Source: Acidimicrobiales bacterium
GTDB lineage: Bacteria; Actinomycetota; Acidimicrobiia; Acidimicrobiales; Aldehydirespiratoraceae
DNA length: 64,000 bases
Reading direction: 5' to 3'
NCBI GenBank assembly: GCA_965116965.1
Contig: OZ220743.1
Location: 3,958,628 to 4,022,627 of the forward strand
Below the pieces are notes generated by a model, which was given only the letters and a program-made list of their open reading frames with translations, was not told where the DNA came from and did not search any database. Shown here in pieces: positions 1 to 64,000 of this stretch (positions within the stretch are counted from its first letter, which is position 1; each line of letters begins with the position of its first letter). The translations under genes and the position numbers were made by a program.

Positions 1-660
1 GAACACGAACTTGGCCATCGCGGCGCCCTGGTACAGGTCGTTGTGGGCCGTGCGGTAGTAGCCCACGCTGTAGTTGGGTCCGGCGGTGCCGGCCAGGTCG
101 GACGTCAGCGCGGGCGAGGTGTTCCCGCCGGAGATAAGCACCATTCCGGCGTCGGTGATGAGCGGGGCTGCCGCCACCGCCGCGCCCGAGCACGACGTGC
201 CGATCACCCCGACGACGTCCTCGTCGGCCACGATCTGCTGGGCCGCGGCCTGGCCCCCGTCGTTGGAGCACAGGTCGTCGAGGCTCGTGCCGGTGTCCAC
301 GTCGAAGCCGTGGATCTGGCCGTAGTCGTCGACCGCGATCTGCGTGGCCCGATCGATCGGCAGGCCGAAGAAGGCCACGTCGCCGGTGATGGCCTCCAGC
401 GAGCGGATCTGGATGGCGTCGCCCGGCTCGACCGTCACAACACCCAGAGAGCCGTCGCCGAGATGGTCCATCATCTCGTCCATCTCGTCGGGGGCCTCGT
501 CAGGGGCCTCGTCGGGCTCGTCTGGGGTCGGCGCATCGTCGATCGGCGTCGCGACCGGCTCGTCTGCGGCCTCTTCGTCGTCGCCGCATGCGGCGGCTAC
601 GAGGCCGAGAGCCAGCAGCACCGCCAACCAGCGGAGCAGGTGCTTCCTCTTTTTTCTCAT
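1..660 (-). CDS. ABC-type substrate-binding lipoprotein, Leu/Ile/Val-binding (type-1 periplasmic binding protein) family; C-terminal part runs off the window
   Basis: This ORF is absent from the ORF track because it has no stop in the window. Manual reverse translation from the ATG at 660-658 stays open for all 220 codons. It begins MRKKRKHLLRWLAVLLALGLVAAAC (signal peptide plus lipobox Cys), followed by an acidic linker. Later segments such as ...DDLCSNDGGQAAAQQIVADEDVVGVIGTSCSGAAVAAAPLITDAGMVLISGGNTSPALT...YYRTAHNDLYQG are typical of LivJ/K-like binding proteins. Confidence 0.75.
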   Translation of the reverse strand, partial: MRKKRKHLLRWLAVLLALGLVAAACGDDEEAADEPVATPIDDAPTPDEPDEAPDEAPDEMDEMMDHLGDGSLGVVTVEPGDAIQIRSLEAITGDVAFFGLPIDRATQIAVDDYGQIHGFDVDTGTSLDDLCSNDGGQAAAQQIVADEDVVGVIGTSCSGAAVAAAPLITDAGMVLISGGNTSPALTSDLAGTAGPNYSVGYYRTAHNDLYQGAAMAKFVF

Positions 661-746
661 ATTCCCTCCTAGGGACGATCCGGCGGTAGCCGGATGCTTC
701 TATTGGAGATCTGGGTTCGGTTCTGGAGCCTAGGCTCCTGCGGGCG

Positions 747-1670
747 TCACTTCTGAACGGTCTCGTGCCACTTGCCGATGATGACGTTCTGGAGCCAGCC
801 GAAGGTCCAGAACACCGCGATGCCGAGCGCTGAGGACAACATCACTGCGGCCAGCAGTTCCTCGCCTTGAAGGTTGTTGGCGTAGCGCCGGAGCAGCTGG
901 CCGATGCCGACCTCGCCGCGGCCGAAGAAGAAGTCGCCGACGATGGCGCCGATGACCGACAGCCCGGCCGAGATTCGCAGGCCCGCGAAGACGGCCGGCA
1001 GCGCCGCCGGGAACATGAGCTTGCGCAGGCGTACGACCCGGTTGGCGTGGTGCAGCGTGAACAGGTCGTGCATGGCCCTGTCGGCCGACAGCAGCCCGAA
1101 CAGCGTGTTCATGATGATGGGGAACAGTGAGATGATGATGCACACCACCACCCGCGACGTCTGCCCGTAGCCCCACCAGAAGCCGATCAGGGGCACGATG
1201 GCCAGGATCGGTATCGCCTGGAGTGTCACCGCGAACGGGAACACGGCCCGCTCCACGATCTTGGCCTGGCTCATGATGGTGGCCAGAAAGAAGCCGATCG
1301 AGATGGCGATGGCCAGCCCGATCAACGCCACCTTGGTGCTCGACCAGAGCCCCCGGAGCATCTCGGTGAGGTTCGCCGATTCAAGGAATCCGACGTTGAC
1401 GACGTCGTGCACCGGCTTCATCAGGAAGCGGCGACTCTCGTCGATGACGACGAAGGAGACGTAGTACCAGAGCCCGATGACGCCCATGCCCAGCACGGCG
1501 GGAGGCAGGATCGTCTCAGCCGCCTCCCGCCGCCGCGACTTCACCCGGTAGGCCTTGGGGGCGTCGTCGGGCAGTTCCGGCGCGAATTGGCCGTCGGCGG
1601 GTGCGGTGCTCTGCTCGTCGGGCGCGGTGACGGCGCCGGCTTCGGACTCGGGGGATGCTTGCACGGTCAT
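747..1670 (-). CDS. ABC transporter permease (NitT/TauT, SsuC-like family)
   Basis: The 307-aa ORF is predicted to have multiple TM segments. It carries a binding-protein-dependent permease EAA-type region (...RKLMFPAALPAVFAGLRISAGLSVIGAIVGDFF...). Its start overlaps the stop of the upstream ATPase gene by 4 bp (1667-1670). Confidence 0.85.
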   Translation of the reverse strand: MTVQASPESEAGAVTAPDEQSTAPADGQFAPELPDDAPKAYRVKSRRREAAETILPPAVLGMGVIGLWYYVSFVVIDESRRFLMKPVHDVVNVGFLESANLTEMLRGLWSSTKVALIGLAIAISIGFFLATIMSQAKIVERAVFPFAVTLQAIPILAIVPLIGFWWGYGQTSRVVVCIIISLFPIIMNTLFGLLSADRAMHDLFTLHHANRVVRLRKLMFPAALPAVFAGLRISAGLSVIGAIVGDFFFGRGEVGIGQLLRRYANNLQGEELLAAVMLSSALGIAVFWTFGWLQNVIIGKWHETVQK

Positions 1671-2419
1671 GAGTGGGAACCTCGCAGGGCCAACGAGACC
1701 TCGCCGCTCAGCAGGGCGAAGTCCGGCTCGAACCGTAGCTCAGGCTGACGCGGGTAGCCGAACGGCACGTCGAAGCCGGCCACGATGCGGCCCGGGCGGG
1801 CCGACATGACGCACACCTTGGTGCTCATGAACACGGCCTCGCTGATCGAGTGGGTGATGAACAGCCCGGCGAACCCCTCCGACTGGAAGAGCCTCTGAGT
1901 CTCCTCGTTGAGGTGCTCACGGGTGATCTCGTCCACCGCGCCGAAGGGCTCGTCGAACAGGAACAACGGCGGCTTCAGGGTGAGGGTGCGGGCCAGCGAG
2001 GTCCGCATCCTCATCCCGCCCGACAGAGACTTCGGATAGTGGTTCTCGAAGCCGGTCAGACCGACCAGATCGATGGCTGCGGTCGACAATGATCTGCGTT
2101 CGCCGGAGTCGAAGCCGTGCAGTTCGGCAAAGAGTTCCACGTTCTGGCGCACGGTGCGCCACGGGAGCAGCGTGGCGTCCTGGAATACGTAGCCCAAGCG
2201 GTCCCGGTCGACTTCGACGCTGCCCGCGGTGGGCTCCAGCAAGCCCGAAGCGATTCGCAGCAGCGTGGACTTGCCGCACCCGGAAGGGCCGACGATGGTC
2301 ACGAACTCGCCTTTGTCGATCGACAGCGTGACGTCACGCAGCGCTTCGGTTCCATCCGGGAAGATCATGCCTATCCCGTCGAAGGACAGGGCGCCGTTGG
2401 CGGTCGCGGTCGTCACCAA
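1667..2419 (-). CDS. ABC transporter ATP-binding protein (NitT/TauT, SsuB/TauB-like)
   Basis: The 250-aa ORF has a Walker A motif (GPSGCGKST), an ABC signature (LSGGMRMR) and a Walker B motif (LFLFDEPFGAVD). Confidence 0.9.
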   Translation of the reverse strand: MVTTATANGALSFDGIGMIFPDGTEALRDVTLSIDKGEFVTIVGPSGCGKSTLLRIASGLLEPTAGSVEVDRDRLGYVFQDATLLPWRTVRQNVELFAELHGFDSGERRSLSTAAIDLVGLTGFENHYPKSLSGGMRMRTSLARTLTLKPPLFLFDEPFGAVDEITREHLNEETQRLFQSEGFAGLFITHSISEAVFMSTKVCVMSARPGRIVAGFDVPFGYPRQPELRFEPDFALLSGEVSLALRGSHS

Positions 2420-2518
2420 GTCTCTGTCCCCTTCGTAGCCAACGATGCTGACGGTTGCTGATCGCAGGGATGACCATACAGTACCGCCACCAGTCTCTGA
2501 CCAGACCGGCGAACCTCA

Positions 2519-3079
2519 ATGCGAGTCCTCCTGCTAGACGGCTACGACCCCTCAGACCCCGACCGCCTCGTCGTGGACGAGGCGGTGCAGGAGTTGGGCG
2601 CCGGGCGCCACGAACTGGACCTGCTGGTGGTGCACAGCTTCAACTCGGTGATGTCCGCGGCCGAGCGAGTCGCGTACCACAGCGACCAGCCGGTGATCTC
2701 CGACGATGTTCGGGACTCGGCCTCCAGGCTGCGGGCTGCGGAGGCTCTGCTGTTCTGCTACCCCACCGTGGCCTTCAACGTGCCGGCAACGATGAAGGGC
2801 TGGCTTGAGCGGGTTCTTGTGCCCGGCGTCGCCTTCGTGTTCGACGACAGGCGCCGGGTCAAGCCGGGCATGGAGAACATCCGCCGGATCGGCGCGATCA
2901 CCACCAGCCCGCATGGCCGGATGGCCCGGCTGCGGGGCCGGGACGCGGGCAAGCGCACGACGGCCCGCACGCTGCGGCTGAGCGCCCACAAGCGCTGCCG
3001 CACCACCTTCGTTTCCGTGCCCACTCCGGCTGACAACGAGGGCACGGCCAGGATCCGCCGGGCCCTCCGCCGCTGGTAA
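2519..3079 (+). CDS. Flavodoxin-like fold NAD(P)H (quinone) dehydrogenase family protein
   Basis: The 186-aa ORF starts MRVLLLDGYDP... and contains ...LLFCYPTVAFNVPATMKGWLERVL..., a pattern typical of the Flavodoxin_2/NQO-MdaB-type family. It is transcribed divergently from the ABC operon. Confidence 0.65.
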   Translation: MRVLLLDGYDPSDPDRLVVDEAVQELGAGRHELDLLVVHSFNSVMSAAERVAYHSDQPVISDDVRDSASRLRAAEALLFCYPTVAFNVPATMKGWLERVLVPGVAFVFDDRRRVKPGMENIRRIGAITTSPHGRMARLRGRDAGKRTTARTLRLSAHKRCRTTFVSVPTPADNEGTARIRRALRRW

Positions 3080-3202
3080 CGGCCGCCGACCCACCAGGCC
3101 GGGGGTGGCGACGGGTCCGGGCGGCCGACAATGGGGCGCAGCCCCGCCGGGCCGAAGGGAGCCCGGCGACAGGATCCGCCGGCCCGAAGGACCCGTCCGC
3201 GA

Positions 3203-4360
3203 TCAGGAGCTGGGCAGCAGGGGCAGTACTTCCTCGGCGATGCGGTGCAGATGCTCCTCGACCTGTTCGTAGGGGTCGCCGGGCATGGCCGGGAACAGCA
3301 GCAGGTTCTCCAGGCCGATCTGCTCGTCGTAGGCGTTGATGGTCTCGGCCACGTCCTCGGCCGTCCCGACCAGGTACATCTTCTGGTCGATGGACTGCTC
3401 CAGGGTGGGGATCAGCCCCGGCTTGGCCGGTTTGCCGTCGGGACCCATGTAGCCCTTGCTCCATCCGTAGGGGCCGAGGAACTTCCAGAACTCGTCGTGG
3501 CCGCCGCGCACCGACGCCACCGCCTCCTCATGGCTGTCGCCGACGCGGACGTTGAGCACCAGCAGGCGGTGCTCGCCCCGGTCCAGCTCACGGCCGTGGG
3601 TGGCTGCGTGGATCTCCGCGAACTTCTCCCACCGCTGCTTGACGAAGGAGTGGTGGTTGTTCCAGAACACGCCGCCCCAGCCGCAGCGGGGTACCTGCGC
3701 GAGGGTGGGGGGCGAGGTGATCGCCTGCCAGATCTCGTAGGGGTACAGCGGGCGGGGCACCAGCGACAGCTCGGTCACGAACCCGCCCCGGTCGGGGATC
3801 CCGGCCGGCGGGAAGTCATAGACGTCGCCGTGGAAGCTGAACGTGTCGTTGTCCAGCGCCAGACGGATCACCTCCATGGCCTCGTCGAACTGCCTGCGGT
3901 TCAACTCGTCGGCCGCGGCCTTGTCGGGATTGTCGAAGCTGCCGATCCTGGTGCCCAGCGTCTCAGCCTCACGCGGCACCGTTCCCCGGCCCACGCCCAG
4001 GATGCCCCGGCCGCCCGAGATGTTGTGCATCGTGGCGAAGTCCTCGGCCAGCCGCAGCGGATGCCACTGCGGCACGATGTTGAACGCCATCCCGATGCGG
4101 ATCTGCTCGGTGCGCTCGGCCAGGATCGTCCCCACCAGGATCCCGTTGGGTATGACTTCGTAGCCCTCGTGCTGGAAGTGGTGCTCGGTCAGCCAGAACG
4201 AGTCGAACCCCAACCGGTCGCACACCACCCCGGCGTCGATGATCTGCTCGGTGGCCCGCCAGATCTCCTTGGAGCTGTAGCGACGGTCGGTCGGAGCAGG
4301 CGGGCCCGCGCCTGCGTCCGGGAACTCGACCCCGCCGAACAGGAATACCCCGGTACGCAC
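3203..4360 (-). CDS. LLM-class (luciferase-like) flavin-dependent oxidoreductase
   Basis: The 385-aa ORF contains ...FDSFWLTEHHFQHEGYEVIPNG...IRIGMAFNIVPQWHPLRLAEDFATMHNISGGRGILGVGRG..., which is characteristic of luciferase-like monooxygenases. Confidence 0.85.
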   Translation of the reverse strand: MRTGVFLFGGVEFPDAGAGPPAPTDRRYSSKEIWRATEQIIDAGVVCDRLGFDSFWLTEHHFQHEGYEVIPNGILVGTILAERTEQIRIGMAFNIVPQWHPLRLAEDFATMHNISGGRGILGVGRGTVPREAETLGTRIGSFDNPDKAAADELNRRQFDEAMEVIRLALDNDTFSFHGDVYDFPPAGIPDRGGFVTELSLVPRPLYPYEIWQAITSPPTLAQVPRCGWGGVFWNNHHSFVKQRWEKFAEIHAATHGRELDRGEHRLLVLNVRVGDSHEEAVASVRGGHDEFWKFLGPYGWSKGYMGPDGKPAKPGLIPTLEQSIDQKMYLVGTAEDVAETINAYDEQIGLENLLLFPAMPGDPYEQVEEHLHRIAEEVLPLLPSS

Positions 4361-4381
4361 GCCGCCTACTGTAGAACCGGC

Positions 4382-4672
4382 TCAGCAGTCGCGGATCACT
4401 CGGAAGGCCCGCATCGTGGCCTCCCGGCGCCACTGGCCCATGGCCTCGTCGACGGCCCCGACCTCGGCGGGCGGCACGGCGTCCCACGCCTCCATCGACT
4501 CCCAGTGGATCACCGCGTGGACCCTGCCGGGGTCGTCGTCGGCGATCCACATCTCCTTGCCCGCGAAGCCGGGCCGGCTCTCCAGGTAGCGGCTCCAGTG
4601 GAGCTCCTCGACCGCCAGCCACTCGTCGCGCTCGTCGGGGTCCACCTCGAAGGTCAGGAACTCGATCACCAT
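4382..4672 (-). CDS. Small ABM-fold / TIGR03792-like protein
   Basis: The 96-aa ORF reads MVIEFLTFEVDPDERDEWL...PGFAGKEMWIADDDPGRVHAVIHWESMEAWDAVP. This resembles the small dimeric alpha-beta barrel (antibiotic-biosynthesis-monooxygenase-like) family as I remember it. It lies 21 bp downstream of the LLM gene. Confidence 0.5.
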   Translation of the reverse strand: MVIEFLTFEVDPDERDEWLAVEELHWSRYLESRPGFAGKEMWIADDDPGRVHAVIHWESMEAWDAVPPAEVGAVDEAMGQWRREATMRAFRVIRDC

Positions 4673-4883
4673 CGGTTTCAGACTAGAGGCCGGGCGGGAG
4701 CCGCAGCCCGGCTACAGCCTCCGAAGGCGTGGAGCGAGGCCGCGGCCCGAGCGGCCCGCGAGCGAAGCGGACAAGAGCGGGGAACTAGAGCGCGGCCGGC
4801 CGGAATCGATGTCGAAGGCCGCCCTCCAAGGGCCGGCACTTCATCAATTTCGGGCGAAGCGGGGCGCGGCGTAGGGTGAGAGG

Positions 4884-6230
4884 GTGACCGGAGCCGTCTG
4901 CGACCTGCGCAGCTACATGGCGGTCGCCGAGGCCGCCGGGATGCTCAACCGCATATCGCGCCCCGTGAGCCTCGAGCACGAGCTGGCCGATGTGGCCGCC
5001 GCGCTGGAGCGCTCCGGCGCGGGGCCGGCGCTGTTCGAGGCGCCCAAGGACTCGCCGTGGCCGATCTTCTCGGGCGCGGTCAGCAGCCGGCGCACCGCCG
5101 CGCTGGCCCTGGGCTGCGAGCCCGACGAGGTGGTGGACCGCATGGGCCGCGCCCTGGAGCCGGCCAACGGGGTGGCCGCCGCCCGGGTCGGCTCGGCAGC
5201 CTGGCACGACGACTGCCTCACCGGCGACGACGTGGACCTGGCCGCCATACCGGTACCCACGCACTCGCGGGGCGACGGCGGCGCCTTCATCACCGGCGCG
5301 GTGAGCGTGACCAAGGACCCGATCAGCGGGCGGGGGAACCTGTCGTACAACCGGATGCTGATGCTGGACCGCAACGTCCTGGGCTTCAACGTCAACGAGT
5401 GGCGCGACGTGGGCACGTTCATGCGCAGCCGGCCCGACCCCGGCGCGCCCTTCGACGTGGCCCTGGCCATCGGCCTCGACCCGGCGGTGATGATCGCGGC
5501 CGGGGTGCGCACGCCGGTCGACGAGCTGCTGATCGCGGGCGCCCTGCGGGGCCGGCCGGTGGAGGTGTGCCGGGGCCGCACCGTCGACGTCGACGTGCCC
5601 GCGCATGCCGAGGTGGTGATCGAGGGCCGGATCCGTCCCGACCAGCGGGCCGACGAGGGGCCGCTGGCCGAGTTCCACGGCTACCACGGCGAGATGTGGC
5701 CCAGCCCCACCGTGGAAGTGACGGCCATCTCCTGGCGCCACAGCCCCATCTACCAGACGATCATCCCGGGGTGGTACGAGCACGTGTTCATCGGCAACGT
5801 GCTGCCCCGCGAGCCCCTGCTGCGCCGCTTCGTGCGCCACATCGACCCCGGCGCCGATGTGTACATCCCGCCCTACGGCAACGGCTTCCTGGCCGTGATC
5901 CAGATCGACCGCGACAACCCGGGCACGCCCAAGAACCTGGCCATGGCGGCCATGGCGGCCCACATCAACATCCGCAACGTGATCGTGGTTGACCGCGACG
6001 TCGACGTCAGCCAGCCCTCCGAGCTGCACTGGGCCCTCACCAACCGGGTCCACTGGCTCGACGACGTGTTCACCACCGGCCACGCCCAGGGCCATGAGAT
6101 GGATCCCACCGCCGACAACCGGGGCGTCGGCACCAAGGTGGGCATCGACGCCACCTACAAGCGGGAGCGCCGCGAGTACGGCGAGCGGGTGGCCTACGCG
6201 CCGGTTGATCTTGGGAAGTACCTGTCATGA
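4884..6230 (+). CDS. UbiD-family (prenyl-FMN-dependent) decarboxylase
   Basis: The 448-aa ORF starts with GTG. Its N-terminus, DLRSYMAVAEAAGMLNRISRPVSLEHELADV, and its overall length match UbiD-like decarboxylases. It is followed directly by the ubiX partner gene. Confidence 0.8.
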   Translation: MTGAVCDLRSYMAVAEAAGMLNRISRPVSLEHELADVAAALERSGAGPALFEAPKDSPWPIFSGAVSSRRTAALALGCEPDEVVDRMGRALEPANGVAAARVGSAAWHDDCLTGDDVDLAAIPVPTHSRGDGGAFITGAVSVTKDPISGRGNLSYNRMLMLDRNVLGFNVNEWRDVGTFMRSRPDPGAPFDVALAIGLDPAVMIAAGVRTPVDELLIAGALRGRPVEVCRGRTVDVDVPAHAEVVIEGRIRPDQRADEGPLAEFHGYHGEMWPSPTVEVTAISWRHSPIYQTIIPGWYEHVFIGNVLPREPLLRRFVRHIDPGADVYIPPYGNGFLAVIQIDRDNPGTPKNLAMAAMAAHINIRNVIVVDRDVDVSQPSELHWALTNRVHWLDDVFTTGHAQGHEMDPTADNRGVGTKVGIDATYKRERREYGERVAYAPVDLGKYLS

Positions 6231-6276
6231 GCGTTGGGAGGCGGGCTCCCGCCCGCGCCCCGGAGAAGTACCTGTC

Positions 6277-6846
6277 ATGACGGGGCCGCGGCGGGTGGTG
6301 GTGGCCATCAGCGGAGCCACCGGCGTGGTGTACGGGATCCGGGCGCTGGAGCTGCTGCGCGAGGTCGAAGATGTGGAGACCCACCTGGTGATGACCGGCC
6401 CCGGTCGCCAGACGCTCGCCTACGAGACTGACCTGGCGCCGGCCGATGTGGACGCCCGGGCGGATGTGGTCCACGGCTCGCGTGACATCGCCGCCCCGAT
6501 CTCGTCGGGCTCCTACCCCACTGCGGGGATGATCATCGCCCCCTGCTCCATCAAGATGCTCTCCGCGGTGGCCAACTCCTACTGTGCCGACCTCGTGTCG
6601 CGGGCGGCCGACGTGACGCTCAAGGAGCGGCGGCCGCTGGTGCTGATGGTGCGCGAGACGCCGCTGCACCTGGGCCATCTGCGCCTGATGGTCCAGGCCG
6701 CGGAGATCGGTGCGGTGGTGTACCCGCCGGTTCCGGCCTTCTACACCCGGCCGGAGTCGATCGAGGACCTGGTCACCCACTCGGTGGTGCGGGCCCTCGA
6801 GCATCTGGGCGTCGAGGTCGGCGACGTCCCCCGCTGGGGCGAATAG
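6277..6846 (+). CDS. ubiX: UbiX flavin prenyltransferase
   Basis: This is an internal ATG (6277) of track ORF 5989..6846. The product reads MTGPRRVVVAISGATGVVYGIRALELL...GMIIAPCSIKMLSAVANSYCADLVSRAADVTLKERRPLVLMVRETPLH..., which is classic UbiX/Pad1. The upstream extension of the track ORF overlaps ubiD out of frame and is rejected. Confidence 0.9.
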   Translation: MTGPRRVVVAISGATGVVYGIRALELLREVEDVETHLVMTGPGRQTLAYETDLAPADVDARADVVHGSRDIAAPISSGSYPTAGMIIAPCSIKMLSAVANSYCADLVSRAADVTLKERRPLVLMVRETPLHLGHLRLMVQAAEIGAVVYPPVPAFYTRPESIEDLVTHSVVRALEHLGVEVGDVPRWGE

Positions 6847-6965
6847 CCGCGGCAGCGCAGCGCGTCCCCAGCGGCCTCATCAGGATACAAAGATATTTTC
6901 ATGCTATTAGGTTGTAGGACACGCTGTCGTCGCTACGCTCCCTGAGGGAGCTGAGAATCTCTGAG

Positions 6966-7394
6966 GTGAGCCCGATGACAACGACCGACATGAGCGACAT
7001 GACCTCAGAGCAGCCGGCTGCCGATCGTGCCGCCGCGCTGTTCGCGGACGCCCGGGTACTGCACAACGCAGCGCTGGCCCGCCTGGAGGCCGGCGACGTC
7101 AGGGATGCCGCCGAGAAGGCGTGGTGCGCCACCAGGCGCGCCACCGACGGCCTCATCGTGGCCCGCACCGGCGAGGAGCCCGCGAAGTCCCCAATCACGA
7201 CGCGGGAGATGCAACGCCTCGCCGCCGACGACCCGGGCATCGACCGCCTCTCGGATCGCTACCACGTCGTGAGGGACACCCTGCACGGCGACTGCTTCTA
7301 CCTCGGTCTCTGCGAGCCGCTCGACCGCACCGAGCGCCGCGTACGCGACACCGTCGACCACATCGGAGAAGCCGAGTCCCTCGCGGCCGGCTAG
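6966..7394 (+). CDS. Hypothetical helical protein, possibly HEPN/PaREP1-like
   Basis: The 142-aa ORF follows the only AT-rich stretch of the core region (6870-6960). The segments ...AAEKAWCATRRATDGLIVA... and ...LHGDCFYLG... resemble PaREP1/HEPN-type four-helix proteins. There is no canonical Rx4-6H motif, so the call is weak. Confidence 0.35.
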   Translation: MSPMTTTDMSDMTSEQPAADRAAALFADARVLHNAALARLEAGDVRDAAEKAWCATRRATDGLIVARTGEEPAKSPITTREMQRLAADDPGIDRLSDRYHVVRDTLHGDCFYLGLCEPLDRTERRVRDTVDHIGEAESLAAG

Positions 7395-7432
7395 AGGACG
7401 CTGGCCGCGGCCTGCTCGGTCTGGGCCGCGCG

Positions 7433-9049
7433 TCAGGCCAGGCTGCGAAGGACGGCGTTGGCGGTGTTGCGGCCGGATGACCCCCAGATTCCAGACCCCG
7501 GATAGGTACCCGCGCCCGACAGGAACAGTCCGGGCACCGGCGCCCGGTACCGGCTCAGCTCGCGGCGCCGACCGAACAGCGACGACAGTGGGGAGCCCGC
7601 GTACGACGGCGTGTATCCCCGGGCCAGGTAGAACTCGCGCTCGTAGCGGTCGGGGGTCATGGTCCGGTAGCGGTCCACCGACTCGAGGAATCCGGGCTGC
7701 AGCAGGCCCGACCACACCTTCAGCCACCGGGCCGGCTCGGGCGAGTCGGCCCAGCCGCCCTCTATGTCATAGGGGGTGAACAGCGCCTCCAGGCTGAGCA
7801 CGTGGAGTCCGTCGCCACTGCGCATCGTCGGGTCCAGCACCGACGGCACGTTGGCCATCATGGTGGGCCGCTCAGCCACCCGGCCCAGGCTCCGCAGCCG
7901 GTGGGCGTCGGCCAACTCAGCCGCGGTGGGTGAGATGACGACGTTCGACTGGGCCGGATCGCGTCCTTCGAACAGATCGAGCAGAGCCGAATCCTCCAGA
8001 GCCGGGTATCGAGGGAGGTCGGTGATGACGGCGTCGATCTTGGACTGGTAGCCGTCGGTTGGGGTCTGCGATCGGGCCCGAGCGACGAAGCGGCGAGCCC
8101 CGCCGGTGGGCTCGGCGAGCCACCGCGACGCCACCGAGGCCGGATCGACAGCGGTCACCACCGCGGCCGCAGTGACTTCGGCGCCGTCGGCCAAGCGCAC
8201 GCCCTGCACGCCCCGGCCGTCGCCGAGCAAACCGGTCACCGCCGTGCCGCATCTCAAGACGCCTCCGGCCGCGGTGAACGAGGCGGCCAGCGCGTCGGTG
8301 AGCGCGCCGCTGCCGCCCACCGGGCGGCCCGTCTTGACCATGTGGCGCATGGCATAGGACGCGCCGGCCAGACCGGTGCCGGGTCTGTCTCCTGGAGCGC
8401 CCCAGACTGTGGGGCCGTTGGAAATGGCCGGCATGACCAGGGCTTCGTCATCGAAATAGGACCTCAGCACGTCCAGCGCGCCGGCCCGGCTCCACTGCAG
8501 CAGCCGGGCTCCGCCGCGGGCTCGGCGGGCGGCCAGCCGTGCCAGCATCCGTGGCGTGGACGCCGGCCCGGTGCCCATCTCCAGGATGAGTTCGGCGACC
8601 GGTCTGGCGTCGGCCAGATATCGGCGGTAGGCGGTGGCTTGCGCGGGCCGGTGGCGCCCGATGGACTCGATGGTGCGCTCGCTGTCGTTGAAGAACAGCC
8701 ACGGCGGGCTGCCGTCGTAGCCCATGTAGACGGTGGTCGGGTCGGCTTCCAGGTATCGCAACCCGTGGGCGGCCAGGTCCAGGTCGTCCATGAAGGGCAT
8801 GGCCCGCACCAGGGTGTGGTCGCAGCTGCAGATGTTGAAGCGGGCGTCCAGGTCGCTGACCGTGGAGGCGCAGCCCCCCACTTCGTCGCGGGCCTCCACC
8901 AGCAGGGTGTCCACTCCGGCCCGGGCCAGGTAGGCCGCGCAGATGAGGCCGTTGTGGCCGCCGCCCACCACCACGACGTCGGCGTCGCCGACGGTTCCGG
9001 TGCGGCTGGACCCGGCGCCGACCTCCGGAGCGACACCGGCGGCGGTCAT
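7433..9049 (-). CDS. NAD(P)/FAD-dependent oxidoreductase (phytoene desaturase/CrtI-like family)
   Basis: The start is taken at the internal ATG at 9049, giving MTAAGV...DADVVVVGGGHNGLICAAYLARAGVDTLLVEARDEVGGC, a Rossmann GxGxxG dinucleotide-binding N-terminus. This ATG overlaps the upstream yqeC stop as ATGA. The longer track ORF (to 9391) would overlap yqeC. Confidence 0.8.
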   Translation of the reverse strand: MTAAGVAPEVGAGSSRTGTVGDADVVVVGGGHNGLICAAYLARAGVDTLLVEARDEVGGCASTVSDLDARFNICSCDHTLVRAMPFMDDLDLAAHGLRYLEADPTTVYMGYDGSPPWLFFNDSERTIESIGRHRPAQATAYRRYLADARPVAELILEMGTGPASTPRMLARLAARRARGGARLLQWSRAGALDVLRSYFDDEALVMPAISNGPTVWGAPGDRPGTGLAGASYAMRHMVKTGRPVGGSGALTDALAASFTAAGGVLRCGTAVTGLLGDGRGVQGVRLADGAEVTAAAVVTAVDPASVASRWLAEPTGGARRFVARARSQTPTDGYQSKIDAVITDLPRYPALEDSALLDLFEGRDPAQSNVVISPTAAELADAHRLRSLGRVAERPTMMANVPSVLDPTMRSGDGLHVLSLEALFTPYDIEGGWADSPEPARWLKVWSGLLQPGFLESVDRYRTMTPDRYEREFYLARGYTPSYAGSPLSSLFGRRRELSRYRAPVPGLFLSGAGTYPGSGIWGSSGRNTANAVLRSLA

Positions 9050-9777
9050 GGCGGTGTCGCTGCCGGGTCCCCGTCCGGGCGGACCACCACCGACCCGGTC
9101 TGCCGCTGCCCGAGTTCGGCGACCAGGTCCTGCACCTGCGGGTCGTCGGGGTCGGCCCCGGCGACCGCCACCGTGAACCGGGCGGACTCCGGGACGTTCT
9201 TCATCATGCCCACCGGGCTGGTCAGCGCCTGTGCGGCCCTCGCCGGAGTGAGCCGCTCGTACGGCGCGCACCCCGCGGCCGCGGCCACCCGCAGCGGTCG
9301 GTGGACCCGGTCGGCGATCACGTAGCCGAGCGCGTCGGCGCCGATGCAGGCCACCACGTGGGTGGAGGTGGAGGGGATGGGCGGCTCCCACGGCGCGGGA
9401 GCGGTGAAGGGACGGCGACGGGCTCCATCGGCCTCAACAACTATGTGATCGGCGGCCCCGTTGGCAAACCAGCGGTCTACTTCGGTGGGCGCGAACCCGA
9501 GGGCCTTGCGCTCGTCGGTCGTCCTCCACACCAGCACCGCGTCGTCATCGTCGAGGGCGGTGGCCAGTTCGTCGTCCGTGGGCCCGATCAGGCACGGGAA
9601 CCCGCCGGTGCGGTCACACCCCATTCGGGTGGTGGTGGTCAGCAGGGTTCGGGCCGGCAGGTTCCGGCCCAGCGCGAACAGCAGGGTCGTCTTGCCGCCG
9701 CCGCCGACCAGAGCCACCAGCGACCGGCGTCCCAGCCCGAGGGCAACGGCTACGCCGGCAGGGTCGGTGACGCGCAC
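9046..9777 (-). CDS. yqeC: YqeC-like selenium-dependent hydroxylase accessory protein
   Basis: The 243-aa ORF contains ...SLVALVGGGGKTTLLFALGRNLPARTLLTTTTRM... and ...IVVEADGARRRPFTAPAPWEPPIP..., which match the YqeC (TIGR03172-type) pattern from memory. Confidence 0.7.
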   Translation of the reverse strand: MRVTDPAGVAVALGLGRRSLVALVGGGGKTTLLFALGRNLPARTLLTTTTRMGCDRTGGFPCLIGPTDDELATALDDDDAVLVWRTTDERKALGFAPTEVDRWFANGAADHIVVEADGARRRPFTAPAPWEPPIPSTSTHVVACIGADALGYVIADRVHRPLRVAAAAGCAPYERLTPARAAQALTSPVGMMKNVPESARFTVAVAGADPDDPQVQDLVAELGQRQTGSVVVRPDGDPAATPP

Positions 9778-9792
9778 GGCTCCTTCGCCGGG

Positions 9793-9918
9793 TCAGGTCT
9801 CCCTGATCTTGCGGGCGAGCACGACGATCACAGCCACGAGGGCGCCCAGGATTATGAGCCGCTTGAGGTTCTTCACCGCGCGAAGCGTAGTGGTCGCGCG
9901 CGTGACCGCGGCGGGCAT
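9793..9918 (-). CDS. Possible small single-pass membrane protein (41 aa)
   Basis: This is an internal ATG of track ORF 9793..10056. The product is MPAAVTRATTTLRAVKNLKRLIILGALVAVIVVLARKIRET, with one hydrophobic helix. It ends 16 bp upstream of the yqeC start. The longer version would run antisense through the tRNA and is rejected. Confidence 0.3.
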   Translation of the reverse strand: MPAAVTRATTTLRAVKNLKRLIILGALVAVIVVLARKIRET

Positions 9919-9968
9919 AATCTGGGCGACGGCGAGGCAGGGCCTCAAGGACCGATACGCTGCCTCCC

Positions 9969-10064
9969 GGAGGTGTCTGAGCGCCTGGTGGGCTCCCCCG
10001 CCTTCAAAGCGGGTGGGACGGGCGATCCCCGTCCGGCGGGTTCGATTCCCGTCCACCTCCGCCA
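9969..10064 (+). tRNA. selC: tRNA-Sec (anticodon UCA), encoded CCA end
   Basis: The gene is 96 nt. The 5' GGAGGTG pairs with CACCTCC, followed by G-CCA. A CCCGC/GCGGG stem carries the loop CTTCAAA, giving anticodon TCA. There is a long extra arm (GGACGGG-CGAT-CCCGTCC) and a T arm (GCGGG-TTCGATT-CCCGT). The layout and length are the same as E. coli selC. Confidence 0.85.
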
Positions 10065-10096
10065 GAACTTATTCCAAAAAAGGCTTTTGACCTGCA

Positions 10097-10142
10097 TATT
10101 TCAAGAATTCTAAATAGTCAGTTATTATTTCAAGTATTCTAA
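10097..10142. repeat. Two 17-bp direct repeats (TATTTCAAGAATTCTAA / TATTTCAAGTATTCTAA) in the AT-rich stretch just 3' of selC
   Basis: The copies sit at 10097-10113 and 10126-10142, differ at one position and are spaced 29 bp start to start. They lie inside the most AT-rich roughly 130 bp of the window. Confidence 0.6.
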
Positions 10143-10386
10143 TTGATCCGCTTAGGATCGGAGCCAACCTGTAACACGGGTACCGGGACTTGACACCGGA
10201 TTGCTCAGGATCATCAAGCGGTTGGAGCGCATCCTCGCCGGGGAGCCGGGCGTGCAGCTGATGGATTAAGTCGTTGCGGCACCGTTGATCATCGGTTGAC
10301 CGGGGTCGTTGTTGTTGACGGAGCTCTGAAGTCAGCCACCAATTCACTTCACCCATACGACAACGTCGCGTCGGGCCGCTCCCGTC

Positions 10387-13300
10387 GTGAGCTTCGGCTC
10401 GAATAGCGTGCTTGTGGTGCCAGAGCTCTCCACACTCGAATCAACAGTTCTGGGCGCCGTCATCTCAGCTGTTGTGGGCGCACTCATCCCCCCACTAAGG
10501 CGATGGGTTGTAGGCATTGTGCGCCTGTGTGTGGACCGCAGCCGGGGTCTCTACCGGAGAGCGCGGTCTCGCGGACACGATGCTCCGGTGGCGCGCCCCA
10601 GTCTCCGGGAGCCCATCGGTGAAGCGGCTCGTCCCCAGCAGTCGATGATTGCGCAGACGGCGTATCGCTATGAGCGGCTGTGGAGCATGTCGCGCGTGTT
10701 GGATCTGTTGGACGGAAAGGTTCGCTGGATTCGATGGGAGCCGCCAGGCGCGAGCGGGGTGGCAGTTGACTGGGTTCTCGAAGCGGATGGCGACGTTTGG
10801 GTGGAGGAGGTCAAGTACCGGTCTCGCGGGTGGACGATCAGCGAACTCGATGAGCGACGTGTGCTCGCTGTTGCGAAAGGCCAGATCGATCAAGGGCGAC
10901 GTTTCCGCTTACTGACGGCCTCAGGTGCTGCGAAGCTTGAGACGCTGGCGGATTGTGCCAGGAGGTCTGAGTCCTTCGCCGACTACGAAGCGCTCTTGAC
11001 CGGAGGGCTTAGGGCTGACCTTGAGAGGGTTGCCGCTTGCTGGAGTGTCTCACCGGAGAGCGCTTGGTCGGTTCTGCAAGACATAGAGGTTGAGCACGAG
11101 CCTGTCCGCTCGTTAGAGCGGTTCATTGAGATGAGGTTGCGGATTCGGTATGCGGACAGAGCTGAGAGTGTCTGGGAAGCGCTGGAGCGCTTTTACATGG
11201 CACACATCCACGAGCACCTAACGGCCCAGCAGGTTCTGGAACATCTCGAGTCCGAGGGTCTTCGCCAACTGCCGAGAACTGGCGATACGGGCGTCAGCAG
11301 ACGGCTGCGCCAGTCCCGGCGACGCCATCAGGAGCATGTCAAGCAGTTCGAGCCGCCGGGAGGTCTAGCGCCAACAGGCGACGTGGACGCAGTGGTGGGG
11401 ATGCTGCGTGACCCCGACGGCAAGCAGATTGTCGTTGTTGAAGGTCGGGCGGGATCGGGCAAGTCGACCGTGGCCGCCGCGGCTGCAGCCGCGCTAGCAG
11501 AGAGCGGCTGGCACGTCGCTGCTGTCCGGATGGATGTCGCCGAGACGTTGTTGACGTCGGATGCTCTGGGCCGGGCGATGGAACTGACCGAATCGCCGTC
11601 TGTGCTGCTGGCGGTTGTTTCCGACGGGCAGCCGGCGCTTCTTGTTGTGGACCAACTCGACGCGGTCAGTCTCCACAGCGGCCGAGTTCCTGACAGCTTT
11701 GACGCCGTCAACGAGGTCCTGTTGGAGATCGAACACTACCCCAACCTCAAGGTGCTGCTTGCTTGTCGTACCGTCGACCTTGAGCGCGACCAACGGCTCG
11801 GTTCATTGCGGACCGGCGAGCGGGTCGGTCGCCACGCTGTGGGTGAACTCGACATCGAGACTGTCAGGACACATTTGGCTGCATGTGGCATCGACGCGCC
11901 GGGCTCGAGCCCGACGATGGAGTTGCTACGCATTCCTCTGCACTTGTCGCTGTTCATCCGGCTTTCCGATGAGGGCCGTGCCCGCCCGTATGTGACCCTG
12001 CAGCAGCTCTATGACCGCTACACCCAGGAGGCGCGCTCCAGAGTCGCTCGTAACGTCGGGAGCCTGGATTGGGATCAGACCGCGGGTGCCATTGTTGACT
12101 ACATGAGCCGTGAGGGGATGCTGGCGGCGCCGGCTGCAGTGCTCTATGGGGCATCTCCACAACAGGCCGAGGCTCTCGTGTCTGAGTCGGTGATCGTGCG
12201 CCACGGCGCGGTCGTCACGTTCTTTCATGAGTCGTACTTCGACTACCTCTTCGCGGTGTCGTTCGTCGGCGCAGGCCGTGACTTGCGGGCTTTTCTGGTT
12301 GACTCCGACCAAGGCCTGTTCCGGCGTGCCCAGACGCGCCAGGTGCTTGAGCATCTCGCCGCGACTGACCGGAAGCGGTTCATATCGGTCGTGGTCGAGT
12401 TGCTCGAAGGCGAAGACATTCGGTTCCATCTCAAGGTTGTCGTCGTAGGCGTGCTTCGCCAGATCGAACCTGTGCCCGGGCACTGGGCGGCGTTGGAGCA
12501 TCTGGCGTGGAGCGGCTCACCGCTCGGGGTGAGGCTGCTCAGGCTGCTGTGCAATCCGGGATGGTTCGATGCAGCGGACAGCCTTGGTCGGTGGGACGCA
12601 TGGCTTGAGGATCCGCAGCGGGCCGAGACCGCCCACGACGAACTCGCGATCGTCGCGAAGCATCGTCCCGCCCGGGTCGCGGAACTCATCCGCCCCCGCT
12701 TGGAGGACTCGGAGCAGTGGCGCCACTGCCTGCAGAGGATCATGTGGTTGTCGCTGTGCAGCGAACTTGTCGACCTGATCGCCGACGCGATCACGATGGG
12801 ACTCTTCGACGACGCTGACCGCCCGACGGGGGGCCTTGGCTTCTGGATGAACCTGCACCGGTTCAAGGACGACGATCCTGCTGGCGCGGCCCGGCTCATC
12901 GGGGTGTTCCTTGACCGCGGCCTAGAACGCGCCAAGCTCGCCGGCAGCGATGATCCGTTCAAGTCCGGACACCTGCGTTCGGACTCTCAATCCGAGTCAG
13001 AAATCGCCGACGTGGCTCGCAAAGCCCCAGCGGAGTTCATCAGGCACGTGCTGCCGTTCGTCATCGAAGTAGCGGGAGCCGACCTGCACTATCCCGACGG
13101 GGGACTACCTGTCGGGCGATGGCATAGCCGCTTGTCGTTGGTACACGGCGTGGACAACGTCGTGTTCGCCGCCACCGAGAAGGCTCTGCTGGCGCTGGCG
13201 GAACAAGACCCGGCGCAATGCGCCGACGCTCTGCCACCGCTGCGCTCCGCTGAGATCTTCGAGTTGCGGTACCTGGCCTGCCGAGCCCTGGCGAACATGG

Positions 13301-15009
13301 GTGACGCTGATGATGCGGTCAGCTGGCTAGTGTCGGACGAGCGCAATCTCATGCTGGGATCGGGCGGCGTCTCGAAGTCAGCGGCACGCGAGCTGATCGA
13401 GCAATGCTCGCCCGGATGCCCTTCCGGCCTGTTCGACGCGCTGGAGGCCGCGATACTCGACCACTGGCCGATCTGGGAGACAGACGCATCTCGCGGCCAT
13501 TCGCAATACGAACTGCTCGCAGCGCTGGACTCCACGAGACTGTCCCCAACAGCACGGCGAAGGCTCCACGAACTGGAGAACCGGTTCCCGGACTGGCCAC
13601 CGCAACCAGCGGAGCCGGCCGTTTGGTCCGGGGCTGTGGGGTCACCGATCGACGGCGACGAGTCCGTGAACATGTCCGACGACGACTGGATCGCCGCCCT
13701 GCAGCGATACATCGACGAAGAACCGCGGTGGGACGGCGACCGCGTCGTCGGCGGCGCACACCAGCTAGCCAGCATGCTCGGCGAACAAGCCAAGGGCGAC
13801 CCTGCGCGCTTCTCGCGAATCGCGCTCCGCTTCGACGCAGACATTCCCGATGCCGCGATGAACGCAGTCATCCGCAGCGTCGAGAGCCACATCGGGGTCG
13901 AGGCCCTGACCGACCTTTGCGAGCACGCCTACAGCGTCTACGGCTCAAGGGTCGGGCGGGCCGTGTGCAGCGCGATCGGTCGTGCCGATGCTGTGAACCC
14001 GCGCCTGGTGGCACTACTCACCGCCTACGCCAGCGACGCCGACCCCGAGCGCGAGGAAGCCCGAACCGAAGCGTTCACTGGCGACTATCTCTACGGCGGC
14101 GACTTCCTCACAGCGGGGTTGAACTCGACGCGGGGACAAGCAGCCCTCTCAGCCGCCGCGCTGCTGTTCAGATCAGCCGACCACCTCAACGCTCTGATGC
14201 CCACAGTGGACGCCCTCACGCAAGACGACATAGTCGCGGTGCGAGTCTGCGCCGCCGAAGCGGTCACCGCCTTGTTGAACCATGCAGCCGCACAGGCGCT
14301 GGATCTGGCTGAGCGCATGCTTAACGCCGACATCGAAGTCCTCGATGCGCAAACCAGCGAGAGACTCCTTACTCATGCTGTGCTGCGCGACCCCGACCGA
14401 TTCGCCGCAACACTGGCCGAAGCCATCGCAGGACCAGAAGACATTGCGGTGCGGGGCGGGCGGATCTGGGCGGTGACGCGCTGGAGCGGACGACTACCCG
14501 CCGGACTCGACACCGACGTGTGTGCCCTGCCGGCAGCGGCCCGCCGTGGTGCCGTCGAGGCATTCGCGTCCAACGTTGCGGACAGCCTCGAGGACCTGCG
14601 CCGCGTGTTCGACGACGACGATCCCGAGGTTCAGGCGAACCTCGGGATAGCGATTCACAGACTCGACAATGTCTCGGCATCCGAGATGGAAGGCCTGATC
14701 AGTGCTCTCACAACGAGCAGTGCATTCCCCCGACACATGGACAGCCTCATGTACGCGCTTGAGCAGCTGCCTGCCGAGATGCCGGCCAACGCCGTCACCG
14801 CATGCGAGCGCGTCGTCGAGATCACCGGAGCTGACCTCGTAGACCCATCCAAGGCCAGCGCGCTCACCGGTCTCCACATGGTCACCGTGGTGCTGCGCCT
14901 ATACCGACAGGGAGACCAAGAAACCAGAGTCCGCTGCCTGAACATCATCGACCGGCTCGCAGAGTTCAACCTGTACGACCTAGAACGGGCGCTCGACGAC
15001 GAGAGATGA
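10387..15009 (+). CDS. Giant nuclease / NACHT-like P-loop NTPase / HEAT-like repeat protein (Avs/bNACHT-like)
   Basis: The ORF is 1540 aa from a GTG start; an alternative ATG at 10645 gives MIAQTAYRYERLW.... It has a PD-(D/E)xK-like module (...VDWVLEADGDVWVEEVKYR), a Walker A motif (VVVEGRAGSGKST) and a NACHT-style Walker B motif (ALLVVDQLDAV). About 950 aa of helical repeats follow. Confidence 0.75.
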   Translation: MSFGSNSVLVVPELSTLESTVLGAVISAVVGALIPPLRRWVVGIVRLCVDRSRGLYRRARSRGHDAPVARPSLREPIGEAARPQQSMIAQTAYRYERLWSMSRVLDLLDGKVRWIRWEPPGASGVAVDWVLEADGDVWVEEVKYRSRGWTISELDERRVLAVAKGQIDQGRRFRLLTASGAAKLETLADCARRSESFADYEALLTGGLRADLERVAACWSVSPESAWSVLQDIEVEHEPVRSLERFIEMRLRIRYADRAESVWEALERFYMAHIHEHLTAQQVLEHLESEGLRQLPRTGDTGVSRRLRQSRRRHQEHVKQFEPPGGLAPTGDVDAVVGMLRDPDGKQIVVVEGRAGSGKSTVAAAAAAALAESGWHVAAVRMDVAETLLTSDALGRAMELTESPSVLLAVVSDGQPALLVVDQLDAVSLHSGRVPDSFDAVNEVLLEIEHYPNLKVLLACRTVDLERDQRLGSLRTGERVGRHAVGELDIETVRTHLAACGIDAPGSSPTMELLRIPLHLSLFIRLSDEGRARPYVTLQQLYDRYTQEARSRVARNVGSLDWDQTAGAIVDYMSREGMLAAPAAVLYGASPQQAEALVSESVIVRHGAVVTFFHESYFDYLFAVSFVGAGRDLRAFLVDSDQGLFRRAQTRQVLEHLAATDRKRFISVVVELLEGEDIRFHLKVVVVGVLRQIEPVPGHWAALEHLAWSGSPLGVRLLRLLCNPGWFDAADSLGRWDAWLEDPQRAETAHDELAIVAKHRPARVAELIRPRLEDSEQWRHCLQRIMWLSLCSELVDLIADAITMGLFDDADRPTGGLGFWMNLHRFKDDDPAGAARLIGVFLDRGLERAKLAGSDDPFKSGHLRSDSQSESEIADVARKAPAEFIRHVLPFVIEVAGADLHYPDGGLPVGRWHSRLSLVHGVDNVVFAATEKALLALAEQDPAQCADALPPLRSAEIFELRYLACRALANMGDADDAVSWLVSDERNLMLGSGGVSKSAARELIEQCSPGCPSGLFDALEAAILDHWPIWETDASRGHSQYELLAALDSTRLSPTARRRLHELENRFPDWPPQPAEPAVWSGAVGSPIDGDESVNMSDDDWIAALQRYIDEEPRWDGDRVVGGAHQLASMLGEQAKGDPARFSRIALRFDADIPDAAMNAVIRSVESHIGVEALTDLCEHAYSVYGSRVGRAVCSAIGRADAVNPRLVALLTAYASDADPEREEARTEAFTGDYLYGGDFLTAGLNSTRGQAALSAAALLFRSADHLNALMPTVDALTQDDIVAVRVCAAEAVTALLNHAAAQALDLAERMLNADIEVLDAQTSERLLTHAVLRDPDRFAATLAEAIAGPEDIAVRGGRIWAVTRWSGRLPAGLDTDVCALPAAARRGAVEAFASNVADSLEDLRRVFDDDDPEVQANLGIAIHRLDNVSASEMEGLISALTTSSAFPRHMDSLMYALEQLPAEMPANAVTACERVVEITGADLVDPSKASALTGLHMVTVVLRLYRQGDQETRVRCLNIIDRLAEFNLYDLERALDDER

Positions 15010-15591
15010 GGCCGAAGACACCTGCCTCGTCCCGCGAAAAGGGATCCGCCCGAGCCGTGGTCCGTACGCACCTGGTGTGCCCTGGGGTCTCACGCGGTGA
15101 GCTTGGTTGATTCCGGGCATCGGTGATGGCGTGACGGAGTTCGAGCGTCGCCGGGTGTTGCATGGAGTTCAGGTGGGTGCGATGTGTTGTGCCCAGGTTT
15201 CCATCAGTGGCCTGCGGCGCTCGCGCATGTCGGATCTGGCTTAGGCGGCTTCGGTGCGGTCTCTGACGGCGTGGCCGAGTGCTGTCTCGGCGAAGTCCCG
15301 GGGAACTGCGGTGTCGCTGCCGGGGGCACTCTCTTCGATCAAAAAATAGCGTTTGAACTGGTCTTATACTTCATTCTCAGAGTTGGTTACCACTCAAGCT
15401 ATTCACAATGCGGGCCGCGGGTTGGCACGCTGACGGTGCTTGTTCGCTCATCTGAGCCGCGCGGCGAAACTCCGAGGGCGCATGAAGAGAATCGACGCTA
15501 CGGAGCTTGTGAAGCTAACCCCGGCCTGGCAGCAGCGCTGACGGGCTGGGAGCCGCTAGAAGTGATCAGGCACACACCGGGGGCTAGAGCG

Positions 15592-16077
15592 ATGTCATCA
15601 ACCCACACGCTGACGCTGCCAGGCGCCATGATCGAACGCGGATTCTGGCTCTATGTGTGGAGGATCGCATCGCCCATCGGCGAATTGCTGTACGTGGGAC
15701 GCACCGGGGACAGTTCGTCGACAAACGCGGCAACTCCATTCGCGCGCATGGGTCAGCACCTCGGCACTAACTACCGCCAGAACCCCGTGCGACGCCACTT
15801 GGAACGTCGCCTGGTCCCTCCAGAGACGTGCACGGCGTTTGATCTGATCGCCCACGGTCCGATCTTCGAGGAGGCACAGGACTGGGCAACGCACCAGAAA
15901 CGTCGAGATGTCGTTGCCGTTCTAGAGAAGGCTCTCGCCGACGCCTTGACACGTTTGGGATACGACGTACTCAACGAGGTCAAGGATCAGCACGACTTGG
16001 ATGTTCGTCTCTGGGCGAAGGTCCGCGAGGAGTTCGCTGCTTACTTCCCACGATTGGGCGAGACCCGTGAGGAATAG
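15592..16077 (+). CDS. Small hypothetical protein, possible GIY-YIG-like nuclease fold
   Basis: This is an internal ATG at 15592, preceded by GGGGG, within track ORF 15184..16077. The segment ...GFWLYVWRIASPIGELLYVGRTGDSSS...FARMGQHLG... fits the spacing of the GIY-(about 10 aa)-YIG...R...H pattern only loosely. Confidence 0.4.
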   Translation: MSSTHTLTLPGAMIERGFWLYVWRIASPIGELLYVGRTGDSSSTNAATPFARMGQHLGTNYRQNPVRRHLERRLVPPETCTAFDLIAHGPIFEEAQDWATHQKRRDVVAVLEKALADALTRLGYDVLNEVKDQHDLDVRLWAKVREEFAAYFPRLGETREE

Positions 16078-16427
16078 ACGAGCACGACACAGACCACACT
16101 CACCGAGGCCGTCCGTCGCGTGATGGGTTGATCCTTGCCGCGCCATCATGGAAACCACGTTGTAGGTTCTGCGAACCCCGCCGTACGCCCCATTACACGG
16201 AGTCCGCCGCCTTCCTGACTCGCCTGGGGCGCCGCAGAGCTGACGGCAGCGGAGCGTAGCTGCGTACTGCCGCCACTTATCAAGAGAGGTACCGCTGACC
16301 GACGTTGAAGGGCCTTGGCGGTCTTGGCTTCAGCGATGATCGATTCGCTTCTCTCGGTCGCAGCACGGGCCTCGGCTGCCGCTTCCATCGGTTTGCGCTT
16401 CTGTTGGGCCGCGAAGTCCGATAATGG

Positions 16428-19400
16428 GTGACGATGGCAAGTCTGTGGCCAACGCATCGGGGCTACGCATACCAGGATCTGATGGTTGCGTGCCGGCTTG
16501 TTGACATGGTGTTGGGCACCTTGATCGAGGCACGTGTGGACGACCGTGTGATGCCTGACGACTGCTTTGACGATCTGAAGACTGTGGAAGTCAGCGGAAC
16601 TCGCGAGCACATTCAGATCAAGCACACCCAACATGGTGAGCGCTCCTTGTCATTGGCGACCTTTACGAGCGATTCGCGTCGGTTGCGGCTCGACAGGGTC
16701 ATCGGGGCGGTTCTCGCCAACCGCGTGGTGACGGGATTCGATGCGAATGTTCAGCTGTTCCGGATAGTCGTTCGCGATGCGGCTCCAGCTGACGCTCGTC
16801 TCCGGTCTGTGCTTGTGTCAGCCCCGGTTGATCCTGGACCGTTCGTGCCCGGTGCGGGGACGACCCGCTTAGCCTTTGACTCTGCGGCGTTGTGGGCCCA
16901 GGTACATCAGCAGCCCGCAGCCGACACGCGGTCCGGTGAATTCCCCTTCGCCTTTGTGGGGAATCAGCTAACGGATCTGTCGCGATCAGATCTCGACTGG
17001 GTTTGTGACCGAGTTGTGGTCGAGGTCGCGGCCCCGCCCAGTAGTGGCGACCTGCTTGAGCCGGCTGCAGCTGAGCGGCTGTTGCTGAGGCGTGTTCGAG
17101 ACGAGCTTGGAGCCGGAGTGTTCCCGAATGTGGACCGGTCTCCAGTCGATGTCGCAGCGGCAGTGATCGCAACGGCCCGTGCGGCGCGAGAGGGCAGGGT
17201 CGACGCAACAGCTACAGAGATCCTGCGGTGGGCACGGTTGCGCAGCGATTACGGAGCAGTGTCGCGAGCTCATCCTGTAGACGAGTCGGTGAAAATCTTC
17301 AGGCAGGCTGCGGTGCAGCTATTCGTGGACTCTGCCGCTGATCGAGCACAGGCCGGAGGGGCGCTGATCGCTGTAGGACCGCCGGGCCAGGGCAAGTCCT
17401 GGTTGTGTCACCAGGTATTGAAGGAGTTCGAGAAGTGGGGTTGGTTGACTGCGGAGCACTACTGCTATCTCGGCGACGCTGACCAGGAACGCGCCCAGCG
17501 GGTACTCGCCGAAAGGGTGTTCGGCAGCCTCATCGCCCGGCTCGCGGAGGCGGACGCCAGGCTGGTCACCGAGAATCGACCGCTGCTAGCGGCCGATGAA
17601 GACAGCCTCGCGGCATGCGTAGCAAGATCCATCGAGTTGGAGCCTGAGCGTCGTGTCGCTCTGGTAGTCGACGGTTTGGACCATGTCAGCCGGGTCCGTG
17701 CCAGCGATGCTCGGGAATGCGATCCCTCCCAGAGTCTCGCCGAAGCGCTCGCGTCGCTGGAACTGCCAGCGGGCAGCGTCCTCATCGTCTTGAGTCAACC
17801 AGGCTCCCACTTGTCGCCGCTTGAGCGCTCTGGTGCCGCAACCCTGAAGGTTCCCCGTCTTGATGAGATGGAACTCTGCAACCTCGTCGTGAGGCACGGC
17901 CTGATGCCAGATGATGCATCGCACGGAACTGAAGGGACTTGGTTGCTTTCTGGAGAGATGGAGATTGCCGAATTCCTCGATGCTTTATCGACTCGGTCCG
18001 ACGGCAACGCCCTGTACGCCACCTACTTGTGCCGCGAGGTATTGAGACACGATCAAGCTCAAGCAGGCGCGGCGGCGATTGTGATGGGGCTGCCAGCATT
18101 CGACGGAACGCTCAAGAGCTACTACGAGCACCTGCGGTCTGCTCTGACCCCCGGAGGGGCGTGGGTCGCGGATCTGATAGCCCTGATCGACTTCTCAATT
18201 ACGCGCAGCGAGCTGAAAGCGATACGGCCTGACACGGAGCACCACATAGACGACGCGCTCGCGGTTCTTGCTCCTGTTCTCTGCGAACATGCGATGCAGG
18301 GCGGCGTCCGCATATACCACGAGTCCTTCGCAAGGTACTGGTGCGAACCCTTCCAAGCGAACCCATCTGTGCGCGCCGCGCTCCTTGAACACATGACGGA
18401 CTGGTTGACGAGCCTGGGCTTCTTCGACGATCAGCGTGCCTACTGCCACCTGATTCCGCTGTTGGCTGATTCGGGGCGTGACAGCGAAGTGGTGGAGATG
18501 ATCGGCATCGACTTTGTAGTTCGGTCGATCGCGGCGGGATTCGCAGCCTTCGAGATCACCAAGAACCTGGCTCGCGCCATCCGGTGTGCCTCGCGAGTCG
18601 GCGACTGGGCCAAGGTTGCTCGCTTCGTGGAACTGGTTCGTGCCGCCGAGTGCTACCAGCGAGAACGCTACGACTCCGTCCTCGTCGATTTTGCTGATGT
18701 CCCCGTCGGGCTTCTGGGCTCAGAAGCGGTTGCGGAGCGTCTGCTTCATGACGATCGCACAGTCATGCCCGTTCGGGCCGGTCTTCAGATGTGTGCTGCT
18801 GTTGATGGGTTGGGGGGCGTCGCTCCCTGGGAGCACTATCTGGACCGGTTTGATCGCGAGCCCGACTTCGACGGCGTCGTGTACGACGGAGACTCCGATC
18901 GAGCTGTCGCGCTGGCCTACCTGCGCGGATGGCTTCGCCTGGAAGCGGTCACCGGACTCCGCGGACTGCGTCGAGACACCTCCCCCACAACTGCACCAGC
19001 AGGAGTTGACCTAGCCGTCCGGCAAGACCCCGGCGAACCGCCCGATCATCCCGCGGCAGCAACAGATCAGACCGACTGGCAGGAGGTGGCCGCCTACATC
19101 GGCGAGAATCAGCTTGACGCATATGACGTAATGGAGGTCATCCTCGACACGTTCGGCTCAGATGGCGTGCGGCAGATCACCCCCCTGCTGGAACAGCCCG
19201 CGACCGTGTTCCTGAGCGTGGCGCGACACGTCGCGGATCGCCACTTGGAGGCAGAACTCGGAACGGCACGATCCTGGGCGCTCGAAGCTGTGCAGCACGG
19301 AACTGCCGCAGGCGCTCTGCACGTCGTGCTTTCACTCGGCGTCGATGTGAACGAAGTAGTCGGCTCCGGTCCGGAGGAGGCACGAGACACCCTGGTGAAC

Positions 19401-22400
19401 CTTACGCACAGAGTCCAAGAGCCAAACATCCTGTGGGAGATCACCGATTCGTGGATGCGCTACGAGGGCGAGGACGGCAGCGATCGCTCGGAGAGTGCCG
19501 ATCTCTATCTGTGGCTGGATGCTTGCACCGCCGCGGCTCACAAAGACCCGCTCAGTCTCAACACCGCGGAGGCACTCATCGCGGGGGAGGGCTGGTACAA
19601 GTGCTGGCTGCGCTCCACGATAGCGCTGGCTCGAGCCGAGGCTCCCTGTGCTGAGGAGCGAGCTCTGCTGGCGGTCGAGGCGATTCGACATCTGGCCTCG
19701 GATCTTGAGCCTTTCGCGGGCGAGCCACGTGCCTGCGATCTCTTCTCGATCCACCCCACGATCCAACAAACAATCAGACGCGCGATGAGGCTCGTCGATG
19801 ACGAGCGATGGTTCGAGTGCATCGAGACGCTCTACAACGTCAGCGCTTCGATCACCACGACACTGCGTGGGGAGATCGGCGGGCCGGTGCCCCCCGCATT
19901 CGTTCTGGATGTCGCTGTCGAACGCGGTACCGCCTCGGCGCAGGACGCCGCGGCGGCGCTTCTTCGCCGAGAGCTCGAACAGTCCTCAGCCGGCCGCTAC
20001 TACTCGGACCTAGCGGAGTTCCATCTGCTGGGGGCGCGCCTGGCGCTCCGTGCAGACGACCGGGATGAGGCGCGTCGACAGTGGCTAAAGGCATGCACGA
20101 TGCTGAGTGCCTACGGGTGGCGAAAAGACAGCACCGTCTACGAACTGCTGGATCCGCTGTCCAGTCTCATCGCTGCCGACGAAGTACGCGGCCGAGAGTG
20201 CTTGACAATGGTCCAGCCTCTATGTGAGCGCGTCGCTTCGCACACCGACGGCAAGGAGACCTGGTATGCGCCGTGGCGATGGGGGGCTCTGCTCGCCCAG
20301 GCGGACCCTTATGCGCTCGCACGCATTGCGGCGCGCCGCTTGCTGGCCGAATGCAACCAACCCAACGGCCGACTGCACGACGCCCTAGAAGAGATTTGGA
20401 CCCGGTGGTTCAAACAAGTTGACCCTGTGATCGCGGGATCGCTGCGCTTGGCGCTTGATGTGGCGCTCAAACCCGAGGACCCTGAAGCCCTCTCACTCTT
20501 GGGCAGTTGTCCTCGACCAGACGACGCCGTCGAGTCGCTAATGAGGCTGTTGCTCGCGCGAGCCAACGAGCGGCCCATTTCCAGCGGGCCTTCACAGGAT
20601 GACGAGGTGGGCAACCTCGACGAGCTCTTGGAAGGAATCAACGCCGTTGCGCGAGCCGAGGGTCTGCCTGAGGTGAATCCCCATCTCGGTGACGGCCACG
20701 CAAACCGGCAGGGTTCCTCCCGGGCAACGTCGCTGCCAACCGCGCAGTCAACTAAGCCGCGGCAAGAGGCGCCCCCCGAGCCGTTTCCTGTGGGCGCGCC
20801 CGGGCTAGCCACGGCCATTCGTTGGTGGCGCAAGCGTCCCTACCAGCACTCAGAAGCTGGCTGGGCAGTGGAGCGGTTCGCCAACGCAGTCGGTTATCGC
20901 ATGGTCGAACTCGCAAACACTGGCCGCGAGGCAGACGCGGAGCACGGGCTGCGGCTACTGGCTCAGGCATCGCGGGGCAATGAGGGCTGCAGCGTTCTGC
21001 AGGCGATCGCAGCCGGTCTAGAGCGGCATCAGTTGTCTCGTCTCGCCGCCATCGCACACGCACTTACCTGGACCCGAACTCGTTCAGGCGGCTGGCTGAA
21101 CTTCGGCGGCGAGACAGCGATCGCGTCGCTGCACCGGGCCAGCCAACATGATCCGGCACTCGCGCTGGAAGTGGTAGGCGGCGAGATCGAGCGCGTTGTG
21201 GCCGGAGACACCTACGGAACGGACGGCGTGACTCGCGCGCTAGTTGTTGCCTTCGCCTCCGGAGCCCTATCCACACCGACTGGCGAGTCGCTCGACCTTG
21301 CTTTCGACTATTGGCGTGAGGCCTACGACGTGATTGCGAGCAGAACGCCACGAGTCCACGAATGGGACGATCCAAGTGATCTCTACACGTCCGCGAACTC
21401 GACGGGCCCAACGGAGACCCAAGATCTGGACGGGGCGTTCGCGCTTGGAGTTGCGGCAAGCATTTCCGCCGCGCCACGAGAGCAGAAGAGGCGAGCGTTC
21501 CTGGCCGTGAAGCTGCTGATCTCAAACCGTCCAGCCGCGATGGCCGCTGCGTTGGATTTCGCCCTTGGGGCCGTCACGGATCCCGCCACCCTGGTGTGGC
21601 TGCTGCGACTGATCGAGACCGACAACAGTCATCGCGAGGCGATCATCGAAGCGTGCAAACAGCAGATCCTGCGGCTGTCGACGGACCGACATCTGGTGGT
21701 TCGCGCTCTCGCCAGACGCCTCGTGGCGCAGGACGCACCTGCGTTGCCGCCGCCCGAGACGGCCGACCGTGCGCTCATAGAAGACCCGCACCGGCGTCTC
21801 TGGACCCCCGACGGCTACCAGAATCTCGAGCACTCCGAACCCGTCGTCGAACTCGTGGAGTCGGTTGCACCACACCGACTCCACAAGGCGGAGACACTGC
21901 TACCAGGGATTGGAGCAGCCGTATGCGAGCGCGTGGCGGCCGCGACCGACGGTGAGCGCTTTCGACAACAACTGAGGAGACAGCTGAATGCGTTCGACCC
22001 GGCGCAAGAACGACCTCCGAACGCTTACTTGGCAACGCACCAGATGGTCGAACAGGCACTGCAACGTTCTGCAGCCGGCGGTCGCGCTGCCTGCATCGCT
22101 CGGGGCATCGCGTTACCTGACCCGATCCGCTGGGAGGATGATCTCGCAGAAGCGCTGCTCGATGACCCACGGCTTGCGTTGGCGCTGGAGGCAACACGGA
22201 TCGCGAGGCCTCCCGTTGCGCCTCCGCCCTCAGTGCCAACCCAATCGTGGAACGACCTCCAGCCAGCAGACTCCCCGAACCCTCTGGAAGCCGTTTCGGA
22301 AGATCAGGTTTCATCCGGTAGCGAACGGTACATCACGATGGGGCTGAGTGATCCCGACGCCGCACCGATGACATCCCAGCGCTGGATCCGGGGTTGGTAT

Positions 22401-22964
22401 CCACTCGCCGTCGTCGAGCGCCGAACCCTGCGACCACCGAACCCTTCCGACCAGAGAGAGTCTCGGGCGACTCGATTCCATGCTCTGGAGATCCGAGATC
22501 CTGAAGACGAGGAAGGACTCCGACACCCACCAGTTGCCCGAAGCGACATCCGAATGTGGACGACCGAAGTTGATCTGCAGCCAGTGATACGACCGCCCGA
22601 CCGAGCAGCGCCGATCATCGGGCTAGACCTGCGAGCAGACGTAGCTGAGGACGGACACTCCGGGCTAGGCGTCCATCTTCCGCTGCTAACGCCGTCACCC
22701 CTCCTGATGGCACTACTGGACCTTCATCCCGGCGAACTATTTTCGCTGAGAGACAGCCGTGGCCGCGGGCTGGCGCTGCTGACCTGGCGCACCGACTATT
22801 GCTCACGGGGACGCGACCTGGCGTACCCACTCATCGTCGGCTCGGCCGTGATGGCACGCACCGACCTGTTCGAGAGACTGCTCGACACGGACCGAGGCAG
22901 GTTCTTCGTCCGAGACTTCCTGATCACGAGTTCAGCTCTAGCGAGCATTCCTCTAGAGCGCTGA
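16428..22964 (+). CDS. Giant Cap4/DUF4297-like nuclease / NACHT-like NTPase / helical repeat protein (Avs/bNACHT-like)
   Basis: The ORF is 2178 aa. Its N-terminus reads ...THRGYAYQDLMVACRLV...FDDLKTVEVSGTREHIQIKH, combining a GYxYQ motif with a D...ExK nuclease signature. It has a Walker A motif (LIAVGPPGQGKSW) and a Walker B motif (RVALVVDGLDHVSR). More than 1500 aa of mainly helical sequence follow, ending in a non-repeat tail. Confidence 0.8.
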   Translation: MTMASLWPTHRGYAYQDLMVACRLVDMVLGTLIEARVDDRVMPDDCFDDLKTVEVSGTREHIQIKHTQHGERSLSLATFTSDSRRLRLDRVIGAVLANRVVTGFDANVQLFRIVVRDAAPADARLRSVLVSAPVDPGPFVPGAGTTRLAFDSAALWAQVHQQPAADTRSGEFPFAFVGNQLTDLSRSDLDWVCDRVVVEVAAPPSSGDLLEPAAAERLLLRRVRDELGAGVFPNVDRSPVDVAAAVIATARAAREGRVDATATEILRWARLRSDYGAVSRAHPVDESVKIFRQAAVQLFVDSAADRAQAGGALIAVGPPGQGKSWLCHQVLKEFEKWGWLTAEHYCYLGDADQERAQRVLAERVFGSLIARLAEADARLVTENRPLLAADEDSLAACVARSIELEPERRVALVVDGLDHVSRVRASDARECDPSQSLAEALASLELPAGSVLIVLSQPGSHLSPLERSGAATLKVPRLDEMELCNLVVRHGLMPDDASHGTEGTWLLSGEMEIAEFLDALSTRSDGNALYATYLCREVLRHDQAQAGAAAIVMGLPAFDGTLKSYYEHLRSALTPGGAWVADLIALIDFSITRSELKAIRPDTEHHIDDALAVLAPVLCEHAMQGGVRIYHESFARYWCEPFQANPSVRAALLEHMTDWLTSLGFFDDQRAYCHLIPLLADSGRDSEVVEMIGIDFVVRSIAAGFAAFEITKNLARAIRCASRVGDWAKVARFVELVRAAECYQRERYDSVLVDFADVPVGLLGSEAVAERLLHDDRTVMPVRAGLQMCAAVDGLGGVAPWEHYLDRFDREPDFDGVVYDGDSDRAVALAYLRGWLRLEAVTGLRGLRRDTSPTTAPAGVDLAVRQDPGEPPDHPAAATDQTDWQEVAAYIGENQLDAYDVMEVILDTFGSDGVRQITPLLEQPATVFLSVARHVADRHLEAELGTARSWALEAVQHGTAAGALHVVLSLGVDVNEVVGSGPEEARDTLVNLTHRVQEPNILWEITDSWMRYEGEDGSDRSESADLYLWLDACTAAAHKDPLSLNTAEALIAGEGWYKCWLRSTIALARAEAPCAEERALLAVEAIRHLASDLEPFAGEPRACDLFSIHPTIQQTIRRAMRLVDDERWFECIETLYNVSASITTTLRGEIGGPVPPAFVLDVAVERGTASAQDAAAALLRRELEQSSAGRYYSDLAEFHLLGARLALRADDRDEARRQWLKACTMLSAYGWRKDSTVYELLDPLSSLIAADEVRGRECLTMVQPLCERVASHTDGKETWYAPWRWGALLAQADPYALARIAARRLLAECNQPNGRLHDALEEIWTRWFKQVDPVIAGSLRLALDVALKPEDPEALSLLGSCPRPDDAVESLMRLLLARANERPISSGPSQDDEVGNLDELLEGINAVARAEGLPEVNPHLGDGHANRQGSSRATSLPTAQSTKPRQEAPPEPFPVGAPGLATAIRWWRKRPYQHSEAGWAVERFANAVGYRMVELANTGREADAEHGLRLLAQASRGNEGCSVLQAIAAGLERHQLSRLAAIAHALTWTRTRSGGWLNFGGETAIASLHRASQHDPALALEVVGGEIERVVAGDTYGTDGVTRALVVAFASGALSTPTGESLDLAFDYWREAYDVIASRTPRVHEWDDPSDLYTSANSTGPTETQDLDGAFALGVAASISAAPREQKRRAFLAVKLLISNRPAAMAAALDFALGAVTDPATLVWLLRLIETDNSHREAIIEACKQQILRLSTDRHLVVRALARRLVAQDAPALPPPETADRALIEDPHRRLWTPDGYQNLEHSEPVVELVESVAPHRLHKAETLLPGIGAAVCERVAAATDGERFRQQLRRQLNAFDPAQERPPNAYLATHQMVEQALQRSAAGGRAACIARGIALPDPIRWEDDLAEALLDDPRLALALEATRIARPPVAPPPSVPTQSWNDLQPADSPNPLEAVSEDQVSSGSERYITMGLSDPDAAPMTSQRWIRGWYPLAVVERRTLRPPNPSDQRESRATRFHALEIRDPEDEEGLRHPPVARSDIRMWTTEVDLQPVIRPPDRAAPIIGLDLRADVAEDGHSGLGVHLPLLTPSPLLMALLDLHPGELFSLRDSRGRGLALLTWRTDYCSRGRDLAYPLIVGSAVMARTDLFERLLDTDRGRFFVRDFLITSSALASIPLER

Positions 22965-22990
22965 GAACAGGCCACTACGGATGAGCCGTG

Positions 22991-23345
22991 TCAATGGCCA
23001 CTAAGATCTGTCCGGTGGCGGGCAGTAGAACTGCCCAGCCGTGGCCAAAGGGATTGCCCAGCGGCGGTCAGGTGTTCTGCCCCGCAGTTCAGTTGGTCAA
23101 TGGCATCACCTCCTGACCGGCGGTGGGCTTGGGTGAGGCGGATGCTGTCGCCGCCTGTCACGACGACGTGAACGTGGTGCAGGAGCCGGGTCGAGGGTGG
23201 CGTTGGCTAATGGTCTTGGGCATGAGTCTGTCGAACGCGGGCCGGGTGAGAGTCTTTCGACGGGGTGTAGAGCGCCTCGGCGGTGTCGGTGTCGGCTGAG
23301 AGTGGGCCGATGTCGTCGATCCCGACAATGTCGGCGCGGATGCAC
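22991..23345 (-). pseudogene. IS21-family IstB helper ATPase remnant (C-terminal fragment, frameshifted)
   Basis: Minus-strand pieces appear in three frames: ...DIVGIDDIGPLSADTDTAEALY..., ...AFDRLMPKTI... and ...RLLHHVHVVVTGGDSIRLTQAHRRSGG.... Together they match the conserved IstB C-terminus (..LDRLLHHxHvv.i.GeSYRL..). The Walker A part and istA are missing. Confidence 0.55.
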
Positions 23346-23593
23346 CCACCCGGGCCGACTCTGAGCAGACGCGGACATCAACACAGGCAGATCAGACGGC
23401 CGCTAACGGCGAGTACTGCTGACCACCCCAGCGGGAGCCCACATGGCGCCACCGGGCACGATCTCACCTGCCGATATTCGGGTAGTGGCGAGACGTAACG
23501 CTTCCTCAGGCGCGAGGCCTTCTTGGAAGTCCTCCGGGTCTTCTAGGCTGCTCGGCCTGCGGGCGTATCGCCCAGTAGGAGGGATCTCCGTTC

Positions 23594-25333
23594 ATGTCTT
23601 CCCCGGAGTTGCTTGACGCCGTTCCCTACTGGACGGAGAAGATGTACCCGCCTGGAGGAGGCCAAGATCACCTCGGCCTGGGCTCGGTCGTGACCGACGG
23701 AATCCTGCCTCGTCTATCGCCGGGGATCAATGTGCTGACGATTCACCCCCGTTACTGGTCGTTCTATGCCTTCGTGCTCAGCGAGTTCTGGATGCGTGAT
23801 CTCCCTCGGACCAAGGCGGCCTTGAAGGCGTGGTATCGCCCACTTGAGTGCATCTACTCGGTTGCGTGCAGCTTGTGCGACGGCCCGGACCATCGAGGGG
23901 CACCGATCGGAACGCGCCGCATCAGCTCTGTCGTGGCGCAGGAACCCGACGGGTTCGATCCGCAGTTTCACTACATGGACTCGCCAATGGGTGGCTACGG
24001 CCTCTACTACGCGACCGTTATGCAGGCGGTCGGCCTTGTCGCACTCGCTGATCGGCGGCTGGGGCTGACGGTCGATGCCGTGACGCCGGCAGGGCAACGC
24101 GTCGCCAAGGCCTTCCAATCGGTGATAGCCGACACTGAGTACTACCGGCATTGGATCGACCGCCACGACGAACCGGTTCCGCACACAGTTGCCGCCGAAT
24201 ATGGTCAGCGAGCCTGTTTCTGCCGGCTGCGAGAGCCAGGAGCACACGACCGTCCGATCCTGGTGGACGCCTTTCTTCACCTCGGGAACCCTGGCGAGTC
24301 AGCCGCTCGACGCGACACGCTCCGCTTCATGTGCGAGCTCTCTGCACAATCAGCGGCGACGCCCGTCGACGAGTCATCGTTCCGACGCCTGATCTACTTC
24401 GGCGCCGACCGTGGCGATGAACACTCCAAGGGGCCGATTTTCGTTCCGAGCGAGCCGATCCTGAGCACAGCTCGACGATGGCGCCTGTATCAGGCTCGCG
24501 AGTACTTCAACGCTTCTGTCAACGAGATGTGGCGTCGCCTGACCTATTGGGGGCTCCAACGCCAGGGGGATTCCGTTCCGGTACCGATGACCGAAGTGCG
24601 TGCGTCGCTTGAGGAGATCGATTTCGCGTCGTTCGCGTCGTCAATCGGAGTCGATCTGCCGGATGCCGGTCTTTCGGCGGGCTCCTCCTACCAGGTCCTT
24701 CTCGATTGGGTTATGAGTGTTGGCGGTGTTTCGGGGGAGTTGGACGATCGATGGAACCTGGACGCGGCGCTATCGGAGGACAAGATCATCGAATGGCTCG
24801 ACTACGAGGGCTCTTCGACCGAGGCAGGCGCGGATTACCTAGCAGCGGCTCTGACCCTCATCACTTTCGTGGCTGCGCGGCTTTGGAGGGCTGAACTGGC
24901 GCTGGTGGAACCCGACGATTGGTTCCCCGTGCTCGCAGGCGGACGCAAGCGCCTCGGAATGCAGCGCTTCTTGGGTCAGCTTCGCGAACGGGTGAATGAT
25001 GGTGCGACCGTCGGGGACGTGGCTGAGTGGCTCACGTTCGACTACGTGATCTCGCAGCACGAGCGAGTCGCCATGGCGAAACTCCCCACGACTGGCGACA
25101 CGTTCCGGTTCCGGCGCGAAGCTGGCCGGTTGCGGTTCTTCCCAAAGGTCACACGGGTCGGCATGAACGATTCGAGGTTCAACGCCTTGGCGACCTTCCT
25201 CTTCGAATTCGGATGGTGCGGGTACCTATATGAGGAGGATCACGACCTCAACGACGAGGGCGAGGCGATGCGGCTGGCAGGAGATCTCCAGCCGACGGGC
25301 GACTTCGACTTCTTGAGCCCGGGGGATGGATGA
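23594..25333 (+). CDS. Hypothetical protein (579 aa), partner of the PLD nuclease
   Basis: This is a long ORF with coding-like composition. Its stop overlaps the next gene's start as ATGA (25330-25333). I recognise no motif in it, and it has no P-loop. The N-terminus reads ...HLGLGSVVTDGILPRLSPGINVLTIHPRYWSFYAFVLSEFW.... Confidence 0.6.
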   Translation: MSSPELLDAVPYWTEKMYPPGGGQDHLGLGSVVTDGILPRLSPGINVLTIHPRYWSFYAFVLSEFWMRDLPRTKAALKAWYRPLECIYSVACSLCDGPDHRGAPIGTRRISSVVAQEPDGFDPQFHYMDSPMGGYGLYYATVMQAVGLVALADRRLGLTVDAVTPAGQRVAKAFQSVIADTEYYRHWIDRHDEPVPHTVAAEYGQRACFCRLREPGAHDRPILVDAFLHLGNPGESAARRDTLRFMCELSAQSAATPVDESSFRRLIYFGADRGDEHSKGPIFVPSEPILSTARRWRLYQAREYFNASVNEMWRRLTYWGLQRQGDSVPVPMTEVRASLEEIDFASFASSIGVDLPDAGLSAGSSYQVLLDWVMSVGGVSGELDDRWNLDAALSEDKIIEWLDYEGSSTEAGADYLAAALTLITFVAARLWRAELALVEPDDWFPVLAGGRKRLGMQRFLGQLRERVNDGATVGDVAEWLTFDYVISQHERVAMAKLPTTGDTFRFRREAGRLRFFPKVTRVGMNDSRFNALATFLFEFGWCGYLYEEDHDLNDEGEAMRLAGDLQPTGDFDFLSPGDG

Positions 25334-28074
25334 CGTCTCCACGGATACAGATCCCGCCGCTGTTGGACGCGGCTTGGGACAGTGCTCTCATCATGACCTA
25401 CGGGGCTGACCTGGAGTTCTATGAGCAGCACCTTCTTCCGCTGCTGACTAGGAGCCGGAACAGGGTGATCTTCTCCGACGGTCGTCAGACCGCTCGAAGA
25501 CTCACTGACACGAACAGCCGAGTGCAGCTTCGCCAAGTGAACCGGACCTATGTGATCGCGCCCCTTCAGACCGGCACCGCGGCTCACGCGAAGCTGATCA
25601 TGCTCCTGAGCGAGGATCAGGGCCTACTCGCTGTTGGGTCGGGCAATCTCGACATGAGCGGCTACGCCTCACAGGGCGAGTGCTTCTCGTCGTATCACTG
25701 GTCACAAGATGATCAGAGCCAACGAGGAGAGTTCCTCGCCGCGAGGGACTTCATCGATCAGGTGTGCGAGAAGCGACTGGTCGACTCTTTCGTGCAGACA
25801 CGTGTTCACCAGGCCTGGCGGGACGCACCATGGCTGTACGGCAGAGCGGAGGACAGCGGCTCACGGTTACGCCACAACCTTGATCGGGCCCTGCTAGATC
25901 AGTTCGCAGAAGCCATTAGCGGACGCACCGTGGACGAACTCGTCGTGCACGCACCGTTCTATGACCACCGATGTGAGGCACTTGCCGAGCTGATCCAGCG
26001 CATGTCGCCGGCGACGCTACAAGTGCTCGTGCAGGAGCATCGCACCTCGGTGGACCCTCAACGACTCACAGCCGTGCTCGATGCTGCCCCCGGGCTCAGC
26101 GACGTTCGGTCCGTACGGGCACCGGACGCGGGAACCTTCCTGCATGCGAAGTTCCTGATCGCTCGCTGCGAGGGGACCGCGATCTGTTTGCAGGGCTCAC
26201 CGAACATCTCTTCGTCTGCCCTCCTCGGTGCCTACCCCAACGGCAACATCGAACTCGCGAACCTCCTGATCGGTGAACGGACGGCCTTTGACCACCTCAT
26301 CAACAGCCTCGTCGTCAGCCCCGATTCGATCGACATCACTCAGCTCGGCCTTGGCCTCACAAACGACGGCGACGATGATGAACACGGGTCTCCGTCGCGG
26401 CATGCCGCTACGGAACTCTCGTGGGACACTCCCACGCTGAGCGGCGTCTTCGACCGAGAAGTGCTGGTGCCCCCGCGGCTCATCGTCGACGGCGCCATAG
26501 TCGCTGAGGTCGCATGGGAGTTGAGCGAGCCCTCCGCCGGCAGGACCAGATTCGCGGTGAACCTCGAAGAGCAGGCCGCGTCTGCGCTCAACGGCGTCGC
26601 TGCGGTGCGCTTCATCTTCGAGACTGGCGAGGAGACGTTGCCGACATTTCCGTACCACGTCAACGCGCTGAACGCCCTGGCGTCAGGCCAGGCACGCACA
26701 GACCTCCTCAAGCAAGCCGGGGACCTCGATCTCGGAGACGCCGAACTCGAAGAACTGCTAGCACAACTCGACGCGGCCCTTGTCGTCGACCGCGGGAGCA
26801 TCTGGCGGATGCTGAAGCGCAAAGCGCCCGAAGCAAGCGACGACGACACTTCGATTTCGATCGCGTACGACGAACTGGACTGGGACGCCATCCAGTCGCA
26901 TCCGAAGCTGGCTCAATACCGAAACTGGGATCAACGCTCCGCGTCAAGTCCCACTGATCTCGGGATACTCCTCACATCGATAGCCGAGCGGTTCGAGGCC
27001 GATGTGCGGCGGGCCCGAACGGGCGATCCAGGAGCGGATGGGCCCGACTCGTCCGCTGATGGGCTCAATGATCTGGCGAGGGAGATCGAGGCTGAAGACG
27101 AGGAGGCTGCTGAGGAGAACGACGCCGTACAGGAGCAGCGCCGGTTGAGTCTACGATCGAGAGCCAAGCGGCAGTTCCACGGCTTCGTCAAGCGGTTCGT
27201 GAACGGACTCACCGACGAAGAATTCACTCGCTACGTCGGGCCACCTGTCATCGTTCCCAGCTACGTGATATTCAACCATCTGTGCTGGAAGCTCATACAG
27301 ATCGACCTAGCCGACCCCATCAGAATCATCAACGCTCAGACGGCTCTCTGGAAGTTCTTCTGGGGGGACAAGAACGAGTCCGGATACTTCGCAGCACTCA
27401 GCACCGCCGAACAGGAAGCCGCACTTGACATTCTTGACCGCCACCATTCTGAGGCGGTCCTGCTTTGCTCGCTATTCCAAGCCCACGCGCACACCCTGCA
27501 CGAACCAGACGACAGAACGCTCGTCGAAGTACGCGACATGTGGCGGACGGTGCTTCCTCACCCGCTGTGGCAGCCGACCAAGCCGGCCCTGGACGACTCG
27601 GCGACGCTGCTCCGACACTCGTGCAAGAGGACGCATAACCTAGTCGAGAAGCTGGACACCCTCGCGTCGTACGTCTCTGATGGCGAGCCGCTAGCCACTG
27701 TCGGTCAGGCCCTCGGTTGCCGATCCGAACGGGTCACCATCACATCCGGGCGTGTGAACCGCGGCTCGCTGGGAACCCAGCATGTACCCATCTACACCAT
27801 CGAAGATCCCGACGCTTCCCTCACGCCCGGCACGGCGTCGCGCGCCTTCTCGTCGCTCGCCGCCCTACATCCCGAAGTCGAGTACATCCGACTTGAGGAC
27901 CGATCACACGACGTAATTGCCTTCGCCGACTTCCGCGACGACAACTTCCTCCATGTGAACCGAGCGACTGACGACAGCCAGGTTCTTGATCCGCCAGCCA
28001 CCGAGACGCCTCCTTGGCGCACCGCGCTGGAATCGCTCCATGACATGGCCGGAGCCGAAGTTACTGCCACCTGA
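25330..28074 (+). CDS. Phospholipase-D-family (double HKD) nuclease-like protein with about 550-aa unknown C-terminal region
   Basis: The ORF is 914 aa. The first HKD motif is TAAHAKLIMLLSEDQGLLAVGSGNL and the second is TFLHAKFLIARCEGTAICLQGSPNISSSAL. An acidic stretch, EIEAEDEEAAEEND, occurs mid-protein. Confidence 0.8.
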   Translation: MTSPRIQIPPLLDAAWDSALIMTYGADLEFYEQHLLPLLTRSRNRVIFSDGRQTARRLTDTNSRVQLRQVNRTYVIAPLQTGTAAHAKLIMLLSEDQGLLAVGSGNLDMSGYASQGECFSSYHWSQDDQSQRGEFLAARDFIDQVCEKRLVDSFVQTRVHQAWRDAPWLYGRAEDSGSRLRHNLDRALLDQFAEAISGRTVDELVVHAPFYDHRCEALAELIQRMSPATLQVLVQEHRTSVDPQRLTAVLDAAPGLSDVRSVRAPDAGTFLHAKFLIARCEGTAICLQGSPNISSSALLGAYPNGNIELANLLIGERTAFDHLINSLVVSPDSIDITQLGLGLTNDGDDDEHGSPSRHAATELSWDTPTLSGVFDREVLVPPRLIVDGAIVAEVAWELSEPSAGRTRFAVNLEEQAASALNGVAAVRFIFETGEETLPTFPYHVNALNALASGQARTDLLKQAGDLDLGDAELEELLAQLDAALVVDRGSIWRMLKRKAPEASDDDTSISIAYDELDWDAIQSHPKLAQYRNWDQRSASSPTDLGILLTSIAERFEADVRRARTGDPGADGPDSSADGLNDLAREIEAEDEEAAEENDAVQEQRRLSLRSRAKRQFHGFVKRFVNGLTDEEFTRYVGPPVIVPSYVIFNHLCWKLIQIDLADPIRIINAQTALWKFFWGDKNESGYFAALSTAEQEAALDILDRHHSEAVLLCSLFQAHAHTLHEPDDRTLVEVRDMWRTVLPHPLWQPTKPALDDSATLLRHSCKRTHNLVEKLDTLASYVSDGEPLATVGQALGCRSERVTITSGRVNRGSLGTQHVPIYTIEDPDASLTPGTASRAFSSLAALHPEVEYIRLEDRSHDVIAFADFRDDNFLHVNRATDDSQVLDPPATETPPWRTALESLHDMAGAEVTAT

Positions 28075-28744
28075 TGCAGGAAACGCTGACCTGTCGGCAA
28101 GAGGTTCTCCGAGTTGCCGTGCGGTCGCGTTCTGGCAGACCTGCGGTGGCCGCTCTTGAGAGGCGGTGATCGACTATCACGCCGACTGTGCTGATGACCC
28201 TCAAAATGGGCCACCGGGATGAGACAGCGCTACGGTGCCGAGACGGAGCGCAGCTTGTAGGTGATGGGACTTGACGAGCAGCCCAGGACGTTGGGGCCGT
28301 CAGAGCGAAGCCCGCACTAGCACCAGAGTGGGGCTGTTCCGGGCGGGCTTGAGCGTTCGGGTAGATCTGTACAGACACCCTCCGAGGCTCAAATCAACGT
28401 CGAGGGCCACCACGCGACAGCACCACGACAGAACTCAACGCGTACGAGGCAGCAGACGTCACCCTTCCCTGCCAGCCTTTCGCGGATGCGGATCTTGGCT
28501 GGCATCGCAGCGATTCAGTTCAGCCCACGGGCGAGCAACCGCCGGGTCACACTGCAAGCTGGCCAGGTCTGGAACGACACGGGTGTCGTTGGACGGCACG
28601 CCGCCTGCGAAAGTGCCACCCCCCTACTCTCCACGCCAGGAGACCGAACCCGTCCCAACCCAGCCAGAAGAAGGGTATCGCCCATGCCCACGGGTCAAGG
28701 AATCCCACAAGGGATTGGGTTGGGCCCAATGGAGGGAGGCAAGA

Positions 28745-29032
28745 ATGGCCAAGGCATCGAATCGAAGTCCAGAGAACAAGCTGCAGTTGGTGTTGTCGGT
28801 GCTGCGCGGGGAGGTGTCCTCGATGGAGGCGGCACGCGGCGCGGGCGTGGCCGAACGCACCGTCCGCAAGTGGCAGCAAGCGTTCCTAGAGGGCGGCCGA
28901 GACCGCCTAGCTTCCGGCGAGCGGCGCCAGTCGGACCGCGAGCTGGAACTGGTGGCCGAGAACGAGGAGCTCAAGGCCGCGCTCGGTGAGGTCCACATGC
29001 AGATGCGGCTGTGGAAGAAAGAGGCGGAGTAG
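28745..29032 (+). mobile_element. Orphan IS3-family OrfA-type transposase HTH protein (no OrfB)
   Basis: The 95-aa ORF starts at ATG 28745, preceded by a GGAGGGAGG ribosome-binding site. The product reads MAKASNRSPENKLQLVLSVLRGEVSSMEAARGAGVAERTVRKWQQAFLEGG... and ends in a leucine-zipper-like tail, typical of IS3/IS911 OrfA. The next gene lies on the opposite strand 39 bp away, so the catalytic OrfB is absent. Confidence 0.6.
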
Positions 29033-29070
29033 CGCGGAAGACGGACATGGGGCAACCAGGTCACGGCGTA

Positions 29071-30609
29071 CTAGACCTCGGCAATTGAGCGGCTTGTTTC
29101 GCAATCTCGCGGATGGCCATCTAGCCAGTTGATGACGGCCTGAGCGCGGTTGTCGATCCATCGGAGCATTCGCAGGTTGCTGCCGGGCGATGTAGCCAGT
29201 CGTCGCAGGCGTTCGGCCTGTTCATGGCGGCAACTGAGGTTAGTGCGGTGATCTCCGACGCTCTCGGCCGCCTCAACGGGGCAATTCGCTCTCGTGACGG
29301 CTGCCAGTCTGTCCAGATGGTGGCTGCTGAGGAGGTATTGCAGTGGTCCGGGATCTCCCAGTCCGCCCGGAGCTACCGACGTGCTTACGTATTGAGCGAG
29401 CAGGCTTGCTGAGACGCTTGCCGAGAGGGGTGCCACGTTTTGGCCCAGGGTGGTCTCTTGCCGATCCGTTCCTTGGATGTAGGAGGGGTCGTCAAGCAGG
29501 CCTTGCATGTCCGGCACGACCTGGCCGAGGTCAAGCTGGCCGTTGCAGCTCATGCAGGGTCGCCCGGGTCTGACGACGTGAGATCGCCATGTGGCGTTGC
29601 GTAGCGTGCCGTCCCCAAACGTATCGATGGCGATGCCGCCGTCGATCACCGGTATCAGGTCTGTGTAGGCCAACGCGTTGAGGACCGCTCGGGGCCATGG
29701 CCGGTCAACGCAGCAGAAGATGAGGTCGTGATCGAGCGCGAGCAGGAGTCCGTCGGGTTCGCAGATGGACAGGTCGGATACGTCGATGCGGGAGGTCATG
29801 GCAGTCGCGGCCGCGTTCGCTGCGCGACGGGCAACATGGATCTTGGGTCGCTTCAGCCGAGCATCGCGGAATGTGGCGCCAAGCAGTCGATCCAGATTGT
29901 GAGGCTCAACGACATCGAAGTCCATGACCGTCAGGTGGCAGAGCCCCGACGCGGCTAGTCGGACGGCAACGTCAAGGCCGACGCTGCCGACACCTACGAC
30001 TAGCACTCGTCGTCGAGCGAGATCGGCCTGGCACTGCTCTCCCCAGGCGCTCACGGTCCGTTCCTGCCTGTGCGTGGACTGTGGTAGGGGACAGAGATCG
30101 TCGTTCCACGACACGGCAAGCCGGTCGCCGATGACCCGCACGTTGGTTGCATGCGTGCAATCGATGTCGCGGCCCAGTCCGATGTCCCAGAGGCGTGCTG
30201 ACCAAGTGCGGACACCCGTCGCAAGGGTCATGCCCACGAGCGGTAGTCCCGTCATCTCGCGTACGAGGTTCGCATAGCTGGACTCAGCGTCTCGGTCCGG
30301 TCCGCTCATCGACTGCCATCCGCTTGCGCCCGGGTGGCTGTGCAGCAGAACGAGACCGCTCTCGTGCTCTTGGGCGATGCCGGCTCCGCGCAGGATGTAT
30401 TCGGCGGTGACGGTCGCGTTCCCGTGAACCTGCCGATCCCCCGGCTCCGGTGGGATGACCGAGGTGATCAGGCCGCTGACACGCGTCACGCCGTTCGACG
30501 GCCGGTAGGTGGCCAGACACAAGTCTTCCTGGCCGTCGGAACGAACGAGGCAGTCCGTGAGTGCCTCTTCAGTTACCGCGGTCATCGCGACCGAGGCACG
30601 ACCCGTCAC
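29071..30609 (-). CDS. JAB/MPN deubiquitinase-like domain fused to E1-like (ThiF/MoeB) adenylyltransferase
   Basis: The ORF is 512 aa. It has a JAMM-type motif (LLHSHPGASGWQSMSGPD), an E1 Rossmann motif (RRVLVVGVGSVGLDVAVRLAASGLCHLTVMDFDVVEPHNLDR) and a CxxC element (RPCMSCNG). Its start overlaps the upstream gene's stop by 4 bp. Confidence 0.85.
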   Translation of the reverse strand: MTGRASVAMTAVTEEALTDCLVRSDGQEDLCLATYRPSNGVTRVSGLITSVIPPEPGDRQVHGNATVTAEYILRGAGIAQEHESGLVLLHSHPGASGWQSMSGPDRDAESSYANLVREMTGLPLVGMTLATGVRTWSARLWDIGLGRDIDCTHATNVRVIGDRLAVSWNDDLCPLPQSTHRQERTVSAWGEQCQADLARRRVLVVGVGSVGLDVAVRLAASGLCHLTVMDFDVVEPHNLDRLLGATFRDARLKRPKIHVARRAANAAATAMTSRIDVSDLSICEPDGLLLALDHDLIFCCVDRPWPRAVLNALAYTDLIPVIDGGIAIDTFGDGTLRNATWRSHVVRPGRPCMSCNGQLDLGQVVPDMQGLLDDPSYIQGTDRQETTLGQNVAPLSASVSASLLAQYVSTSVAPGGLGDPGPLQYLLSSHHLDRLAAVTRANCPVEAAESVGDHRTNLSCRHEQAERLRRLATSPGSNLRMLRWIDNRAQAVINWLDGHPRDCETSRSIAEV

Positions 30610-30956
30610 GAGATCGCCTCACTCAGGACGGCTTGCAGGTGGCTGGTCCAACCGGCCGCTGGCTCGGCATCGCCCCACCCTGCGACGTTGCGGCTGTGCA
30701 TCAGCCACGCCGGCTTCGATGACGGCTGGCTGTTCGTTCGTTCGAAGCGGATGTCGCTGCTCAGGTGGATCCAATGGGGCGGTGCCTGAGGCCAAGGGGC
30801 GAGTTCATCAACCGAGACGCCCACCTCGATGGAGTCTCCGGCTCGGGCACCCTCCACGGGCGTGAAGCAGCAGATAACCAGCCCGAACTCCACCCTGGGT
30901 GCTAGGCAAAGCTGCGCCATGGCATCAGCGAAACCCCGTTGACCCGACTGCATCAC
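30606..30956 (-). CDS. E2/UBC-like (possibly UEV-like) small protein
   Basis: The 116-aa ORF is translationally coupled on both sides. The segment ...APWPQAPPHWIHLSSDI...LMHSRNV... resembles the E2 fold's PP-x-hydrophobic strand and HPN region. The operon position between a Ubl and an E1 fits prokaryotic E2 families. No Cys follows the HPN-like region. Confidence 0.5.
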   Translation of the reverse strand: MMQSGQRGFADAMAQLCLAPRVEFGLVICCFTPVEGARAGDSIEVGVSVDELAPWPQAPPHWIHLSSDIRFERTNSQPSSKPAWLMHSRNVAGWGDAEPAAGWTSHLQAVLSEAIS

Positions 30957-31207
30957 GCGACGGGCGCCTTCTGGCGGATCGACACGAACCGTGCGTCCTT
31001 GTGGATCCTGACGATCTCGTCGTCAGCGAACCGCTTGGTCTGGGGGCGCTCCTTGCCCTGCAGTTCGCCGAGGTCGAAGACCGCTGGATCGAGCCCAGCC
31101 AAGCGAAGCAGGTCAGCGGCCCGCTGACTCAGATCGCTCGTCTCGAAGTGCTGTCCGTCGATCGTGAACGGGATCAACCGCCGAAGCGGCGTAACCGACT
31201 CATCCAT
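30953..31207 (-). CDS. Multiubiquitin-type ubiquitin-like (beta-grasp) protein
   Basis: The 84-aa ORF reads ...IPFTIDGQHFETSDLSQRAADLLRLAGLDPAVFDLGELQGKERPQTKRFADDEIVRIHKDARFVSIR.... This fits the Multiubiquitin-domain pattern found in E1/E2/JAB operons. It is the first gene of the minus-strand operon. Confidence 0.6.
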   Translation of the reverse strand: MDESVTPLRRLIPFTIDGQHFETSDLSQRAADLLRLAGLDPAVFDLGELQGKERPQTKRFADDEIVRIHKDARFVSIRQKAPVA

Positions 31208-31328
31208 CTCTTTGGTGTCCTTTCATCCGTGGGGGGAAGTCCCGTCCCATATGTCGCGAATGCCTGCCGCGACGAAACTCGCCATATCGCTTTCGTTCTC
31301 GCGCTGGATCGCGACAATTGGGACAGCA

Positions 31329-32045
31329 ATGGAAACGACAGCTAGCCCCGCGGATCCTGAACACCCCCTCCGTGCCGATCGAGGCTTTCTCGATGAGGTC
31401 CGCGTGGTGATGTACGCGAAGATCCACAAGGTTCTCGGATGGCCCAACCCGGGACTAGTGCCGGCGAGTCGTCGCCTTGAAGGCTCAGGCCAAGAGGAGC
31501 GGGCACTTGTCGGGACAGGAGTCAGCGCCGACGACATCCTCGCCGATGCGCTCGTTGCGCTGCTGGAATTCCCCCCGGACCAGCTTCGCGGGAGTTGGAG
31601 GGCGCTGGCGGTGATCATCGCCCGAAACAAGGCGATCAAGGCACTCCGAACCGCCGGCAAAGGCCTCCGGGGAACCGATCATCGGCCCGAGTTCCACCTC
31701 GTTTCAGGAGACGCCGAAGGAACAGGGCCGGACGGCACGGCGCAGAAACCAATCCTGGAGGTGCTACCGGCGGAATGGGCCGATCTTGAGACCGAGTACT
31801 TTGCGCTGCTCGGCGTAGAGGATCTGAAGGGCCTCGCCCGGCAGCTTCTCGACAAGACAAGCCTCGACGTCTATTTCGCGGTGCACTTCGAGGGTTACTC
31901 GCGCGTGGAAGTCGGGCAAGTGCTTCAGTGCTCCCCGCAGCGCGCAGGGCAGATCTACAAGGCCGCCGTACACCGCCTCAGAGCCGACCCCGGGTACCCC
32001 TATCCGATCACGACGCACACCGAAGATGAAGGGACCAGCAAGTGA
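31329..32045 (+). CDS. Sigma-70/ECF-like HTH protein
   Basis: This is an internal ATG at 31329; the longer track ORF would overlap the divergent Ubl gene. A region-2-like segment reads ...ADDILADALVALLEF...AVIIARNKAIKALR. A region-4-like HTH reads ...DVYFAVHFEGYSRVEVGQVLQCSPQRAGQIYKAAVHRLR. Confidence 0.55.
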   Translation: METTASPADPEHPLRADRGFLDEVRVVMYAKIHKVLGWPNPGLVPASRRLEGSGQEERALVGTGVSADDILADALVALLEFPPDQLRGSWRALAVIIARNKAIKALRTAGKGLRGTDHRPEFHLVSGDAEGTGPDGTAQKPILEVLPAEWADLETEYFALLGVEDLKGLARQLLDKTSLDVYFAVHFEGYSRVEVGQVLQCSPQRAGQIYKAAVHRLRADPGYPYPITTHTEDEGTSK

Positions 32046-32956
32046 ACATGGAACAGAACGATCTTGAGGCCTTCCTAGACGGCTTCATCGACGCGTACTT
32101 GGACTTCCTTGAGGGCGCTAGAAGGGAACCTCCTGGACTCGACGACCTGACCAGCGAGCAGCGCCGAGCAGCAGAGGGTTACATCCAGTCGATCACGGCG
32201 GCTCGAGGTGTCGACCCTCATGCGTCGCCACCCTCGATTGAGCAACTGCTTACGGCCGGTGCCCGCGCCAGGGAAGCCGCCCCGGAGCTGGGTGAGGCAC
32301 TTCAATCTCACCTGCGTGCCTTTGTGGACCCAAGGTCAAGAGTCACGGCCGATGTGGCGGCGGATGCCGCGGGGCTGGCATCGGCGCTCGTCGTTCACGC
32401 ACATGGGATGCGGCTTCGGGTAGTGGCGGAACCGCCCTCCGTGGATCTCGACGCCGCTTTCCCCACCCGCGTCGGGGACATCGCCGCCGTCTTCGGCGCC
32501 TTCCCAGATAGCAGCGTCGTGCTCTATGCCACTACGGGCGCTGAAGCGGCTGGCGTGATCGTTGAGCGAGAAGACGTCCACAGCGCCATTGAGACACCGT
32601 CCGGTGCGGTCAGTGCTGCGCGCCTGCGGAGACCGGTCATGGATGCTGCATCAGCATGTGGCATGTGGCTACAGGAGGCGGTCCCTGAATTCGAGCCTCC
32701 GCAAGCCGACCTTCTCGGGTCCTCGGCTGCTCCCGATGCGTTGCCGGACCCCTTGGGCCTGGCGACACGTGTTGTAGATGAGCTGGTGGTTGCTGGCAAC
32801 AGAGCGCGAATCGGCGCCAAGCGAGTCGCCTGGGGCACGCTGGGCGAGACCGAATCGCAGGGCTTGGCGGCGATCGTCGACGACGCTCAGCATGGGCGAC
32901 TGTCGAGCGACGAGTACAGACGCCGCCTAGAGGACACAGTGGGGATGGCGGCATGA
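32042..32956 (+). CDS. Hypothetical protein (304 aa)
   Basis: A GTG at 32042 overlaps the sigma-like gene's stop; an alternative ATG lies at 32048. Its stop overlaps the next gene's ATG as ATGA (32953-32956). I recognise no motif. The N-terminus is helical and acidic: LEAFLDGFIDAYLDFLEG. Confidence 0.55.
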   Translation: MNMEQNDLEAFLDGFIDAYLDFLEGARREPPGLDDLTSEQRRAAEGYIQSITAARGVDPHASPPSIEQLLTAGARAREAAPELGEALQSHLRAFVDPRSRVTADVAADAAGLASALVVHAHGMRLRVVAEPPSVDLDAAFPTRVGDIAAVFGAFPDSSVVLYATTGAEAAGVIVEREDVHSAIETPSGAVSAARLRRPVMDAASACGMWLQEAVPEFEPPQADLLGSSAAPDALPDPLGLATRVVDELVVAGNRARIGAKRVAWGTLGETESQGLAAIVDDAQHGRLSSDEYRRRLEDTVGMAA

Positions 32957-34785
32957 TTCATCGGCTGCTTCTCCAGAATTGGAGATCATTTGAGAGGCTT
33001 GACCTTTCCTTCGAATCAGGCACGACCTTCGTCGTCGCGCCCAACGGCGTTGGCAAGTCCTCGCTTGTTCTTGGCTTGGCGTGGGCGGTGTTCGGCGATC
33101 ACAGCAACGTCGATTCGAAGTCCTGCATCCGAGCTGGGGCTGATCAGGCGGAAGCCCGGGTCGACATGGACCTGCCAGACCAGCGACGGCTTGTCATCTC
33201 ACGAGTCGCTCGACGCCGCGGCGGGGATCGGTCCACTTACAGCATTGACGGCACGACCCTGAGTGAACAGTCAGCCCGAGTTCAGATGGAAGCAGCTCTG
33301 GGTGTTGACCTTCCTCTCGCAGGTCGGCTGTCGATGATGCTGGGTGGTGGTCACCTTGCCGCCCAGGATGAACTCAACCTCGAAGCCCATCTTCACCATG
33401 CCTTCGGCGTCTCTCACCTCCTTGAGGTGGCTCGAACGGCGGAGACTCTCGCAAAGGAGGCCGATAGGGCTCGAGCCGCCTTTCGGTCCTCAAGCAAGAA
33501 GCAGCTAGCTAACCGCTCCGAACTGGAAGACGAGATCGCCGAACTCGAAGCGGAGATGAAGCGCCTCGTGGAGCGGGGTGCCGAACTCCAGCAACTCCGA
33601 GACAGTGCGGACGCTCAGCGCTCCCTAGTCGAGCGCCACCACGCAATCGCGGAGCAGATCCAACGCCATGAACAGAGGCGTTCTGAACTCATCGCCCAGG
33701 CATGGAGGGTTCTCGACAGTGAAACGGTGGCCGACGACGTTGAGGCGGCCTGCTCAGCCCTGCACGAGGAGCTTGCGAAGATCGAACAGTCGGTAAGCGA
33801 CGCGACCGAAGGGATCGCTGCCGCGCGCGTGGCGATGGAGTCCGCTCGTGAGGCTGTCGGTTTGCTCGCCGCGGACGCAGCTGTTTGTCCCACATGTATG
33901 CGTCCGCTTGCGGCTGAGGAGCTGGCGTCGGCACGAGTCGCCCATGAGACGCGTGAGCTAGAGGCCCGCGTCCAGATCCAGAACCTCGACGCCGTCCGGC
34001 AGTACGGGCGACCACGCGTAAGGTCGGTCGCCGGCCTGCTATCGCAGCTTGAATCGCTCGAACCCCCTGTCGCAGAACCCGACGCCCTCGACACCTCCGA
34101 TCGATCTCAGACTGAGACTCTGTACCGGGAAGCGAGCGTTGCCCTCGACGAACACAACCAACGAATTGGCGCCGTGAGATCCCGTCTGGAATCGCTGCAG
34201 CGTCAAGTGGCGTCGGATGAACAACTCCAACAGGAGGAGCGGGAACTGCAACTCGTCTACCGCAAAGAAGCCCTCGCCATTGCAGGAGCAAGGGTGTTGA
34301 GAGAAGCCGCAGACCAGGTGATCGAGTCTCGGATCGAACCCATCGCAAGAGAGGTTCGCTGGCGCTGGAAGCGCCTGTTCGCCGATGATGGTCTCACCCT
34401 GAGGGCGGACGGATCGATTGTGCGGGTTCACGCGGCCGAGGAACTCGGGTGGGACACGCTCAGTGGCGGTGAACGGACCTGGGCCAGAATCGTCACGCAC
34501 TTGCTCGTGCTCGCCACCACCACGTCACTGCCATTCGCTTGGTTCGACGAGCCACTGGAACATCTCGATCCACAGTTCCGTCGTACCGTCGCAGCGACCC
34601 TGGCCAAGGCCACCGTCGGCGGTGCTCCTCGTCAGCTCCTTGTTACGACCTACGAGCACTCCCTTGCCCGGCAGTTGGCCGAAGACACTGACAGCGCCGA
34701 CATCATCGCCATTCGAGCGCCACACGGTCGGCATACGCCTGACCCCGATCAGGCATCCGTCCAACCGATGAAGCGCGCCTCCTAG
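32953..34785 (+). CDS. Rad50/SbcC/SMC-like ABC ATPase with coiled coil and CxxC hook
   Basis: The ORF is 610 aa. It has a Walker A motif (VVAPNGVGKSS), a long coiled coil, a central CPTCMRPL element (hook-like CxxC), an ABC signature (LSGGERTW) and a Walker B motif (FAWFDEPLEHLD). Confidence 0.8.
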   Translation: MIHRLLLQNWRSFERLDLSFESGTTFVVAPNGVGKSSLVLGLAWAVFGDHSNVDSKSCIRAGADQAEARVDMDLPDQRRLVISRVARRRGGDRSTYSIDGTTLSEQSARVQMEAALGVDLPLAGRLSMMLGGGHLAAQDELNLEAHLHHAFGVSHLLEVARTAETLAKEADRARAAFRSSSKKQLANRSELEDEIAELEAEMKRLVERGAELQQLRDSADAQRSLVERHHAIAEQIQRHEQRRSELIAQAWRVLDSETVADDVEAACSALHEELAKIEQSVSDATEGIAAARVAMESAREAVGLLAADAAVCPTCMRPLAAEELASARVAHETRELEARVQIQNLDAVRQYGRPRVRSVAGLLSQLESLEPPVAEPDALDTSDRSQTETLYREASVALDEHNQRIGAVRSRLESLQRQVASDEQLQQEERELQLVYRKEALAIAGARVLREAADQVIESRIEPIAREVRWRWKRLFADDGLTLRADGSIVRVHAAEELGWDTLSGGERTWARIVTHLLVLATTTSLPFAWFDEPLEHLDPQFRRTVAATLAKATVGGAPRQLLVTTYEHSLARQLAEDTDSADIIAIRAPHGRHTPDPDQASVQPMKRAS

Positions 34786-34842
34786 CAGCCAACTGCCCCA
34801 CTTCGCTCTCCCCAGACCGCAACCCAGTCAAGGCCACCGAGC

Positions 34843-35922
34843 ATGTGTGGAAGGAACGTCACCATGTCAGAGACTCGCCACAACGAGAATGACCAGAGTT
34901 CAGAGGATCACTGGGACACGAGAGGGCTGGGAATCGCTGGCCTCAAGGGCCGCGCTGGTCCGTTAGGTTGGCCGGCCGTCCTGCTTCTTCTATTCTTGTT
35001 TGTGTTGGTGGGAGTACACATCGAGTCTCTCCATCTGACAGAAATGGTGAAGGTGGCCATCGCACCGCTCACCGTGCTACTCGCTGTTGGCGGGGCGCCG
35101 TTGCTCTTGCTCATTGCCGACCGAGCCGACAAAAACCCCAACAGGCAGGCCACCACTCTAGAGAAGTGTTCAATGCTGATTGCGCTGGTAACGACTCTCG
35201 CGATTGTGTCAATCCTCGTCCATATTATTCTTCCTGTCGGGGAAGCCCGCGATCTCGCTGGCGTGACATCGGTGTGCTTGATCATATTGCTGCCTATCGC
35301 TTTGCTACGCATTCGGGCCATCATCAGCTTCATCGATCGCCTAGGTCGTAGTAGCGATCCGTCTCCACCTCTACCGACAAAGGCTCGCAGATGGGCCTGG
35401 ATAGTGGATCTACTTTCCTCTGGACTAGTTGTACTCGCTATCGTATGGCTACTAGCGCCCAGAATCGAAGGACTCGCTACTACGGCTTGGCCCGAGTCAG
35501 TAACTCTTTGGACATCGATTATTGTTGTGTACTATGTGTATCAGGTGATTGCGATACGCACTTGGGGATGCACGTTGGGACAACAGTTCGTACGTGTGCG
35601 GATCGTATCTGCCCGGAACGGGGGGAGACCTCGTCTAGTCACGATCATGGTTAGGACTCTTATTCCAACACTCACTGGCTTCCTTTATCTGCTGTTTCCA
35701 ATCCTCGCATCCTCGACCAGCACCCTCATGAGTTCCAAGACTATTCCTTACCTCGTCAGTCTTGGATTCGCACTGTCAATGATCGTGCTGATCGTAGGCG
35801 TCGCAAGTCTCGTTTGGCTGAGAGAGATTCATCCCCGCGGTCAAGGGCTGCTTGATCTGATCACCAAGACAGTCAGCATTCCCCATCCCAGAGGACAGAG
35901 TAAGCTACAGACCGAGGTGTGA
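34843..35922 (+). CDS. Polytopic membrane protein with C-terminal RDD domain
   Basis: The ORF is 359 aa; an alternative ATG lies near 34864. Several hydrophobic helices are present. The RDD-type elements are ...ARRWAWIVDLLSS..., ...RTWGCTLGQQFVRVRIVSARNGGRP... and ...LLDLITKTV.... The gene is visibly more AT-rich than its neighbours. Confidence 0.7.
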   Translation: MCGRNVTMSETRHNENDQSSEDHWDTRGLGIAGLKGRAGPLGWPAVLLLLFLFVLVGVHIESLHLTEMVKVAIAPLTVLLAVGGAPLLLLIADRADKNPNRQATTLEKCSMLIALVTTLAIVSILVHIILPVGEARDLAGVTSVCLIILLPIALLRIRAIISFIDRLGRSSDPSPPLPTKARRWAWIVDLLSSGLVVLAIVWLLAPRIEGLATTAWPESVTLWTSIIVVYYVYQVIAIRTWGCTLGQQFVRVRIVSARNGGRPRLVTIMVRTLIPTLTGFLYLLFPILASSTSTLMSSKTIPYLVSLGFALSMIVLIVGVASLVWLREIHPRGQGLLDLITKTVSIPHPRGQSKLQTEV

Positions 35923-36026
35923 GCTATCATGCGAACTCGTGTTCTGCGATTGCGCGAATTGCGTTGGGTGATCGAAGCCCGTCTGGACAAAGGATGGACA
36001 CCTTAGCCTCAAGTCGACGGCGGGTT

Positions 36027-37964
36027 CTATGTGCTTGCGCGGGACGCCAACCAACTACCGCCGCGTTCGCTTCTCGGTGCAGAAGGCCCCAGTTCGGCGA
36101 TATACGGACTCGTGATGGTCCGCACGGTGAATCGATCACCAGACCTGCGGATGGTCGACTTGTCGTACTTCACACCTCGGGCGTTCGCGTCTGCAAGGTC
36201 CATAGCGGCGCTCGCCGAAATGACGAGACTGTGGACCGCTCTAGTCAGAGCTACGTAGAAGAGGCGACGACCCTCCTCGGCCGCTGCTTCTGCCTCAGCT
36301 TGATGGGTTGACGTGATGGTTGGGAGTATCCCAGCGACTGACCCTACGACGTATACCGAGTTGGCGGTTAGCCCCTTTGATTTGTGAAGGCTCATGACGC
36401 GAACGAAGTTCGGGTTCTGTGGAACGTCATCTTGTGTGACAGCAGAGACGATGTCGTCCAGAACATCGACTGCCGCCTCGGCCGCTTCGAGCGAGTCGAG
36501 TGCGATGCCTCTGAGATTGGCGAGGTCATCGCTGCCTGGCGGAAGCAACTCGTCGACTAGGTTGGGAAGATCCAGGGTCCGAAGATGCTGAACCCGGTTC
36601 TCGGTTCGTTCGTAGCGCTCGAGCAATGCGGGCACCTTCAGCCCCGCGAGGCGTTCGCCAGCCGCCATGCGGCGGAGGGCGTCCAATGGATCGAGCGAAC
36701 TGTCGAGGCAGTGGCTCAGTAGCCGCCGGTATGCACCGGACCGGCCGGAAGCCTCACCCAGGCCGAGCAACACGCGCATCGCGGGTAGGTCGTTAGCCTT
36801 GACCACGAGACGCAGCAGAGCCACCGCTTCGCGTCCGTCATCGGATGCAAGCTCTTCTTCTGTGAAGTACGAGCGCACAGGGATGTCAAGATCATCGAGC
36901 CGCGCGCGGATGCGCTCGCCGATCCTTCTCCAGTTCGTTAGTACCAGGATGTCGCCGGGCTCAACCTCTCGACGGCCGACATCATCAGCGATGGCCGAGA
37001 CGATTCCGTCGATTTCGGAAGGTACATCTGTCCACTGAACAATGGACACATCGCCCTGTCGGTCCGCTTCAAGGGGCACCAAGGCCGGCTTGTCCCGGTC
37101 GACAGCATGCTCGATCAGTGAATTGGCCATCTCGACGATGTTGGCCGGTGACCTTCCGCACACCACAATGCCGTGAGGCTCTACGTCATCACGGGAGACG
37201 AATGCCCGGATTCCGCTGGGATTCGCGTACCGCACGCTGTAGATCGATTGATCGTCGTCGCCTGCAACGCAGAGGGTGCTGGCATGAGTGGACAAGACCT
37301 CCAATAGATCTTGCTCGAGTGCGTTCAAGTCTTGATACTCGTCAACGACCAAGTGGTCGAGGGCCTCGAGTTCTTCGGCCGCAGGGTTGGTGGATAGGTA
37401 GCGATGAGCAATTGGCACAACCTCGCCGATCAACATTGCGCGATGGAAGAGCAGCCACCGAAGAACCTCGCGCTCGAACACTCGGTCATCATCGTCTACC
37501 GCGACTCCGGGATGGTCGGCAGTTCGGCGCGCCCAGCCTGCGAGTAACGCTTCAACACGTCTACGACGATCGTGGATCGAACCAAAATCGCCGCCAACGT
37601 CGCGAAGCATCAGATCCCTCTCGTGGTTCATCAAGATCCTCGGATGTCGACCAGTCAGCGCGAGGACTGAGTCCCGCATCAGGAGGCCGAGGCAGTAGGC
37701 GTGAAGCGTTGTGGCGCGTACGTCTTCAGCTCCAGGAACATCGAGTTCAGCCACCTTGTCGCGTAGGTCTGCTGCAGCGACTCTTGTGAATGAGACGAGG
37801 AGGATTCGATTGCCCCTGACGCCCTCCGAGAGCAGACGCGCAACTCGTCGCATGAGGCCGTACTTCGTCTTGCCAGTACCCGGTCCCGCCATTACGCCGA
37901 TCTTTGGCGCATCACTTGCAGCAATCTCCAGATGCGGACTGTCCAAGTTGTCACGCCATATCAT
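36027..37964 (-). CDS. UvrD/Rep-family (SF1) helicase
   Basis: The ORF is 645 aa. It has a Walker A motif (VMAGPGTGKTK), motif II (LVVDEYQDLN) and motif VI (FYVALTRAVHSLVI). Confidence 0.85.
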   Translation of the reverse strand: MIWRDNLDSPHLEIAASDAPKIGVMAGPGTGKTKYGLMRRVARLLSEGVRGNRILLVSFTRVAAADLRDKVAELDVPGAEDVRATTLHAYCLGLLMRDSVLALTGRHPRILMNHERDLMLRDVGGDFGSIHDRRRRVEALLAGWARRTADHPGVAVDDDDRVFEREVLRWLLFHRAMLIGEVVPIAHRYLSTNPAAEELEALDHLVVDEYQDLNALEQDLLEVLSTHASTLCVAGDDDQSIYSVRYANPSGIRAFVSRDDVEPHGIVVCGRSPANIVEMANSLIEHAVDRDKPALVPLEADRQGDVSIVQWTDVPSEIDGIVSAIADDVGRREVEPGDILVLTNWRRIGERIRARLDDLDIPVRSYFTEEELASDDGREAVALLRLVVKANDLPAMRVLLGLGEASGRSGAYRRLLSHCLDSSLDPLDALRRMAAGERLAGLKVPALLERYERTENRVQHLRTLDLPNLVDELLPPGSDDLANLRGIALDSLEAAEAAVDVLDDIVSAVTQDDVPQNPNFVRVMSLHKSKGLTANSVYVVGSVAGILPTITSTHQAEAEAAAEEGRRLFYVALTRAVHSLVISASAAMDLADANARGVKYDKSTIRRSGDRFTVRTITSPYIAELGPSAPRSERGGSWLASRAST

Positions 37965-38024
37965 CGGCTGGTTCCAACGGCTCTTGTTGAACGATCATTG
38001 AAGACGATGCATAGCCAACTCTGG

Positions 38025-38807
38025 CTATCTGACACGCCTGCAGATAGTTGTGCCGAGCCAGGCGGTCCTACCTGCAGTAGATAGGGTGTCCATCTGTTGT
38101 TTGTAGGCTGGCATTAGGCGCGAGACGACTGCCCAGAATGCTGGGGTGTGGTGGAGTTCGCGGAGATGGGCCAGTTCGTGGACTAGGACGTAGTCGATCA
38201 GGGTTGGGGGGAGTTGGAGGGTGGCCCAGTGGATGTTGATGCGTTGGGGGCCTTCCGTGGGGCGGGCTGAGCCCCAGCGGTAGCCGAGATCGCGCACTTC
38301 TACCGCTACTTCGTGTTCGCCCATGCGGGTTGCCCAGGAACGGACTCGGCGTTGCAGCCACTGACTCCCGGCCTTGGTGTACCAGCGGCGCATCAGAGCG
38401 GCGCCTTCGGGGGCTCGGGCGACGGGGATGTGGAAGCGGCCTGCTTCTAAGCGGACATCGGTGGCAGGACCGGTCGTGAGGGTCAACCGGTAGTTGCGAC
38501 CCAGGTAGGCGAAGCCCTCGCCCTCTACGAACTGCTTGGCCACTGGGGGGCCGGTCAGGGCGTCCTTATCGGCGAGTTTGCGGTAGATCCAGCCTTGTTT
38601 GGCGTTAACGAACTGCTCGGCCCGGTGGACTGTTGCGGTAGGTGGGGCCTTGATGGTGAGTGAGGCATCGCGTTCTACGACTATCTCGATGGTCTTGCGG
38701 TCGCTGGGCGGCGACACTTGTAGTACCAGGTCACCGACGACCAGTTGCTCTAGGTCGTGAAGCGCAGCCTCGACGGTGACGGTTCTGGAGGCGCTCGTGT
38801 TGGTCAT
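38025..38807 (-). CDS. YgjP-like (DUF45/M48-type) zinc metallohydrolase
   Basis: The 260-aa ORF has an HExxH motif (VLVHELAHLRELHH). Its start overlaps the hsdR stop by 4 bp, the usual position for YgjP-like genes next to type I R-M systems. Confidence 0.8.
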   Translation of the reverse strand: MTNTSASRTVTVEAALHDLEQLVVGDLVLQVSPPSDRKTIEIVVERDASLTIKAPPTATVHRAEQFVNAKQGWIYRKLADKDALTGPPVAKQFVEGEGFAYLGRNYRLTLTTGPATDVRLEAGRFHIPVARAPEGAALMRRWYTKAGSQWLQRRVRSWATRMGEHEVAVEVRDLGYRWGSARPTEGPQRINIHWATLQLPPTLIDYVLVHELAHLRELHHTPAFWAVVSRLMPAYKQQMDTLSTAGRTAWLGTTICRRVR

Positions 38808-41800
38808 CGGAGGCGGTGCTGGTTGGCTTTGGCTAGCGCAACCAGGTCTACGGCGAGTTCGTCGAGGCTCTCGAAGCTGAACAGGGTGCTGTCGTCTAGA
38901 GCGCGTTTGATGGTCTTGCGGAGGTCGTCTTGTTTGGTCGGATTGTCCCAGAAGCTGACGACGCTGATCATCTGTCGGATGTCGTCTACCAGGCCGCTTG
39001 TGAGGCGGATGAGGCGGTCGGTCGTGTCGGGCTCGGAGCTGGCGACCCGCTCGGCCATGAGGCTGTGGAAGGGCAGTTCGGTGACGGGGTCAAGGCCGGT
39101 CTGGTCTGCATCGGTGCGGCCGGCCTTGACTTCGTCGATGAGCTCTTGGAACTCGAGTGCGATCTGTTCCCAGCGCTCTTTGAGCCGGTCGAGGATCTCG
39201 TCGACCCGTCTGGAGAGCTTCACGTAGTAGGCGGGGTCCTCGTCGAGGTGCTCTCGGATGTGGTGGCGCACGGCGTGCTCCATCTCTGATGCCTTGGCCC
39301 GGTGTGAGCCGATGCCGCGGATGTGCTCGGCGAATTCGGGGGCGGTGATGCGTACGGGCTCGATCTTGCGGCTGAGGTCCAGGGCGGTGATGTGGCGGTC
39401 GAGCAGCGAGCGGACCTTCTCCTTGTACTTGTGGGGGTCGAAGTCACCGTCGGGGGTGTCGCGGTAGCGGCGGCGGGTATCGATCTGGACTTGGCCGAAG
39501 AGGCTGGCATCCTCCACGTATGGGAGCGCTTCAGGGCGGGGCAGGACGGTGTCGAAGGTGTCCAGGAACTTGTGCAGCGCGGCGTCGAATTCCGCTCGGA
39601 GCCGCTCGTCGGCCAACAGATGGACGCACGCTTCGACGGAGCTAGCGGTTGGGGCCGGCTCGACGCCCCGCACCACGAACAGCTGGCGGACGCGTTGGCG
39701 CTGCGGTTCAAGCCGCTCGATCTCGGCGGTCAGCGGTCGCAGCGCGGCCTCGGCGTCGGGGTCCATCTGGCCGTCGCTGCTGTAGGCGGCTAGGGCTTCG
39801 GTGAGTTGGGTGGACACGCCGTAGTAGTCGACGACGAGTCCGTGGCGCTTGTTGGGGGCAGTGCGGTTGACCCGGGCGACGGCCTGCAGCAGTTCTTCTT
39901 GCTGGATCATCCGGTCGAGGTAGATGGCCTGGGCTTGGGGGGCGTCGAAGCCGGTTAGCAGCATCGACTTGACGATCAGCAGGCCCAGCCGGCTGTGGTT
40001 GTCGCTGGTGCCGAGGGGCAGCTTGAAGCTGTCGATGTGGGCCTGCTGGCGCTGTTTGTCGGTCCATGGGGCGTAGTGCGGCGGGTCGTTGGTGCCTTCG
40101 GAGACGACCGGAGCGAACCGCAGCTGCCGGATCGTGTCGATCCGGCCGGCGGCGTCTCGCAGGAACGACGCGTCAGCGTCGAGCGGCGTGGCGGGACCGT
40201 CGGCATGGTCCCTCTGCCGCAACTCGATCTCGGTGAGCAGTTCGTCGCGGGCGTTGTTCAAAGCGTCGTGGTAGCGCAGGCAGGCCTCCCGGCTGGTAGC
40301 CACGATGATCCCCTTGAACCCGCCGGGCATCACCGTGGAGACGTAGTGGCGCAGGATGTCCGCGGCCTTGACCGAGATCAGCTCGGGCGCTTCCAGCACT
40401 TGAGCGGCGGTTGCGTACCTGCGCTGGAGCGTCTCGCGCTGTTCGTCGGTGAGGCCGCTGAACCACTGGAAGAACAGGTCGTCCATACGCGACGCGCCCC
40501 GTACGGCGGCGTCGGTGGTGCGGCCCTCATAGAGGATCGGCACCGTCGAGCCGTCGTCCTCGGACTGGCGCAGCGTGTAGGTGTCGAGGTAGTCGCCGAA
40601 GATCTCTGTCGTCTTCTTGCGGCCGCCCATGATTATGGGTGTGCCGGTGAACCCGATGCGGGCAGCGTTGGGCAGTGCTCCCATCAGGTTGGCGTGCAGC
40701 TTCCGTGCGTGCGAGCGGTGAGCCTCGTCGACCATCACCAGGATCTCGCCGGAGTCGTTTAACGTGCCGAACGTTTCCTCCTCGCCCAGCCCCTCACCGT
40801 CGATGTCGTCGGGTGTGTCGCGGTACTTCTGGATCATCGCCATCACCACCGCCGGCCCCGGCAGGCTGAGCTGCTCGCGTAGCTCGCTGCCTTTGCGGGC
40901 GACGGTGACGGTCTCGCCGGTCAGCGCGGCGGTGTCACGCAGTTGTCGTTCGAGGTCGGTGCGGTCGGTGACCAGAACGATCTTGAACCGGCGAAGGTCG
41001 GGGTGGCTGCGCATCGCCCGGATGAGGAACACCATCGTCAGGCTCTTGCCTGATCCCTGGGTGTGCCAGATGATCCCGCCCCGGCGGTCCACATGCCCGT
41101 CGGCTGGGCGGGTGTCGCCCTCGATGAGCCGCCGCAGCGCGCTCTGCACGCCCCGGTATTGCTGGTAGCGGCCCACCGCCTTGACGGTGCGGCCCGAGCC
41201 CGTCGCCATGAACAGCGTGAAGTGCCGCACAATGTCCAACAGCCGCCCCGGTGCCAGCATCCCGGCTGCCAGCAACTCCTGCTGGGTGACCGCTTGAGCA
41301 GGCTTGCCGAGCGACGCGGCGACCTCGCCGACGGTGGCAGGGAACGGATCCCTCCAGGCCATGTAGTGCTCCGGCAGCGCTGTGAACGTCGCTGCCTCGG
41401 CCCGTTCACCGGTCGTAGCGATGGTGAGCTGGTTCGTCCAGAACAGCTGCTCCGCGCCCTCAGCCGTTTCCCCGCCGCGCTGGTTGGCGTAGCGTCGGAG
41501 CTGATCGATGGCGTCGACGATGGCGCTGTCCGAGCCCGGCGGCTTGGCCTCGATCACGACCAGCGGGATCCCGTTGACGAACAGGGTCACATCAGGCCGG
41601 ATGTTGGGCGCGTGCCCTGACGTGGCCACAGCGAACTGCGACACCGCCAAGAACTCGTTGACTTCCCAGTTGTCCCAATCGACGTAGTCGATGGTCTGAT
41701 CCCGGCCACCGTCCCATCCGTCGAGCCCGGCGACTGTCACCCCACCCAGCAGCAACTCGGTCGAGCGCCGGTTCGCCTCCAGCAGCTTGGTCCCCGCCGG

Positions 41801-42049
41801 CATAGACCGCAGCTCCGCCACCGCCGCACCGATCCGACCCTCATCAAGCCACGGCTCGCCGTCTGGGCCACGGTTGATCGCCACCAACGCTGACCGGAGC
41901 CGACGCTCCAGAAGCACATCCCGACCCGACGACCGGAAGTCAACCCCGTCTGGCTGCCGCTCCGACCAGATCAGCGTCTCCCACCCCAGCGAGAACAACT
42001 GCTCCAGCAGCGGCCGCTCAACCTGCTCCCACTCCGGGCTGGAGTTCAC
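38804..42049 (-). CDS. hsdR: Type I restriction endonuclease subunit R
   Basis: The start is taken at the GTG at 42049, which overlaps the hsdS TGA (GTGA). The product has a nuclease motif (DVTLFVNGIPLVVIEAKPPGS), a Walker A motif (IIWHTQGSGKSLT) and a DEAH box (VMVDEAHRSH). The track ORF's extra 53 codons lie inside hsdS. Confidence 0.9.
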   Translation of the reverse strand: MNSSPEWEQVERPLLEQLFSLGWETLIWSERQPDGVDFRSSGRDVLLERRLRSALVAINRGPDGEPWLDEGRIGAAVAELRSMPAGTKLLEANRRSTELLLGGVTVAGLDGWDGGRDQTIDYVDWDNWEVNEFLAVSQFAVATSGHAPNIRPDVTLFVNGIPLVVIEAKPPGSDSAIVDAIDQLRRYANQRGGETAEGAEQLFWTNQLTIATTGERAEAATFTALPEHYMAWRDPFPATVGEVAASLGKPAQAVTQQELLAAGMLAPGRLLDIVRHFTLFMATGSGRTVKAVGRYQQYRGVQSALRRLIEGDTRPADGHVDRRGGIIWHTQGSGKSLTMVFLIRAMRSHPDLRRFKIVLVTDRTDLERQLRDTAALTGETVTVARKGSELREQLSLPGPAVVMAMIQKYRDTPDDIDGEGLGEEETFGTLNDSGEILVMVDEAHRSHARKLHANLMGALPNAARIGFTGTPIIMGGRKKTTEIFGDYLDTYTLRQSEDDGSTVPILYEGRTTDAAVRGASRMDDLFFQWFSGLTDEQRETLQRRYATAAQVLEAPELISVKAADILRHYVSTVMPGGFKGIIVATSREACLRYHDALNNARDELLTEIELRQRDHADGPATPLDADASFLRDAAGRIDTIRQLRFAPVVSEGTNDPPHYAPWTDKQRQQAHIDSFKLPLGTSDNHSRLGLLIVKSMLLTGFDAPQAQAIYLDRMIQQEELLQAVARVNRTAPNKRHGLVVDYYGVSTQLTEALAAYSSDGQMDPDAEAALRPLTAEIERLEPQRQRVRQLFVVRGVEPAPTASSVEACVHLLADERLRAEFDAALHKFLDTFDTVLPRPEALPYVEDASLFGQVQIDTRRRYRDTPDGDFDPHKYKEKVRSLLDRHITALDLSRKIEPVRITAPEFAEHIRGIGSHRAKASEMEHAVRHHIREHLDEDPAYYVKLSRRVDEILDRLKERWEQIALEFQELIDEVKAGRTDADQTGLDPVTELPFHSLMAERVASSEPDTTDRLIRLTSGLVDDIRQMISVVSFWDNPTKQDDLRKTIKRALDDSTLFSFESLDELAVDLVALAKANQHRLR

Positions 42050-43293
42050 GCTGCCACGGTACTCACCTGACCCGACAACAGATCGGTGGCGAGTCCGGAA
42101 CGAAGTTGTCGAAGCTTGCCGAGTTGCTCTTCGTTGGCTTGGATGGCTTCGTCGATCGTGTCGAGAATCGCGGTGATTCTCCGTTGATGATCTGTCGCCG
42201 GAAGCCATATTCTCAAGTCACCAAGCAATGACGTTTGCAGCCGACCGGTTCCGTGGGTGGCCTCATCGACCATCTTCAGCACATCGGTCTCGGCGGCTTC
42301 GAGAGCAAACAGAAGGTACTTCGGGTCGACTCCGTCAGCCGGGACAAGCGCCTTACAGTCTTGACCAAATGCGACCGAGCGAACGGTCATTCCGACCCGA
42401 AACTCCTTCTTTAGGCTCATTCCTCGGATGACGAACAGAATCGTCTGTGGCGGGACGACTCGTGTGCCTGCCCTAGCGCCCGCTGGCGTGAGGCGACGTC
42501 GCGATGTACTCAAATACCTGCCCTGCAGGGAGCTTGCCGTGATCCATGGGATCTCGCCTCCCCAGTAGTCAGGGTTACCCGTATCGGGAGTTCCTCCACT
42601 GAGCCAGCACCCGCAGTCTTTCAGTAGGACCTCATCCGAAGTCAACCCGGTTGAGGTTCTGGTTGGTGCTGGCGGCGATTCTGTCTCGCGCTGGTCCAGC
42701 CTCGGTGGAGGTATGCATCTGGATGACTCGACAAGGAGATCCCTAGCGAGGCCAGCTCGAACTCTCACATGCTTGGAGATGACTCGTTCTGTGGCTCGGA
42801 TGGACTCGTCGATTTTGTCGAGAACCTTTGCGATCCGCCGCTGCTCCTCTAAGGGCGGCAGGTGGACTCTGAGCTTCTCGAGCGTCGTCTTGTTGAGAGT
42901 AGATCCCTTAACTGCGGTGTCGGTGATTCCGCTGCGGGCGATGCCAGGTAGGGCGTGATAGAGCCAGCCGTCATCAGCCCTGCCTTCCAATCCGTGTACC
43001 GAAACGATCGCTTCGTTGGTCAGCAACTTGGTTCCTGCCCGGGCTACCCGACCTACGGTGAGCTTGAAGCTCATCATTACCGAACCTGGGAGAACTGAGC
43101 GGCCGGCGAGTGGTAGCCCAGCATCGGAGACGGTTTCGGCAGTCTCCAGTACTGGGTCGGTTCGCAGGTCCGCGATCGTCGCCCACGGATGCCCATCCGG
43201 CGGGTTCCAATACCGTGTTTCACTGCGTGGCGGCGTCTTTCCGAACCGAAGTTCTGCGATCTCTCCCAGGCTGGACTTGATCCATTCACCCAT
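42046..43293 (-). CDS. hsdS: Type I R-M specificity subunit S
   Basis: The 415-aa ORF has two target-recognition halves. The conserved spacers are ...[28 protein letters not shown]... and ...[21 protein letters not shown].... Confidence 0.9.
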
Positions 43294-45664
43294 ACCCCAG
43301 CTCCTTGAGGTGTTGGTCTAGGCGAGCAGAGGCAGCGTCTCGCTCGGCTTCCAGATCCCGAAGGATCGTGCCGTACTTGCGGATGAGGTTGTCGTACCAG
43401 GCGAGTGTGCTGCGCTTGAGGGCAGCGAAATGGTCGGCCACTTGCTTCTTGATTCGGCTCCGGAGGACGCCGATGGCTTGGACGGTAGCTTCGGCCGGCG
43501 GAATCGCATCAAGAGCTTGGCGGGCGGTCGCTAGCAGTGAGGCGTCTATGGTCTTGAGCTTCTTCTTGGCCTTGGTGCGCTCCGACTTCAGCGTCTTGAC
43601 CTCGGTTGGGCTGCGCCAGCCGTCGTCGTCTTCGTCGTCGATTGCTTCGGCAGCCTTGATTTCGGCGTCGAGGCTGACCAGGGCGGCTGCGAGCTCGTGC
43701 CGATTGGCCAGCTGTGGCCCTGCGAGGAGTTGAATGGCGATCTGGTCGGCCAGGTCGGGTGCTTTCTTGTCGTCCTGGCTGGCATCAGCGGTGGTGAGCC
43801 AGGCTTCGATCACTGCCTTCCATCCGCGGTTGGCGGCGGTCTGAAGCTCGTGGAAGCTGTCTTGCCACCAAGTGGCGGCCATGCCGGCGGCGTCAAAGCG
43901 ATCCATGCCAGCGGGAGCCATGCACGCCGCCAAGTTCTCGACGAGTTGCCGGCGCAAGCCGACGAGGCTGCGTTGGCCGGGCAGCGAGAGCAGAATGGGT
44001 TCTACGGTGTCGTCCCACCATTGGGGCCACGGGCTTGCGGCAGCACGCTGGGACACCGCGTCGGCAATGGCGCTGTGCGCGGCCTCTCGACCTTCTTCGG
44101 AGGCGATGTTGTGACACCAGTTGGCGTAGCCGTCGCCCCGGTCGGCGAACAGGACCTCCAGCGCTCTTAGTCCGGCCCGGTCCATCAAATCCTTGGCGCC
44201 TTCGATCTCGGTTATGGGCACGCCGCCGTGGAGATGGGCTCGCACGTCCTGAGGCTCCGGGGGCGGGGAGTTGTCGGCGTAGCGGCGGATGTTGCAGTTG
44301 AAGTCGTTGGCGGCCAGCTCGTCGATGGTGACGACTTTGGCGAAGCCGTCGATGTCGGCGAAGTCCCGGTAGGCGGCCGTGATCTTCTGTTCGTCTCGGG
44401 GGCGCAGGTGGTTCTGGGCTCGGCCTTGGCGGTAGTCGCGGTCGGCGTTGATGAACAACACCCGTCCGCGGCGCTCGGGCGGCTTGGAGCCCTTGGCCCG
44501 CAGTATCAGGATCGCCGCGGGGATACCGGTGGCATAGAACAGGTTGGGGCCCAGTCCGATGACGGTGTCGAGCAGGTCGTCTTCGATGATGCCTCGACGG
44601 ATGGTTGCTTCGGCGCTGCCGCGGAACAGCACCCCGTGGGGCATGACGGTGGCCACGATGCCTGCGGGCTTGAGCACGGCAAGCATGTGCTGCAGGAACA
44701 TCAGGTCGGCCTTCTTGCCTTCTTCGGGGGTGTAGCCGTACACGAACCGCTCGGGATGAGCGAGGCCGGCCCGGTCGTAGTTCTGGCTGAACGGCGGGTT
44801 GGTGATCACCCGGTCGAAGCGCTCCAGCTCGCCGTCGCGGAGATGCTCGGGGCTGGCGAGGGTGTCCTCGTTGCGCAGATCCGCGTCGCGGATGCTGTGC
44901 AGCAGCATGTTCATCTTCGAGATCGACCAGGTGGTGCCGCTGTTCTCCTGGCCGGCGAGCCGCAGGTTGTCGGCGTTGCCGCCGTTGTCGGCCACATGAT
45001 TGCGGGCATAGATCAACATGCCGCCCGAGCCCGAGCACGGGTCGTACACCGACATGCCCTCCTGAGGGTCCAACATGCGCACCATGAGCTGCACCACTGG
45101 CCGGGGGGTGTAGAACTCGCCGCCCTTCTTGCCCGCTGAGTCCGCGAAGTCCCTCACCAGGTACTCGTACGCGGCACCCAACAAGTCGGGGAACTCGAAG
45201 TCGGAGTTGCGCAACCGGTACTTCGAGAAGTGCGCGATCAGGTCGCGCCACTTCTTGTCCGACACCGTCGTGTTGCCGACCCGCCGGTTGAAGTCGATGT
45301 ACTGCAGCACTCCCTCCAGCGACTCGTTGGCCTCCTCCAGAGCGGCCAGCGCCTTGTTCAGCCCGTCGCCCACCTGATGGTGCAGGTCGTCGCGCAGGCA
45401 CGGCCACCGGGCCAGTTCGGGCACAAAGAACGCTTCGGAATAGAAGTCGCGGTCCTCAGCCCGCCGTTCGGCCTCGGCCTGAGAGCGCCCCTTCTCAAGT
45501 TGATCTGTCACCACCCGCTGGCGCTCCTCTTCGAACTCGTCGCTGGCTCGCTTCAAGAACAGCGCGCCGAAGATGTACTCCTTGAACTCCGACGCATCCA
45601 TCTTGCCTCGCAAGATGTCTGCCGCCGCGAACAGATGCCGCTCAAGCTGCGGAAGCGTCAACAC
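43286..45664 (-). CDS. hsdM: Type I R-M N6-adenine DNA methyltransferase subunit M with long C-terminal extension
   Basis: The ORF is 792 aa. It has an AdoMet motif ([12 protein letters not shown]) and the catalytic motif [10 protein letters not shown]. The last 250 aa or so are coiled-coil-like and charged. The gene overlaps hsdS by 8 bp. Confidence 0.9.
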
Positions 45665-45813
45665 GCCGAAAGGCTAGACGCACGCCAACGTCCAAGCGCC
45701 TGTCGCAGAGTGCCGAGACCGCCAGCCCTCCGCTCGGAACCGTGCGGGCACATCCGCGCAGACGCCGACAGGCTCCGCTATGCGCCATAACTGGGCCGAG
45801 ATGTACCGCTGAG

Positions 45814-47412
45814 CTACACGAGACCCTTCTCGCGAGCAGTGAGCCAAATCAAGACCACGGCGTCGGCACACGGCCCGGCGAGCGTTCTCGCTTCACGGGA
45901 CGACAACAGCAGATGCCGGTGGCTGACGAGGTTCCGGGTCGCGACCGCGGCAGCGAGCGTGTTCGCGATGACGTCGTCTCGTTCAGCGCCGACGGCGTGC
46001 GCCGCCTCGGCCAGACGTACGGCAAGCTGGTCGAGGTTCCCCTGCTTGTCCGATGTCTGGCCAGCACTGATCAACTGTCTGAGCGGAGCGAGCCAGGGCA
46101 ACCCTTCACCGAGAGTCATGACGAGTTTGGAGTACGGCATCCCGTGGGGCTTCTCTGATTTCTCGTGCTCGGCCTGTTCGTCGAGGACGCCGCGGGCGAG
46201 CTGTTCGCCCGACAGGGCCAGCAGCCTCAGTCCCCGGTGGAAGAAACCCGGGAATCGATCCCGGCGCAGTTCAGTGAGGCTGTATGAGTAGCGCTGGAGA
46301 CCGGAAAGTACCTCTAACAGATCGCGACGCAGGCAGAACTGCACAATCTCGTCGGGCATTGTGCCGGTGTCGCCGTGCTCGTCGGCGGACGCCGTCACGG
46401 AGCTCTGGTCGAGGATCGCCTTCAGGTTCTCCTTGGCGTCGCGCAGGACAGCCTCGACCGGATCCAACCAGCGCAGCTGTGTAGACAGGCCCGGTCCGAC
46501 ATGCTCCTCGGCAGCGGCGAGGAGGCCATCCCAGTCGTACTCGAACGCGTACCCGGCCAGCTTCTGGGCGTCGAGGAGGTAGTCCTCCGCGTCGTTGGCC
46601 AGCGCGATGCGCTCGTCGCGTCGGTAGGCGTCGATCAGGTGAGTGAGTTCGTGGAGGAACCGGAGGAACGCCGGCTCATCCAGGCCCGAGATCTCCAGGG
46701 ATCGTCGCGCCCAGGTTGTCACGGTCGTATCCAGCCGTTGTTGCGCTGGCTCCGGCAGTGTCACCTCGTCCACGCCGTCGAATGCCTCTTGGAGGGCAAT
46801 CTGGTCCGCTAACAGGAAGCGCTCTAGCGCCTCGAAGCCGTTGGCCATGCCTCGAAGCGACCGTATCGGCTCGGTATTGTCGGGTAGTCGATGCCAGCGC
46901 CACAGATCGTGAGACGAGTCGATGTGTCTCAGGAACCCCGCGTGCGCGTAGTAGTACTTCCGCTGACGGAGCCACTCGACGACATGGACCTGCCAAGGCG
47001 AGTAGTAGCGCTCGACTGTCTCCCGTTGCACGGTGAGCCCGTCCGGGGCCGTCACCGTGACCTTGGCGTCGGCGTCCCACGGCTCGAACGTGGTGCAGTC
47101 CGGAGTCAGCAGGAAGGGATTGTGCTCACGCTCCGCGTCAAACGGGTGCAGGCCATCGGCGCGGGGCCGCTGCAGCCTTCGCAACGCCTCGGGTGGCTCA
47201 AGATCCTCAGGGTTCTCCACCGGCCAGTCGTTGTTTCTCTGGGTCACGGCAAGGAGGTGGGCGGTCGGCTGGTGGCGGACCACCGCTGGCAGCAGCAGGC
47301 AGTGCTTCTCGTAGAACTCCAGTTCGTCATCCTCCAAGCGCTTCACGTTGAGCGACCTCGCGTGGGACTTGAAGCCCCGGAGTTCAATGAAGCGTCGGTC
47401 GTGTCGGTTCAT
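45814..47412 (-). CDS. Hypothetical protein (532 aa) with C-terminal HEPN-like RxxxxH motif
   Basis: This long ORF lies upstream of hsdM on the same strand. Its C-terminal helical region reads ...LAAAVATRNLVSHRHLLLS..., which contains R-N-x-x-x-H spacing as in HEPN RNase motifs. The rest of the protein is unrecognised. Confidence 0.5.
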   Translation of the reverse strand: MNRHDRRFIELRGFKSHARSLNVKRLEDDELEFYEKHCLLLPAVVRHQPTAHLLAVTQRNNDWPVENPEDLEPPEALRRLQRPRADGLHPFDAEREHNPFLLTPDCTTFEPWDADAKVTVTAPDGLTVQRETVERYYSPWQVHVVEWLRQRKYYYAHAGFLRHIDSSHDLWRWHRLPDNTEPIRSLRGMANGFEALERFLLADQIALQEAFDGVDEVTLPEPAQQRLDTTVTTWARRSLEISGLDEPAFLRFLHELTHLIDAYRRDERIALANDAEDYLLDAQKLAGYAFEYDWDGLLAAAEEHVGPGLSTQLRWLDPVEAVLRDAKENLKAILDQSSVTASADEHGDTGTMPDEIVQFCLRRDLLEVLSGLQRYSYSLTELRRDRFPGFFHRGLRLLALSGEQLARGVLDEQAEHEKSEKPHGMPYSKLVMTLGEGLPWLAPLRQLISAGQTSDKQGNLDQLAVRLAEAAHAVGAERDDVIANTLAAAVATRNLVSHRHLLLSSREARTLAGPCADAVVLIWLTAREKGLV

Positions 47413-47614
47413 GGGTCCCAGTCAATCGGGCGAGACTGAGCCGCGTGAGCGAGTGGACCCTGCCACGCGTTCGTCATCCGGGGGCTGGCCAACCCGACCC
47501 GGTGCCTACGAACTGGCAGAGGGGCTGTGGCCGACCTCTCGAAGGGGGACCCGCTAGTGAGTCACGCTGACTCAATGAGGGTCCACCAGAGCCTGCCCAA
47601 TACCCGGTGGGGGC

Positions 47615-48040
47615 TCAGTCTGGTGTGCAGGACTTGTGTTGTGCCGCTGTGTGGCGCACGGCCGCATCAGGATCGTCTGAGAGTCGGCGCAGCGCTGCTG
47701 GCGGGCAGGATGGATGCGCCGCTGCTTTGCGGCGCACCAACGGAGATGGATCTGCAGCGAGTCGCCGCAGCAGGGATCCCGGACAGTTCGGGTCCTCAGC
47801 CGCATGACACCGGTCGTCGTCGTTGGGGCTTCGGGCCAGCTGGTCGAGCGCCTGAGCGGGATCAGGCGCTCGTTCGTTCGGGTCAGCACGGCGTTCGCGC
47901 GCCGTTGCCTCTAGTGCTTGGCGGACCTCGTCGACATCGCAGCCTGTGCTGTGGGCTATTGCCTCTGCGGACAGGGTTGGTGTCGTTCGCTTCATGCGTC
48001 GGATCGTCTTGTTGGTCGCTGCGGACTCGGTGTCGCTCAT
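47615..48040 (-). CDS. Small protein with LRV/HEAT-like repeats
   Basis: The 141-aa ORF contains repeats (...LLRRLAADPSPLVRRKAAAHPSCPPAALRRLSDDPDAAVRHTAAQH...) like those of the 596-aa protein at 50743-52533. It is the last gene of the minus-strand cluster. Confidence 0.55.
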   Translation of the reverse strand: MSDTESAATNKTIRRMKRTTPTLSAEAIAHSTGCDVDEVRQALEATARERRADPNERAPDPAQALDQLARSPNDDDRCHAAEDPNCPGSLLRRLAADPSPLVRRKAAAHPSCPPAALRRLSDDPDAAVRHTAAQHKSCTPD

Positions 48041-48059
48041 TTGTGTTCCTCCTCGGTTT

Positions 48060-49493
48060 TCAGGTTGGGGGGTGTTCAGTGATGTTGATGGTCTGGATCC
48101 AGCCGGGGATTTGGTCGATGCGGTGCTGGTCGGTGAGGGCCGCGATGACGGTGTGTGTGCCGGGGGGTGGGGTGTGGGGCCAGGGGGTCCAGCCGTCGGT
48201 GATGACGATGATGGCGTCGGGGTTGTTCTCTGCGGCGGTGGTGATGCCTGCGGCCATGTCAGTACCGCCTGCGCCGGTGAGGGTGATGTGGTTGGGGTTG
48301 TGGATGTGTTGGTCGGTGTGGACTTCGGTGTCTACTGACAGGACTCGGATGCTGTCGCCGGGTGTGACGGTTGTGATGATGGCTTTGATCTCGGCGAGGG
48401 CTCGGCCTAGTTCGTGGGGGCTCATGGATCCCGACGTGTCGACGACGACGGTGATCGCTGGGCTGGGGCGGGTGAGCGCGGGCCGCAGGACGGGGTCGTG
48501 GGATTGTTGGCGGCGCGAGGGGCGCTGCCAGGTGTAGTCGGCGGTGCCGGTCTTGTGGTGTGCGGCTGTTCGCACCGCGGTGGCGAGCTGTTGTTGCCAG
48601 TTGATTTGCGGGTGCAGTGTCTGGTTGGCCCAGCGTTGGAGCCCTTCGGGCACCGAGTCGGCGCCGTGGTGTTTACGGTGCTGGGTGACGGCGGTGGCGA
48701 CGGCGTGTTTGAGCAGGGTCTGGTCGAGGTCGGTGAGCGGCGGGGTGTCGTCGTGGAGTTCGTGGGGGAGGTGTTGGCTGTGGCTGCCGGATCCGCAGTC
48801 GACATAGATTTCGATAGTGGTGGTGTTGTCGCGCAGGTGCTTCCAGTAGCGCTCGGCGGGCAGGCATTCGTCGAGGTCGAAGAGATCTGGCAGCAGCGCG
48901 GTGTCGTCGAGGAGGTCGTCGTAGTAGAGGTCGTCGTTGATCTCGCAGTCCGCGGCGACGTTCCACAAGATGGCGGTGGCGGCGTCGACGCCGGCGTTGC
49001 GGGCTCTTTGTGCGTGGTCGCGTAGCACGTGGTTGACGGCATGTATGAGCTCTGCGGCGGCCTGCTCGACGGTGAGGGATTCGAGGTGCTGGGAGCTGGT
49101 GTAGATGCGCCAGCCTTCGTCGATGCCTAGCCGCATCGGTGCGGCGGTCGGGACGATGGGGCATGAGAAGACGGCTTTGGAGTAGTAGGGGCGGTTGGCG
49201 GCGATCCACAGCCTGGCTGCTCGCAGGCGCCGCTGGGCCTCACCGCTGAGCCGCTGGGGCCGCCGCGGCGGCGGTGTTGGGGGTTGGGGCGTGTCTGGAT
49301 CGTGATGGTGCTGTAGGACTTCGCGCTCGGTGCCGGGGTGTGGGCTGTGTGCGCCGCCCGGTTCAGCGCCGGGGTGTGGGCTGTGTGCGCCGCCGGGTCC
49401 GGCGCCGGGGTGTGGGCTGTGTGCGCCGCCGGGTCGAACTTGGCGAGGTGTGCGGTGCCGGCGGTGGCGGTGGTGGGGGTCGTGGCGGCTCAT
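48060..49493 (-). CDS. vWA-domain protein with N-terminal metallopeptidase-like domain (DUF2201-type MoxR partner)
   Basis: The start is taken at the internal ATG at 49493, downstream of the MoxR stop. A MIDAS motif is present (VVVDTSGSMSP). The upstream segment reads ...AAELIHAVNHVLRDH...WNVAADCEINDDL. The N-terminus carries three copies of GAHSPHPGxxPG, encoded by a 36-bp repeat. Confidence 0.75.
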   Translation of the reverse strand: MSRHDPHHRHRRHRTPRQVRPGGAHSPHPGAGPGGAHSPHPGAEPGGAHSPHPGTEREVLQHHHDPDTPQPPTPPPRRPQRLSGEAQRRLRAARLWIAANRPYYSKAVFSCPIVPTAAPMRLGIDEGWRIYTSSQHLESLTVEQAAAELIHAVNHVLRDHAQRARNAGVDAATAILWNVAADCEINDDLYYDDLLDDTALLPDLFDLDECLPAERYWKHLRDNTTTIEIYVDCGSGSHSQHLPHELHDDTPPLTDLDQTLLKHAVATAVTQHRKHHGADSVPEGLQRWANQTLHPQINWQQQLATAVRTAAHHKTGTADYTWQRPSRRQQSHDPVLRPALTRPSPAITVVVDTSGSMSPHELGRALAEIKAIITTVTPGDSIRVLSVDTEVHTDQHIHNPNHITLTGAGGTDMAAGITTAAENNPDAIIVITDGWTPWPHTPPPGTHTVIAALTDQHRIDQIPGWIQTINITEHPPT

Positions 49494-49537
49494 GGCGTCT
49501 GCGCTGCGGGATGTCGGGTCGTGTGGATGTTTGGGGG

Positions 49538-50680
49538 TTATGTGTCGGGGTCGAGGAGGCCGGCGTCGGTGAGGATCTCGGCGAAGATCTCGTGTCCGGG
49601 CGGCAGAGCCACCGCGGCGGGTCTGGTGCGGGCGAGGCGCATCGCAGCCGACGCGGCGACGTCGGGGGCTCCGCAGCCCGCGGCGACGATGCACACCTTG
49701 AACGCGTCGCGCCAGGCTTTGGGATCCGCGGCAGCGGCGACCACGACGGCGTCGAGCGCGGCGAGTTGTTGGTCTGTGCGGGACAGTTCACCGAACGCGG
49801 CGGGATGTGCGAGCAGTTCTTTGGGGTCGGGCAGGTCGAGGTTGCGCAGATAGGCCAGGTACTCAGCCGCGGCGCCTTCTCCCACCAGCGCGCATGCCAG
49901 CAGCAGGCGCACGTCGTCGGACACTTCGGTGGTGTCGGCGATGGCGAGACAGTCCGCGAGGCGTTCCCATGACCTTGGCGAGGGCCAGCCCCGCACCTCG
50001 GTGCCGTTGGAGGGGACTTCGCACAACAGGTTCGGGCGGGCGTCGAGGAACGATGTCTGGAGCCATTTGATGATCTCGACGCTGTAGGGGTCCACCGCGG
50101 ACGGGTCGATGTCGGCGGGTGTGGGGTCGGGCCACCCGGTGAGGTAGCCGGTCTTCCAGTCGTTGACGCTGACGGGCCAGTCGAGGTGCGCGAACCGGTT
50201 CGCCAACGGTGCGGAGAGGTCCCAGGCGGCGCTGTTGTGCGCCGGCGGGTTGGCCGCAGCCGCGAACCGCACCTCGCTGCCAAGGTCGAGGTCGCCGACG
50301 CGGCCGTCCAACACGACACGCATCAGCGCGTTCTGGGTGGCGGGCGCGGCGGTGTTGATCTCATCGAAGAACACCAGCGACACCCCGTCACATCCCGCTG
50401 CGGTGTGGGCCCAGGCGGGAGGCTCGAACACCACACCGGATGCGGTGCGCACCGGCAGCCCCGAGAAGTCAGTCGGGTCATGGATCGACGCGATCACCGA
50501 CACCGTGGGCCATCCGGCTTGTTGTGCGAACGCCTCGATAGTGCGGGTCTTGCCGGTGCCGGGGTCGCCCCACAACAGCACCGGAATGTTCGCGGACAGC
50601 AGGATCTGCATCGCGACGAGAGTGTCGCCCTGGGTGGGGCCCGCCGTAGTGGGCGGACTGGGTTGTGTGGTCGCAGCCAT
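49538..50680 (-). CDS. MoxR-like AAA+ ATPase (AAA_5)
   Basis: The 380-aa ORF has a Walker A motif (VLLWGDPGTGKTR) and a Walker B/sensor region (LVFFDEINTAAPATQNALMRVVLDGRV). Confidence 0.85.
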   Translation of the reverse strand: MAATTQPSPPTTAGPTQGDTLVAMQILLSANIPVLLWGDPGTGKTRTIEAFAQQAGWPTVSVIASIHDPTDFSGLPVRTASGVVFEPPAWAHTAAGCDGVSLVFFDEINTAAPATQNALMRVVLDGRVGDLDLGSEVRFAAAANPPAHNSAAWDLSAPLANRFAHLDWPVSVNDWKTGYLTGWPDPTPADIDPSAVDPYSVEIIKWLQTSFLDARPNLLCEVPSNGTEVRGWPSPRSWERLADCLAIADTTEVSDDVRLLLACALVGEGAAAEYLAYLRNLDLPDPKELLAHPAAFGELSRTDQQLAALDAVVVAAAADPKAWRDAFKVCIVAAGCGAPDVAASAAMRLARTRPAAVALPPGHEIFAEILTDAGLLDPDT

Positions 50681-50742
50681 CGTCAGATCCCTTTCTCAGT
50701 CGAGGGTGTGCGCTCCGGTGTGGGCGCCCGTGTTTGGGCGTG

Positions 50743-52533
50743 TCATCTGGCGTCGTACGGGGATGCGGCGCCGGCCGCGGTGCGGGCGGGGGCGTCGGCT
50801 GGGGTGTCGGATGGGGCGGGGTCGCGGGTGCGGCGCCGAGAGGCTGCGGTGTGGGTGCGGCGGCGGCCGGTCTCGGCTGCGGAGGCGGCGCGTACCCAGT
50901 AGTCGACGTCGCGGCTGAGGGTGTCCAGCACCGGCTGCGGGGTGCGGTGGTTGTGGCACACGCAGCACCGCACGTCGCGGTCGTCGTCGGTGGCGAGCTT
51001 GCGCAGCAGTCTTGGCGAGGTGTTGGGGTGCAGCGCGACACCGGCGCGCACCGCGTGGTCCTCATGGGCTGCCAGGGTGCCGAGCTCGCTGCGGGGCATG
51101 TTGGTGTTCTGTGCGGCTGAGCTGCTGACGTCGGGGTCCTTGTCGCCGGTGAGGCCCAGCAGCGTCTCGACCGGCGCCGCGGTGTTGGAGGCGAGGCAGT
51201 GACGTACCCACCAGTAGTCGTCTGCGGCCAACGCTTCGAGCACCCCCGGTGGTGTGTGGGGGTGGAATGCGGCTGCGGCGCGCACCTCTCCGCAGTCGTC
51301 TGTGGCCAGCAGCTCCAGCACCTGCGGCGGGGTCTGCTCGTTGTGCGCGACACCCTGTCGCACCTCAATCTTGGGATCAGTGGCCAGCACAGCCAATGCG
51401 TCGGCTCCGATCGGGCGTGCGGCAACCTCGGCGCGCACCCGTTTGGCCCGGTCACCCACACACGCGGCGACAGGCTCCAGCGGAGTGTTGGCGTTGGCGG
51501 CGGCCGCGGCGCGCACCTGCGAGAACCGGTCTGCCAGCAGCGCCTCAAGCACCTGCGGTGACGTAGAGGGGTTGGCTGCGACGTTTCGGCGCACCCACAC
51601 GTCGGGATCCTCTGCCAGGGTCTCCAACAGCCGCGCCGGTGCCGCCTCGGCGTGCGCCACCGCGGAGCGCACCTGAGACGACTCGTCACCGCACAGCCGC
51701 CGCAGCGCCGATGTCGGCACCTTCGGGTGCCACGCGGCCACATTGCGCACCTCCCAGTCACGACTGCGGGCCAGCACACCCAACAGCGCTGGTCTGGCCC
51801 GGTGGTTCTGGGCTGCCCGCAACCCGGGGTGCCCGGCGCCGATTGTGGGCTGCGCCAGACGGCCCAGCATCCGAGCCGGCGTGCTGGGATTCGATGCGAT
51901 CAGGTCTGTGACCTCGACGTCGCCATAGTGGTCCTCGACGATCCATTCGAGCACCGTGCGCGACACCGCTGGGTCAGACGCCGCGGCCATAGCCGACAGC
52001 CGCGGGTCGCGGTGGCCGGCGAGTCGTTCCCAGAACACCGCCGGCATCTCCGACATCCAATGGGTGTCGCGATCGGAGGTCCGCCATCTGTGGTGATGGG
52101 GCACATGCCATGACCACCAGCCCGCCCCCGGCAACAGGCCCCGCACCAGATTCGAATCCAGCCGCGCCGCCAGCGCATGTCCCAGCCAACGCGACAGGCC
52201 CTCGTCGTTCGCCGACACGCACGCGAACGCGGCCGCTCCGCACAGCTCCGCGGGCACATGCACCCGCCACAGCCGCTCAGGCTCCGCAGCCGCGATCACC
52301 GACAGCCGGTCGTTCAACCACCTCACATCAGCCGGCTCCACCAGACCCGCCTCCAGCGTCGCCGCCAACGCCCGCAACCTCCCCAGCGCGCCGCGCACCC
52401 CACACAGCGCCTCCAACAGACGCACCTCGGCCTCATTGGCGACCACCCAGCCGCCGTCGCCGAGCTCCAACACGCCGCGCGCGCCGCCAACCGACACCAC
52501 CCGGCGAAGCCTCCGGCCGCTCACCGCGCACAC
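50743..52533 (-). CDS. Leucine-rich-repeat-variant (LRV)/HEAT-like repeat protein with unknown N-terminal domain of about 230 aa
   Basis: The ORF is 596 aa from a GTG start. It has more than 10 repeats of the type ...ATDPKIEVRQGVAHNEQTPPQVLELLATDDCGEVRAAAAFHPHTPPGVLEALAADD.... The start codon is uncertain. Confidence 0.65.
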   Translation of the reverse strand: MCAVSGRRLRRVVSVGGARGVLELGDGGWVVANEAEVRLLEALCGVRGALGRLRALAATLEAGLVEPADVRWLNDRLSVIAAAEPERLWRVHVPAELCGAAAFACVSANDEGLSRWLGHALAARLDSNLVRGLLPGAGWWSWHVPHHHRWRTSDRDTHWMSEMPAVFWERLAGHRDPRLSAMAAASDPAVSRTVLEWIVEDHYGDVEVTDLIASNPSTPARMLGRLAQPTIGAGHPGLRAAQNHRARPALLGVLARSRDWEVRNVAAWHPKVPTSALRRLCGDESSQVRSAVAHAEAAPARLLETLAEDPDVWVRRNVAANPSTSPQVLEALLADRFSQVRAAAAANANTPLEPVAACVGDRAKRVRAEVAARPIGADALAVLATDPKIEVRQGVAHNEQTPPQVLELLATDDCGEVRAAAAFHPHTPPGVLEALAADDYWWVRHCLASNTAAPVETLLGLTGDKDPDVSSSAAQNTNMPRSELGTLAAHEDHAVRAGVALHPNTSPRLLRKLATDDDRDVRCCVCHNHRTPQPVLDTLSRDVDYWVRAASAAETGRRRTHTAASRRRTRDPAPSDTPADAPARTAAGAASPYDAR

Positions 52534-52656
52534 CCCCGAAACCGGCTGCGGCGCGCGCGTCGCCGGCGGTGCGCCTGTGCGTCGCTCCGGCCCGACACCC
52601 GTCGCGCCGTCCGCCGCGCAGGCCCGACACCCGACCGGGATCTATATTCCCAGAAC

Positions 52657-52672
52657 ATCAGCATATGCTGAT
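52657..52672. promoter_or_regulatory. Perfect 16-bp palindrome ATCAGCATATGCTGAT in a divergent AT-rich intergenic region (candidate operator)
   Basis: The palindrome was read directly at 52657-52672. It lies between the LRV gene start (52533, minus) and the XRE gene (about 52745, plus), within the AT-rich stretch tctatattcccagaacatcagcatatgctgattatacg. Confidence 0.5.
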
Positions 52673-52744
52673 TATACGTGCACCGGGTCCCGGCGCCACC
52701 ATGGAACACCCCCGAACCCCCCGCGGCGGGTACTGTCACCTGTC

Positions 52745-53077
52745 GTGGCGCCCAAGGCCCCCAGCGGCCCGCATGGCAAGTACCGGCGGCTCAAGCTGCG
52801 CAGCCAACCCAAAGACCACCTCATCGCGGGCCACGCCTGGCCCCACGGACGCCTCACCCCGGCCGCGCCCAAAGAGGCCCGCCTGGTCCAAGAGCTCGTC
52901 AAACGCCTCAAAGAAGCCGTCGCGGACCGCAGCCTCGAGGAGATCGAACACCTAAGCGGAGTCAACAAGACCTCCATCAGCCGCCTGCTGAGAGGCGAGT
53001 CATGGGGCACGCTGCCCGTCATCGCCCGACTCGAACACATCCTCGACACCGACCTCTGGGGCAACGAACACCGATAA
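52745..53077 (+). CDS. XRE-family helix-turn-helix regulator
   Basis: The C-terminal 60 aa read ...RSLEEIEHLSGVNKTSISRLLRGESWGTLPVIARLEHILDTDLWG, a Cro/C1-type HTH. The start is provisionally placed at the in-frame GTG at 52745. The long track ORF (from 52436) runs through the promoter and the LRV gene. Confidence 0.6.
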   Translation: MAPKAPSGPHGKYRRLKLRSQPKDHLIAGHAWPHGRLTPAAPKEARLVQELVKRLKEAVADRSLEEIEHLSGVNKTSISRLLRGESWGTLPVIARLEHILDTDLWGNEHR

Positions 53078-53078
53078 G

Positions 53079-53192
53079 CCCCACCATCGGGCAGCATCCC
53101 CACCATCGGGCAGCATCCCCACCATCGGGCAGCATCCCCACCATCGGGCAGCATCCCCACCATCGGGCAGCATCCCCACCATCGGGCAGCAG
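53079..53192. repeat. Tandem array, 19-bp unit CCCCACCATCGGGCAGCAT x6
   Basis: By manual indexing the units start at 53079, 53098, 53117, 53136, 53155 and 53174; the last unit ends in G instead of T. The array begins 2 nt after the XRE stop codon. Confidence 0.9.
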
Positions 53193-53230
53193 CCGCGGGC
53201 GACCAACCGGCAGCGGCCGTCCGTACCTTT

Positions 53231-53398
53231 GGCGTGTATGCGCAACCGCGCGGCGTGCGTTTGCAACGGCCCGGCGGGTATACGCAACCGCTCGGCGGGT
53301 ATACACAACGGCCCGGCGGGTATACGCAACCGGTCGGCGGGTATACACAACCGCTCGGCGGGTATACGCAACCGGTCGGCGGGTATACGCAACCTCTG
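53231..53398. repeat. Tandem array, 21-bp unit GGCGGGTATACGCAACCGnTC x8 (iteron-like, GTATAC core)
   Basis: Units occur every 21 bp from 53231. The first two are degenerate (GGCGTGTATGCGCAACCGCGC and GGCGTGCGTTTGCAACGGCCC). The other six each carry GTATAC. Confidence 0.9.
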
Positions 53399-53592
53399 GG
53401 GGCAGGACGGCAACCGGGGGTGGTATCGCCCCCGAGATCGCTGCGATGATGCTGTCCGCGGTGCGCTCTGAGATTCCCGCCGTGGTGGTGGACGGCGATT
53501 CCACGCGGCATGGCCCTACGTGTGGGCTCTTCGGGGTCGCGACGCAGCCGAGACCGGGTGGCCGACACTGGTTTGGTGTTCGCTGTGGTTGG

Positions 53593-54961
53593 CTATGTGT
53601 GTGTCACGTCGATGTCGGCGCCGAGCTGTGTGAACTTGTCCAGGACGCTGTCGTAGCCGCGTTCGAGGTGGTGCACCCCTGACCGCAGGCTGTCGCCTGT
53701 GGCTGTCACCGCGGCGACGGCGAGCCCGAACCCGGCGCGGATGTCTTCCATGACGACTTCGGTGCCGTGGATCTCAGTCGGTCCGGCCACCAGCGCGGAG
53801 TGGCGGTGCCGGCCGGCGCCGAACCGGCAGCCGTTGGCGCCGAGGCAGCCGTTGAAGAGCTGGACGGTGGCGCCCATGTTGTTGAGCTGCTGGGTGCAGC
53901 CGAGACGGTCCTCGAAGACCGTCTCATACACCGCCGACACGCCGTTGGCTCAGGTGAGCGCGGCGGCCAGAGGCGGCTGCCAGTCGGTGGCGAACCCCGG
54001 GTAGGGGCCCGTGGAGATTCGCGATCGGATCGAGGCCTGTGGGGGCTTCTGCTTCGATGCGGCCGTCGGCGTCGATGGTGACCGTCGCTGCGAGGCGTCG
54101 CATCAGCGCGATCGCAGGCGACACGCGGCTCGGGTCACAGCCAACGACCGCGACCTTGCCTTGGGTCGCGTTCGCGGCCGCGAGGTAGGAGAACGCTTCG
54201 ACGCGGTGGCCTGCGATGTGCTGGCGGCTGGGCTGGAGGCGTTGCACGCCGTCTATGACGTAGCGCCCGTCCCTCGGCGGGTTCGATGATGGCGCCCATG
54301 GGTTGCAGGAACTGGATCAGCTCCTGTATCTCGGGCTCGACCGCGGCGTTGTGCAACACGGTGCGGCCCTCAGCTCTCACCGCGGCCAACAGCACCGTCT
54401 CGGTGGCTCCGACGCTGGGATACGGCAGCGTGACGTCGGCGCCGTGCGGCTCTCCCTGTGCGCTGATGCCGTCGCTGTCCACCGTCACGTGCGCGCCCGT
54501 CGCGGTGAGCGCGTCGCGATGGAAGTCCACGGGCCGCAGCCCGATCCCGTCGCCGCCCGCCACAGGCACCCGGGCCTCCCCGAAGCGGTGCAACAGCACC
54601 GGCAGACACAGAATCGGCATGCAGGCTCACCAGCGTCGATGCGTCCACCACCCCACGGCCCGACCCGACCGCCACGCCCGCGCCGACGGCCGCGAGCACG
54701 GCTGCGGTCACGCGGCACATCAGCGCCGGCGGGCACGTTGTCGAACTCGCAGACGCCGTCGGTCAGGCACGCCGCGATCATCAGCTTCGTGACGGCGTTC
54801 CTAGCGCCCGCAACGACAACAGTCCCCGCCAGCGAGACGCTGGAGCGCGCATACCAGATGCGGTCCCGTGTCGCCGCGAACTCCTCGACCAGCGCCGACT
54901 CCAACCCCCGAGAACCCTCCTCGGAGCCACCCGCAGCGGGGGCGGCGCGACGGCGGGCCAA
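53593..54961 (-). pseudogene. murA-like (UDP-GlcNAc 1-carboxyvinyltransferase / EPSP-synthase fold) gene broken by multiple frameshifts
   Basis: MurA-like segments appear in order but in different frames. They are ...LAGTVVVAGARNAVTKLMIAACLTDGVCEFDNVPAGADV (54961 frame), ...VTAAVLAAVGAGV..VVDASTL, and ...LLHRFGEARVPVAGGDGIGLRPVDFH...SVGATETVLLAAVRAEGRTVLHNAAVEPEIQELIQFL (54620 frame). These are followed by ...HRVEAFSYLAAANATQGKVAVVG (54247 frame) and ...EDRLGCTQQLNNMGATV...HHLERGYDSVLDKFTQLGADI (53940 frame). Confidence 0.7.
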
Positions 54962-55297
54962 TGGGCCCCGGAAGCTACCCCAGATCGCGGCGGCGACCTG
55001 AACGGCCCGCCAGGGAGCAGACCCTTCATGAGACCGGGCCAGGATGCGTCTCGTGACCGAACTCGGGCCGGCTGCCGATCCCGCGTCGCGACATGCTCAG
55101 ATGGACGGCGCGCGGCGAACAACCCGACCAAGACCGCAGACTCCTCCACAACAGAATGAAACAACTCACAGCCACCTTCGACGACACGAACCGGGCCCCT
55201 GCGGCCCCGGCAGCATCGCTTGTGCCTCAACAGCGCCAGCGTGAGCACACCGCTTGACGATGCCCACAGCTTTTGGCAACGAGCAGCTGGTCGCGGC

Positions 55298-55645
55298 CTA
55301 TCGGGTGTCGGTGCGGCTGGGCAGCGTTGGTAGATCCTGCCCGAACACGACACTGAAGTAGGCCCAGCCGAACAGGACCGAGCGCATCTCGTCGATCGCT
55401 TCCTGTTCGCTGTAGCCGCACGCGATGGCTCCCCGCGCCGGTGCACACAGCGCGACGAAGCCCTTCGGGTCGTCGATCTGTTCCACCGCGGTGTGCGGGT
55501 GCGCACGGTCGACCCATTCGTGGATGAGACCTTCCTGGTCTCGAGGCAGCCCGGTGGTCGTGCCGTAGCGGACGCGGCCCACCCACCGCCGAAGCCTGAG
55601 CGCCACCGATGCTCGCAGCTGTCGCCACGAGTGCCTCAAACTCAC
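55298..55645 (-). CDS. HicB-like antitoxin-fold protein (start uncertain)
   Basis: The segment ...HTAVEQIDDPKGFVALCAPARGAIACGYSEQEAIDEMRSVLFGWAYFSVVFGQDLPTLP matches the HicB/UPF0150 pattern (...G.va.vP.l.Gc.a.G.t.eEA...). No HicA-like partner was seen. Confidence 0.45.
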   Translation of the reverse strand: MSLRHSWRQLRASVALRLRRWVGRVRYGTTTGLPRDQEGLIHEWVDRAHPHTAVEQIDDPKGFVALCAPARGAIACGYSEQEAIDEMRSVLFGWAYFSVVFGQDLPTLPSRTDTR

Positions 55646-55688
55646 AAGCCGCCTGTGACGCGGGCCCAGCTAGCACCCACACCCAGCA

Positions 55689-55958
55689 CTACGGCCCCCG
55701 CGGATCGGGTATCGGGTCGCCGCGCCCTTGGAGCATCCCGATCGCTTCTCCGACGATCACGCGGATCCCTCGCTCAGCGGCTTGCCTGTCGGCGTCCAGC
55801 CAACCCACCTGCGGGCCGAACTCCTCGCAGACGCCCACCCACTCCCGATCGGGTCCAAACCACAAGACCCCTGCAGGCGCACCGGTCATCACCAGCCACA
55901 ACGACATCCGATACCGAACCAGGACATCGACTGCCTGCACCCCATGACAGCCCCCCAA
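55689..55958 (-). CDS. Second possible HicB-like small protein
   Basis: The segment ...LWFGPDREWVGVCEEFGPQVGWLDADRQAAERGIRVIVGEAIGMLQGRGDPIPDP is loosely HicB-like. An internal ATG (MSLWLV...) is a plausible start. Confidence 0.35.
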   Translation of the reverse strand: MGGCHGVQAVDVLVRYRMSLWLVMTGAPAGVLWFGPDREWVGVCEEFGPQVGWLDADRQAAERGIRVIVGEAIGMLQGRGDPIPDPRGP

Positions 55959-56674
55959 TGTATGCGGTCAGCGCAGAGCCTCGAACCACTCCCACGAAAC
56001 TGAGGGGCCCCGACACCATCGTGGGGACGACCTCGGCGGCCGCCGCCCGCTCTGAGTCTCAGCGAAGACGCTGACCTCCGCGTTTCCCAATCCGCGCCGC
56101 CCCCTTACCCGGGCCTGCGGCACGAGCAGCGGGCCGCTCCCCTATACGAACAGAGCACCGGTTCGGATCGCTCCACTGGGCTCCCGAAACTCGGCTCCGA
56201 TTATGCGCTGGCCGGGTTCGCTCGGTTCGGGAGCGGATCCCTCCCATGGCTCGGATCAGCTTCCGACCAAACCTCGGGGACAGACCCCCAAGTCGCCTCG
56301 ATCCGGTCAGTCTGCTCGGGGTCGGCGCTATCTGAGATCGGGTGGTTCGCAGTGGCTCGGGTCGGGCCCGACGAGCAAGAAACATCAAGCCCCATAGGGC
56401 TCGACGCGTCCAGGCCGGCCAGCTTGCACCCGGATCGGATCAGCTGAACTCGGTGCCTCGGACGGTTCACACCACGGTTCGGATCTGTGTCAGATCCGCT
56501 CGCGTCATGCAGGTGGCGTGCGCGGCTCAGGCCCGGACCCTGACCGGACCCTCGGTCCGGCGCAGGCCTTCGACCAACTCGGTCGCCCGCGTAAGAGCCC
56601 GGTCGAGTCGGCCCGGACGGCTCCCAGACCTCCCTCGACTCGATAACCCCGCGCTCAGGCTCGACGCGTGCTCC

Positions 56675-57110
56675 CCGGTCGGGTCGATCTCTCGCGTGGT
56701 CCCCCGGTGGGCTTCGCGTCGGCCCGGTCGGGTCGATCTCTCGCGTGGTCCCCCGGTGGGCTTCGCGTCGGCCCGGTCGGGTCGATCTCTCGCGTGGTCC
56801 CCCGGTGGGCTTCGCGTCGGCCCGGTCGGGTCGATCTCTCGCGTGGTCCCCCGGTGGGCTTCGCGTCGGCCCGGTCGGGTCGATCTCTCGCGTGGTCCCC
56901 CGGTGGGCTTCGCGTCGGCCCGGTCGGGTCGATCTCTCGCGTGGTCCCCCGGTGGGCTTCGCGTCGGCCCGGTCGGGTCGATCTCTCGCGTGGTCCCCCG
57001 GTGGGCTTCGCGTCGGCCCGGTCGGGTCGATCTCTCGCGTGGTCCCCCGGTGGGCTTCGCGTCGGCCCGGTCGGGTCAGTGTCCCGCGTGGTCCCCCGGT
57101 GGCCTGGCCC
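56675..57110. repeat. Tandem array, 49-bp unit x8 identical plus 1 degenerate copy
   Basis: The unit is CCGGTCGGGTCGATCTCTCGCGTGGTCCCCCGGTGGGCTTCGCGTCGGC. Units start at 56675 and recur every 49 bp to 57066, and a diverged ninth copy follows. The period is not a multiple of 3. Confidence 0.95.
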
Positions 57111-57339
57111 ATGTCGGCTCGATGCTGATGGCCCGACACAACGGCCCGGTCGGCTCGGCTCGAAGGGCTCCGTTCCGGCTCCCGTCGGCTTCCGCTCCGC
57201 GTCGGCTCTCGCTCCGCTTGCTCCCCACCGACTAGCGCCCGCCGGGAGTCCCTTTCGTGTCGGCTTGGGGCTGTCCGAATTGCGTGGTGCCTCATTGTTC
57301 CGGCTCCCGGACTCGTTCCGGCTTCCGGCTTCGCGTGCC

Positions 57340-58470
57340 TATCGGCCCGGCTCCGGGTCCTGTCGGCTCCCGGCCCGCTCCCGGTCCGGCTCCGGGCTCC
57401 GGGTCCTGTCGGCTTCCGGCCCGCTCCCGGTCCGGCTCCCGGCTCCGGCTCCTGTCGGCTCCCGGCCCGCTCCCGGTCCGGCTCTCGGCTCCGGGTCCTG
57501 TCGGCTCCCGGCCCGCTCCCGGTCCGGCTCCCGGCTCCGGCTCCTGTCGGCTCCCGGCCCGCTCCCGGTCCGGCTCCCGGCTCCGGCTCCTGTCGGCTCC
57601 CGGCCCGCTCCCGGTCCGGCTCCCGGCTCCGGCTCCTGTCGGCTCCCGGCCCGCTCCCGGTCCGGCTCTCGGCTCCGGCTCCTGTCGGCTCCCGGCCCGC
57701 TCCCGGTCCGGCTCCCGGCTCCGGCTCCTGTCGGCTCCCGGCCCGCTCCCGGTCCGGCTCTCGGCTCCGGGTTCTGTCGGCTTCCGGCCCGCTCCCGGTC
57801 CGGCTCCCGGCTCCGGCTCCGGGCTCCGGGCTCTGTCGGCTCCCGGCCCGCTCCCGGTCCGGCTCCCGGCTCCGGCTCCTGTCGGCTCCCGGCCCGCTCC
57901 CGGTCCGGCTCCCGGCTCCGGGTCCTGTCGGCTTCCGGCCCGCTCCCGGTCCGGCTCTCGGCTCCGGCTCCGGGCTCCGGGCTCTGTCGGCTCCCGGCCC
58001 GCTCCCGGTCCGGCTCCCGGCTCCGGCTCCTGTCGGCTCCCGGCCCGCTCCCGGTCCGGCTCCCGGCTCCGGGTCCTGTCGGCTCCCGGCCCGGCTCCCG
58101 GTCCGGCTCTCGGCTCCGGCTCCTGTCGGCTCCCGGCCCGCTCCCGGTCCGGCTCCCGGCTCCGGGTCCTGTCGGCTCCCGGCCCGCTCCCGGTCCGGCT
58201 CTCGGCTCCGGGTCCTGTCGGCTCCCGGCCCGCTCCCGGTCCGGCTCTCGGCTCCGGGTCCTGTCGGCTCCCGGCCCGCTCCCGGTCCGGCTCCGGGCTC
58301 CGGGCTCCGGGCTCCGGCTCTCGGCTCCGGGTCCTGTCGGCTCCCGGCCCGCTCCCGGTCCGGCTCACGACGGTCCGGCTCTCGGCTCCGGGTCCTGTCG
58401 GCTCCCGGCCCGTCACCCCGGCCCGCTCCCCGGTCCGGCTCTCGGCTCCCGGCCCGGCTCACGACGGTCC
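57340..58470. repeat. Tandem array, about 46-bp unit, roughly two dozen imperfect copies
   Basis: An example unit is CTGTCGGCTCCCGGCCCGCTCCCGGTCCGGCTCCCGGCTCCGGCTC. The period of 46 bp was measured at 57361 to 57407 and at 57541 to 57587. Units differ by point variants and small CCGGGCT insertions. All frames are open on both strands. Confidence 0.9.
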
Positions 58471-58665
58471 GGCTGACCACCACCACGGTCCGGCATCGTC
58501 AACAGTACAGAAACAAACAACCCGACAACCCGACCACACAACCCGAACGAACGGACAGCACACAAAACCGAACGGAACCCAAAACCGCCGCGGCGAGGAC
58601 CGTACATGCGGATCGTCGAACCCGGGAACCGGACCCGATCCGGGACAGAAAACCTGTACCGGATC

Positions 58666-58935
58666 GGGGCGCTCCGCTGGGAGGGGGCGCTCCGCTGGGA
58701 GGGGGCGCTCCGCTGGGAGGGGGCGCTCCGCTGGGAGGGGGCGCTCCGCTGGGAGGGGGCGCTCCGCTGGGAGGGGGCGCTCCGCTGGGAGGGGGCGCTC
58801 CGCTGGGAGGGGGCGCTCCGCTGGGAGGGGGCGCTCCGCTGGGAGGGGGCGCTCCGCTGGGAGGGGGCGCTCCGCTGGGAGGGGGCGCTCCGCTGGGAGG
58901 GGGCGCTCCGCTGGGAGGGGGCGCTCCGCTGGGAG
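58666..58935. repeat. Tandem array, 18-bp unit GGGGCGCTCCGCTGGGAG x15 identical
   Basis: The array spans exactly 270 bp, which is 15 units by manual indexing. The plus-frame translation reads GALRWE fifteen times in track ORF 58606..59814. Confidence 0.95.
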
Positions 58936-59517
58936 GGGGCTTGCTGTGTGTGTCCCGGCCGGGATTGCTTGTCTTGGGCCAGGTTGCCGGGGATGGCTGC
59001 GGACCTGGAGCAGGGTCGACAGCGAGCCCGCCGGCCTGTGGGGCTGCGGGCAGGCTGCTTGTTGCTGGCTGCTTGCTGCTGGGGGGCGTCGCCGGTCGTT
59101 GCGTGGGGCTGTTGGTCGCGTCCCGGCCGTAGGGGCGTGTTGGGGCCAGGTTGCCGGGGACGGCTGCGGCCTGAGCAGGGTTCAGCGAGAGCCCGCGGCC
59201 GGTGTCGGCTGCGGGTGGCTCACTGGGGGCCTCGCGGCTCTGGAGGGGCCTTGGCCGCGACGGCTGGGCCAGGTTGCCGAGGACGGCTGCGGACCCGGAG
59301 CAGGGCGTGCCGCAGGGCCGGGCAGGGCTGCTCGGCATCTAGCAGGGTGCTGCGCGCTGTCCGCGGGCTGCTCTGTGCTGGCCGCAGGCTGCTGGAGGCT
59401 GGCGAAGCGGCCGGGCTCGTCGGCGCTGTTGCGCTGGTCGGGAGGGCGGGCCACCGAGCGCCTCGGGCTGCGGATCGGTGTGGTTCTCCGGTCCGGAGGC
59501 CTTGTGCGGGGGTGGGG

Positions 59518-60027
59518 TCACGGTTTGGCGCGCGCCCGTTTTGGTCTTTTATTCTGCGCAGCTTCGATTTCGGTGAGGTAGAACTCGAGGAGGGCGCTGA
59601 CGCTGGAGGAGACGGACCAGGCTCGTCTTTGGGCGATTCTTTGGAGTCTTCTGTGCTCGGTGTCGGTGAGTCCGACGACTATGACTTGGCGGCCTGGGAG
59701 GTCGTTGCGGGGGGTGTGGGCGATTTCGTCGGCGTAGCGTTCTGCGGCCATGACGATGAGGTCGGCTCGCTTCATGCCGCTTGCTTTGATGCAGGTGACG
59801 AGGTCGGGGTGTAGGCAGAAGGCTCGCTTCTTGCGTTTGGTGTTGCGTGGGTTCGGGGCGGTGGTCGGGGCGGTGTGTTGGCCGGAGAGGATCTCGCTGT
59901 GTCCGACGACGCGGCCTCGGCCTCCGCGGCCGCGTTCGCGGTGTTGGGGTGTGGCTGGGGTGTCTGCGGGTGGTGGGGGTGGGGGCGCGTTGGGGTCGGC
60001 GGGGTCAGGTGCGGGTGGTTTGGCCAT
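59518..60027 (-). CDS. Partition-type small DNA-binding protein (ribbon-helix-helix-like C-terminal half), downstream of parA
   Basis: The start is taken at the internal ATG at 60027, 12 bp after the parA-like stop. The N-terminus is Pro-rich and basic. The C-terminal half reads ...KRAFCLHPDLVTCIKASGMKRADLIVMAAERYADEI...TDTEHRRLQRIAQRRAWSVSSSVSALLEFYL. The call rests mainly on the gene's position and its beta-strand/helix pattern. Confidence 0.5.
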   Translation of the reverse strand: MAKPPAPDPADPNAPPPPPPADTPATPQHRERGRGGRGRVVGHSEILSGQHTAPTTAPNPRNTKRKKRAFCLHPDLVTCIKASGMKRADLIVMAAERYADEIAHTPRNDLPGRQVIVVGLTDTEHRRLQRIAQRRAWSVSSSVSALLEFYLTEIEAAQNKRPKRARAKP

Positions 60028-60038
60028 GGAGCCGGGGC

Positions 60039-60930
60039 TCAGCTGTCGCTGGCGATGCGTTCGATGTCGGCGATGCGGTCGTTGACCTCTTTGGCGAGCT
60101 CGCGGAACTCCGCTACAACGTCGGGCAGGTTGCGGGCGACGCTGATGCGTTCTGCGATCATGTCGCCTACGGATTTGGTGTCGGCGCGCTCGAGGTACTC
60201 GTGGATGAGTTTGCCTTGTTCGAGGGCGCCTCTTGTGGGCGTTGGGGCGTTGCGGATGATGGTGTGGAAGGGTCCGGCGGCTCCGCCGACGATGCGGCGG
60301 ACTTGTTCGTAGGCCTGGTAGCGCGAGCGGAGTGCTGCGGCTCCGATCTTGTGGAGGGGACGACGCCGAGCAGCACGATTTGGGAGTGTGAGGCTTCGAG
60401 GTCGTCTCTGTGGACTCTGAGGCCTCGAGGTCGTGTGGGTGATCGGTTGCGGCGACGATGAGGTAGGCGCCGACCTGTAGGGCGACGGTGGGGATCATGG
60501 AGGCTCCGCCGACAGTGGGAGGTCTATGACGATGCGGTCCTAGCGGCCGATGACCGCCTCGAAGGCGTCGGCGAACTCTTGTGGGGCCTAGGGCTCGGTT
60601 ACGAGGGCTTGGGCGAAACGGGTGATCTCGCGTCCGGCGACTACGACATCGAGTCGTTCTTTGGCTGCGACGACCTTGAGTGGGTCGCCTCAGGTGACTG
60701 CTTCTACGAAGTGTCGGCCGTGTCCGTGGCAGACGGGGCTGAAGCCCATTGCGAGGGTCGCGTTGGCTTGTGCGTCGGCGTCTACGAGCAGGACACGCAG
60801 GCCGTGTTCTGCGGCCCAGAGCCCTGAAAGTGCTGTCGCGAGGGCGGCCTTGCCTACGCCGCCTTTTCCGACCCCGACAACGAGGCTCTTGGGTATCCGC
60901 TCATCAGTGGTCCTCCATGGGGATCATGAC
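60039..60930 (-). pseudogene. parA-like Walker ATPase gene with lost start, in-frame stops and frameshifts
   Basis: The minus-strand reading is ...IPKSLVVGVGKGGVGKAALATALSGLWAAEHGLRVLLVDADAQANATLAMGF...VEAVT(TGA)GDPLKVV...VTEP(TAG)APQEFADAFEAVIGR(TAG)DRIVIDLP.... The frame then shifts to ...MIPTVALQVGAYLIVAATD... and shifts again to ...FHTIIRNAPTPTRGALEQGKLIHEYLE...EVNDRIADIERIASDS(stop at 60041-60039). There is no in-frame start upstream of the P-loop. Confidence 0.7.
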
Positions 60931-61114
60931 ACAGAATTATTGCCGTCTTATGCCGTTCCTATAACCCTCTTATTGCTTTTGATATAGGTTGGCGCGAAGT
61001 TGGCTATAAGAATGTCCTAGTTCGGCAATAGGACTCTTGGCTATAGCACATCTGTGGTTAATGTCCGTGTTCGGCGGGGAGGGGTCGCGCCGGGGGTCTG
61101 GGGCTGCCGCGGGG

Positions 61115-61242
61115 CGCGACATTGTCGCGACACAAGCGCGCGATAGCTGTGACATTTCCGCGACATCGCTGCGGTGCTCGGGGGTGTGACAACAGCGCGA
61201 CACAAGCGCGCGATAACTGTGACATTTCCGCGACATCGCTGC
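61115..61242. repeat. 15-bp palindrome (CGCGACATTGTCGCG) plus two copies of a 47-bp direct repeat, upstream of the parA remnant
   Basis: The palindrome is at 61115-61129. The repeat CGCGACACAAGCGCGCGATA(G/A)CTGTGACATTTCCGCGACATCGCTGC occurs at 61126-61172 and 61196-61242, with one mismatch and a 70-bp offset. Confidence 0.75.
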
Positions 61243-61534
61243 CATGGGCGCCAAAGTGGTGTCTGGGGCGTCGCCGGGCGGCGTCGGCGCGGCTGTCGCG
61301 GGCCGGGCGCGAGCCGGTTCGCAGTCAAGGTTTCGGCGGGACTCTCGATGGGGCCGCACTGGGGGGTAGCCGGCTGGCGGCGCCGGCGCGGCGGCGGAGG
61401 GTCTGGGGGGCGGCGGGTCGGCGCGGCGCGGCTCTCGACGCCGGCTGCAGGGCGCTGCCGGGCGGGGTCTTTGGGGCTTCGACCGCCTCGGGGAGCGGCG
61501 CCGATGCCCGGCGGAGCGCGGGGCGGGGTCCGCG

Positions 61535-61960
61535 GGCTCGACACGGGCCGCCGTCGGCGGCTCGACGCGGCTGGGCGCCTCGACGCGGCCCGGTGTGGGC
61601 GGGCTGCGGGCTCGACGCGGCCGGGAGCTCGACGCGGCCGGGGAGCTCGACGCGGCCCGGTGTGGGCAGTCCGGCGGCGGGTTGGGGGCTCGACGCGACC
61701 CGGTGTGGGCGGCTCGACGCGGCCGGGAGCTCGACGCGGCCGGGAGCTCGACGCGACCCGGTGCTCGACGCGGCCGGGGAGCTCGACGCGGCCCGGTGTG
61801 GGCAGTCCGGCGGCGGGTTGGGGGCTCGACGCGACCCGGTGCTCGACGCGGCCGGGAGCTCGACGCGGCCCGGTGTGGGCGGTCCGGCGGCGGGTTGGGG
61901 GCTCGACGCGGCCCGGTGTGGGCGGGCTGCGGGCTCGACACTGCCCGGGCTCGACACGGC
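61535..61960. repeat. Dense array of about 18 (G)CTCGACGCGGCC-type boxes with a higher-order period of about 136 bp
   Basis: CTCGAC recurs at irregular 17-43 bp spacing from 61537 to 61950. The block CAGTCCGGCGGCGGGTTGGGGGCTCGACGCGACCCGGTG occurs at about 61667 and about 61803. Confidence 0.7.
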
Positions 61961-62337
61961 CGAGCGTCGGCGCCTCGGCGCCGGGTGTGGGCGCCTCAAG
62001 GGGTTTGACGCGGCTCGGGCTTGACGTGGCTGCGGGGCGGCGCGGCCGGTAGGGCTCGACGCAGCTGCGGGGCGGCGGATCGGCAACAAAGGCTCGTCCT
62101 CGCGGCGGGCGCGGTCTCGGCGCGGCGCGGGCTGGGCGCGGCCCGAGCGGGCGGATCAATCAGGAGCCCCGACGCGGGCCGAACGGGCCGGGGGCGGCTG
62201 CGGGTCCGGCCCGGCGAGGGGCTCCGCAACAGCCCCGTGCATCGCCGCTACGGCGCGCCGCTGCGAGGGCGCTGAGAGCGGCTCCGGCGACCCGCCGCGA
62301 GCGGCCCGCGGGCTGCAGCCAGCCAGCGGCGCCTACT

Positions 62338-62667
62338 TTGACGCGAAAATCCGAATCGGGGGTCCCGGGGAGCCGGAACTCGGGGCCGCCGATTTTCGCG
62401 TCGAGTGCTTCGATCAAAAAAGCCGGAGCCTCCAGAACTCGACGCGAAAATCCGAATCGGGGGTCCAGAACGATCAAAAAATCGGATTCGGGGCTCCGGA
62501 ATCGACGCGAAAATCGGTTTCGGGGCCTTCGCGGGCCTCCCGCCGGGCGCGGCGCGAGAGCCTCTCGCGATCGACGCGGAAATAGGTGCGGAGCCTCCGC
62601 GGGGCCTCCCATCGGTGCTCGCCGCGAGAGGCTTTTCCGATCGACGCGAAAATCATTTTCGCGTCGA
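62338..62667. repeat. Field of GACGCGAAAAT boxes in both orientations, ending in a 27-bp perfect palindrome
   Basis: Direct boxes are at 62340, 62441, 62504 and 62643, with the variant GACGCGGAAAT at 62573. Inverted boxes are at 62392-62402 and 62655-62665. The palindrome TCGACGCGAAAATCATTTTCGCGTCGA is at 62641-62667. The longer unit TCGACGCGAAAATCCGAATCGGGGGTCC occurs twice, and CGATCAAAAAA occurs twice. Confidence 0.85.
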
Positions 62668-64000
62668 TCGAAAAGGCCCTTCCACACCCGCGTCACCCAT
62701 GGGCACACGTCCACGAGCACCGGTGCGGCCCTGGGCATCGGAGGTGACGGTGAGCATCGGGGCTTGCGTTCGCGAGTGCGAGAAGTTGGTCAAGATCCCC
62801 GACCCCATCGAAAGGACATCCCCGACATCGGTCTGCAGGGGATCGCTGACTCGGCCCGGTACCGCCTCGGTGTGGTCAACGTGCTGGTTCGAAACGCGGG
62901 GGCGGCTTGGCCACGGCGTTGGCTCGCGGCCTCATCGAACAGGCCGCCTGTTGGGACTGGGCGCTCGCGACCGGTGCCGGTGTGGACCACCCCGACCAGT
63001 GGGCCACCGCCTCGAAGTCGACGGCCTGCCGAGAGCTGGCCCGAGATGCCGATGACGAGACCTGGCTCGCAATGGCTGCTCCCGACAGGTGTATCCGTCG
63101 CCTCGTCGGCGGGTCCCGCCCAACCCGACAACGCCGGCGACGCGGTTCGCCGTATCGGCCCAGGCCTGCACGGCGCGGGCTCAGCCCGCTCGGGTTCGCT
63201 GGGCTGACGTCGGCGTACCGGATCCTCGACGTGCCCGCCCACAGCCACCACCTCGGCGCAGTCATCTTGGCCGAGCAACTCGATCCGGAACTCCCGGACC
63301 GTCTCGCCGCGGTCGCCACCCAGCTGGGCGCCGCCGGTACGACGGCGGCGACGTTCGCTGTGGCCGATGACACCGTCACGTCGCGACGCGGCGACCACAC
63401 GGTTCGAGGTCGTGGCACCACAGGTGAGTGCGATCCACGGGGCTACCGGCCCAAAACATCACCTCCACAGCGCCGCCCGCCGCACTCCAGGCAGACGCGA
63501 CCGGTGACTGTTGCGTCATCGATCAGCCGCATGCCGCCGGCCACGCCTGACATGACCGAACTCGGACTGAAGTTCCTGCAGCCGTCGACGGCCTCACCCG
63601 CGTCGCGGCGTCCGCAGAGAGGTCGAGGCCGAAGACCTCTGTGCGTGGATCGCACATCACAGGCTTCCGGCTCTCACTGTCGAACCTGCCGATCATGCGC
63701 GGAGCGCTGGAAGGGACTCTCGGCAAAGCGCTGTTGCCGATCAGCGCCCGGATGCTCTATGGGGACGGCGCCCGATCGCACTGGCTCCCCCACAGCGCCA
63801 CCACCGCAACCAGGTGTGAGTCGCTGAAGGCGCTCGTCAACGACGGCGCGCAACGTCGAGATCGAATCGCCACCAGCCTGCAGTCCGACAGCGTCCCAAG
63901 ACCCATCATCGAGGAACTGCTCGGACCCGCCGTCAACACCCCACACTTCGACCCAGGAGAGCCGGGCCATGCCCACTCCGGGCGAGATGCTCCCACTCGC

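Follow-up and report, generated by a model that had tools for sequence, protein, structure and literature searches.

In sponge-associated Acidimicrobiia ('Ca. Aldehydirespirator'), selC very probably serves as the attachment site for integrative islands mobilised by a P4-type tyrosine integrase. The DNA following selC had been a puzzle in the window, i.e., the 64,000-nucleotide stretch analysed here, and this is now resolved: it belongs to a standard integrase/att-bounded island whose defining parts lie outside the window. On this reading the attP of the element would carry the last 15 nt of selC, CGTCCACCTCCGCCA, and recombination within this 15-nt core would insert the element while leaving selC intact. 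An AT-rich P' arm, here called the module, would then stand directly after the CCA to form attL, and the integrase, a P arm of ~166 nt and a second core would form attR at the far end. The anatomy and its conservation across contigs can be read directly from the DNA; that the integrase recombines these sites and binds their arms is what we infer from it.

selC as a core/accessory boundary

The tRNA-Sec gene matches Rfam RF01852 over the full model (68.3 bits, model positions 1-91 of 91). For comparison we used 41 species representatives of the same sponge-associated lineage. Gene order to the left of selC is common to ~35/41 of these relatives, at 80-97% amino-acid identity, and the yqeC-selC pairing is kept in 37/41. 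The genes on this side encode an ABC transporter, a luciferase-like protein, UbiD/UbiX, an FAD oxidoreductase and YqeC, and their domain annotation agrees with the housekeeping-type metabolism that the earlier note had seen there. On the right almost nothing is shared: between the 9.7 kb that follow selC in the relatives and positions 10-64 kb of the window, only a 375-bp and a 40-bp patch are alike. There is a sharp core/accessory boundary at selC, as the earlier note had proposed.

That note had also suggested composition and gene order in relatives as checks, with the lack of a compositional difference, or the same content as conserved core, counting against an island. GC is 0.697 left of selC vs 0.630 over 10-48 kb, and GC3 is 0.90 in core genes vs 0.74 in island genes (Mann-Whitney p = 6e-6); by GC3, the composition of the island is foreign relative to the core genes. 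The relatives lack the island content at the selC locus, and their sigma70-NadE-GlnII block follows selC either directly or after unrelated inserts. Empty sites, in which sigma70 stands 58-900 nt after selC, were found in 11 species representatives, and the inserts in others extend from 1.4 to >9.7 kb. Genes recurring next to selC in the relatives were considered as integrases and rejected, since they encode RCC1-repeat proteins, a sensor kinase, IS fragments and a macro-domain protein. The core block of the relatives is absent from the window; on the window contig it resumes farther on, and features beyond the window, reached by walking the 216-kb source contig past the window end, are given in window-equivalent positions (Table 1).

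Table 1. Features of the selC locus, in window coordinates or, beyond the window, in window-equivalent coordinates.
Feature	Position	Strand	Evidence or remark
selC, tRNA-Sec, anticodon TCA, intact	9969-10064	+	ARAGORN; Rfam RF01852
attL core CGTCCACCTCCGCCA, last 15 nt of selC including CCA	10050-10064	+	15/15 identical to attR core
AT-rich module 1, read as element-side (P') arm of attL	10065-10148	+	GC 0.26
STAND/NACHT-type NTPase, 1540 aa, cargo of selC-proximal relic	10387-15009	+	Pfam nSTAND_NTPase5 1.6e-8
Probable integrase C-terminal relic, in-frame stop	15178-15309	-	tblastn 41% over 44 aa, E = 2e-4
AT-rich module 2, direct orientation	15337-15412	+	nhmmer E = 3.8e-5, 23.4 bits
Large-element cargo	15413-64000, on to ~76.3 kb beyond window		Pfam, PADLOC, TRF
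Second STAND NTPase	16428-22964		
PLD-like pair	23594-28074		
HTH transposase fragment	28271-29032		
ThiF/E1-like	29071-30609		
SMC/Lamassu-like ATPase	32953-34785		
RDD protein			Large-element cargo, listed between SMC/Lamassu-like ATPase and GajB-like UvrD
GajB-like UvrD	36027-37964		
YgjP and type I R-M hsdRSM	38025-45664		
VWA/MoxR/LRV genes	48060-52533		
MurA pseudogene fragments	53593-54620		
Tandem-repeat tract	53-62 kb		TRF
Intact P4-type tyrosine integrase, 386 aa	76358-77518, beyond window	-	Pfam
attR core CGTCCACCTCCGCCA	77685-77699, beyond window		Perfect copy of selC 3' end
Clearer integrase C-terminal relic	78924-79161, beyond window		E = 4e-28
sigma70-NadE-GlnII-HD block	87.7-92.7 kb, beyond window		Resumes at 87684

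Attachment cores, integrase and AT-rich module

The integrase and the second att copy lie 12-14 kb past the window end. The integrase carries Arm-DNA-bind_3 (PF13356, 1.8e-12), Phage_int_M (PF22022, 6.3e-21) and Phage_integrase (PF00589, 4.2e-17), with all three matches above the Pfam gathering cut-offs, and the catalytic R, K, H-x-x-R, H and Y can be seen by eye in TGCRSGE, SRTKTGK, HGSRATLR, LGH and AKSY. It stands at the end of the element far from the tRNA and reads away from the attR core, which sits 166 nt upstream of its start. Over 92.7 kb of the contig the exact 15-mer has just two copies, one at the selC 3' end and one upstream of the integrase, and a 16-mer with at most one mismatch was reached in 2/300 shuffles in a chance test of the core repeat. 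From the positions of the two cores, the recombination unit of the window contig would be 67.6 kb. selC itself is the predicted attB, the chromosomal target of the island family.

The earlier note had seen neither a tyrosine integrase by the tRNA nor a second att copy, and within the window this is borne out: the ORFs scanned there include no intact integrase, and the last 26 nt of the tRNA have no second match with up to 3 mismatches. The search it had advised, for a further copy of the last 20-50 nt, likewise gave nothing in the window with the 26-mer, because the segment of identity is the last 15 nt only. In no relative do the 9.7 kb downstream of selC contain a copy of its final 20 or 26 nt, even when 4 or 6 mismatches are allowed, and a second 15-nt core was found in none of the 41 species representatives over the same distance. 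A 13-mer at 54275, picked up in a k-mer scan as a potential second att, is without extension and was taken as chance. The practical lesson is that gene-order comparison together with a contig walk found a 15-nt core that a 20-50-nt search would have missed. The earlier note had left two options, an island that is old and fixed or one whose integrase and attR lie beyond 64 kb. The second is correct, and the first also holds in part, in that the array contains decayed relics that have no integrase, a probable one at 15.2 kb and a clear one at 78.9 kb.

A stronger form of the first option is that the whole segment is a fixed fossil, its integrase and repeats intact by chance or through recent arrival and its 67.6 kb no longer mobile. 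We regard this as rather improbable. It would fit the signs of age in the element (MurA pseudogene fragments, remnants of IS, relics inside it and long tandem repeats) and the fact that neither an excisionase nor transfer genes were found. Beside the integrase, Pfam recognised no excisionase (recombination directionality factor) and no small ORF is shared; the small ORFs near it, 103 aa in L046 and 63 aa in L050, have no Pfam match and are mutually unrelated. Such factors are common near integrases, yet they are no defining requirement of islands of this sort. Against a fossil, the integrase gene encodes a full-length protein in which no catalytic motif is missing, the two cores agree at 15/15 positions, and the P arm is strongly conserved relative to that of a minimal, 4.1-kb element. 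In addition, integrases at least 90% identical occur as ~20 sequences on many contigs with differing cargo, a spread that, at the level of sequence, implies recent activity of the family.

The locus might instead be an integrase-independent hotspot, i.e., a permissive gap between convergent selC and sigma70 in which foreign DNA comes and goes through illegitimate recombination, or through homologous recombination between the conserved flanks, with the integrase as one passenger among others. Several features of the relatives are in keeping with such a process. The insert cargo differs in almost every species representative, and the short inserts of L005, L011, L020, L023, L029 and L035 lack an integrase or second core, those of L005, L011 and L029 having the module. 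The inserts of L001 and L002 are at different positions relative to another intergenic module, and the DNA to the right of attR, over 10 kb on the window contig and over 3-9 kb in L049-L057, is likewise variable and contains no att site of its own. As an account of the islands themselves the hotspot is nonetheless unlikely, because it leaves the att architecture unexplained. In 10/10 contexts with the region visible (the window contig and L049-L057, their integrases all of one cluster with at least 90% identity), a perfect core stands at a fixed 166-168 nt upstream of the integrase, and all 10 are placed between the sigma70 block and variable cargo. DNA homology of the window contig to the independent contigs L053 and L057 breaks off precisely with the final base of the core, 77699; in L049-L052 the two cores enclose an element of 4.1 kb at yqeC-selC; and the full module is confined to occupied sites. 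In view of the L005, L011 and L029 inserts and those of L001 and L002, integrase-independent turnover also operates at the locus, and such a process probably contributes to its decay and turnover alongside site-specific integration.

The earlier note had pointed to the stretch directly after the CCA as the most AT-rich of the window, and positions 10068-10147 are indeed its lowest-GC 80 nt (0.26, vs 0.36 for the next lowest). The two 17-bp direct repeats it had seen there are TATTTCAAGAATTCTAA (10097-10113) and TATTTCAAGTATTCTAA (10126-10142), 29 nt apart and identical at 16/17 positions, a pair not matched in any shuffle of the module (0/200). This pair is peculiar to the window; the view that modules in general carry internal direct repeats found no support elsewhere and was set aside. 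Behind selC, 12 species representatives have a homologous module, and 12/12 of these carry inserts, whereas 0/11 empty-site genomes have one (Fisher p = 0.003). The second half of module 1, GTCAGTTATTATTTCAAGTAT, shares an identical stretch of 21 nt with the attL arm that the intact 4.1-kb element has in L049-L052. A CAGTTA(Y)(Y)A motif, a candidate arm-type binding site of the integrase, is common to the P arm and this second half; the strict form AGTTAYCAC is too rare for statistics.

That the module is instead a host element, be it a selC 3' trailer or terminator, the promoter of the first island gene or a small RNA, is very unlikely: its position directly after the CCA, a TTGACC-like hexamer, and the occurrence of its first half behind the attR core and, in L002, L004, L006, L021 and L025, genomes without the full module, immediately behind selC would suit such a role, but it is missing from 11/11 empty-site genomes, all of which have selC, its second half is that of the arm of an intact element with cognate integrase, a second copy lies 5.3 kb away beside an integrase relic, Rfam finds no family besides tRNA-Sec, and a promoter is rejected since the gene that follows often has the opposite orientation (L009, L012-L015). 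Since the first half also occurs at attR and in genomes without the full module, it may be ancestral host sequence (B').

Tandem accretion, cargo and exchange

Only one spot in the window is more AT-rich than the one that holds module 2, and the module is 28 nt from the integrase relic at 15178-15309. This relic is in the orientation of the intact integrase and covers its residues 343-385, with the motif RRPLMETWAQH; the match is weak, and it probably marks the right end of the selC-proximal element. The earlier note had overlooked both module 2 and this C-terminus match. Beyond attR there is a half-module and the clearer relic, a C-terminal fragment cut off beside an IS. With module 2 and the integrase relics, the locus looks like a tandem array of ~3 elements, one of them intact.

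We propose that the locus was built by repeated integration into selC, the order of events being deduced from the layout. The newer element, nearest selC, would comprise module 1, the STAND NTPase gene and an integrase reduced to its C-terminal relic. Next would come an older large element, with module 2 as its P' arm, cargo of ~61 kb that is mostly for defence, and the integrase that is still intact, followed beyond attR by a still older relic, i.e., the half-module and integrase fragment beside the IS. In L005, the window's 23.5-kb sequence stands directly after that genome's own module, an arrangement that would be as expected if newer DNA inserts next to selC. No tRNA core precedes module 2, so accretion at this point needs an assumed deletion of ~1.2 kb. 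The 35 nt before module 2 were considered as a tRNA 3'-end remnant on the basis of a pairwise alignment and dismissed, as the alignment to an extended profile starts no earlier than 7 nt past the CCA.

The cargo bears out the defence-like genes that the earlier note had placed right of selC: STAND NTPases, type I R-M, a GajB-like UvrD, an SMC/Lamassu-like protein and an E1-like ThiF. The first NTPase also has a weaker NACHT match (Pfam) and a weak PADLOC match to PDC-M54A. Window positions 58.8-64 kb are collinear with the integrase-linked contig L045 at 72-89% identity. The plasmid-like genes of the earlier note did not hold up, being reduced to the HTH transposase fragment, an XRE-type HTH and iteron-like tandem repeats; Rep, Par and Tra domains did not appear. 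In the element of the window contig, none of the ORFs scanned with Pfam and PHROGs points to conjugation, a phage or replication: they have no domain of FtsK-like TraB, type IV secretion or a replication initiator, and no match to capsid, tail or terminase in either collection, so that the element does not class as a prophage; a PHROGs scan of the unannotated island ORFs gave no matches. A Tn7-like transposon was rejected, with no Tns-like domains and no inverted copy of the module profile in 92.7 kb.

These results define the att core, arm sequences and integrase of a selC-specific island family that had not been described before and whose hosts are uncultured, sponge-associated Acidimicrobiia. 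Much of the exchange of defence systems and eukaryote-like repeat proteins among these symbionts appears to run through this family. A broader and more speculative reading, which we put forward only tentatively, is that cargo is exchanged at the selC-sigma70 gap across the whole lineage, and that a single conserved integrase family of unusual layout (integrase far from the tRNA, 15-nt core, AT-rich P' arm) would move very diverse cargo between symbiont genomes there, namely anti-phage systems, eukaryote-like RCC1/fn3 surface proteins and transporters. Because the elements are without recognisable conjugation, phage or replication genes, they would on this broader reading be minimal 'integrase plus att' islands relying on some helper or transfer route within an uncultured community of symbionts.

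Comparison with known systems

P4-family (CP4-57/P4-like) islands are found at enterobacterial tRNA genes, including selC of E. coli/Shigella (LEE, SHI-2, LAA; PMC6174562, PMC7545054) and pheV (PMC11537424). The islands described here share with them the Arm-DNA-bind_3, Phage_int_M and Phage_integrase architecture, the tRNA 3' end, and selC itself, as target, the regeneration of the tRNA on integration, and short direct repeats of the tRNA 3' end as flanks. Large mosaic cargo with GC below that of the host, and tandem, decayed copies, are likewise common to both. In enterobacterial islands the integrase gene is usually directly downstream of the tRNA, whereas here it is far from it, and the core here is only 15 nt. 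The host differs, being an uncultured actinobacterial sponge symbiont, as does the cargo, which here consists of defence systems, transporters and RCC1/fn3 repeat proteins and there of virulence genes.

The array also resembles the tandem accretion and cis-mobilisable elements (CIMEs) of ICESt1-related elements and streptococcal IMEs (PMC5704250), in its successive site-specific integrations at the same att, its same-orientation arrays in which the integrase is gone from older or newer members, and in that one intact integrase and the outer att sites could still move the composite. Unlike in that system, no conjugative partner was identified here, and the selC-proximal element (A) is no true CIME with both att sites because the inner core between it and the large element (B) would have been deleted. 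With AICEs (pSAM2, SLP1) the element shares an actinobacterial host, a tyrosine integrase acting at a tRNA 3' end and an integrase gene by the att site at one end. However, Rep, FtsK-like Tra, Nudix and Xis were not detected in the element of the window contig, and its AICE membership is not supported; the related element L045 has a DnaB/AAA_25 helicase beside the integrase.

As in defence islands and hotspots, Avs-like STAND NTPases, type I R-M, a GajB-like helicase, a Lamassu-like ATPase, an E1-like protein and AbiE are gathered at one variable locus whose cargo differs between close relatives. Since its recombinase and att sites are identifiable, the selC locus is no anonymous hotspot. The island is of a known kind, a tRNA-targeting integrase island with defence cargo, and what is new is this member.

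The boundary at selC

The earlier note placed an abrupt core/accessory boundary at selC, the tRNA-Sec gene, and comparison with relatives bears this out. To the left lie genes for an ABC transporter, a flavodoxin-like protein, a luciferase-like monooxygenase, UbiD/UbiX, an FAD oxidoreductase and YqeC. With YqeC as the anchor, 41 species-representative loci were compared, all from Acidimicrobiia and mostly from metagenome-assembled 'Ca. Aldehydirespirator' genomes, many of them complete chromosomes. The yqeC-selC pairing occurs in 37 of these 41 relatives, and the left-flank gene order is kept, at 80–97% amino-acid identity, in about 35. Conversely, DNA and protein comparison of the relatives' 9.7 kb past selC with window 10–64 kb found nothing in common except two patches, one of 375 bp in the relative L005 (window 23489-23863) and one of 40 bp. 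Composition differs across selC as well: GC is 0.697 over 1-9968 versus 0.630 over 10–48 kb, and GC3 is 0.90 in core genes versus 0.74 in island genes (p = 6e-6).

ORF clustering identified a conserved block past selC in the relatives, comprising a sigma-70 gene convergent with selC, a small ORF, NadE, a GlnII-type glutamine synthetase and an HD protein. The block begins 58–900 nt past selC in 11 genomes, which we read as empty sites; in the remaining relatives, selC and the block are separated by unrelated DNA measuring from 1.4 to more than 9.7 kb. It is absent from the window, and the insert therefore extends beyond 64 kb.

Side observations were made around the anchor genes. The longest FAD oxidoreductase ORF (7433-9391, minus strand, 652 aa) overlaps yqeC (9046-9777, minus strand) by about 345 nt; probably its true start lies downstream and the overlap is an ORF-calling artefact, because the product called in the related contigs L049-L051 has 539 aa. 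An intergenic element of about 50 nt upstream of ubiD (4732-4781) recurs at 86–94% identity in the variable regions past selC of L002, L003, L005 and L023; it could be a REP- or MITE-like small dispersed repeat. MAG 277c_9 has two yqeC loci (L007 and L019), at neither of which ARAGORN called a tRNA-Sec; weak matches of the selC-plus-module profile where selC would be expected (35.6 and 49.9 bits) suggest degenerate selC copies, or an assembly or binning duplication.

Features of the selC locus (positions beyond 64 kb are window-equivalent, on the same source contig)
Feature	Position	Strand	Details
tRNA-Sec (selC), anticodon TCA	9969-10064	+	ARAGORN, sole tRNA in window; Rfam 68.3 bits, full model
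AT-rich module 1	10065-10148	+	
Integrase C-terminus match	28 nt left of module 2	as intact integrase	44 residues, in-frame stop; weak, E = 2e-4
AT-rich module 2	15337-15412	+	profile match, E = 4e-5
Adjoining short tandem arrays	53060-53416		CCCCACCATCGGGCAGCAT, 19 nt x 5.9 copies, 100% identical; GGCGGGTATACGCAACCGCTC, 21 nt x 7.8 copies
Long tandem arrays	56674-58940; 61560-61924		49 nt x 8.8; 46 nt x 22; 18 nt x 15.3 (100% identical); 17 nt x 18
AbiEi/AbiEii pair, 882-aa RCC1/fn3 protein, other accessory genes	64–76 kb		
Intact integrase, 386 aa	76358-77518	-	Arm-DNA-bind_3, Phage_int_M, Phage_integrase
attR core	77685-77699		perfect repeat of the 15 nt at the selC 3' end; 166 nt upstream of integrase start
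Third integrase relic	78924-79161, right of attR		residues 308-386, frameshifted; 75–78% identical, E = 4e-28
sigma70-c6-NadE-GlnII-HD block	87684 onward		contig's own copy

Integrase, attachment sites and the AT-rich module

As the earlier note had reported, neither an integrase nor a second att copy is visible in the window: its 26-mer from the tRNA has no second copy there, and the window ORFs scanned include no intact integrase. It left two alternatives, an island old and fixed, or an integrase and attR beyond 64 kb. The source, a 216-kb ENA contig holding the window in reverse orientation, was walked rightwards via called genes and cluster-member ids, and both the integrase, of P4 type, and an attR core were found there, which supports the second alternative. 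The 15-mer core occurs only twice in 92.7 kb of contig; the two copies bound a segment and therefore define a predicted recombination unit of 67.6 kb, which sits within a 77.6-kb variable interval.

The integrase cluster has 20 members at at least 90% identity. A perfect core lies 166–168 nt upstream of the integrase in all ten contexts with a visible upstream region (the window contig and the integrase-linked loci L049-L057), and integrase plus core always have the sigma70 block on one side and variable cargo on the other. In four of these loci (L049-L052), yqeC-selC is the site of a minimal element of 4.1 kb, ordered core, full AT-rich module, OpuAC-like gene, 63-aa ORF, integrase, P arm, core and half-module; the P arm is strongly conserved. 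DNA homology of the window contig to L053 or L057 ends exactly at 77699, the final base of the core.

The 80 nt past the CCA of selC (10068-10147) are the GC minimum of the window, at 26% versus 36% for the next stretch of that length. The two 17-bp direct repeats noted there, TATTTCAAGAATTCTAA and TATTTCAAGTATTCTAA, are present and identical at 16 of 17 positions; they are spaced 29 nt apart, and their match level was reached by 0 of 200 shuffles of the module. With an 80-nt profile, the module was located immediately past selC in 12 species representatives, each of which carries an insert, and in 0 of 11 empty-site genomes (p = 0.003). Over 21 nt, the second half of module 1 is identical to the minimal element's attL arm. 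Both in the window contig and in L049-L052, the first half also recurs after the attR core, and it therefore resembles ancestral selC-downstream sequence (B') or an older element's arm. From these sequence comparisons, we conclude that the module is the putative element-side (P') arm of attL. The 17-mer duplication is specific to this window, its second copy (10126-10142) falling within the conserved second half, and the 17-mers may be arm-type integrase sites.

The closest relatives, L001-L003, share another intergenic module within the first 60–615 nt past selC, in which an AT-rich stretch leads into a GC-rich hairpin (CCCCGCC...GGCGGG). The insert follows this module in L001 and a 380-nt insert precedes it in L002; the selC core is therefore not the only insertion point at the locus.

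Cargo and probable tandem accretion

Cargo right of selC includes two giant STAND NTPases, a PLD-like pair, a transposase HTH fragment, YgjP with a type I R-M system, VWA/MoxR/LRV genes, MurA pseudogene fragments and a tandem-repeat tract. The stretch 29071-37964 encodes a ThiF/E1-like protein (PADLOC E1-E2), a sigma70_r2-like ORF, an ORF without domain match, an SMC/Lamassu-like, SMC-type ATPase (PADLOC mad3/LmuB), an RDD membrane protein and a GajB-like UvrD helicase; it is a possible multi-gene defence cluster, and as a whole matches no single known defence system. Within the island, a broken pseudogene lies at 53593-54620 (minus strand): its two ORF fragments, 115 aa and 161 aa long, correspond to distinct parts of the EPSP-synthase/MurA fold (PF00275). 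The short arrays, perfect or near-perfect and just downstream of an XRE-type HTH ORF (52436-53077), look like iterons or operator arrays; no Rep protein to go with them was found. The long arrays form a tract of very high GC content (as much as 78%), open in several frames, where a low-complexity ORF of 759 aa is called in the source assembly; the stretch 58.8–64 kb, overlapping this tract, is collinear with L045, an integrase-linked contig. Large RCC1-repeat/fn3 (and SLH-like) surface proteins recur as hotspot cargo across several genomes: past selC in L004, L009 and L011, at 68.6–71.2 kb window-equivalent, in L045 (5467-8307) and in L057 (19742-21161). RCC1/fn3 proteins are eukaryote-like repeat proteins of a type often linked to sponge symbiosis.

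The three integrase copies all share one orientation, and the third adjoins a DDE transposase. No core stands ahead of module 2; a deletion would have taken it together with the integrase N-terminus and P arm. Newer DNA would have been inserted next to selC, which fits the arrangement in L005, where sequence from window 23.5 kb directly follows that locus's own module. Site-specific accretion followed by decay is a known pattern (reviewed in PMC5704250), which the selC locus matches; the locus is probably a composite tandem array. Some relatives carry inserts without an integrase or at other positions, and therefore integrase-independent turnover and decay also shape the locus. Neither an excisionase nor any gene for conjugation, phage functions or replication was recognised.

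Judged from its sequence, the feature is a typical tRNA-targeting tyrosine-integrase island with defence-rich cargo, of a kind that has not been described in this host group. It is distinctive in the position of the integrase at the tRNA-distal end, in its very short 15-nt core, and in that one integrase family serves widely diverse cargo in sponge symbionts.

Follow-up and report, generated by a model that had tools for sequence, protein, structure and literature searches.

A ternary cassette of an LRV-repeat protein, a MoxR/midasin-clade AAA+ ATPase and a zincin-vWA protein in Acidimicrobiia: a candidate conflict module

The window, a stretch of 64,000 nucleotides from an Acidimicrobiales bacterium (GCA_965116965.1 OZ220743.1:3958628-4022627), contains on its minus strand four co-directional genes, here named A, B, C and D, in which an AAA+ ATPase and a von Willebrand factor A (vWA) protein are accompanied by two proteins with LRV repeats. 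The initial annotation had read this cluster as an NTP-dependent ternary conflict system of the kind described by Kaur et al. (2020, eLife, PMC7159879), with the LRV proteins as the third component, and the question arises whether the cluster belongs to those systems or represents a machine of another kind. The cluster itself was confirmed by direct reading of the sequence, the four genes being recovered as ORFs with intergenic gaps of 62, 44 and 19 bp, as annotated (Table 1). The maximal ORF of C extends to 49694, the ATG being taken as the start, and D is preceded by a GGAGG Shine-Dalgarno sequence 8 nt 5' of its ATG. The conserved unit is A-B-C.

Table 1. Position of the cassette genes, their domains and the adjoining control region in the window
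Feature	Coordinates	Strand	Basis
A, 596 aa	50743-52533	-	ORF
A N-domain, residues 1-165	52039-52533	-	3-stranded β-sheet then helical bundle (AF2 model)
A LRV (HEAT-like) α-solenoid, residues ~183-553, ~14 repeats	50875-51987	-	Pfam LRV, repeat-unit HMM
B, 380 aa, AAA+ ATPase, MoxR/midasin/dynein (helix-2-insert) clade	49538-50680	-	AAA_5, AAA, motifs
C, DUF2201_N zincin + vWA, 477 residues	48060-49493 (ATG)	-	ORF, Pfam
C disordered N-terminus, residues 1-82, His/Arg/Pro-rich	49248-49493	-	pLDDT <50
C DUF2201_N zincin-like domain, residues 83-316	48546-49247	-	DUF2201_N 3.4e-22
C inter-domain linker, residues 317-344, with near-invariant DYTWQRPSRR	48462-48545	-	Invariant columns, A1 + A3
C vWA domain, residues 345-477	48060-48461	-	DUF2201 (vWA-like) 5.4e-21, VWA_2
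D, 141 aa, ~60-aa N-terminal region + 2-3 LRV repeats	47615-48040	-	LRV, repeat HMM
XRE-type HTH regulator gene, divergent from A	52679-53077	+	Weak HTH_3, HTH_31
Divergent intergenic control region	52534-52678	.	Direct sequence reading

Protein B was matched by the Pfam families AAA (8e-7) and AAA_5 (9e-7, 29.4 bits against a cut-off of 22 bits), in agreement with its annotation as a MoxR-clade (AAA_5) ATPase, and the closest solved structure was the AAA domain of midasin (2.4e-8). The score with AAA_3, the family of MoxR proper, was 21.9 bits and thus below the gathering threshold of 27 bits, which ruled out a canonical MoxR in favour of an AAA_5-type, MoxR-clade protein. The Walker A, Walker B, sensor and Arg motifs were all present, among them GDPGTGKT (Walker A), LVFFDE (Walker B), AAANP and LANRF, and B is by these residues a MoxR/midasin-clade AAA+ ATPase with intact catalytic motifs. 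In PADLOC-DB 2.0 it gave only generic weak AAA matches (IetA, mad8, RtcR; E>=3e-5), and the bpMoxR family showed a weak or faint precomputed match on two distant homologues of B and nowhere else.

Protein C could be aligned over its full length with more than 190 homologues, and its DUF2201_N and DUF2201 vWA-like matches both exceeded their cut-offs, as in the DUF2201 zincin-vWA family, in which an adjacent ATPase is also expected; here B lies 44 bp upstream. The N-terminus of C (14 His residues, pI 11.8) includes an in-frame tandem repeat, 36-bp x2.9 at 49332-49435, encoding (GGAHSPHPGAxP)x3. The zincin-like domain was modelled with a pLDDT mostly >90, gave a weak fold match to selecase, a minigluzincin, and contains the metal-ligand motif H151-A-V-N-H155...H160 (HAVNHVLRDH, 49014-49043), in which the Glu of HExxH is replaced by Ala and the His ligands are retained, so that the catalytic HExxH(xxRxH) of the family is absent. 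Since the homology extends over the full length and the motif lacks the Glu, C is a member of the family and yet a pseudo-enzyme. The HExxH motif is intact in 73 of the 81 genome loci and in 71 of the 76 viral or plasmid loci; within A-type cassettes, and nowhere else, the catalytic Glu has disappeared at least three times. The DUF2201-type assignment, the HxxxH without Glu and the DTSGS motif noted initially were all found, but the degenerate motif as a trait of the family had to be rejected, as it is a lineage-specific, derived loss. The linker is predicted to be flexible (pLDDT <50). In the vWA domain the MIDAS is complete, with DTSGS (48426-48440) followed by GGTDM and ITDG, and is conserved in 81/81 genome loci; the Foldseek matches of this domain were, as the best, the VWA of CLCA1 (3e-4), the MIDAS domain of MDN1 (6e-3) and NorD in NorQD (3.5e-2). 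C is a two-domain adaptor, composed of a zincin fold, which in the window lineage is devoid of the catalytic Glu, and a C-terminal vWA domain.

Protein A is an LRV protein with tandem units of ~24-26 aa (Pfam LRV 6.7e-37, plus LRV_2 and HEAT). With the repeat-unit HMM at least 11 clear units and ~14 altogether were detectable from residue ~183/213 to 553, which bears out the more than 10 LRV/HEAT-like repeats of the initial annotation; its N-terminal domain of 230 aa, however, was shortened to ~165 aa, because similarity to generic LRV proteins is already seen at residues ~163-228. The solenoid is followed by a basic disordered tail (residues 556-596, pI 11.7). The AF2 model of the N-domain (pLDDT 87.3, pTM 0.84) found no match in the PDB (best E=3, TM<0.21) or in BFVD with Foldseek, and its sequence matched nothing in Pfam, NCBIfam or PADLOC. 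An exhaustive HMMER search of 1.84 billion representatives yielded only 67 clusters of homologues at E<1e-10. The N-domain is therefore a novel, previously undescribed domain. A is also the fastest diverging component, with 32-62% identity compared to 57-79% for B and 43-69% for C, and is duplicated or domain-fused at six loci (L003, L005, L008, L009, L013, L161). It is a lineage-specific partner, consisting of the novel domain and the LRV solenoid.

Protein D, in contrast, is an accessory gene outside the conserved cassette. It is indeed the LRV protein annotated (Pfam LRV 7e-12), with two clear repeats and one degenerate repeat at residues 77-124, but it cannot be regarded as a conserved component, as no counterpart was found in any related locus, the closest one included. 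Both D and a neighbouring gene of 532 aa are confined to this contig.

The divergent promoter shared with an XRE regulator, which had also been proposed, finds some support in the neighbourhood of A. The HTH_3 and HTH_31 matches of the regulator are weak and cover residues 155-207 of the maximal ORF, the start of which is uncertain (132 aa in the public gene call; ~110 aa from an in-frame GTG near 52745). Orthologues adjoin A in three close relatives, L009 (78% identity), L005 and L159 (HTH_3 5.6e-5); the regulator gene and A diverge in L009, L159 and the window, whereas in L005 both point the same way. Between the two genes lies a perfect 16-bp palindrome, ATCAGCATATGCTGAT (52657-52672), overlapped by a perfect TATAAT (52671-52676) on the minus strand toward A. 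Since a consensus scan of this region gave no complete -35/-10 pair, we infer its operator and promoter roles only; the XRE protein would repress the operon through the palindrome overlapping the -10 box.

The comparison with known systems placed the cassette beside, and not within, the ternary systems. Adjacent genes for a MoxR-clade AAA+ (B) and a MIDAS vWA (C), the core of those systems, are present, the third partner is lineage-specific and evolves faster, and the distribution in Actinomycetota is patchy and may, as there, be mobile. HEAT and TPR repeat scaffolds are common in the ternary systems, and dead peptidase domains (trypsin, caspase) are often fused to their vWA protein (Kaur et al. 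2020, PMC7159879); neither LRV nor DUF2201 appears in that work. The vWA domain of the ternary systems is N-terminal and followed by a variable C-terminal effector array, whereas that of C stands at the C-terminus behind the zincin-like domain, with nothing after it and no effector repertoire. In A, C and D only LRV, HEAT and DUF2201 families were detected with Pfam (E<=0.01), and none of VMAP-C/M, iSTAND, FtsH or β-propeller, so that the VMAP-type domain sought in the N-terminus of A was not encountered; nor did the three proteins match PADLOC 2.0 or NCBIfam, and no effector domain was recognised in the cassette with Pfam and PADLOC, as first noted. The core of ATPase and vWA protein with an LRV third partner holds, but membership was rejected. 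B-C represents another lineage, one frequent in phages and plasmids. The cassette is analogous to the ternary systems and belongs to none of their four families.

With the classical pairs CbbQ-CbbO, NorQ-NorD, RavA-ViaA and CoxD-CoxE and with Rea1/midasin the cassette would share an AAA+ hexamer working with a client-gripping MIDAS vWA adaptor, the fold of the vWA of C resembling MDN1-MIDAS and NorD and B being nearest to midasin. Unlike them, it is linked to neither a metalloenzyme nor a client operon, B falls below the AAA_3 cut-off, and there are an extra zincin domain in C and a dedicated LRV partner. The order of zincin and vWA is also that of eukaryotic CLCA, a self-cleaving zincin metalloprotease, but CLCA is secreted, eukaryotic and without an AAA+ partner; as the Foldseek match is confined to the vWA part, it is no evidence for direct homology of the peptidase domains. 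A further likeness was met on phages and plasmids, where DUF2201_N zincin and DUF2201 vWA domains, with a DxSxS MIDAS, likewise occur in a protein encoded next to a B-like AAA+. There the unit comprises two genes with an active HExxHxxRxH (HExxH being almost always intact) and has no A, LRV or X partner, whereas the version in the window is chromosomal and ternary, with a dead peptidase and an XRE regulator alongside. B-C is an ancient pair, which in cellular Actinomycetota acquired a third gene: A in Acidimicrobiia or X in Streptomyces-type genomes.

In Streptomyces-type genomes X, a protein of ~450 aa without detectable similarity to A, occupies the same position, and each of the 5 complete Streptomyces chromosomes has the cassette in an arm. 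B is located upstream of C in 77/80 genome loci and adjoins it in nearly all viral loci, and an LRV protein adjoins B-C in every Acidimicrobiia locus with sufficient flank. A or X, B and C are the only recurrent families, no flanking family exceeding 10/80 loci. Two copies, L010 and L012, come from one and the same genome, and another copy (L002) is interrupted by a group II intron. Since the cassette is patchy and its flanks are non-syntenic, it lacks the universal conservation that would be expected of a housekeeping chaperone under the initial reading, and A-B-C is predicted not to be one. The genome loci showed PADLOC and transposase matches among the neighbours. The defence-type neighbours of A-type cassettes are, in the window, type I RM, a GajB-like helicase and STAND NTPases; at L158 and L159 AAA_15/21 ATPase, C5 methylases, UvrD-PDDEXK, HATPase_c_3 and DUF5677; and at L161-L165 Schlafen-like/HATPase_c_4, IS110, DUF4365, DUF3800, type III-like RM, HicB, GmrSD, SIR2_2 and STAND. 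The association of A-type cassettes with defence neighbours is a raw tally over ~7-18 loci, and some Acidimicrobiia copies adjoin housekeeping genes (panC/coaX, ComM-DprA). The flanks of Streptomyces-type X-B-C showed no enrichment of defence or transposase genes and consist of ordinary arm genes (NmrA, MFS, P450, methyltransferases).

The whole is best explained, with what we estimate as an even chance, by an AAA+/vWA remodelling machine of three components, for which the XRE gene and A-B-C(-D) would form an accessory operon. If it works like CbbQ/CbbO, NorQ/NorD and Rea1-MIDAS, C would dock on the hexamer of B and its MIDAS would grip an acidic residue or a peptide of a client, which the fast-evolving and often duplicated solenoid of A may select or scaffold; ATP hydrolysis by B would then remodel or release the client complex. 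In relatives with an intact HExxH the captured client would probably be cleaved, and in the window lineage, with its dead HExxH, it would be held or remodelled and no more.

That the genes are mere neighbours or ORF artefacts of high-GC DNA, which gives many spurious ORFs, is extremely improbable. The assembly is of low coverage (~5x, one neighbouring gene being frame-broken) and D and the 532-aa gene occur on this contig alone, but the strong Pfam matches of A, C and D, the short co-directional gaps, the Shine-Dalgarno sequence before D and the order A-B-C, kept in at least 16 independent loci at 31-80% identity and still present where identity falls to 31-43%, effectively refute such a reading for A-B-C, so that it could hold only for the functional membership of D. 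A more serious alternative, which we nevertheless consider doubtful, is that B-C is dedicated to the folding, assembly or processing of the LRV proteins A and D, or of a complex scaffolded by them, as an accessory chaperone or maturation system comparable to CbbQO, NorQD and CoxDE and without a role in conflict. To our knowledge every MoxR-vWA pair characterised so far is a chaperone for maturation or remodelling, A always accompanies B-C, often in several copies, as clients could, ordinary metabolic genes surround the Streptomyces-type cassettes, and the cassette has no effector. However, no conserved linkage to an enzyme or complex needing maturation was found, the third partner differs between lineages (A or X), A-type cassettes recur near RM, STAND, SIR2 and GmrSD, and the distribution is patchy and rare.

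The cluster might also be a relic of a mobile element or travel on one as cargo, B-C retaining its phage or plasmid job (assembly or processing of virions or replisomes, or counter-defence) and A being an element-specific add-on. A gene for a B-like ATPase adjoins that of a C relative in 144 phage genomes, 72 IMG/VR contigs and 70 actinobacterial plasmids, the carriers including N4-like Litunavirus, Thermus phage phiFa and plasmids of Rhodococcus, Mycobacterium and Streptomyces; in Litunavirus the pair lies in a replication module, beside helicase and DNA polymerase genes, and the cluster in the window is inside an island beginning at tRNA-SeC. A MoxR-like ATPase paired with a metallopeptidase-vWA protein was noted in group 2.2 jumbo phages, for which a role in virion assembly was proposed (Iyer et al. 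2021, PMC7824862). Against this, no A, X or LRV gene was found in any viral or plasmid B-C locus, the relatives on viruses and plasmids share only 22-37% identity, the A-B-C loci examined are not flanked by phage structural, integrase or conjugation genes, the GC content of the cassette (0.68-0.70) resembles that of the host flanks more than that of the low-GC island, and the loss of the catalytic Glu is limited to the cellular A-type clade. We regard this origin of the function as unlikely. The carriage of B-C by phages and plasmids does imply that the module need not be defensive.

For the three-component remodelling machine the most likely role is that of a conflict module against mobile elements or phages, located in a variable island; a defence role is plausible, although we place it somewhat short of an even chance. 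The B-C pair was already known from jumbo phages; the ternary A-B-C contains in addition the novel domain of A. A conserved operon built on a gene pair widespread among phages and plasmids and carried in the defence-gene-rich, variable DNA of a few Acidimicrobiia may thus represent a plausible immune-type module of these bacteria.

Homologues of C, the zincin-vWA protein of the cluster (DUF2201_N domain with a C-terminal vWA domain), were aligned, and 80 loci were taken from species-representative genomes. In 77 of these the gene immediately upstream of C codes for B, the MoxR/midasin-clade AAA+ ATPase. Wherever an Acidimicrobiia locus has sufficient flanking sequence, an A-type gene, coding for a novel N-domain followed by LRV repeats, adjoins the pair, usually directly upstream of B, and additional A paralogues are present in L003, L005, L008, L009 and L013. 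The search from the side of A gave the order A-B-C for all four divergent N-domain homologues with informative contigs, one of which has two tandem A genes. The position of A is occupied in Streptomyces, Kitasatospora, Amycolatopsis, Lentzea, Micromonospora and others by X, a ~450-aa protein without Pfam domain, whose C-terminal part contains a conserved Cys/His-rich motif (RLVECRGAxHRIGL...DHDPAEIRREELLAALGG...PC). A and X were treated as unrelated, the profile-profile probability being below 1% and the only similarity a recurrent weak BLASTP match (E~0.06). All other gene families of the flanks are each confined to 10 of the 80 loci or fewer. No counterpart of the small LRV protein D is present in any of the 80 genome loci; the closest relative does have a 121-aa gene downstream of its C, but this is unrelated to D. 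The 532-aa ORF beside the cluster is absent from all related loci, and both it and D are unique to the contig of the window. Since A or X recurs at one position and D and the other flanks do not, the conserved unit is a three-gene cassette, the third member of which is swapped between lineages. Some A-type loci contain, directly downstream of C, a fused A paralogue with a DprA-like (DNA_processg_A) domain N-terminal to the A-type N-domain and LRV repeats. Homologous calcineurin-like metallophosphoesterases adjoin other cassettes in varying orientation and are candidates for an accessory gene or effector, absent from the window.

In the window, the four open reading frames of the initial annotation were all present with gaps of 62, 44 and 19 bp, and its domain calls agreed with Pfam (LRV/HEAT repeats in A and D, AAA/AAA_5 in B, DUF2201_N and DUF2201 vWA-like in C); the non-repeat N-domain of A, put there at 230 aa, was found to comprise about 165 residues. 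The Walker A, Walker B, sensor and Arg motifs of B are all intact, its closest solved relative is the midasin AAA domain, and the Pfam threshold of AAA_3 (MoxR-proper) was not reached. C most plausibly starts at the ATG at 49493. Its N-terminus is disordered and rich in His, Arg and Pro; the helical zincin-like domain that follows is modelled well, and a flexible linker, in which the motif DYTWQRPSRR is nearly invariant, connects it to a vWA domain with full MIDAS. The disordered N-terminus contains an in-frame repeat, the length of which differs between close homologues. The sequence search of the PDB with the C profile gave no match, nor did PADLOC or NCBIfam for A, C or D. The LRV region of A is slightly acidic (pI 6.0), which leaves the solenoid unsupported as a DNA binder. 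About 40 bp past the stop codon of D lies a palindrome, TGAGTCAGCGTGACTCA (47558-47574), which is not a canonical terminator, because no T-run follows it.

The N-domain of A is rare: a search of 1.84 billion representatives gave 67 clusters at E<1e-10. A JGI metagenome scan with its patterns gave no true matches, and two apparent homologues (P0182 and P0249) were Ig-repeat proteins and spurious. It was modelled as a three-stranded sheet with a helical bundle (pLDDT 87, pTM 0.84), for which Foldseek found no match in the PDB and BFVD. Near-invariant residues are few (W29, E36, C105 and R124), and they suggest a docking role rather than an enzymatic one.

Of 81 genome loci, 73 retain the family motif of C, HExxHxxRxH, among them every X-type locus; of 76 viral or plasmid loci, 71 do so. 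The Glu residue is replaced in three places, namely in the clade of the window (Val/Ala), in two copies of 'Ca. Poriferisodalis' (Val) and in L163 (Asn). The His ligands are kept in every case, as is the MIDAS site. The peptidase of the window C is thus dead. In a neighbour-joining tree the three groups lie apart, each amid lineages retaining Glu, which indicates at least three independent losses, all inside the LRV-associated clade.

The B-C pair is kin to genes of mobile elements. Relatives of C (22-37% identity) were found on 70 plasmids, mainly of Rhodococcus, Mycobacterium and Streptomyces. Phages contributed 144 genomes, among them N4-like Litunavirus, jumbo phages of the PA5oct type and Thermus phiFa, and IMG/VR contributed 72 contigs. 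A B-like ATPase is encoded close by in almost all viral loci, and A, LRV proteins and X are absent from all viral loci examined. In Litunavirus the pair has early genes on one side and those for helicase and DNA polymerase on the other. A MoxR + (metallopeptidase-vWA) pair was described in group 2.2 jumbo phages by Iyer et al. 2021 (PMC7824862), who proposed a role in virion assembly; our literature search on DUF2201 (PF13203, PF09967) found no functional study.

The window is actinobacterial DNA with a high GC content, from 0.58 to 0.75, and its nearest genomes are MAGs of Acidimicrobiales/'Ca. Aldehydirespirator'. After tRNA-SeC and an AT-rich spacer there is a lower-GC stretch of about 38 kb (10.1-48 kb), dense in defence-type genes, and the cluster, at 47.6-52.5 kb, follows; the 27-mer at the 3' end of the tRNA, a candidate island att site, occurs only once in the window. 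On the far side of the cluster, a split EPSP-synthase-family gene is orthologous (55-78% identity) to an intact 515-aa gene adjoining the related cassette of L165. Its split is due either to decay into a pseudogene or to a frameshift error of the assembly, whose coverage of about 5x, together with this one frame-broken neighbour, is a caveat on the sequence. Between 56 and 60 kb, long ORFs without Pfam matches coincide with a GC content of 0.74 and an AT skew of -0.35 to -0.49.

The 77 neighbours in the genome loci include several transposases and PADLOC matches and also housekeeping genes. All five complete Streptomyces chromosomes carry X-type cassettes (X-B-C) in their arms, with ordinary arm genes as the immediate neighbours. 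L002 has an orphan C without A or B within 8 kb, directly downstream of a group II intron gene, as though the cassette had been disrupted there. Taken together, these observations show the cassette to be accessory and patchy; the defence-island signal, a qualitative one, is clear for the A-type only.

Features of the window and of related loci
Feature	Position	Strand	Remarks
tRNA-SeC	9969-10064	+	start of lower-GC stretch
Defence-type genes	10.1-48 kb		STAND NTPases (1540 and 2178 aa); PLD-like; ThiF/E1-like; SMC-like ATPase with RDD protein; GajB/UvrD-like helicase; YgjP zincin; complete type I RM hsdRSM
Orphan 532-aa ORF	45814-47412	-	between cassette and hsdM; no Pfam, PADLOC or NCBIfam match
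D	47615-48040	-	small LRV protein
C	48060-49493	-	zincin + vWA
36-bp x2.9 repeat	49332-49435		inside C, (GGAHSPHPGAxP)x3
B	49538-50680	-	AAA+ ATPase
A	50743-52533	-	N-domain + ~14 LRV repeats
Perfect 19-bp x5.9 tandem repeat	53079-53191		immediately 3' of XRE gene
21-bp x7.8 tandem repeat	53231-53394		immediately 3' of XRE gene
EPSP-synthase-family (MurA/AroA-like) gene	53596-54904	-	split over at least 3 reading frames
DprA-like/A fusion	L005 9426-11843; L009 ~9188-11527; P0183		
Metallophosphoesterase, ~300 aa	L003 9363-10277; L004 2920-3798; L010 4063-4845	L004 and L010, -	
Protein X, ~430-500 aa	L014-L081		58 loci, ~1.4 kb upstream of B
Group II intron reverse transcriptase/maturase	L002 6500-7951		
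A-type neighbours	window		type I RM
A-type neighbours	L158/L159		AAA_15/21 ATPases, C5 methylases, UvrD-PDDEXK, HATPase_c_3, DUF5677
A-type neighbours	L161-L165, one cassette		Schlafen-like/HATPase_c_4, IS110, STAND-TPR
A-type neighbours	L161-L165, second cassette		DUF4365, DUF3800
A-type neighbours	L161-L165, third cassette		type III-like RM, HicB, GmrSD
A-type neighbours	L161-L165, fourth cassette		SIR2_2, giant STAND NTPase

An XRE-type gene adjoins A divergently in the window, L009 and L159, and also lies next to A in L005. The intergenic region of the window contains a perfect 16-bp palindrome, ATCAGCATATGCTGAT, which overlaps a perfect TATAAT facing A; a generic scan of this region for promoters gave no complete -35/-10 pair. 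The XRE protein may act as a repressor of the operon.

The initial annotation had likened the cluster to the systems of Kaur et al. (PMC7159879), who distinguished four MoxR-vWA ternary families by the third component (VMAP, iSTAND, FtsH or β-propeller), with a vWA protein bearing C-terminal effectors as a further defining trait. The general ternary logic is shared, and peptidase domains fused to vWA are often inactivated there as in the window C. However, the third component is none of the four and C has no C-terminal effectors, and the assignment was not upheld; homology places the cassette in the family of DUF2201/MoxR-like pairs, as a variant in which the enzyme is a pseudo-enzyme and the third partner is new.

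As an overall explanation, a conflict-type A-B-C remodelling cassette has, in our judgement, about an even chance of being correct. A, B and C would form one complex, in which the MIDAS of C would capture a client and ATP would drive its remodelling, and the relatives with intact HExxH would probably cleave it. The cassette would have a role in conflict, and we put a true anti-phage or anti-plasmid function at even chances or somewhat below. The main rival readings, a dedicated chaperone for LRV proteins and cargo of a mobile element, both appear unlikely. It is tempting to speculate, although we think it improbable, that the conflict-type cassette constitutes a fifth, undescribed MoxR-vWA ternary immune class: the Acidimicrobiia would have domesticated a phage-type morphogenesis/processing module (MoxR-like ATPase and zincin-vWA) and joined to it a new sensor (the novel-fold N-domain with a diversifying LRV solenoid), and the peptidase, repeatedly inactivated, would have become a substrate trap for invader proteins, no longer cutting them.

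The cassette supplies, in the N-domain of A, a confidently modelled domain without structural relative. Any result obtained with the cassette would also bear on the function of the widespread B-C pair of phages and plasmids. If our reading holds, the ternary logic of MoxR-vWA systems would not end with the four families described so far but include a lineage that has its core in common with phages and plasmids, which would be a concrete case of a chaperone-protease module exchanged between host and virus, and the Glu losses, found only with the LRV partner, would be a natural experiment on pseudo-proteases in AAA+/vWA machines.

What the first reader, a model, noticed from the sequence alone, without database searches (positions are those of the whole stretch)
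52640..53400. Replication-origin-like arrangement: palindromic operator, XRE gene, then two different iteron-like arrays
An AT-rich divergent region holds a perfect 16-bp palindrome (ATCAGCATATGCTGAT, 52657-52672). The XRE-type HTH gene ends at 53077. Two nucleotides later, six copies of a 19-bp unit begin. After a 38-bp spacer come eight copies of a 21-bp unit (two helical turns), each centred on GTATAC. Direct repeats of 19-22 bp next to a small DNA-binding protein gene are the hallmark of iteron-type plasmid origins and incompatibility loci. No Rep, primase or relaxase gene is recognisable nearby, so either the initiator is lost or the repeats are binding sites for the XRE protein or a trans-acting factor.
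Basis: partly seen in the sequence, partly recalled or inferred. Interest (0 to 1): 0.6.

Follow-up and report, generated by a model that had tools for sequence, protein, structure and literature searches.

The report
Repressor operator plus minisatellites, not origin
The repeats are real, but this is not a replication origin: it is the regulator end of a conserved four-gene chromosomal cassette, followed by tandem repeats that change from one relative to the next, one of which keeps a conserved core that might still be a protein-binding site.

Summary
A second assembly from another sample reproduces them at 99.98% identity with the same copy numbers.

The context is a chromosome of an uncultured Acidimicrobiales-like bacterium. 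The locus sits in a defence island next to tRNA-SeC. The window holds no Rep, Par, relaxase or integrase gene, no DnaA box and no AT-rich unwinding element.

The XRE gene (110 aa) and the divergent LRV/HEAT, MoxR-AAA and VWA/DUF2201 operon form a cassette found in every relative examined. The palindrome keeps its position, shows a symmetric compensatory change, and abuts a conserved minus-strand -10 box. It is most likely the XRE operator.

Long-range homology between relatives stops within 5-40 nt of the XRE stop codon.
- The 19-bp array occurs only in this strain. One relative has two degenerate copies of the unit.
- The 21-bp array is older. Five lineages carry an array with the core GCGKGTATACRYRAC in the same place and orientation, but with periods of 13, 21 and 26-28 bp.
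- One clade lost it and instead amplified a 29-bp piece of the neighbouring murA 3' end.

The origin reading is rejected. The arrays are best read as persistent minisatellites. A binding-site role for the GTATAC core is not excluded.

The parts
48060..49787 (-). VWA / DUF2201 gene (putative metallopeptidase domain plus VWA-like domain), last gene of the divergent operon. The true start is probably near 49.4 kb, because relatives are 452-464 aa.
   Evidence: Pfam DUF2201_N 4e-22 and DUF2201 6e-21. Same gene in L002-L010, L035, L159 and L160.
49538..50680 (-). MoxR-like AAA+ ATPase gene (380 aa)
   Evidence: Pfam AAA and AAA_5 about 1e-6. A conserved neighbour in all relatives.
50743..52533 (-). 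LRV/HEAT-repeat protein gene (596 aa), first gene of the operon divergent from XRE
   Evidence: Pfam LRV 7e-37, HEAT and LRV_2. Conserved in relatives.
52643..52648 (+). TATATT, a possible plus-strand -10 box left of the palindrome
   Evidence: Read from the sequence. Kept as TAnnnT in 7 of 9 aligned loci. Inference only.
52657..52672 (.). Perfect 16-bp palindrome ATCAGCATATGCTGAT, the probable XRE operator
   Evidence: The same alignment columns hold TCWGCATATGCWGA in relatives. There is a symmetric A4/T13 to T4/A13 change.
52671..52676 (-). TATAAT on the minus strand, the probable -10 box of the LRV-AAA-VWA operon. The predicted transcription start falls inside the palindrome.
   Evidence: Sequence. 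A minus-strand TAnnnT occupies the same columns in all 9 aligned loci. The consensus scan found no full -35/-10 pair, so this is inference.
52731..52736 (+). TACTGT within the invariant TACTGTC block, 8 nt before the GTG start. Probable -10 box of a leaderless XRE mRNA.
   Evidence: Invariant columns in alignment A2. Function inferred.
52745..53077 (+). XRE-family HTH gene, 110 aa
   Evidence: HTH_3 at 18.2 bits, below the 23-bit cut-off. 58 homologue clusters at 48-100% identity, many with precomputed PF01381. The HTH segment is almost invariant.
53079..53192 (+). 19-bp array, 6 copies of CCCCACCATCGGGCAGCAT. A strain-specific minisatellite.
   Evidence: Present only in the window and in L157. 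L011 has two degenerate copies at the same place, and the alignment runs to 53114.
53193..53230 (.). 38-bp unique spacer between the two arrays
53231..53398 (+). 21-bp array, 7.8 copies, consensus GGCGGGTATACGCAACCGCTC. The local form of an older satellite with core GCGKGTATACRYRAC.
   Evidence: Cognate arrays in L010, L011, L034 and L159.
53593..54903 (-). murA-like (EPSP_synthase family) pseudogene, convergent with XRE and broken into at least three frames
   Evidence: Three ORF fragments match successive parts of PF00275. Aligns to an intact gene in L010. An intact 442-aa copy is convergent with XRE in L158.

Best explanation
The interval is the right-hand end of a conserved chromosomal cassette. 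An XRE-family repressor gene is transcribed divergently from an LRV/HEAT, MoxR-AAA and VWA/DUF2201 operon. The cassette lies in a defence island next to tRNA-SeC in an uncultured Acidimicrobiales-like genome.

The palindrome is the repressor's operator. It sits directly against the minus-strand -10 box of the operon, so a bound XRE dimer would block initiation there. XRE itself is probably made from a leaderless promoter (TACTGT) just upstream of its GTG start.

The two arrays lie in the gap between the 3' ends of XRE and a decayed, convergent murA-like gene. They are minisatellites created and resized by replication slippage or unequal recombination.
- The 19-bp array is a very recent blow-up of sequence native to the XRE 3' flank.
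- The 21-bp array is the local version of an older satellite inherited since before the split of two XRE clades. It is repeatedly re-homogenised with new spacers and periods.

Neither array is a replication origin.

Shown: the anatomy, the conservation pattern, and the absence of origin features. Inferred: repressor binding, promoter assignments, the slippage mechanism, and the absence of a function for the arrays.
For: Context
- tRNA-SeC lies at 9969-10064, followed by a GC drop.
- Island genes include STAND NTPases, an E1-like protein, a mad3/LmuB-like ATPase, UvrD and type I R-M. No Rep, Par, relaxase or integrase gene was found.
- The exact XRE protein is on a 4.12-Mb contig.
- A native UbiD gene is closest to Acidimicrobiaceae and Acidimicrobiales MAG proteins.

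Cassette
- The same four genes occur in L002-L010, L035, L159 and L160.

Operator
- Alignment A2 shows the palindrome columns conserved.
- There is a symmetric change: ATCAGCATATGCTGAT in this clade against TTCTGCATATGCAGAT in L007 and L160.
- A minus-strand TAnnnT box abuts the palindrome in all 9 loci.
- TACTGTC is invariant before the start codon.
- The HTH segment of the protein is almost invariant.

Arrays
- Long-range homology with relatives that are 81-83% identical in the module stops 5-40 nt after the stop codon.
- The 19-bp array is found only in this strain. L011 has two degenerate copies of its unit.
- The P0005 clade lacks both arrays. It has a 29-bp array built from the murA stop-codon region, with about 2 to 10 copies among contigs whose XRE protein is identical.
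- The L034 array is degenerate, with only 1 of 6 units keeping GTATAC.
- L035, L036, L007-9 and L160 have no array.
- All nine arrays scoring 80 or more in the window lie beyond 49 kb. 24.7% of L010 is in arrays.
- The flank is an insertion hotspot for IS3, IS21 and IS110 elements and group II introns.
- Periods of 19 and 26-28 bp rule out coding.
- There is no Rfam hit, and the RNA folding z-score is +1.2.
Against: - The 21-bp satellite is not simply junk-like. Five lineages keep an array in the same place and orientation. 13 of the 16 positions of gGCGKGTATACRCAAC agree in all five per-lineage consensus units, against 0 of the 6 spacer positions.
- On the XRE tree the array is present throughout clade A and in L159 of clade B, and was lost once. 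This persistence, in a bacterium where neutral DNA tends to be deleted, could reflect selection.
- The two assemblies of this strain have identical copy numbers, so hypervariability of these two arrays themselves is not demonstrated.
- Operator binding and promoter positions are inferred. The consensus promoter scan found nothing.
Confidence: 0.6

Rival explanations
1. The 21-bp array, and its 13-, 21- and 26-28-bp cognates in relatives, is a maintained cis-element of the cassette. It would be a platform of sites (core GCGKGTATACRYRAC) for a DNA-binding protein. Possible roles are titration or decoy, a roadblock against convergent transcription into the repressor gene, or a centromere-like site analogous to sopC downstream of sopB. 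The 19-bp array would still be a neutral expansion.
For: - The core is conserved and the spacer is not, across five lineages with different periods.
- Position and orientation after the XRE stop codon are the same. The spacer between stop codon and array looks homologous by eye in L010 and L159.
- The motif is found nowhere else in about 200 kb of related sequence.
- GTATAC occurs 6 times in the array and once in the other 64 kb.
- On the tree the array is inherited rather than re-invented.
Against: - The array is dispensable. It is absent from the P0005 clade and from four outgroup lineages that keep an intact cassette and operator.
- It is decaying in L034.
- The core does not resemble the operator half-site TCWGCAT, and the XRE recognition helix is invariant, so XRE is not an obvious binder.
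- Helical phasing is not conserved (21 against 26-28 against 13 bp).
- No ParA or ParB gene is present.
- The conservation count is biased, because units were anchored on the core.
- Units in the 21-bp lineages are about 76% identical overall, close to the 81-83% identity of the flanking genes.
Confidence: 0.25
2. One reading: an iteron-type replication origin or incompatibility determinant whose initiator has been lost or acts in trans.
For: Direct repeats of 19 and 21 bp lie next to a small DNA-binding protein gene, and 21 bp equals two helical turns.
Against: - No Rep, primase, relaxase, Par or integrase gene is in the 64 kb.
- There is no DnaA box.
- GC is 63-73% across and beside the arrays, so there is no unwinding element.
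- The setting is chromosomal.
- Plasmids and phages give no DNA match, and viral contigs hold no XRE relative. Plasmids carry only 31-38% identical XRE homologues in unrelated contexts.
- The 19-bp array is strain-specific and perfect.
- The period differs between relatives.
Confidence: 0.03
3. The arrays act at the RNA or protein level. Either they form a repeat-containing 3' UTR or small RNA (a sponge or type III antitoxin-like array), or the 21-bp units encode a GGYTQPL heptad peptide (ORF 53234-53449).
For: - The arrays start 2 nt after the XRE stop codon with no recognisable terminator between, so they may be co-transcribed.
- A 71-aa ORF reads GGYTQPL repeats.
Against: - There is no Rfam family above noise.
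- The region folds no better than shuffles, z = +1.2.
- Periods of 19 and 26-28 bp are not multiples of three, so a peptide cannot be conserved.
- No toxin-like ORF follows on the same strand.
Confidence: 0.04

Closest known systems
Iteron-type plasmid origins and incompatibility loci (R6K, RK2 oriV, pPS10, P1 incC/incA); comparison from general knowledge
   Same: Tandem direct repeats of about 19-22 bp, one array with a two-turn period, next to a gene for a small DNA-binding protein.
   Different: No Rep gene, no DnaA box and no AT-rich unwinding region. The setting is a chromosomal defence island. The units are contiguous and nearly perfect, rather than spaced and individually diverged. The 19-bp set is strain-specific. 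The period of the other set varies (13, 21, 26-28 bp) among relatives.
Bacterial minisatellites / VNTR loci such as mycobacterial MIRU-VNTRs; comparison from general knowledge
   Same: Intergenic head-to-tail arrays of units tens of bp long. Copy number, and even unit, change between close relatives. Many arrays occur in the same genome region. Degenerate edge units flank homogenised inner units.
   Different: MIRUs are one dispersed family at many loci, whereas each array here has its own unit. The 21-bp satellite keeps a conserved core over about 15-20% nucleotide divergence. Copy-number polymorphism within this strain was not seen in the two assemblies available.
XRE/Cro-CI-type repressors with palindromic operators, including controller (C) proteins of restriction-modification systems and their C-boxes; comparison from general knowledge
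   Same: A small HTH_3 protein. A palindromic site in the promoter region that it shares with the genes it presumably controls. A defence-island setting.
   Different: The protein has a conserved extension of about 45 aa N-terminal to the HTH. The controlled genes are an LRV/HEAT-MoxR-VWA operon of unknown function, with no PADLOC match except weak AAA-domain hits. Binding is untested.
F-plasmid sopC centromere (twelve 43-bp repeats directly downstream of sopB); comparison from general knowledge
   Same: A tandem array, each unit with a short palindromic core, placed immediately after the gene of an HTH DNA-binding protein.
   Different: No ParA or ParB-type genes. Chromosomal setting. The array is dispensable in most relatives. 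The unit length is different.
MoxR AAA+ / VWA partner pairs (RavA-ViaA, NorQ-NorD; PMC3893208, PMC9976466)
   Same: Adjacent MoxR-class AAA+ and VWA-domain genes, as in the operon divergent from XRE.
   Different: Here the pair is joined by an LRV/HEAT protein and an XRE regulator and lies in a defence island. The client or function is unknown.

Membership tests
Iteron-type plasmid replication origin | Gene for a Rep initiator that binds the iterons, adjacent or nearby | tested here: not met
   Pfam scans of 30 ORFs across the window found no Rep, primase or helicase-loader family.
Iteron-type plasmid replication origin | AT-rich DNA-unwinding element, and usually DnaA boxes, beside the iterons | tested here: not met
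   GC is 0.63-0.73 in all 60-bp windows from 53080 to 53560. The only AT-rich patch is the promoter at 52630-52690. TTVTCCACA has 0 matches in the window.
Iteron-type plasmid replication origin | Located on a plasmid or other autonomous replicon | tested here: not met
   The exact XRE protein is on a 4.12-Mb contig. tRNA-SeC and housekeeping genes are in the window. There is no plasmid DNA match.
Iteron-type plasmid replication origin | Iteron sequence and spacing conserved among related replicons | tested here: inconclusive
   The 19-bp units are absent from all relatives except the same strain. The 21-bp core is conserved in 5 lineages, but the period varies and the array is absent from 8 or more other loci.
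Iteron-type plasmid replication origin | Supports autonomous replication or exerts incompatibility | not testable with these tools
   Needs cloning into a non-replicating vector.
Bacterial minisatellite / VNTR | Head-to-tail non-coding tandem copies | tested here: met
   TRF found 19 bp x5.9 at 100% and 21 bp x7.8 at 83%. The arrays lie between convergent 3' ends. Periods of 19 and 26-28 bp exclude coding.
Bacterial minisatellite / VNTR | Unit, copy number or presence differs between close relatives | tested here: met
   Window has 21 bp x8, L010 26-28 bp x11, L011 21 bp x3.5, L034 21 bp x6 degenerate, and L159 alternating 13-bp and about 21-bp spacings. The P0005 clade has a 29-bp murA-derived array with about 2-10 copies among contigs with identical XRE.
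Bacterial minisatellite / VNTR | Copy-number polymorphism within the strain or population | tested here: inconclusive
   Only one other assembly of this strain is available (L157). It has identical copy numbers.
Bacterial minisatellite / VNTR | Other unrelated arrays in the same genome | tested here: met
   Seven further arrays with TRF score of 80 or more lie between 49 and 63 kb.
XRE-family repressor with palindromic operator | HTH_3 (PF01381) DNA-binding domain | tested here: met
   HTH_3 scores E = 0.0026 and 18.2 bits, below the 23-bit cut-off. Many homologues at 60-85% identity carry precomputed PF01381 or PF13560. The HTH segment is almost invariant. The match is weak but consistent.
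XRE-family repressor with palindromic operator | Palindromic site in its own or the divergent promoter, conserved with the gene | tested here: met
   Alignment A2 holds 9 loci. The core GCATAT is invariant, there is a symmetric compensatory change, and a -10 box is adjacent. The same holds in L160.
XRE-family repressor with palindromic operator | Protein binds the site and represses transcription | not testable with these tools
   Needs EMSA or footprinting and a reporter assay.
Plasmid partition centromere array (sopC / parC type) | Adjacent ParA-type ATPase and centromere-binding protein genes | tested here: not met
   No ParA or ParB family was found next to the arrays. The only CbiA/MipZ hit is the P-loop of a 1540-aa STAND NTPase 40 kb away.

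The most novel reading that the evidence does not exclude
The GCGKGTATACRYRAC array would be a selected cis-element. It would mark the 3' boundary of the XRE / LRV-MoxR-VWA cassette as a multi-site platform for an unidentified DNA-binding protein, or for XRE in a second binding mode. Possible roles are titration or buffering of a regulator, or a roadblock that shields the repressor gene from convergent transcription coming out of a hypervariable, IS-ridden flank. Slippage would tune the number of sites.
Probability: 0.2. Interest if true: 0.55.

Novelty: new member of a known kind. Interest (0 to 1): 0.3.

Why it matters
This result removes a false origin call. Direct repeats next to a small HTH gene are not enough to infer an iteron origin in a repeat-prone, high-GC genome.

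It also yields something useful. It defines a conserved, uncharacterised cassette (XRE, LRV/HEAT, MoxR-AAA, VWA/DUF2201) with a well-supported operator, in defence islands of Acidimicrobiales from wastewater-type metagenomes.

It documents a junction where tandem arrays are born, homogenised and replaced on short evolutionary timescales. If the conserved GTATAC core proved to be a binding site, it would be a rare bacterial case of a regulator-linked site array whose copy number evolves by slippage. That is of moderate interest rather than field-changing.

Tried and rejected
- Scan of genome contigs for pairs of the GTATAC core. It gave 18 scattered, unrelated single hits and none from this lineage. 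The source genome is evidently not in that collection, so genome-wide dispersal could not be tested.
- Scan of metagenome contigs with a looser pattern. No high-GC XRE-linked locus was among them. This scan was wasted.
- Scan of viral contigs for the core and for XRE relatives. Nothing relevant.
- BLAST of the region against plasmids, and of XRE protein against plasmids and phages. Only 31-38% identical XRE homologues on large actinobacterial plasmids, with unrelated neighbours in the two records inspected.
- Search for an attR copy of the tRNA-SeC 3' end, to delimit the island. None in the window.
- PADLOC on cassette proteins. No system match.
- Rfam at gathering and E-value thresholds, and RNA folding of the arrays. 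No RNA signal.
- Coding reading of the 21-bp array (GGYTQPL repeats). Rejected because the cognate units are 26-28 and 13 bp.
- Transposon-end reading. No inverted copy of the motif exists at the other end of the cassette.
- The 23-bp x3 arrays in L011, L007 and L160 at first looked related to the 19-bp unit. They flank IstA/IstB and are IS21 terminal repeats. The shared CCACCAnCGGGCAG string remains unexplained.
- XRE binding to the arrays by motif similarity. The 19-bp unit ends in CAGCAT, six nt of the operator half-site. The 21-bp core on the minus strand resembles the operon's -10 region (CACGTATA). Both are post-hoc leads, not evidence.
- My initial guess of Candidatus Microthrix was not borne out. 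The source names given to the closest proteins are Acidimicrobiaceae, Acidimicrobiales and Acidimicrobiia.
Full report
**Observation**

- The perfect palindrome ATCAGCATATGCTGAT lies at 52657-52672.
- The HTH gene ends with TAA at 53075-53077.
- Six copies of CCCCACCATCGGGCAGCAT run from 53079 to 53192. Five are perfect and the last has one mismatch. Shuffles expect 0.04 matches.
- After a 38-bp spacer, 7.8 copies of a 21-bp unit (consensus GGCGGGTATACGCAACCGCTC, 83% matches) run from 53231 to 53398.

Two corrections apply.
- Only six units carry GTATAC. The first two are degenerate.
- A 16-bp perfect palindrome is not itself surprising in 64 kb: 3 were found against 2.3 expected.

The arrays are not assembly artefacts. 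Contig L157, from a different sample, is 99.98% identical over window 42678-63076, and every array has the same copy number.

**The gene**

The long ORF (213 aa from TTG) is not the gene. A database protein identical to the 110-aa product starting at GTG 52745 exists on a 4.12-Mb contig, and homologues are 110-112 aa. Pfam HTH_3 scores 18.2 bits, below the 23-bit cut-off. Many homologues carry precomputed PF01381, and the HTH segment LSGVNKTSISRLLRGESWGTLPVIARLE is almost invariant across 14 sequences down to 49% identity. It is an XRE-family protein with a conserved N-terminal extension of about 45 aa.

**Context**

- Positions 1-10 kb have GC3 near 0.9 and about 70% GC.
- tRNA-SeC lies at 9969-10064. 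Immediately after it GC falls to about 60-65%.
- From 10 to 47 kb the ORFs are two STAND NTPases, a PLD-like protein, a ThiF/E1-like protein, an SMC-type ATPase matching PADLOC mad3 and LmuB, a UvrD helicase, and YgjP plus HsdR/S/M.
- Next come a 535-aa unknown, a DUF2201_N/VWA protein, a MoxR-like AAA+ ATPase and a 596-aa LRV/HEAT protein, all on the minus strand. XRE follows on the plus strand.
- No Rep, primase, relaxase, ParA/ParB or integrase family was found in 30 ORFs scanned.
- A native UbiD gene is 86% identical to a protein named 'Acidimicrobiaceae bacterium'.

This is a chromosomal defence island in an uncultured Acidimicrobiales-like bacterium, not a plasmid.

**Relatives**

I fetched 19 loci that encode XRE homologues.
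- Identical or near-identical: L157.
- 88-89% identity: L010, L011, L034.
- 85%: L001-L006, plus L158, which carries a truncated XRE gene.
- 79-81%: L035, L036, L159.
- 75%: L160.
- 72%: L007-L009.

The unit XRE, then divergent LRV, AAA and VWA/DUF2201, recurs wherever insertion elements have not broken it. The genes to the left of the VWA gene and to the right of XRE differ from locus to locus.

**The palindrome as operator**

In an alignment of nine intergenic regions (A2) the palindrome occupies the same columns.
- The window, L010 and L034 have ATCAGCATATGCTGAT.
- L007 and L160 have TTCTGCATATGCAGAT. Positions 4 and 13 changed together (A/T to T/A), so symmetry is kept.
- L011, L035 and the 85% clade carry one or two mismatches in one arm.

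Directly to the right, the minus strand reads TATAAT in the window (complement of 52671-52676). A TAnnnT hexamer fills the same columns in all nine loci. A transcript starting 6-8 nt downstream would begin inside the palindrome and run into the LRV gene.

An invariant TACTGTC block ends 7 nt before the XRE start codon, and its TACTGT hexamer ends 8 nt before the GTG. This fits a -10 box for a leaderless mRNA, a common arrangement in Actinobacteria (established knowledge, inferred here). The consensus promoter scan found no full -35/-10 pair, so the promoter assignments are inferences.

**The arrays are not an origin**

- There is no DnaA box in the window.
- Every 60-bp window from 53080 to 53560 has 63-73% GC.
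- No plasmid or phage DNA matches, and no viral contig encodes an XRE relative. Plasmid-borne XRE homologues are only 31-38% identical, with unrelated neighbours in the two records inspected.

**What the arrays are**

BLAST alignments between the window and L010, L011 and L034 run at 81-83% identity through the cassette. They stop 5-37 nt after the XRE stop codon. L034 and L010 are 91% identical up to the stop codon and unalignable beyond it.

In the ancestral arrangement, XRE converges on a murA-like gene.
- That gene is intact at 442 aa in L158.
- It is truncated in L001 and L006.
- It is split into at least three reading frames in the window, at 53593 to about 54900.

So the arrays occupy a gap between two 3' ends.

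The 19-bp array:
- It exists only in the window and L157.
- L011 has two degenerate copies at the same place (GCCCCACCGGCTGCGC and CCCCACCACCGGCAGCGG).
- Other clades keep a single CCCCACCA-type string.
- It is therefore a recent expansion of native flank sequence.

The 85% clade:
- It has neither array.
- Instead a 29-bp unit containing the murA stop codon and last codons is amplified about 2 to 10 times. The contigs concerned have an identical XRE protein.
- The window holds that unit once, at about 53580-53610.
- Different pieces of one intergenic gap have thus been amplified in different lineages, which points to slippage rather than a dedicated set of sites.

The surroundings agree:
- All nine arrays scoring 80 or more in the window lie beyond 49 kb.
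- 24.7% of L010 is tandem repeat.
- The flank has taken up IS3, IS21 and IS110 elements and group II introns in various relatives.

**The 21-bp array is older and less clearly neutral**

Arrays with the same core follow XRE, in the same orientation, in four other lineages.
- L010: 26-28 bp, 11 copies, nearly perfect.
- L011: 21 bp, 3.5 copies.
- L034: 21 bp, 6 copies, degenerate.
- L159: about 10 motifs at alternating 13-bp and about 21-bp spacings.

Across the five per-lineage consensus units, 13 of the 16 positions of gGCGKGTATACRCAAC agree in all five. None of the six following positions does. The motif occurs nowhere else in about 200 kb of related sequence.

On a neighbour-joining tree of the XRE gene, the array is present in all four sampled members of clade A and in L159 of clade B. 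It is absent from the 85% group and from the outgroups. The simplest history is one gain and one loss.

By eye, L010 and L159 also share the spacer of about 65 nt between the stop codon and the array. This suggests that the stretch up to and including the array was inherited vertically.

This pattern, a conserved core with free spacer and period, is what a binding-site array would show.

Several points weigh against a function.
- The count is biased, because units were anchored on the core.
- Units of the three 21-bp lineages are about 76% identical overall, close to the 81-83% identity of the flanking genes.
- L034 keeps GTATAC in only one of six units.
- Eight or more loci with an intact cassette and operator have no array.
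- The core does not resemble the operator half-site TCWGCAT, and the recognition helix does not vary.
- Phasing is not conserved.

I therefore rate a sequence-specific function at roughly one in four and treat persistence by continual re-homogenisation as the default.

**Other readings**

- A peptide reading (GGYTQPL repeats) fails, because cognate periods are not multiples of three.
- There is no Rfam match above noise, and the region folds no better than shuffles, z = +1.2.
- No inverted copy of the motif lies at the other end of the cassette, so it is not a transposon terminus.
- The 23-bp triplets seen in L007, L011 and L160 flank IstA/IstB genes and are IS21 terminal repeats.

**Comparison with known systems**

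The locus works like a Cro/CI-type or controller-protein-type repressor with its operator, placed next to ordinary bacterial minisatellites. It fails four of the five testable defining features of an iteron origin and is inconclusive on the fifth. It lacks the partner genes of a partition centromere. MoxR AAA+ and VWA pairs are a widespread two-protein module (PMC3893208, PMC9976466). The version here, with an LRV/HEAT protein and an XRE regulator in a defence island, matches no PADLOC system, with only weak AAA-domain hits for the ATPase.

**Verdict**

- The origin interpretation is rejected.
- The operator interpretation is supported.
- The arrays are best explained as minisatellites at a hypervariable cassette boundary, with a residual chance that the GTATAC core is a functional site.

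Interest is modest at 0.3. Novelty is a new member of known kinds.

**Caveats**

- Most comparison contigs appear to be long-read metagenome assemblies, judging from their record names. The 26, 27 and 28 bp variation in L010 lies in a G-run and may partly be sequencing error.
- The genome-wide distribution of the units could not be tested, because the source genome is not in the searchable genome collection.

Noticed in passing
window 9969-10064 and 10-47 kb: tRNA-SeC is followed by a sharp GC drop (0.72 to 0.60). Then comes a defence island of more than 40 kb: two giant STAND NTPases, a PLD-like protein, a ThiF/E1-like protein, a mad3/LmuB-like SMC ATPase, UvrD, and YgjP plus type I HsdR/S/M. 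No attR copy of the tRNA end lies in the window.
   Followed up: partly
window 55700-62700; L010:7490-10787; L159:8460-9850: A gene-poor stretch of about 7-10 kb packed with large minisatellites. These include 49 bp x8.8, 46 bp x22, a perfect 18 bp x15.3, and 17 bp x18. The 57-58 kb part is C/T-rich on the plus strand, with AT skew of -0.8. CGGCTC-rich fields of the same flavour lie 1-4 kb downstream of XRE in two other lineages. Long ORFs called through them are probably spurious, because the periods are 46 and 49 bp. Function unknown.
   Followed up: partly
window 49332-49435 and the same position in L001-L006, L011, L035, L159: A 36-bp repeat (12 codons) at the junction of the AAA and VWA genes is present in nearly every relative examined, with 2.0-4.6 copies. 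It probably encodes a variable-length N-terminal segment of the VWA protein.
   Followed up: no
window 53593-54903 (-): A murA-like (EPSP_synthase family) gene is broken into at least three frames. The same breaks occur in the independent assembly L157. It is intact in L158 and L010, and truncated by insertions in L001 and L006.
   Followed up: partly
window 53079-53192 vs L160:8460-8535, L007:9398-9461, L011:6959-7031: The 19-bp unit CCCCACCATCGGGCAG shares 13 of 14 positions (CCACCAnCGGGCAG) with the 23-bp terminal repeats of IS21-family elements that insert next to XRE in relatives. This could be chance or a remnant IstA-binding site. Unexplained.
   Followed up: no
window 53092-53097 (and each 19-bp unit) vs 52659-52664: Each 19-bp unit ends in CAGCAT, six nt of the operator half-site ATCAGCAT. 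The minus strand of the 21-bp core (CACGTATAC in L034) resembles the operon's -10 region CACGTATAAT. Both are post-hoc similarities only.
   Followed up: no
L159:4890-4935: In this relative the operator is interrupted. The sequence reads TTCTG-TATTCCCAGAA-GCATAG, apparently an 11-bp duplication of the left flank inserted into the palindrome. The cassette and the GTATAC array are still intact.
   Followed up: no
window 55298-55645 (-): A small ORF with a weak UPF0150/HicB-like match (E = 0.004), sitting alone between the murA remnant and the minisatellite field.
   Followed up: no
L007-L009: 1-1555 (-): In the 72% clade the cassette has a fifth gene, a 778-aa protein with a DNA_processg_A (DprA-like) match and a faint LRV match. 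This hints that the cassette acts on DNA.
   Followed up: no
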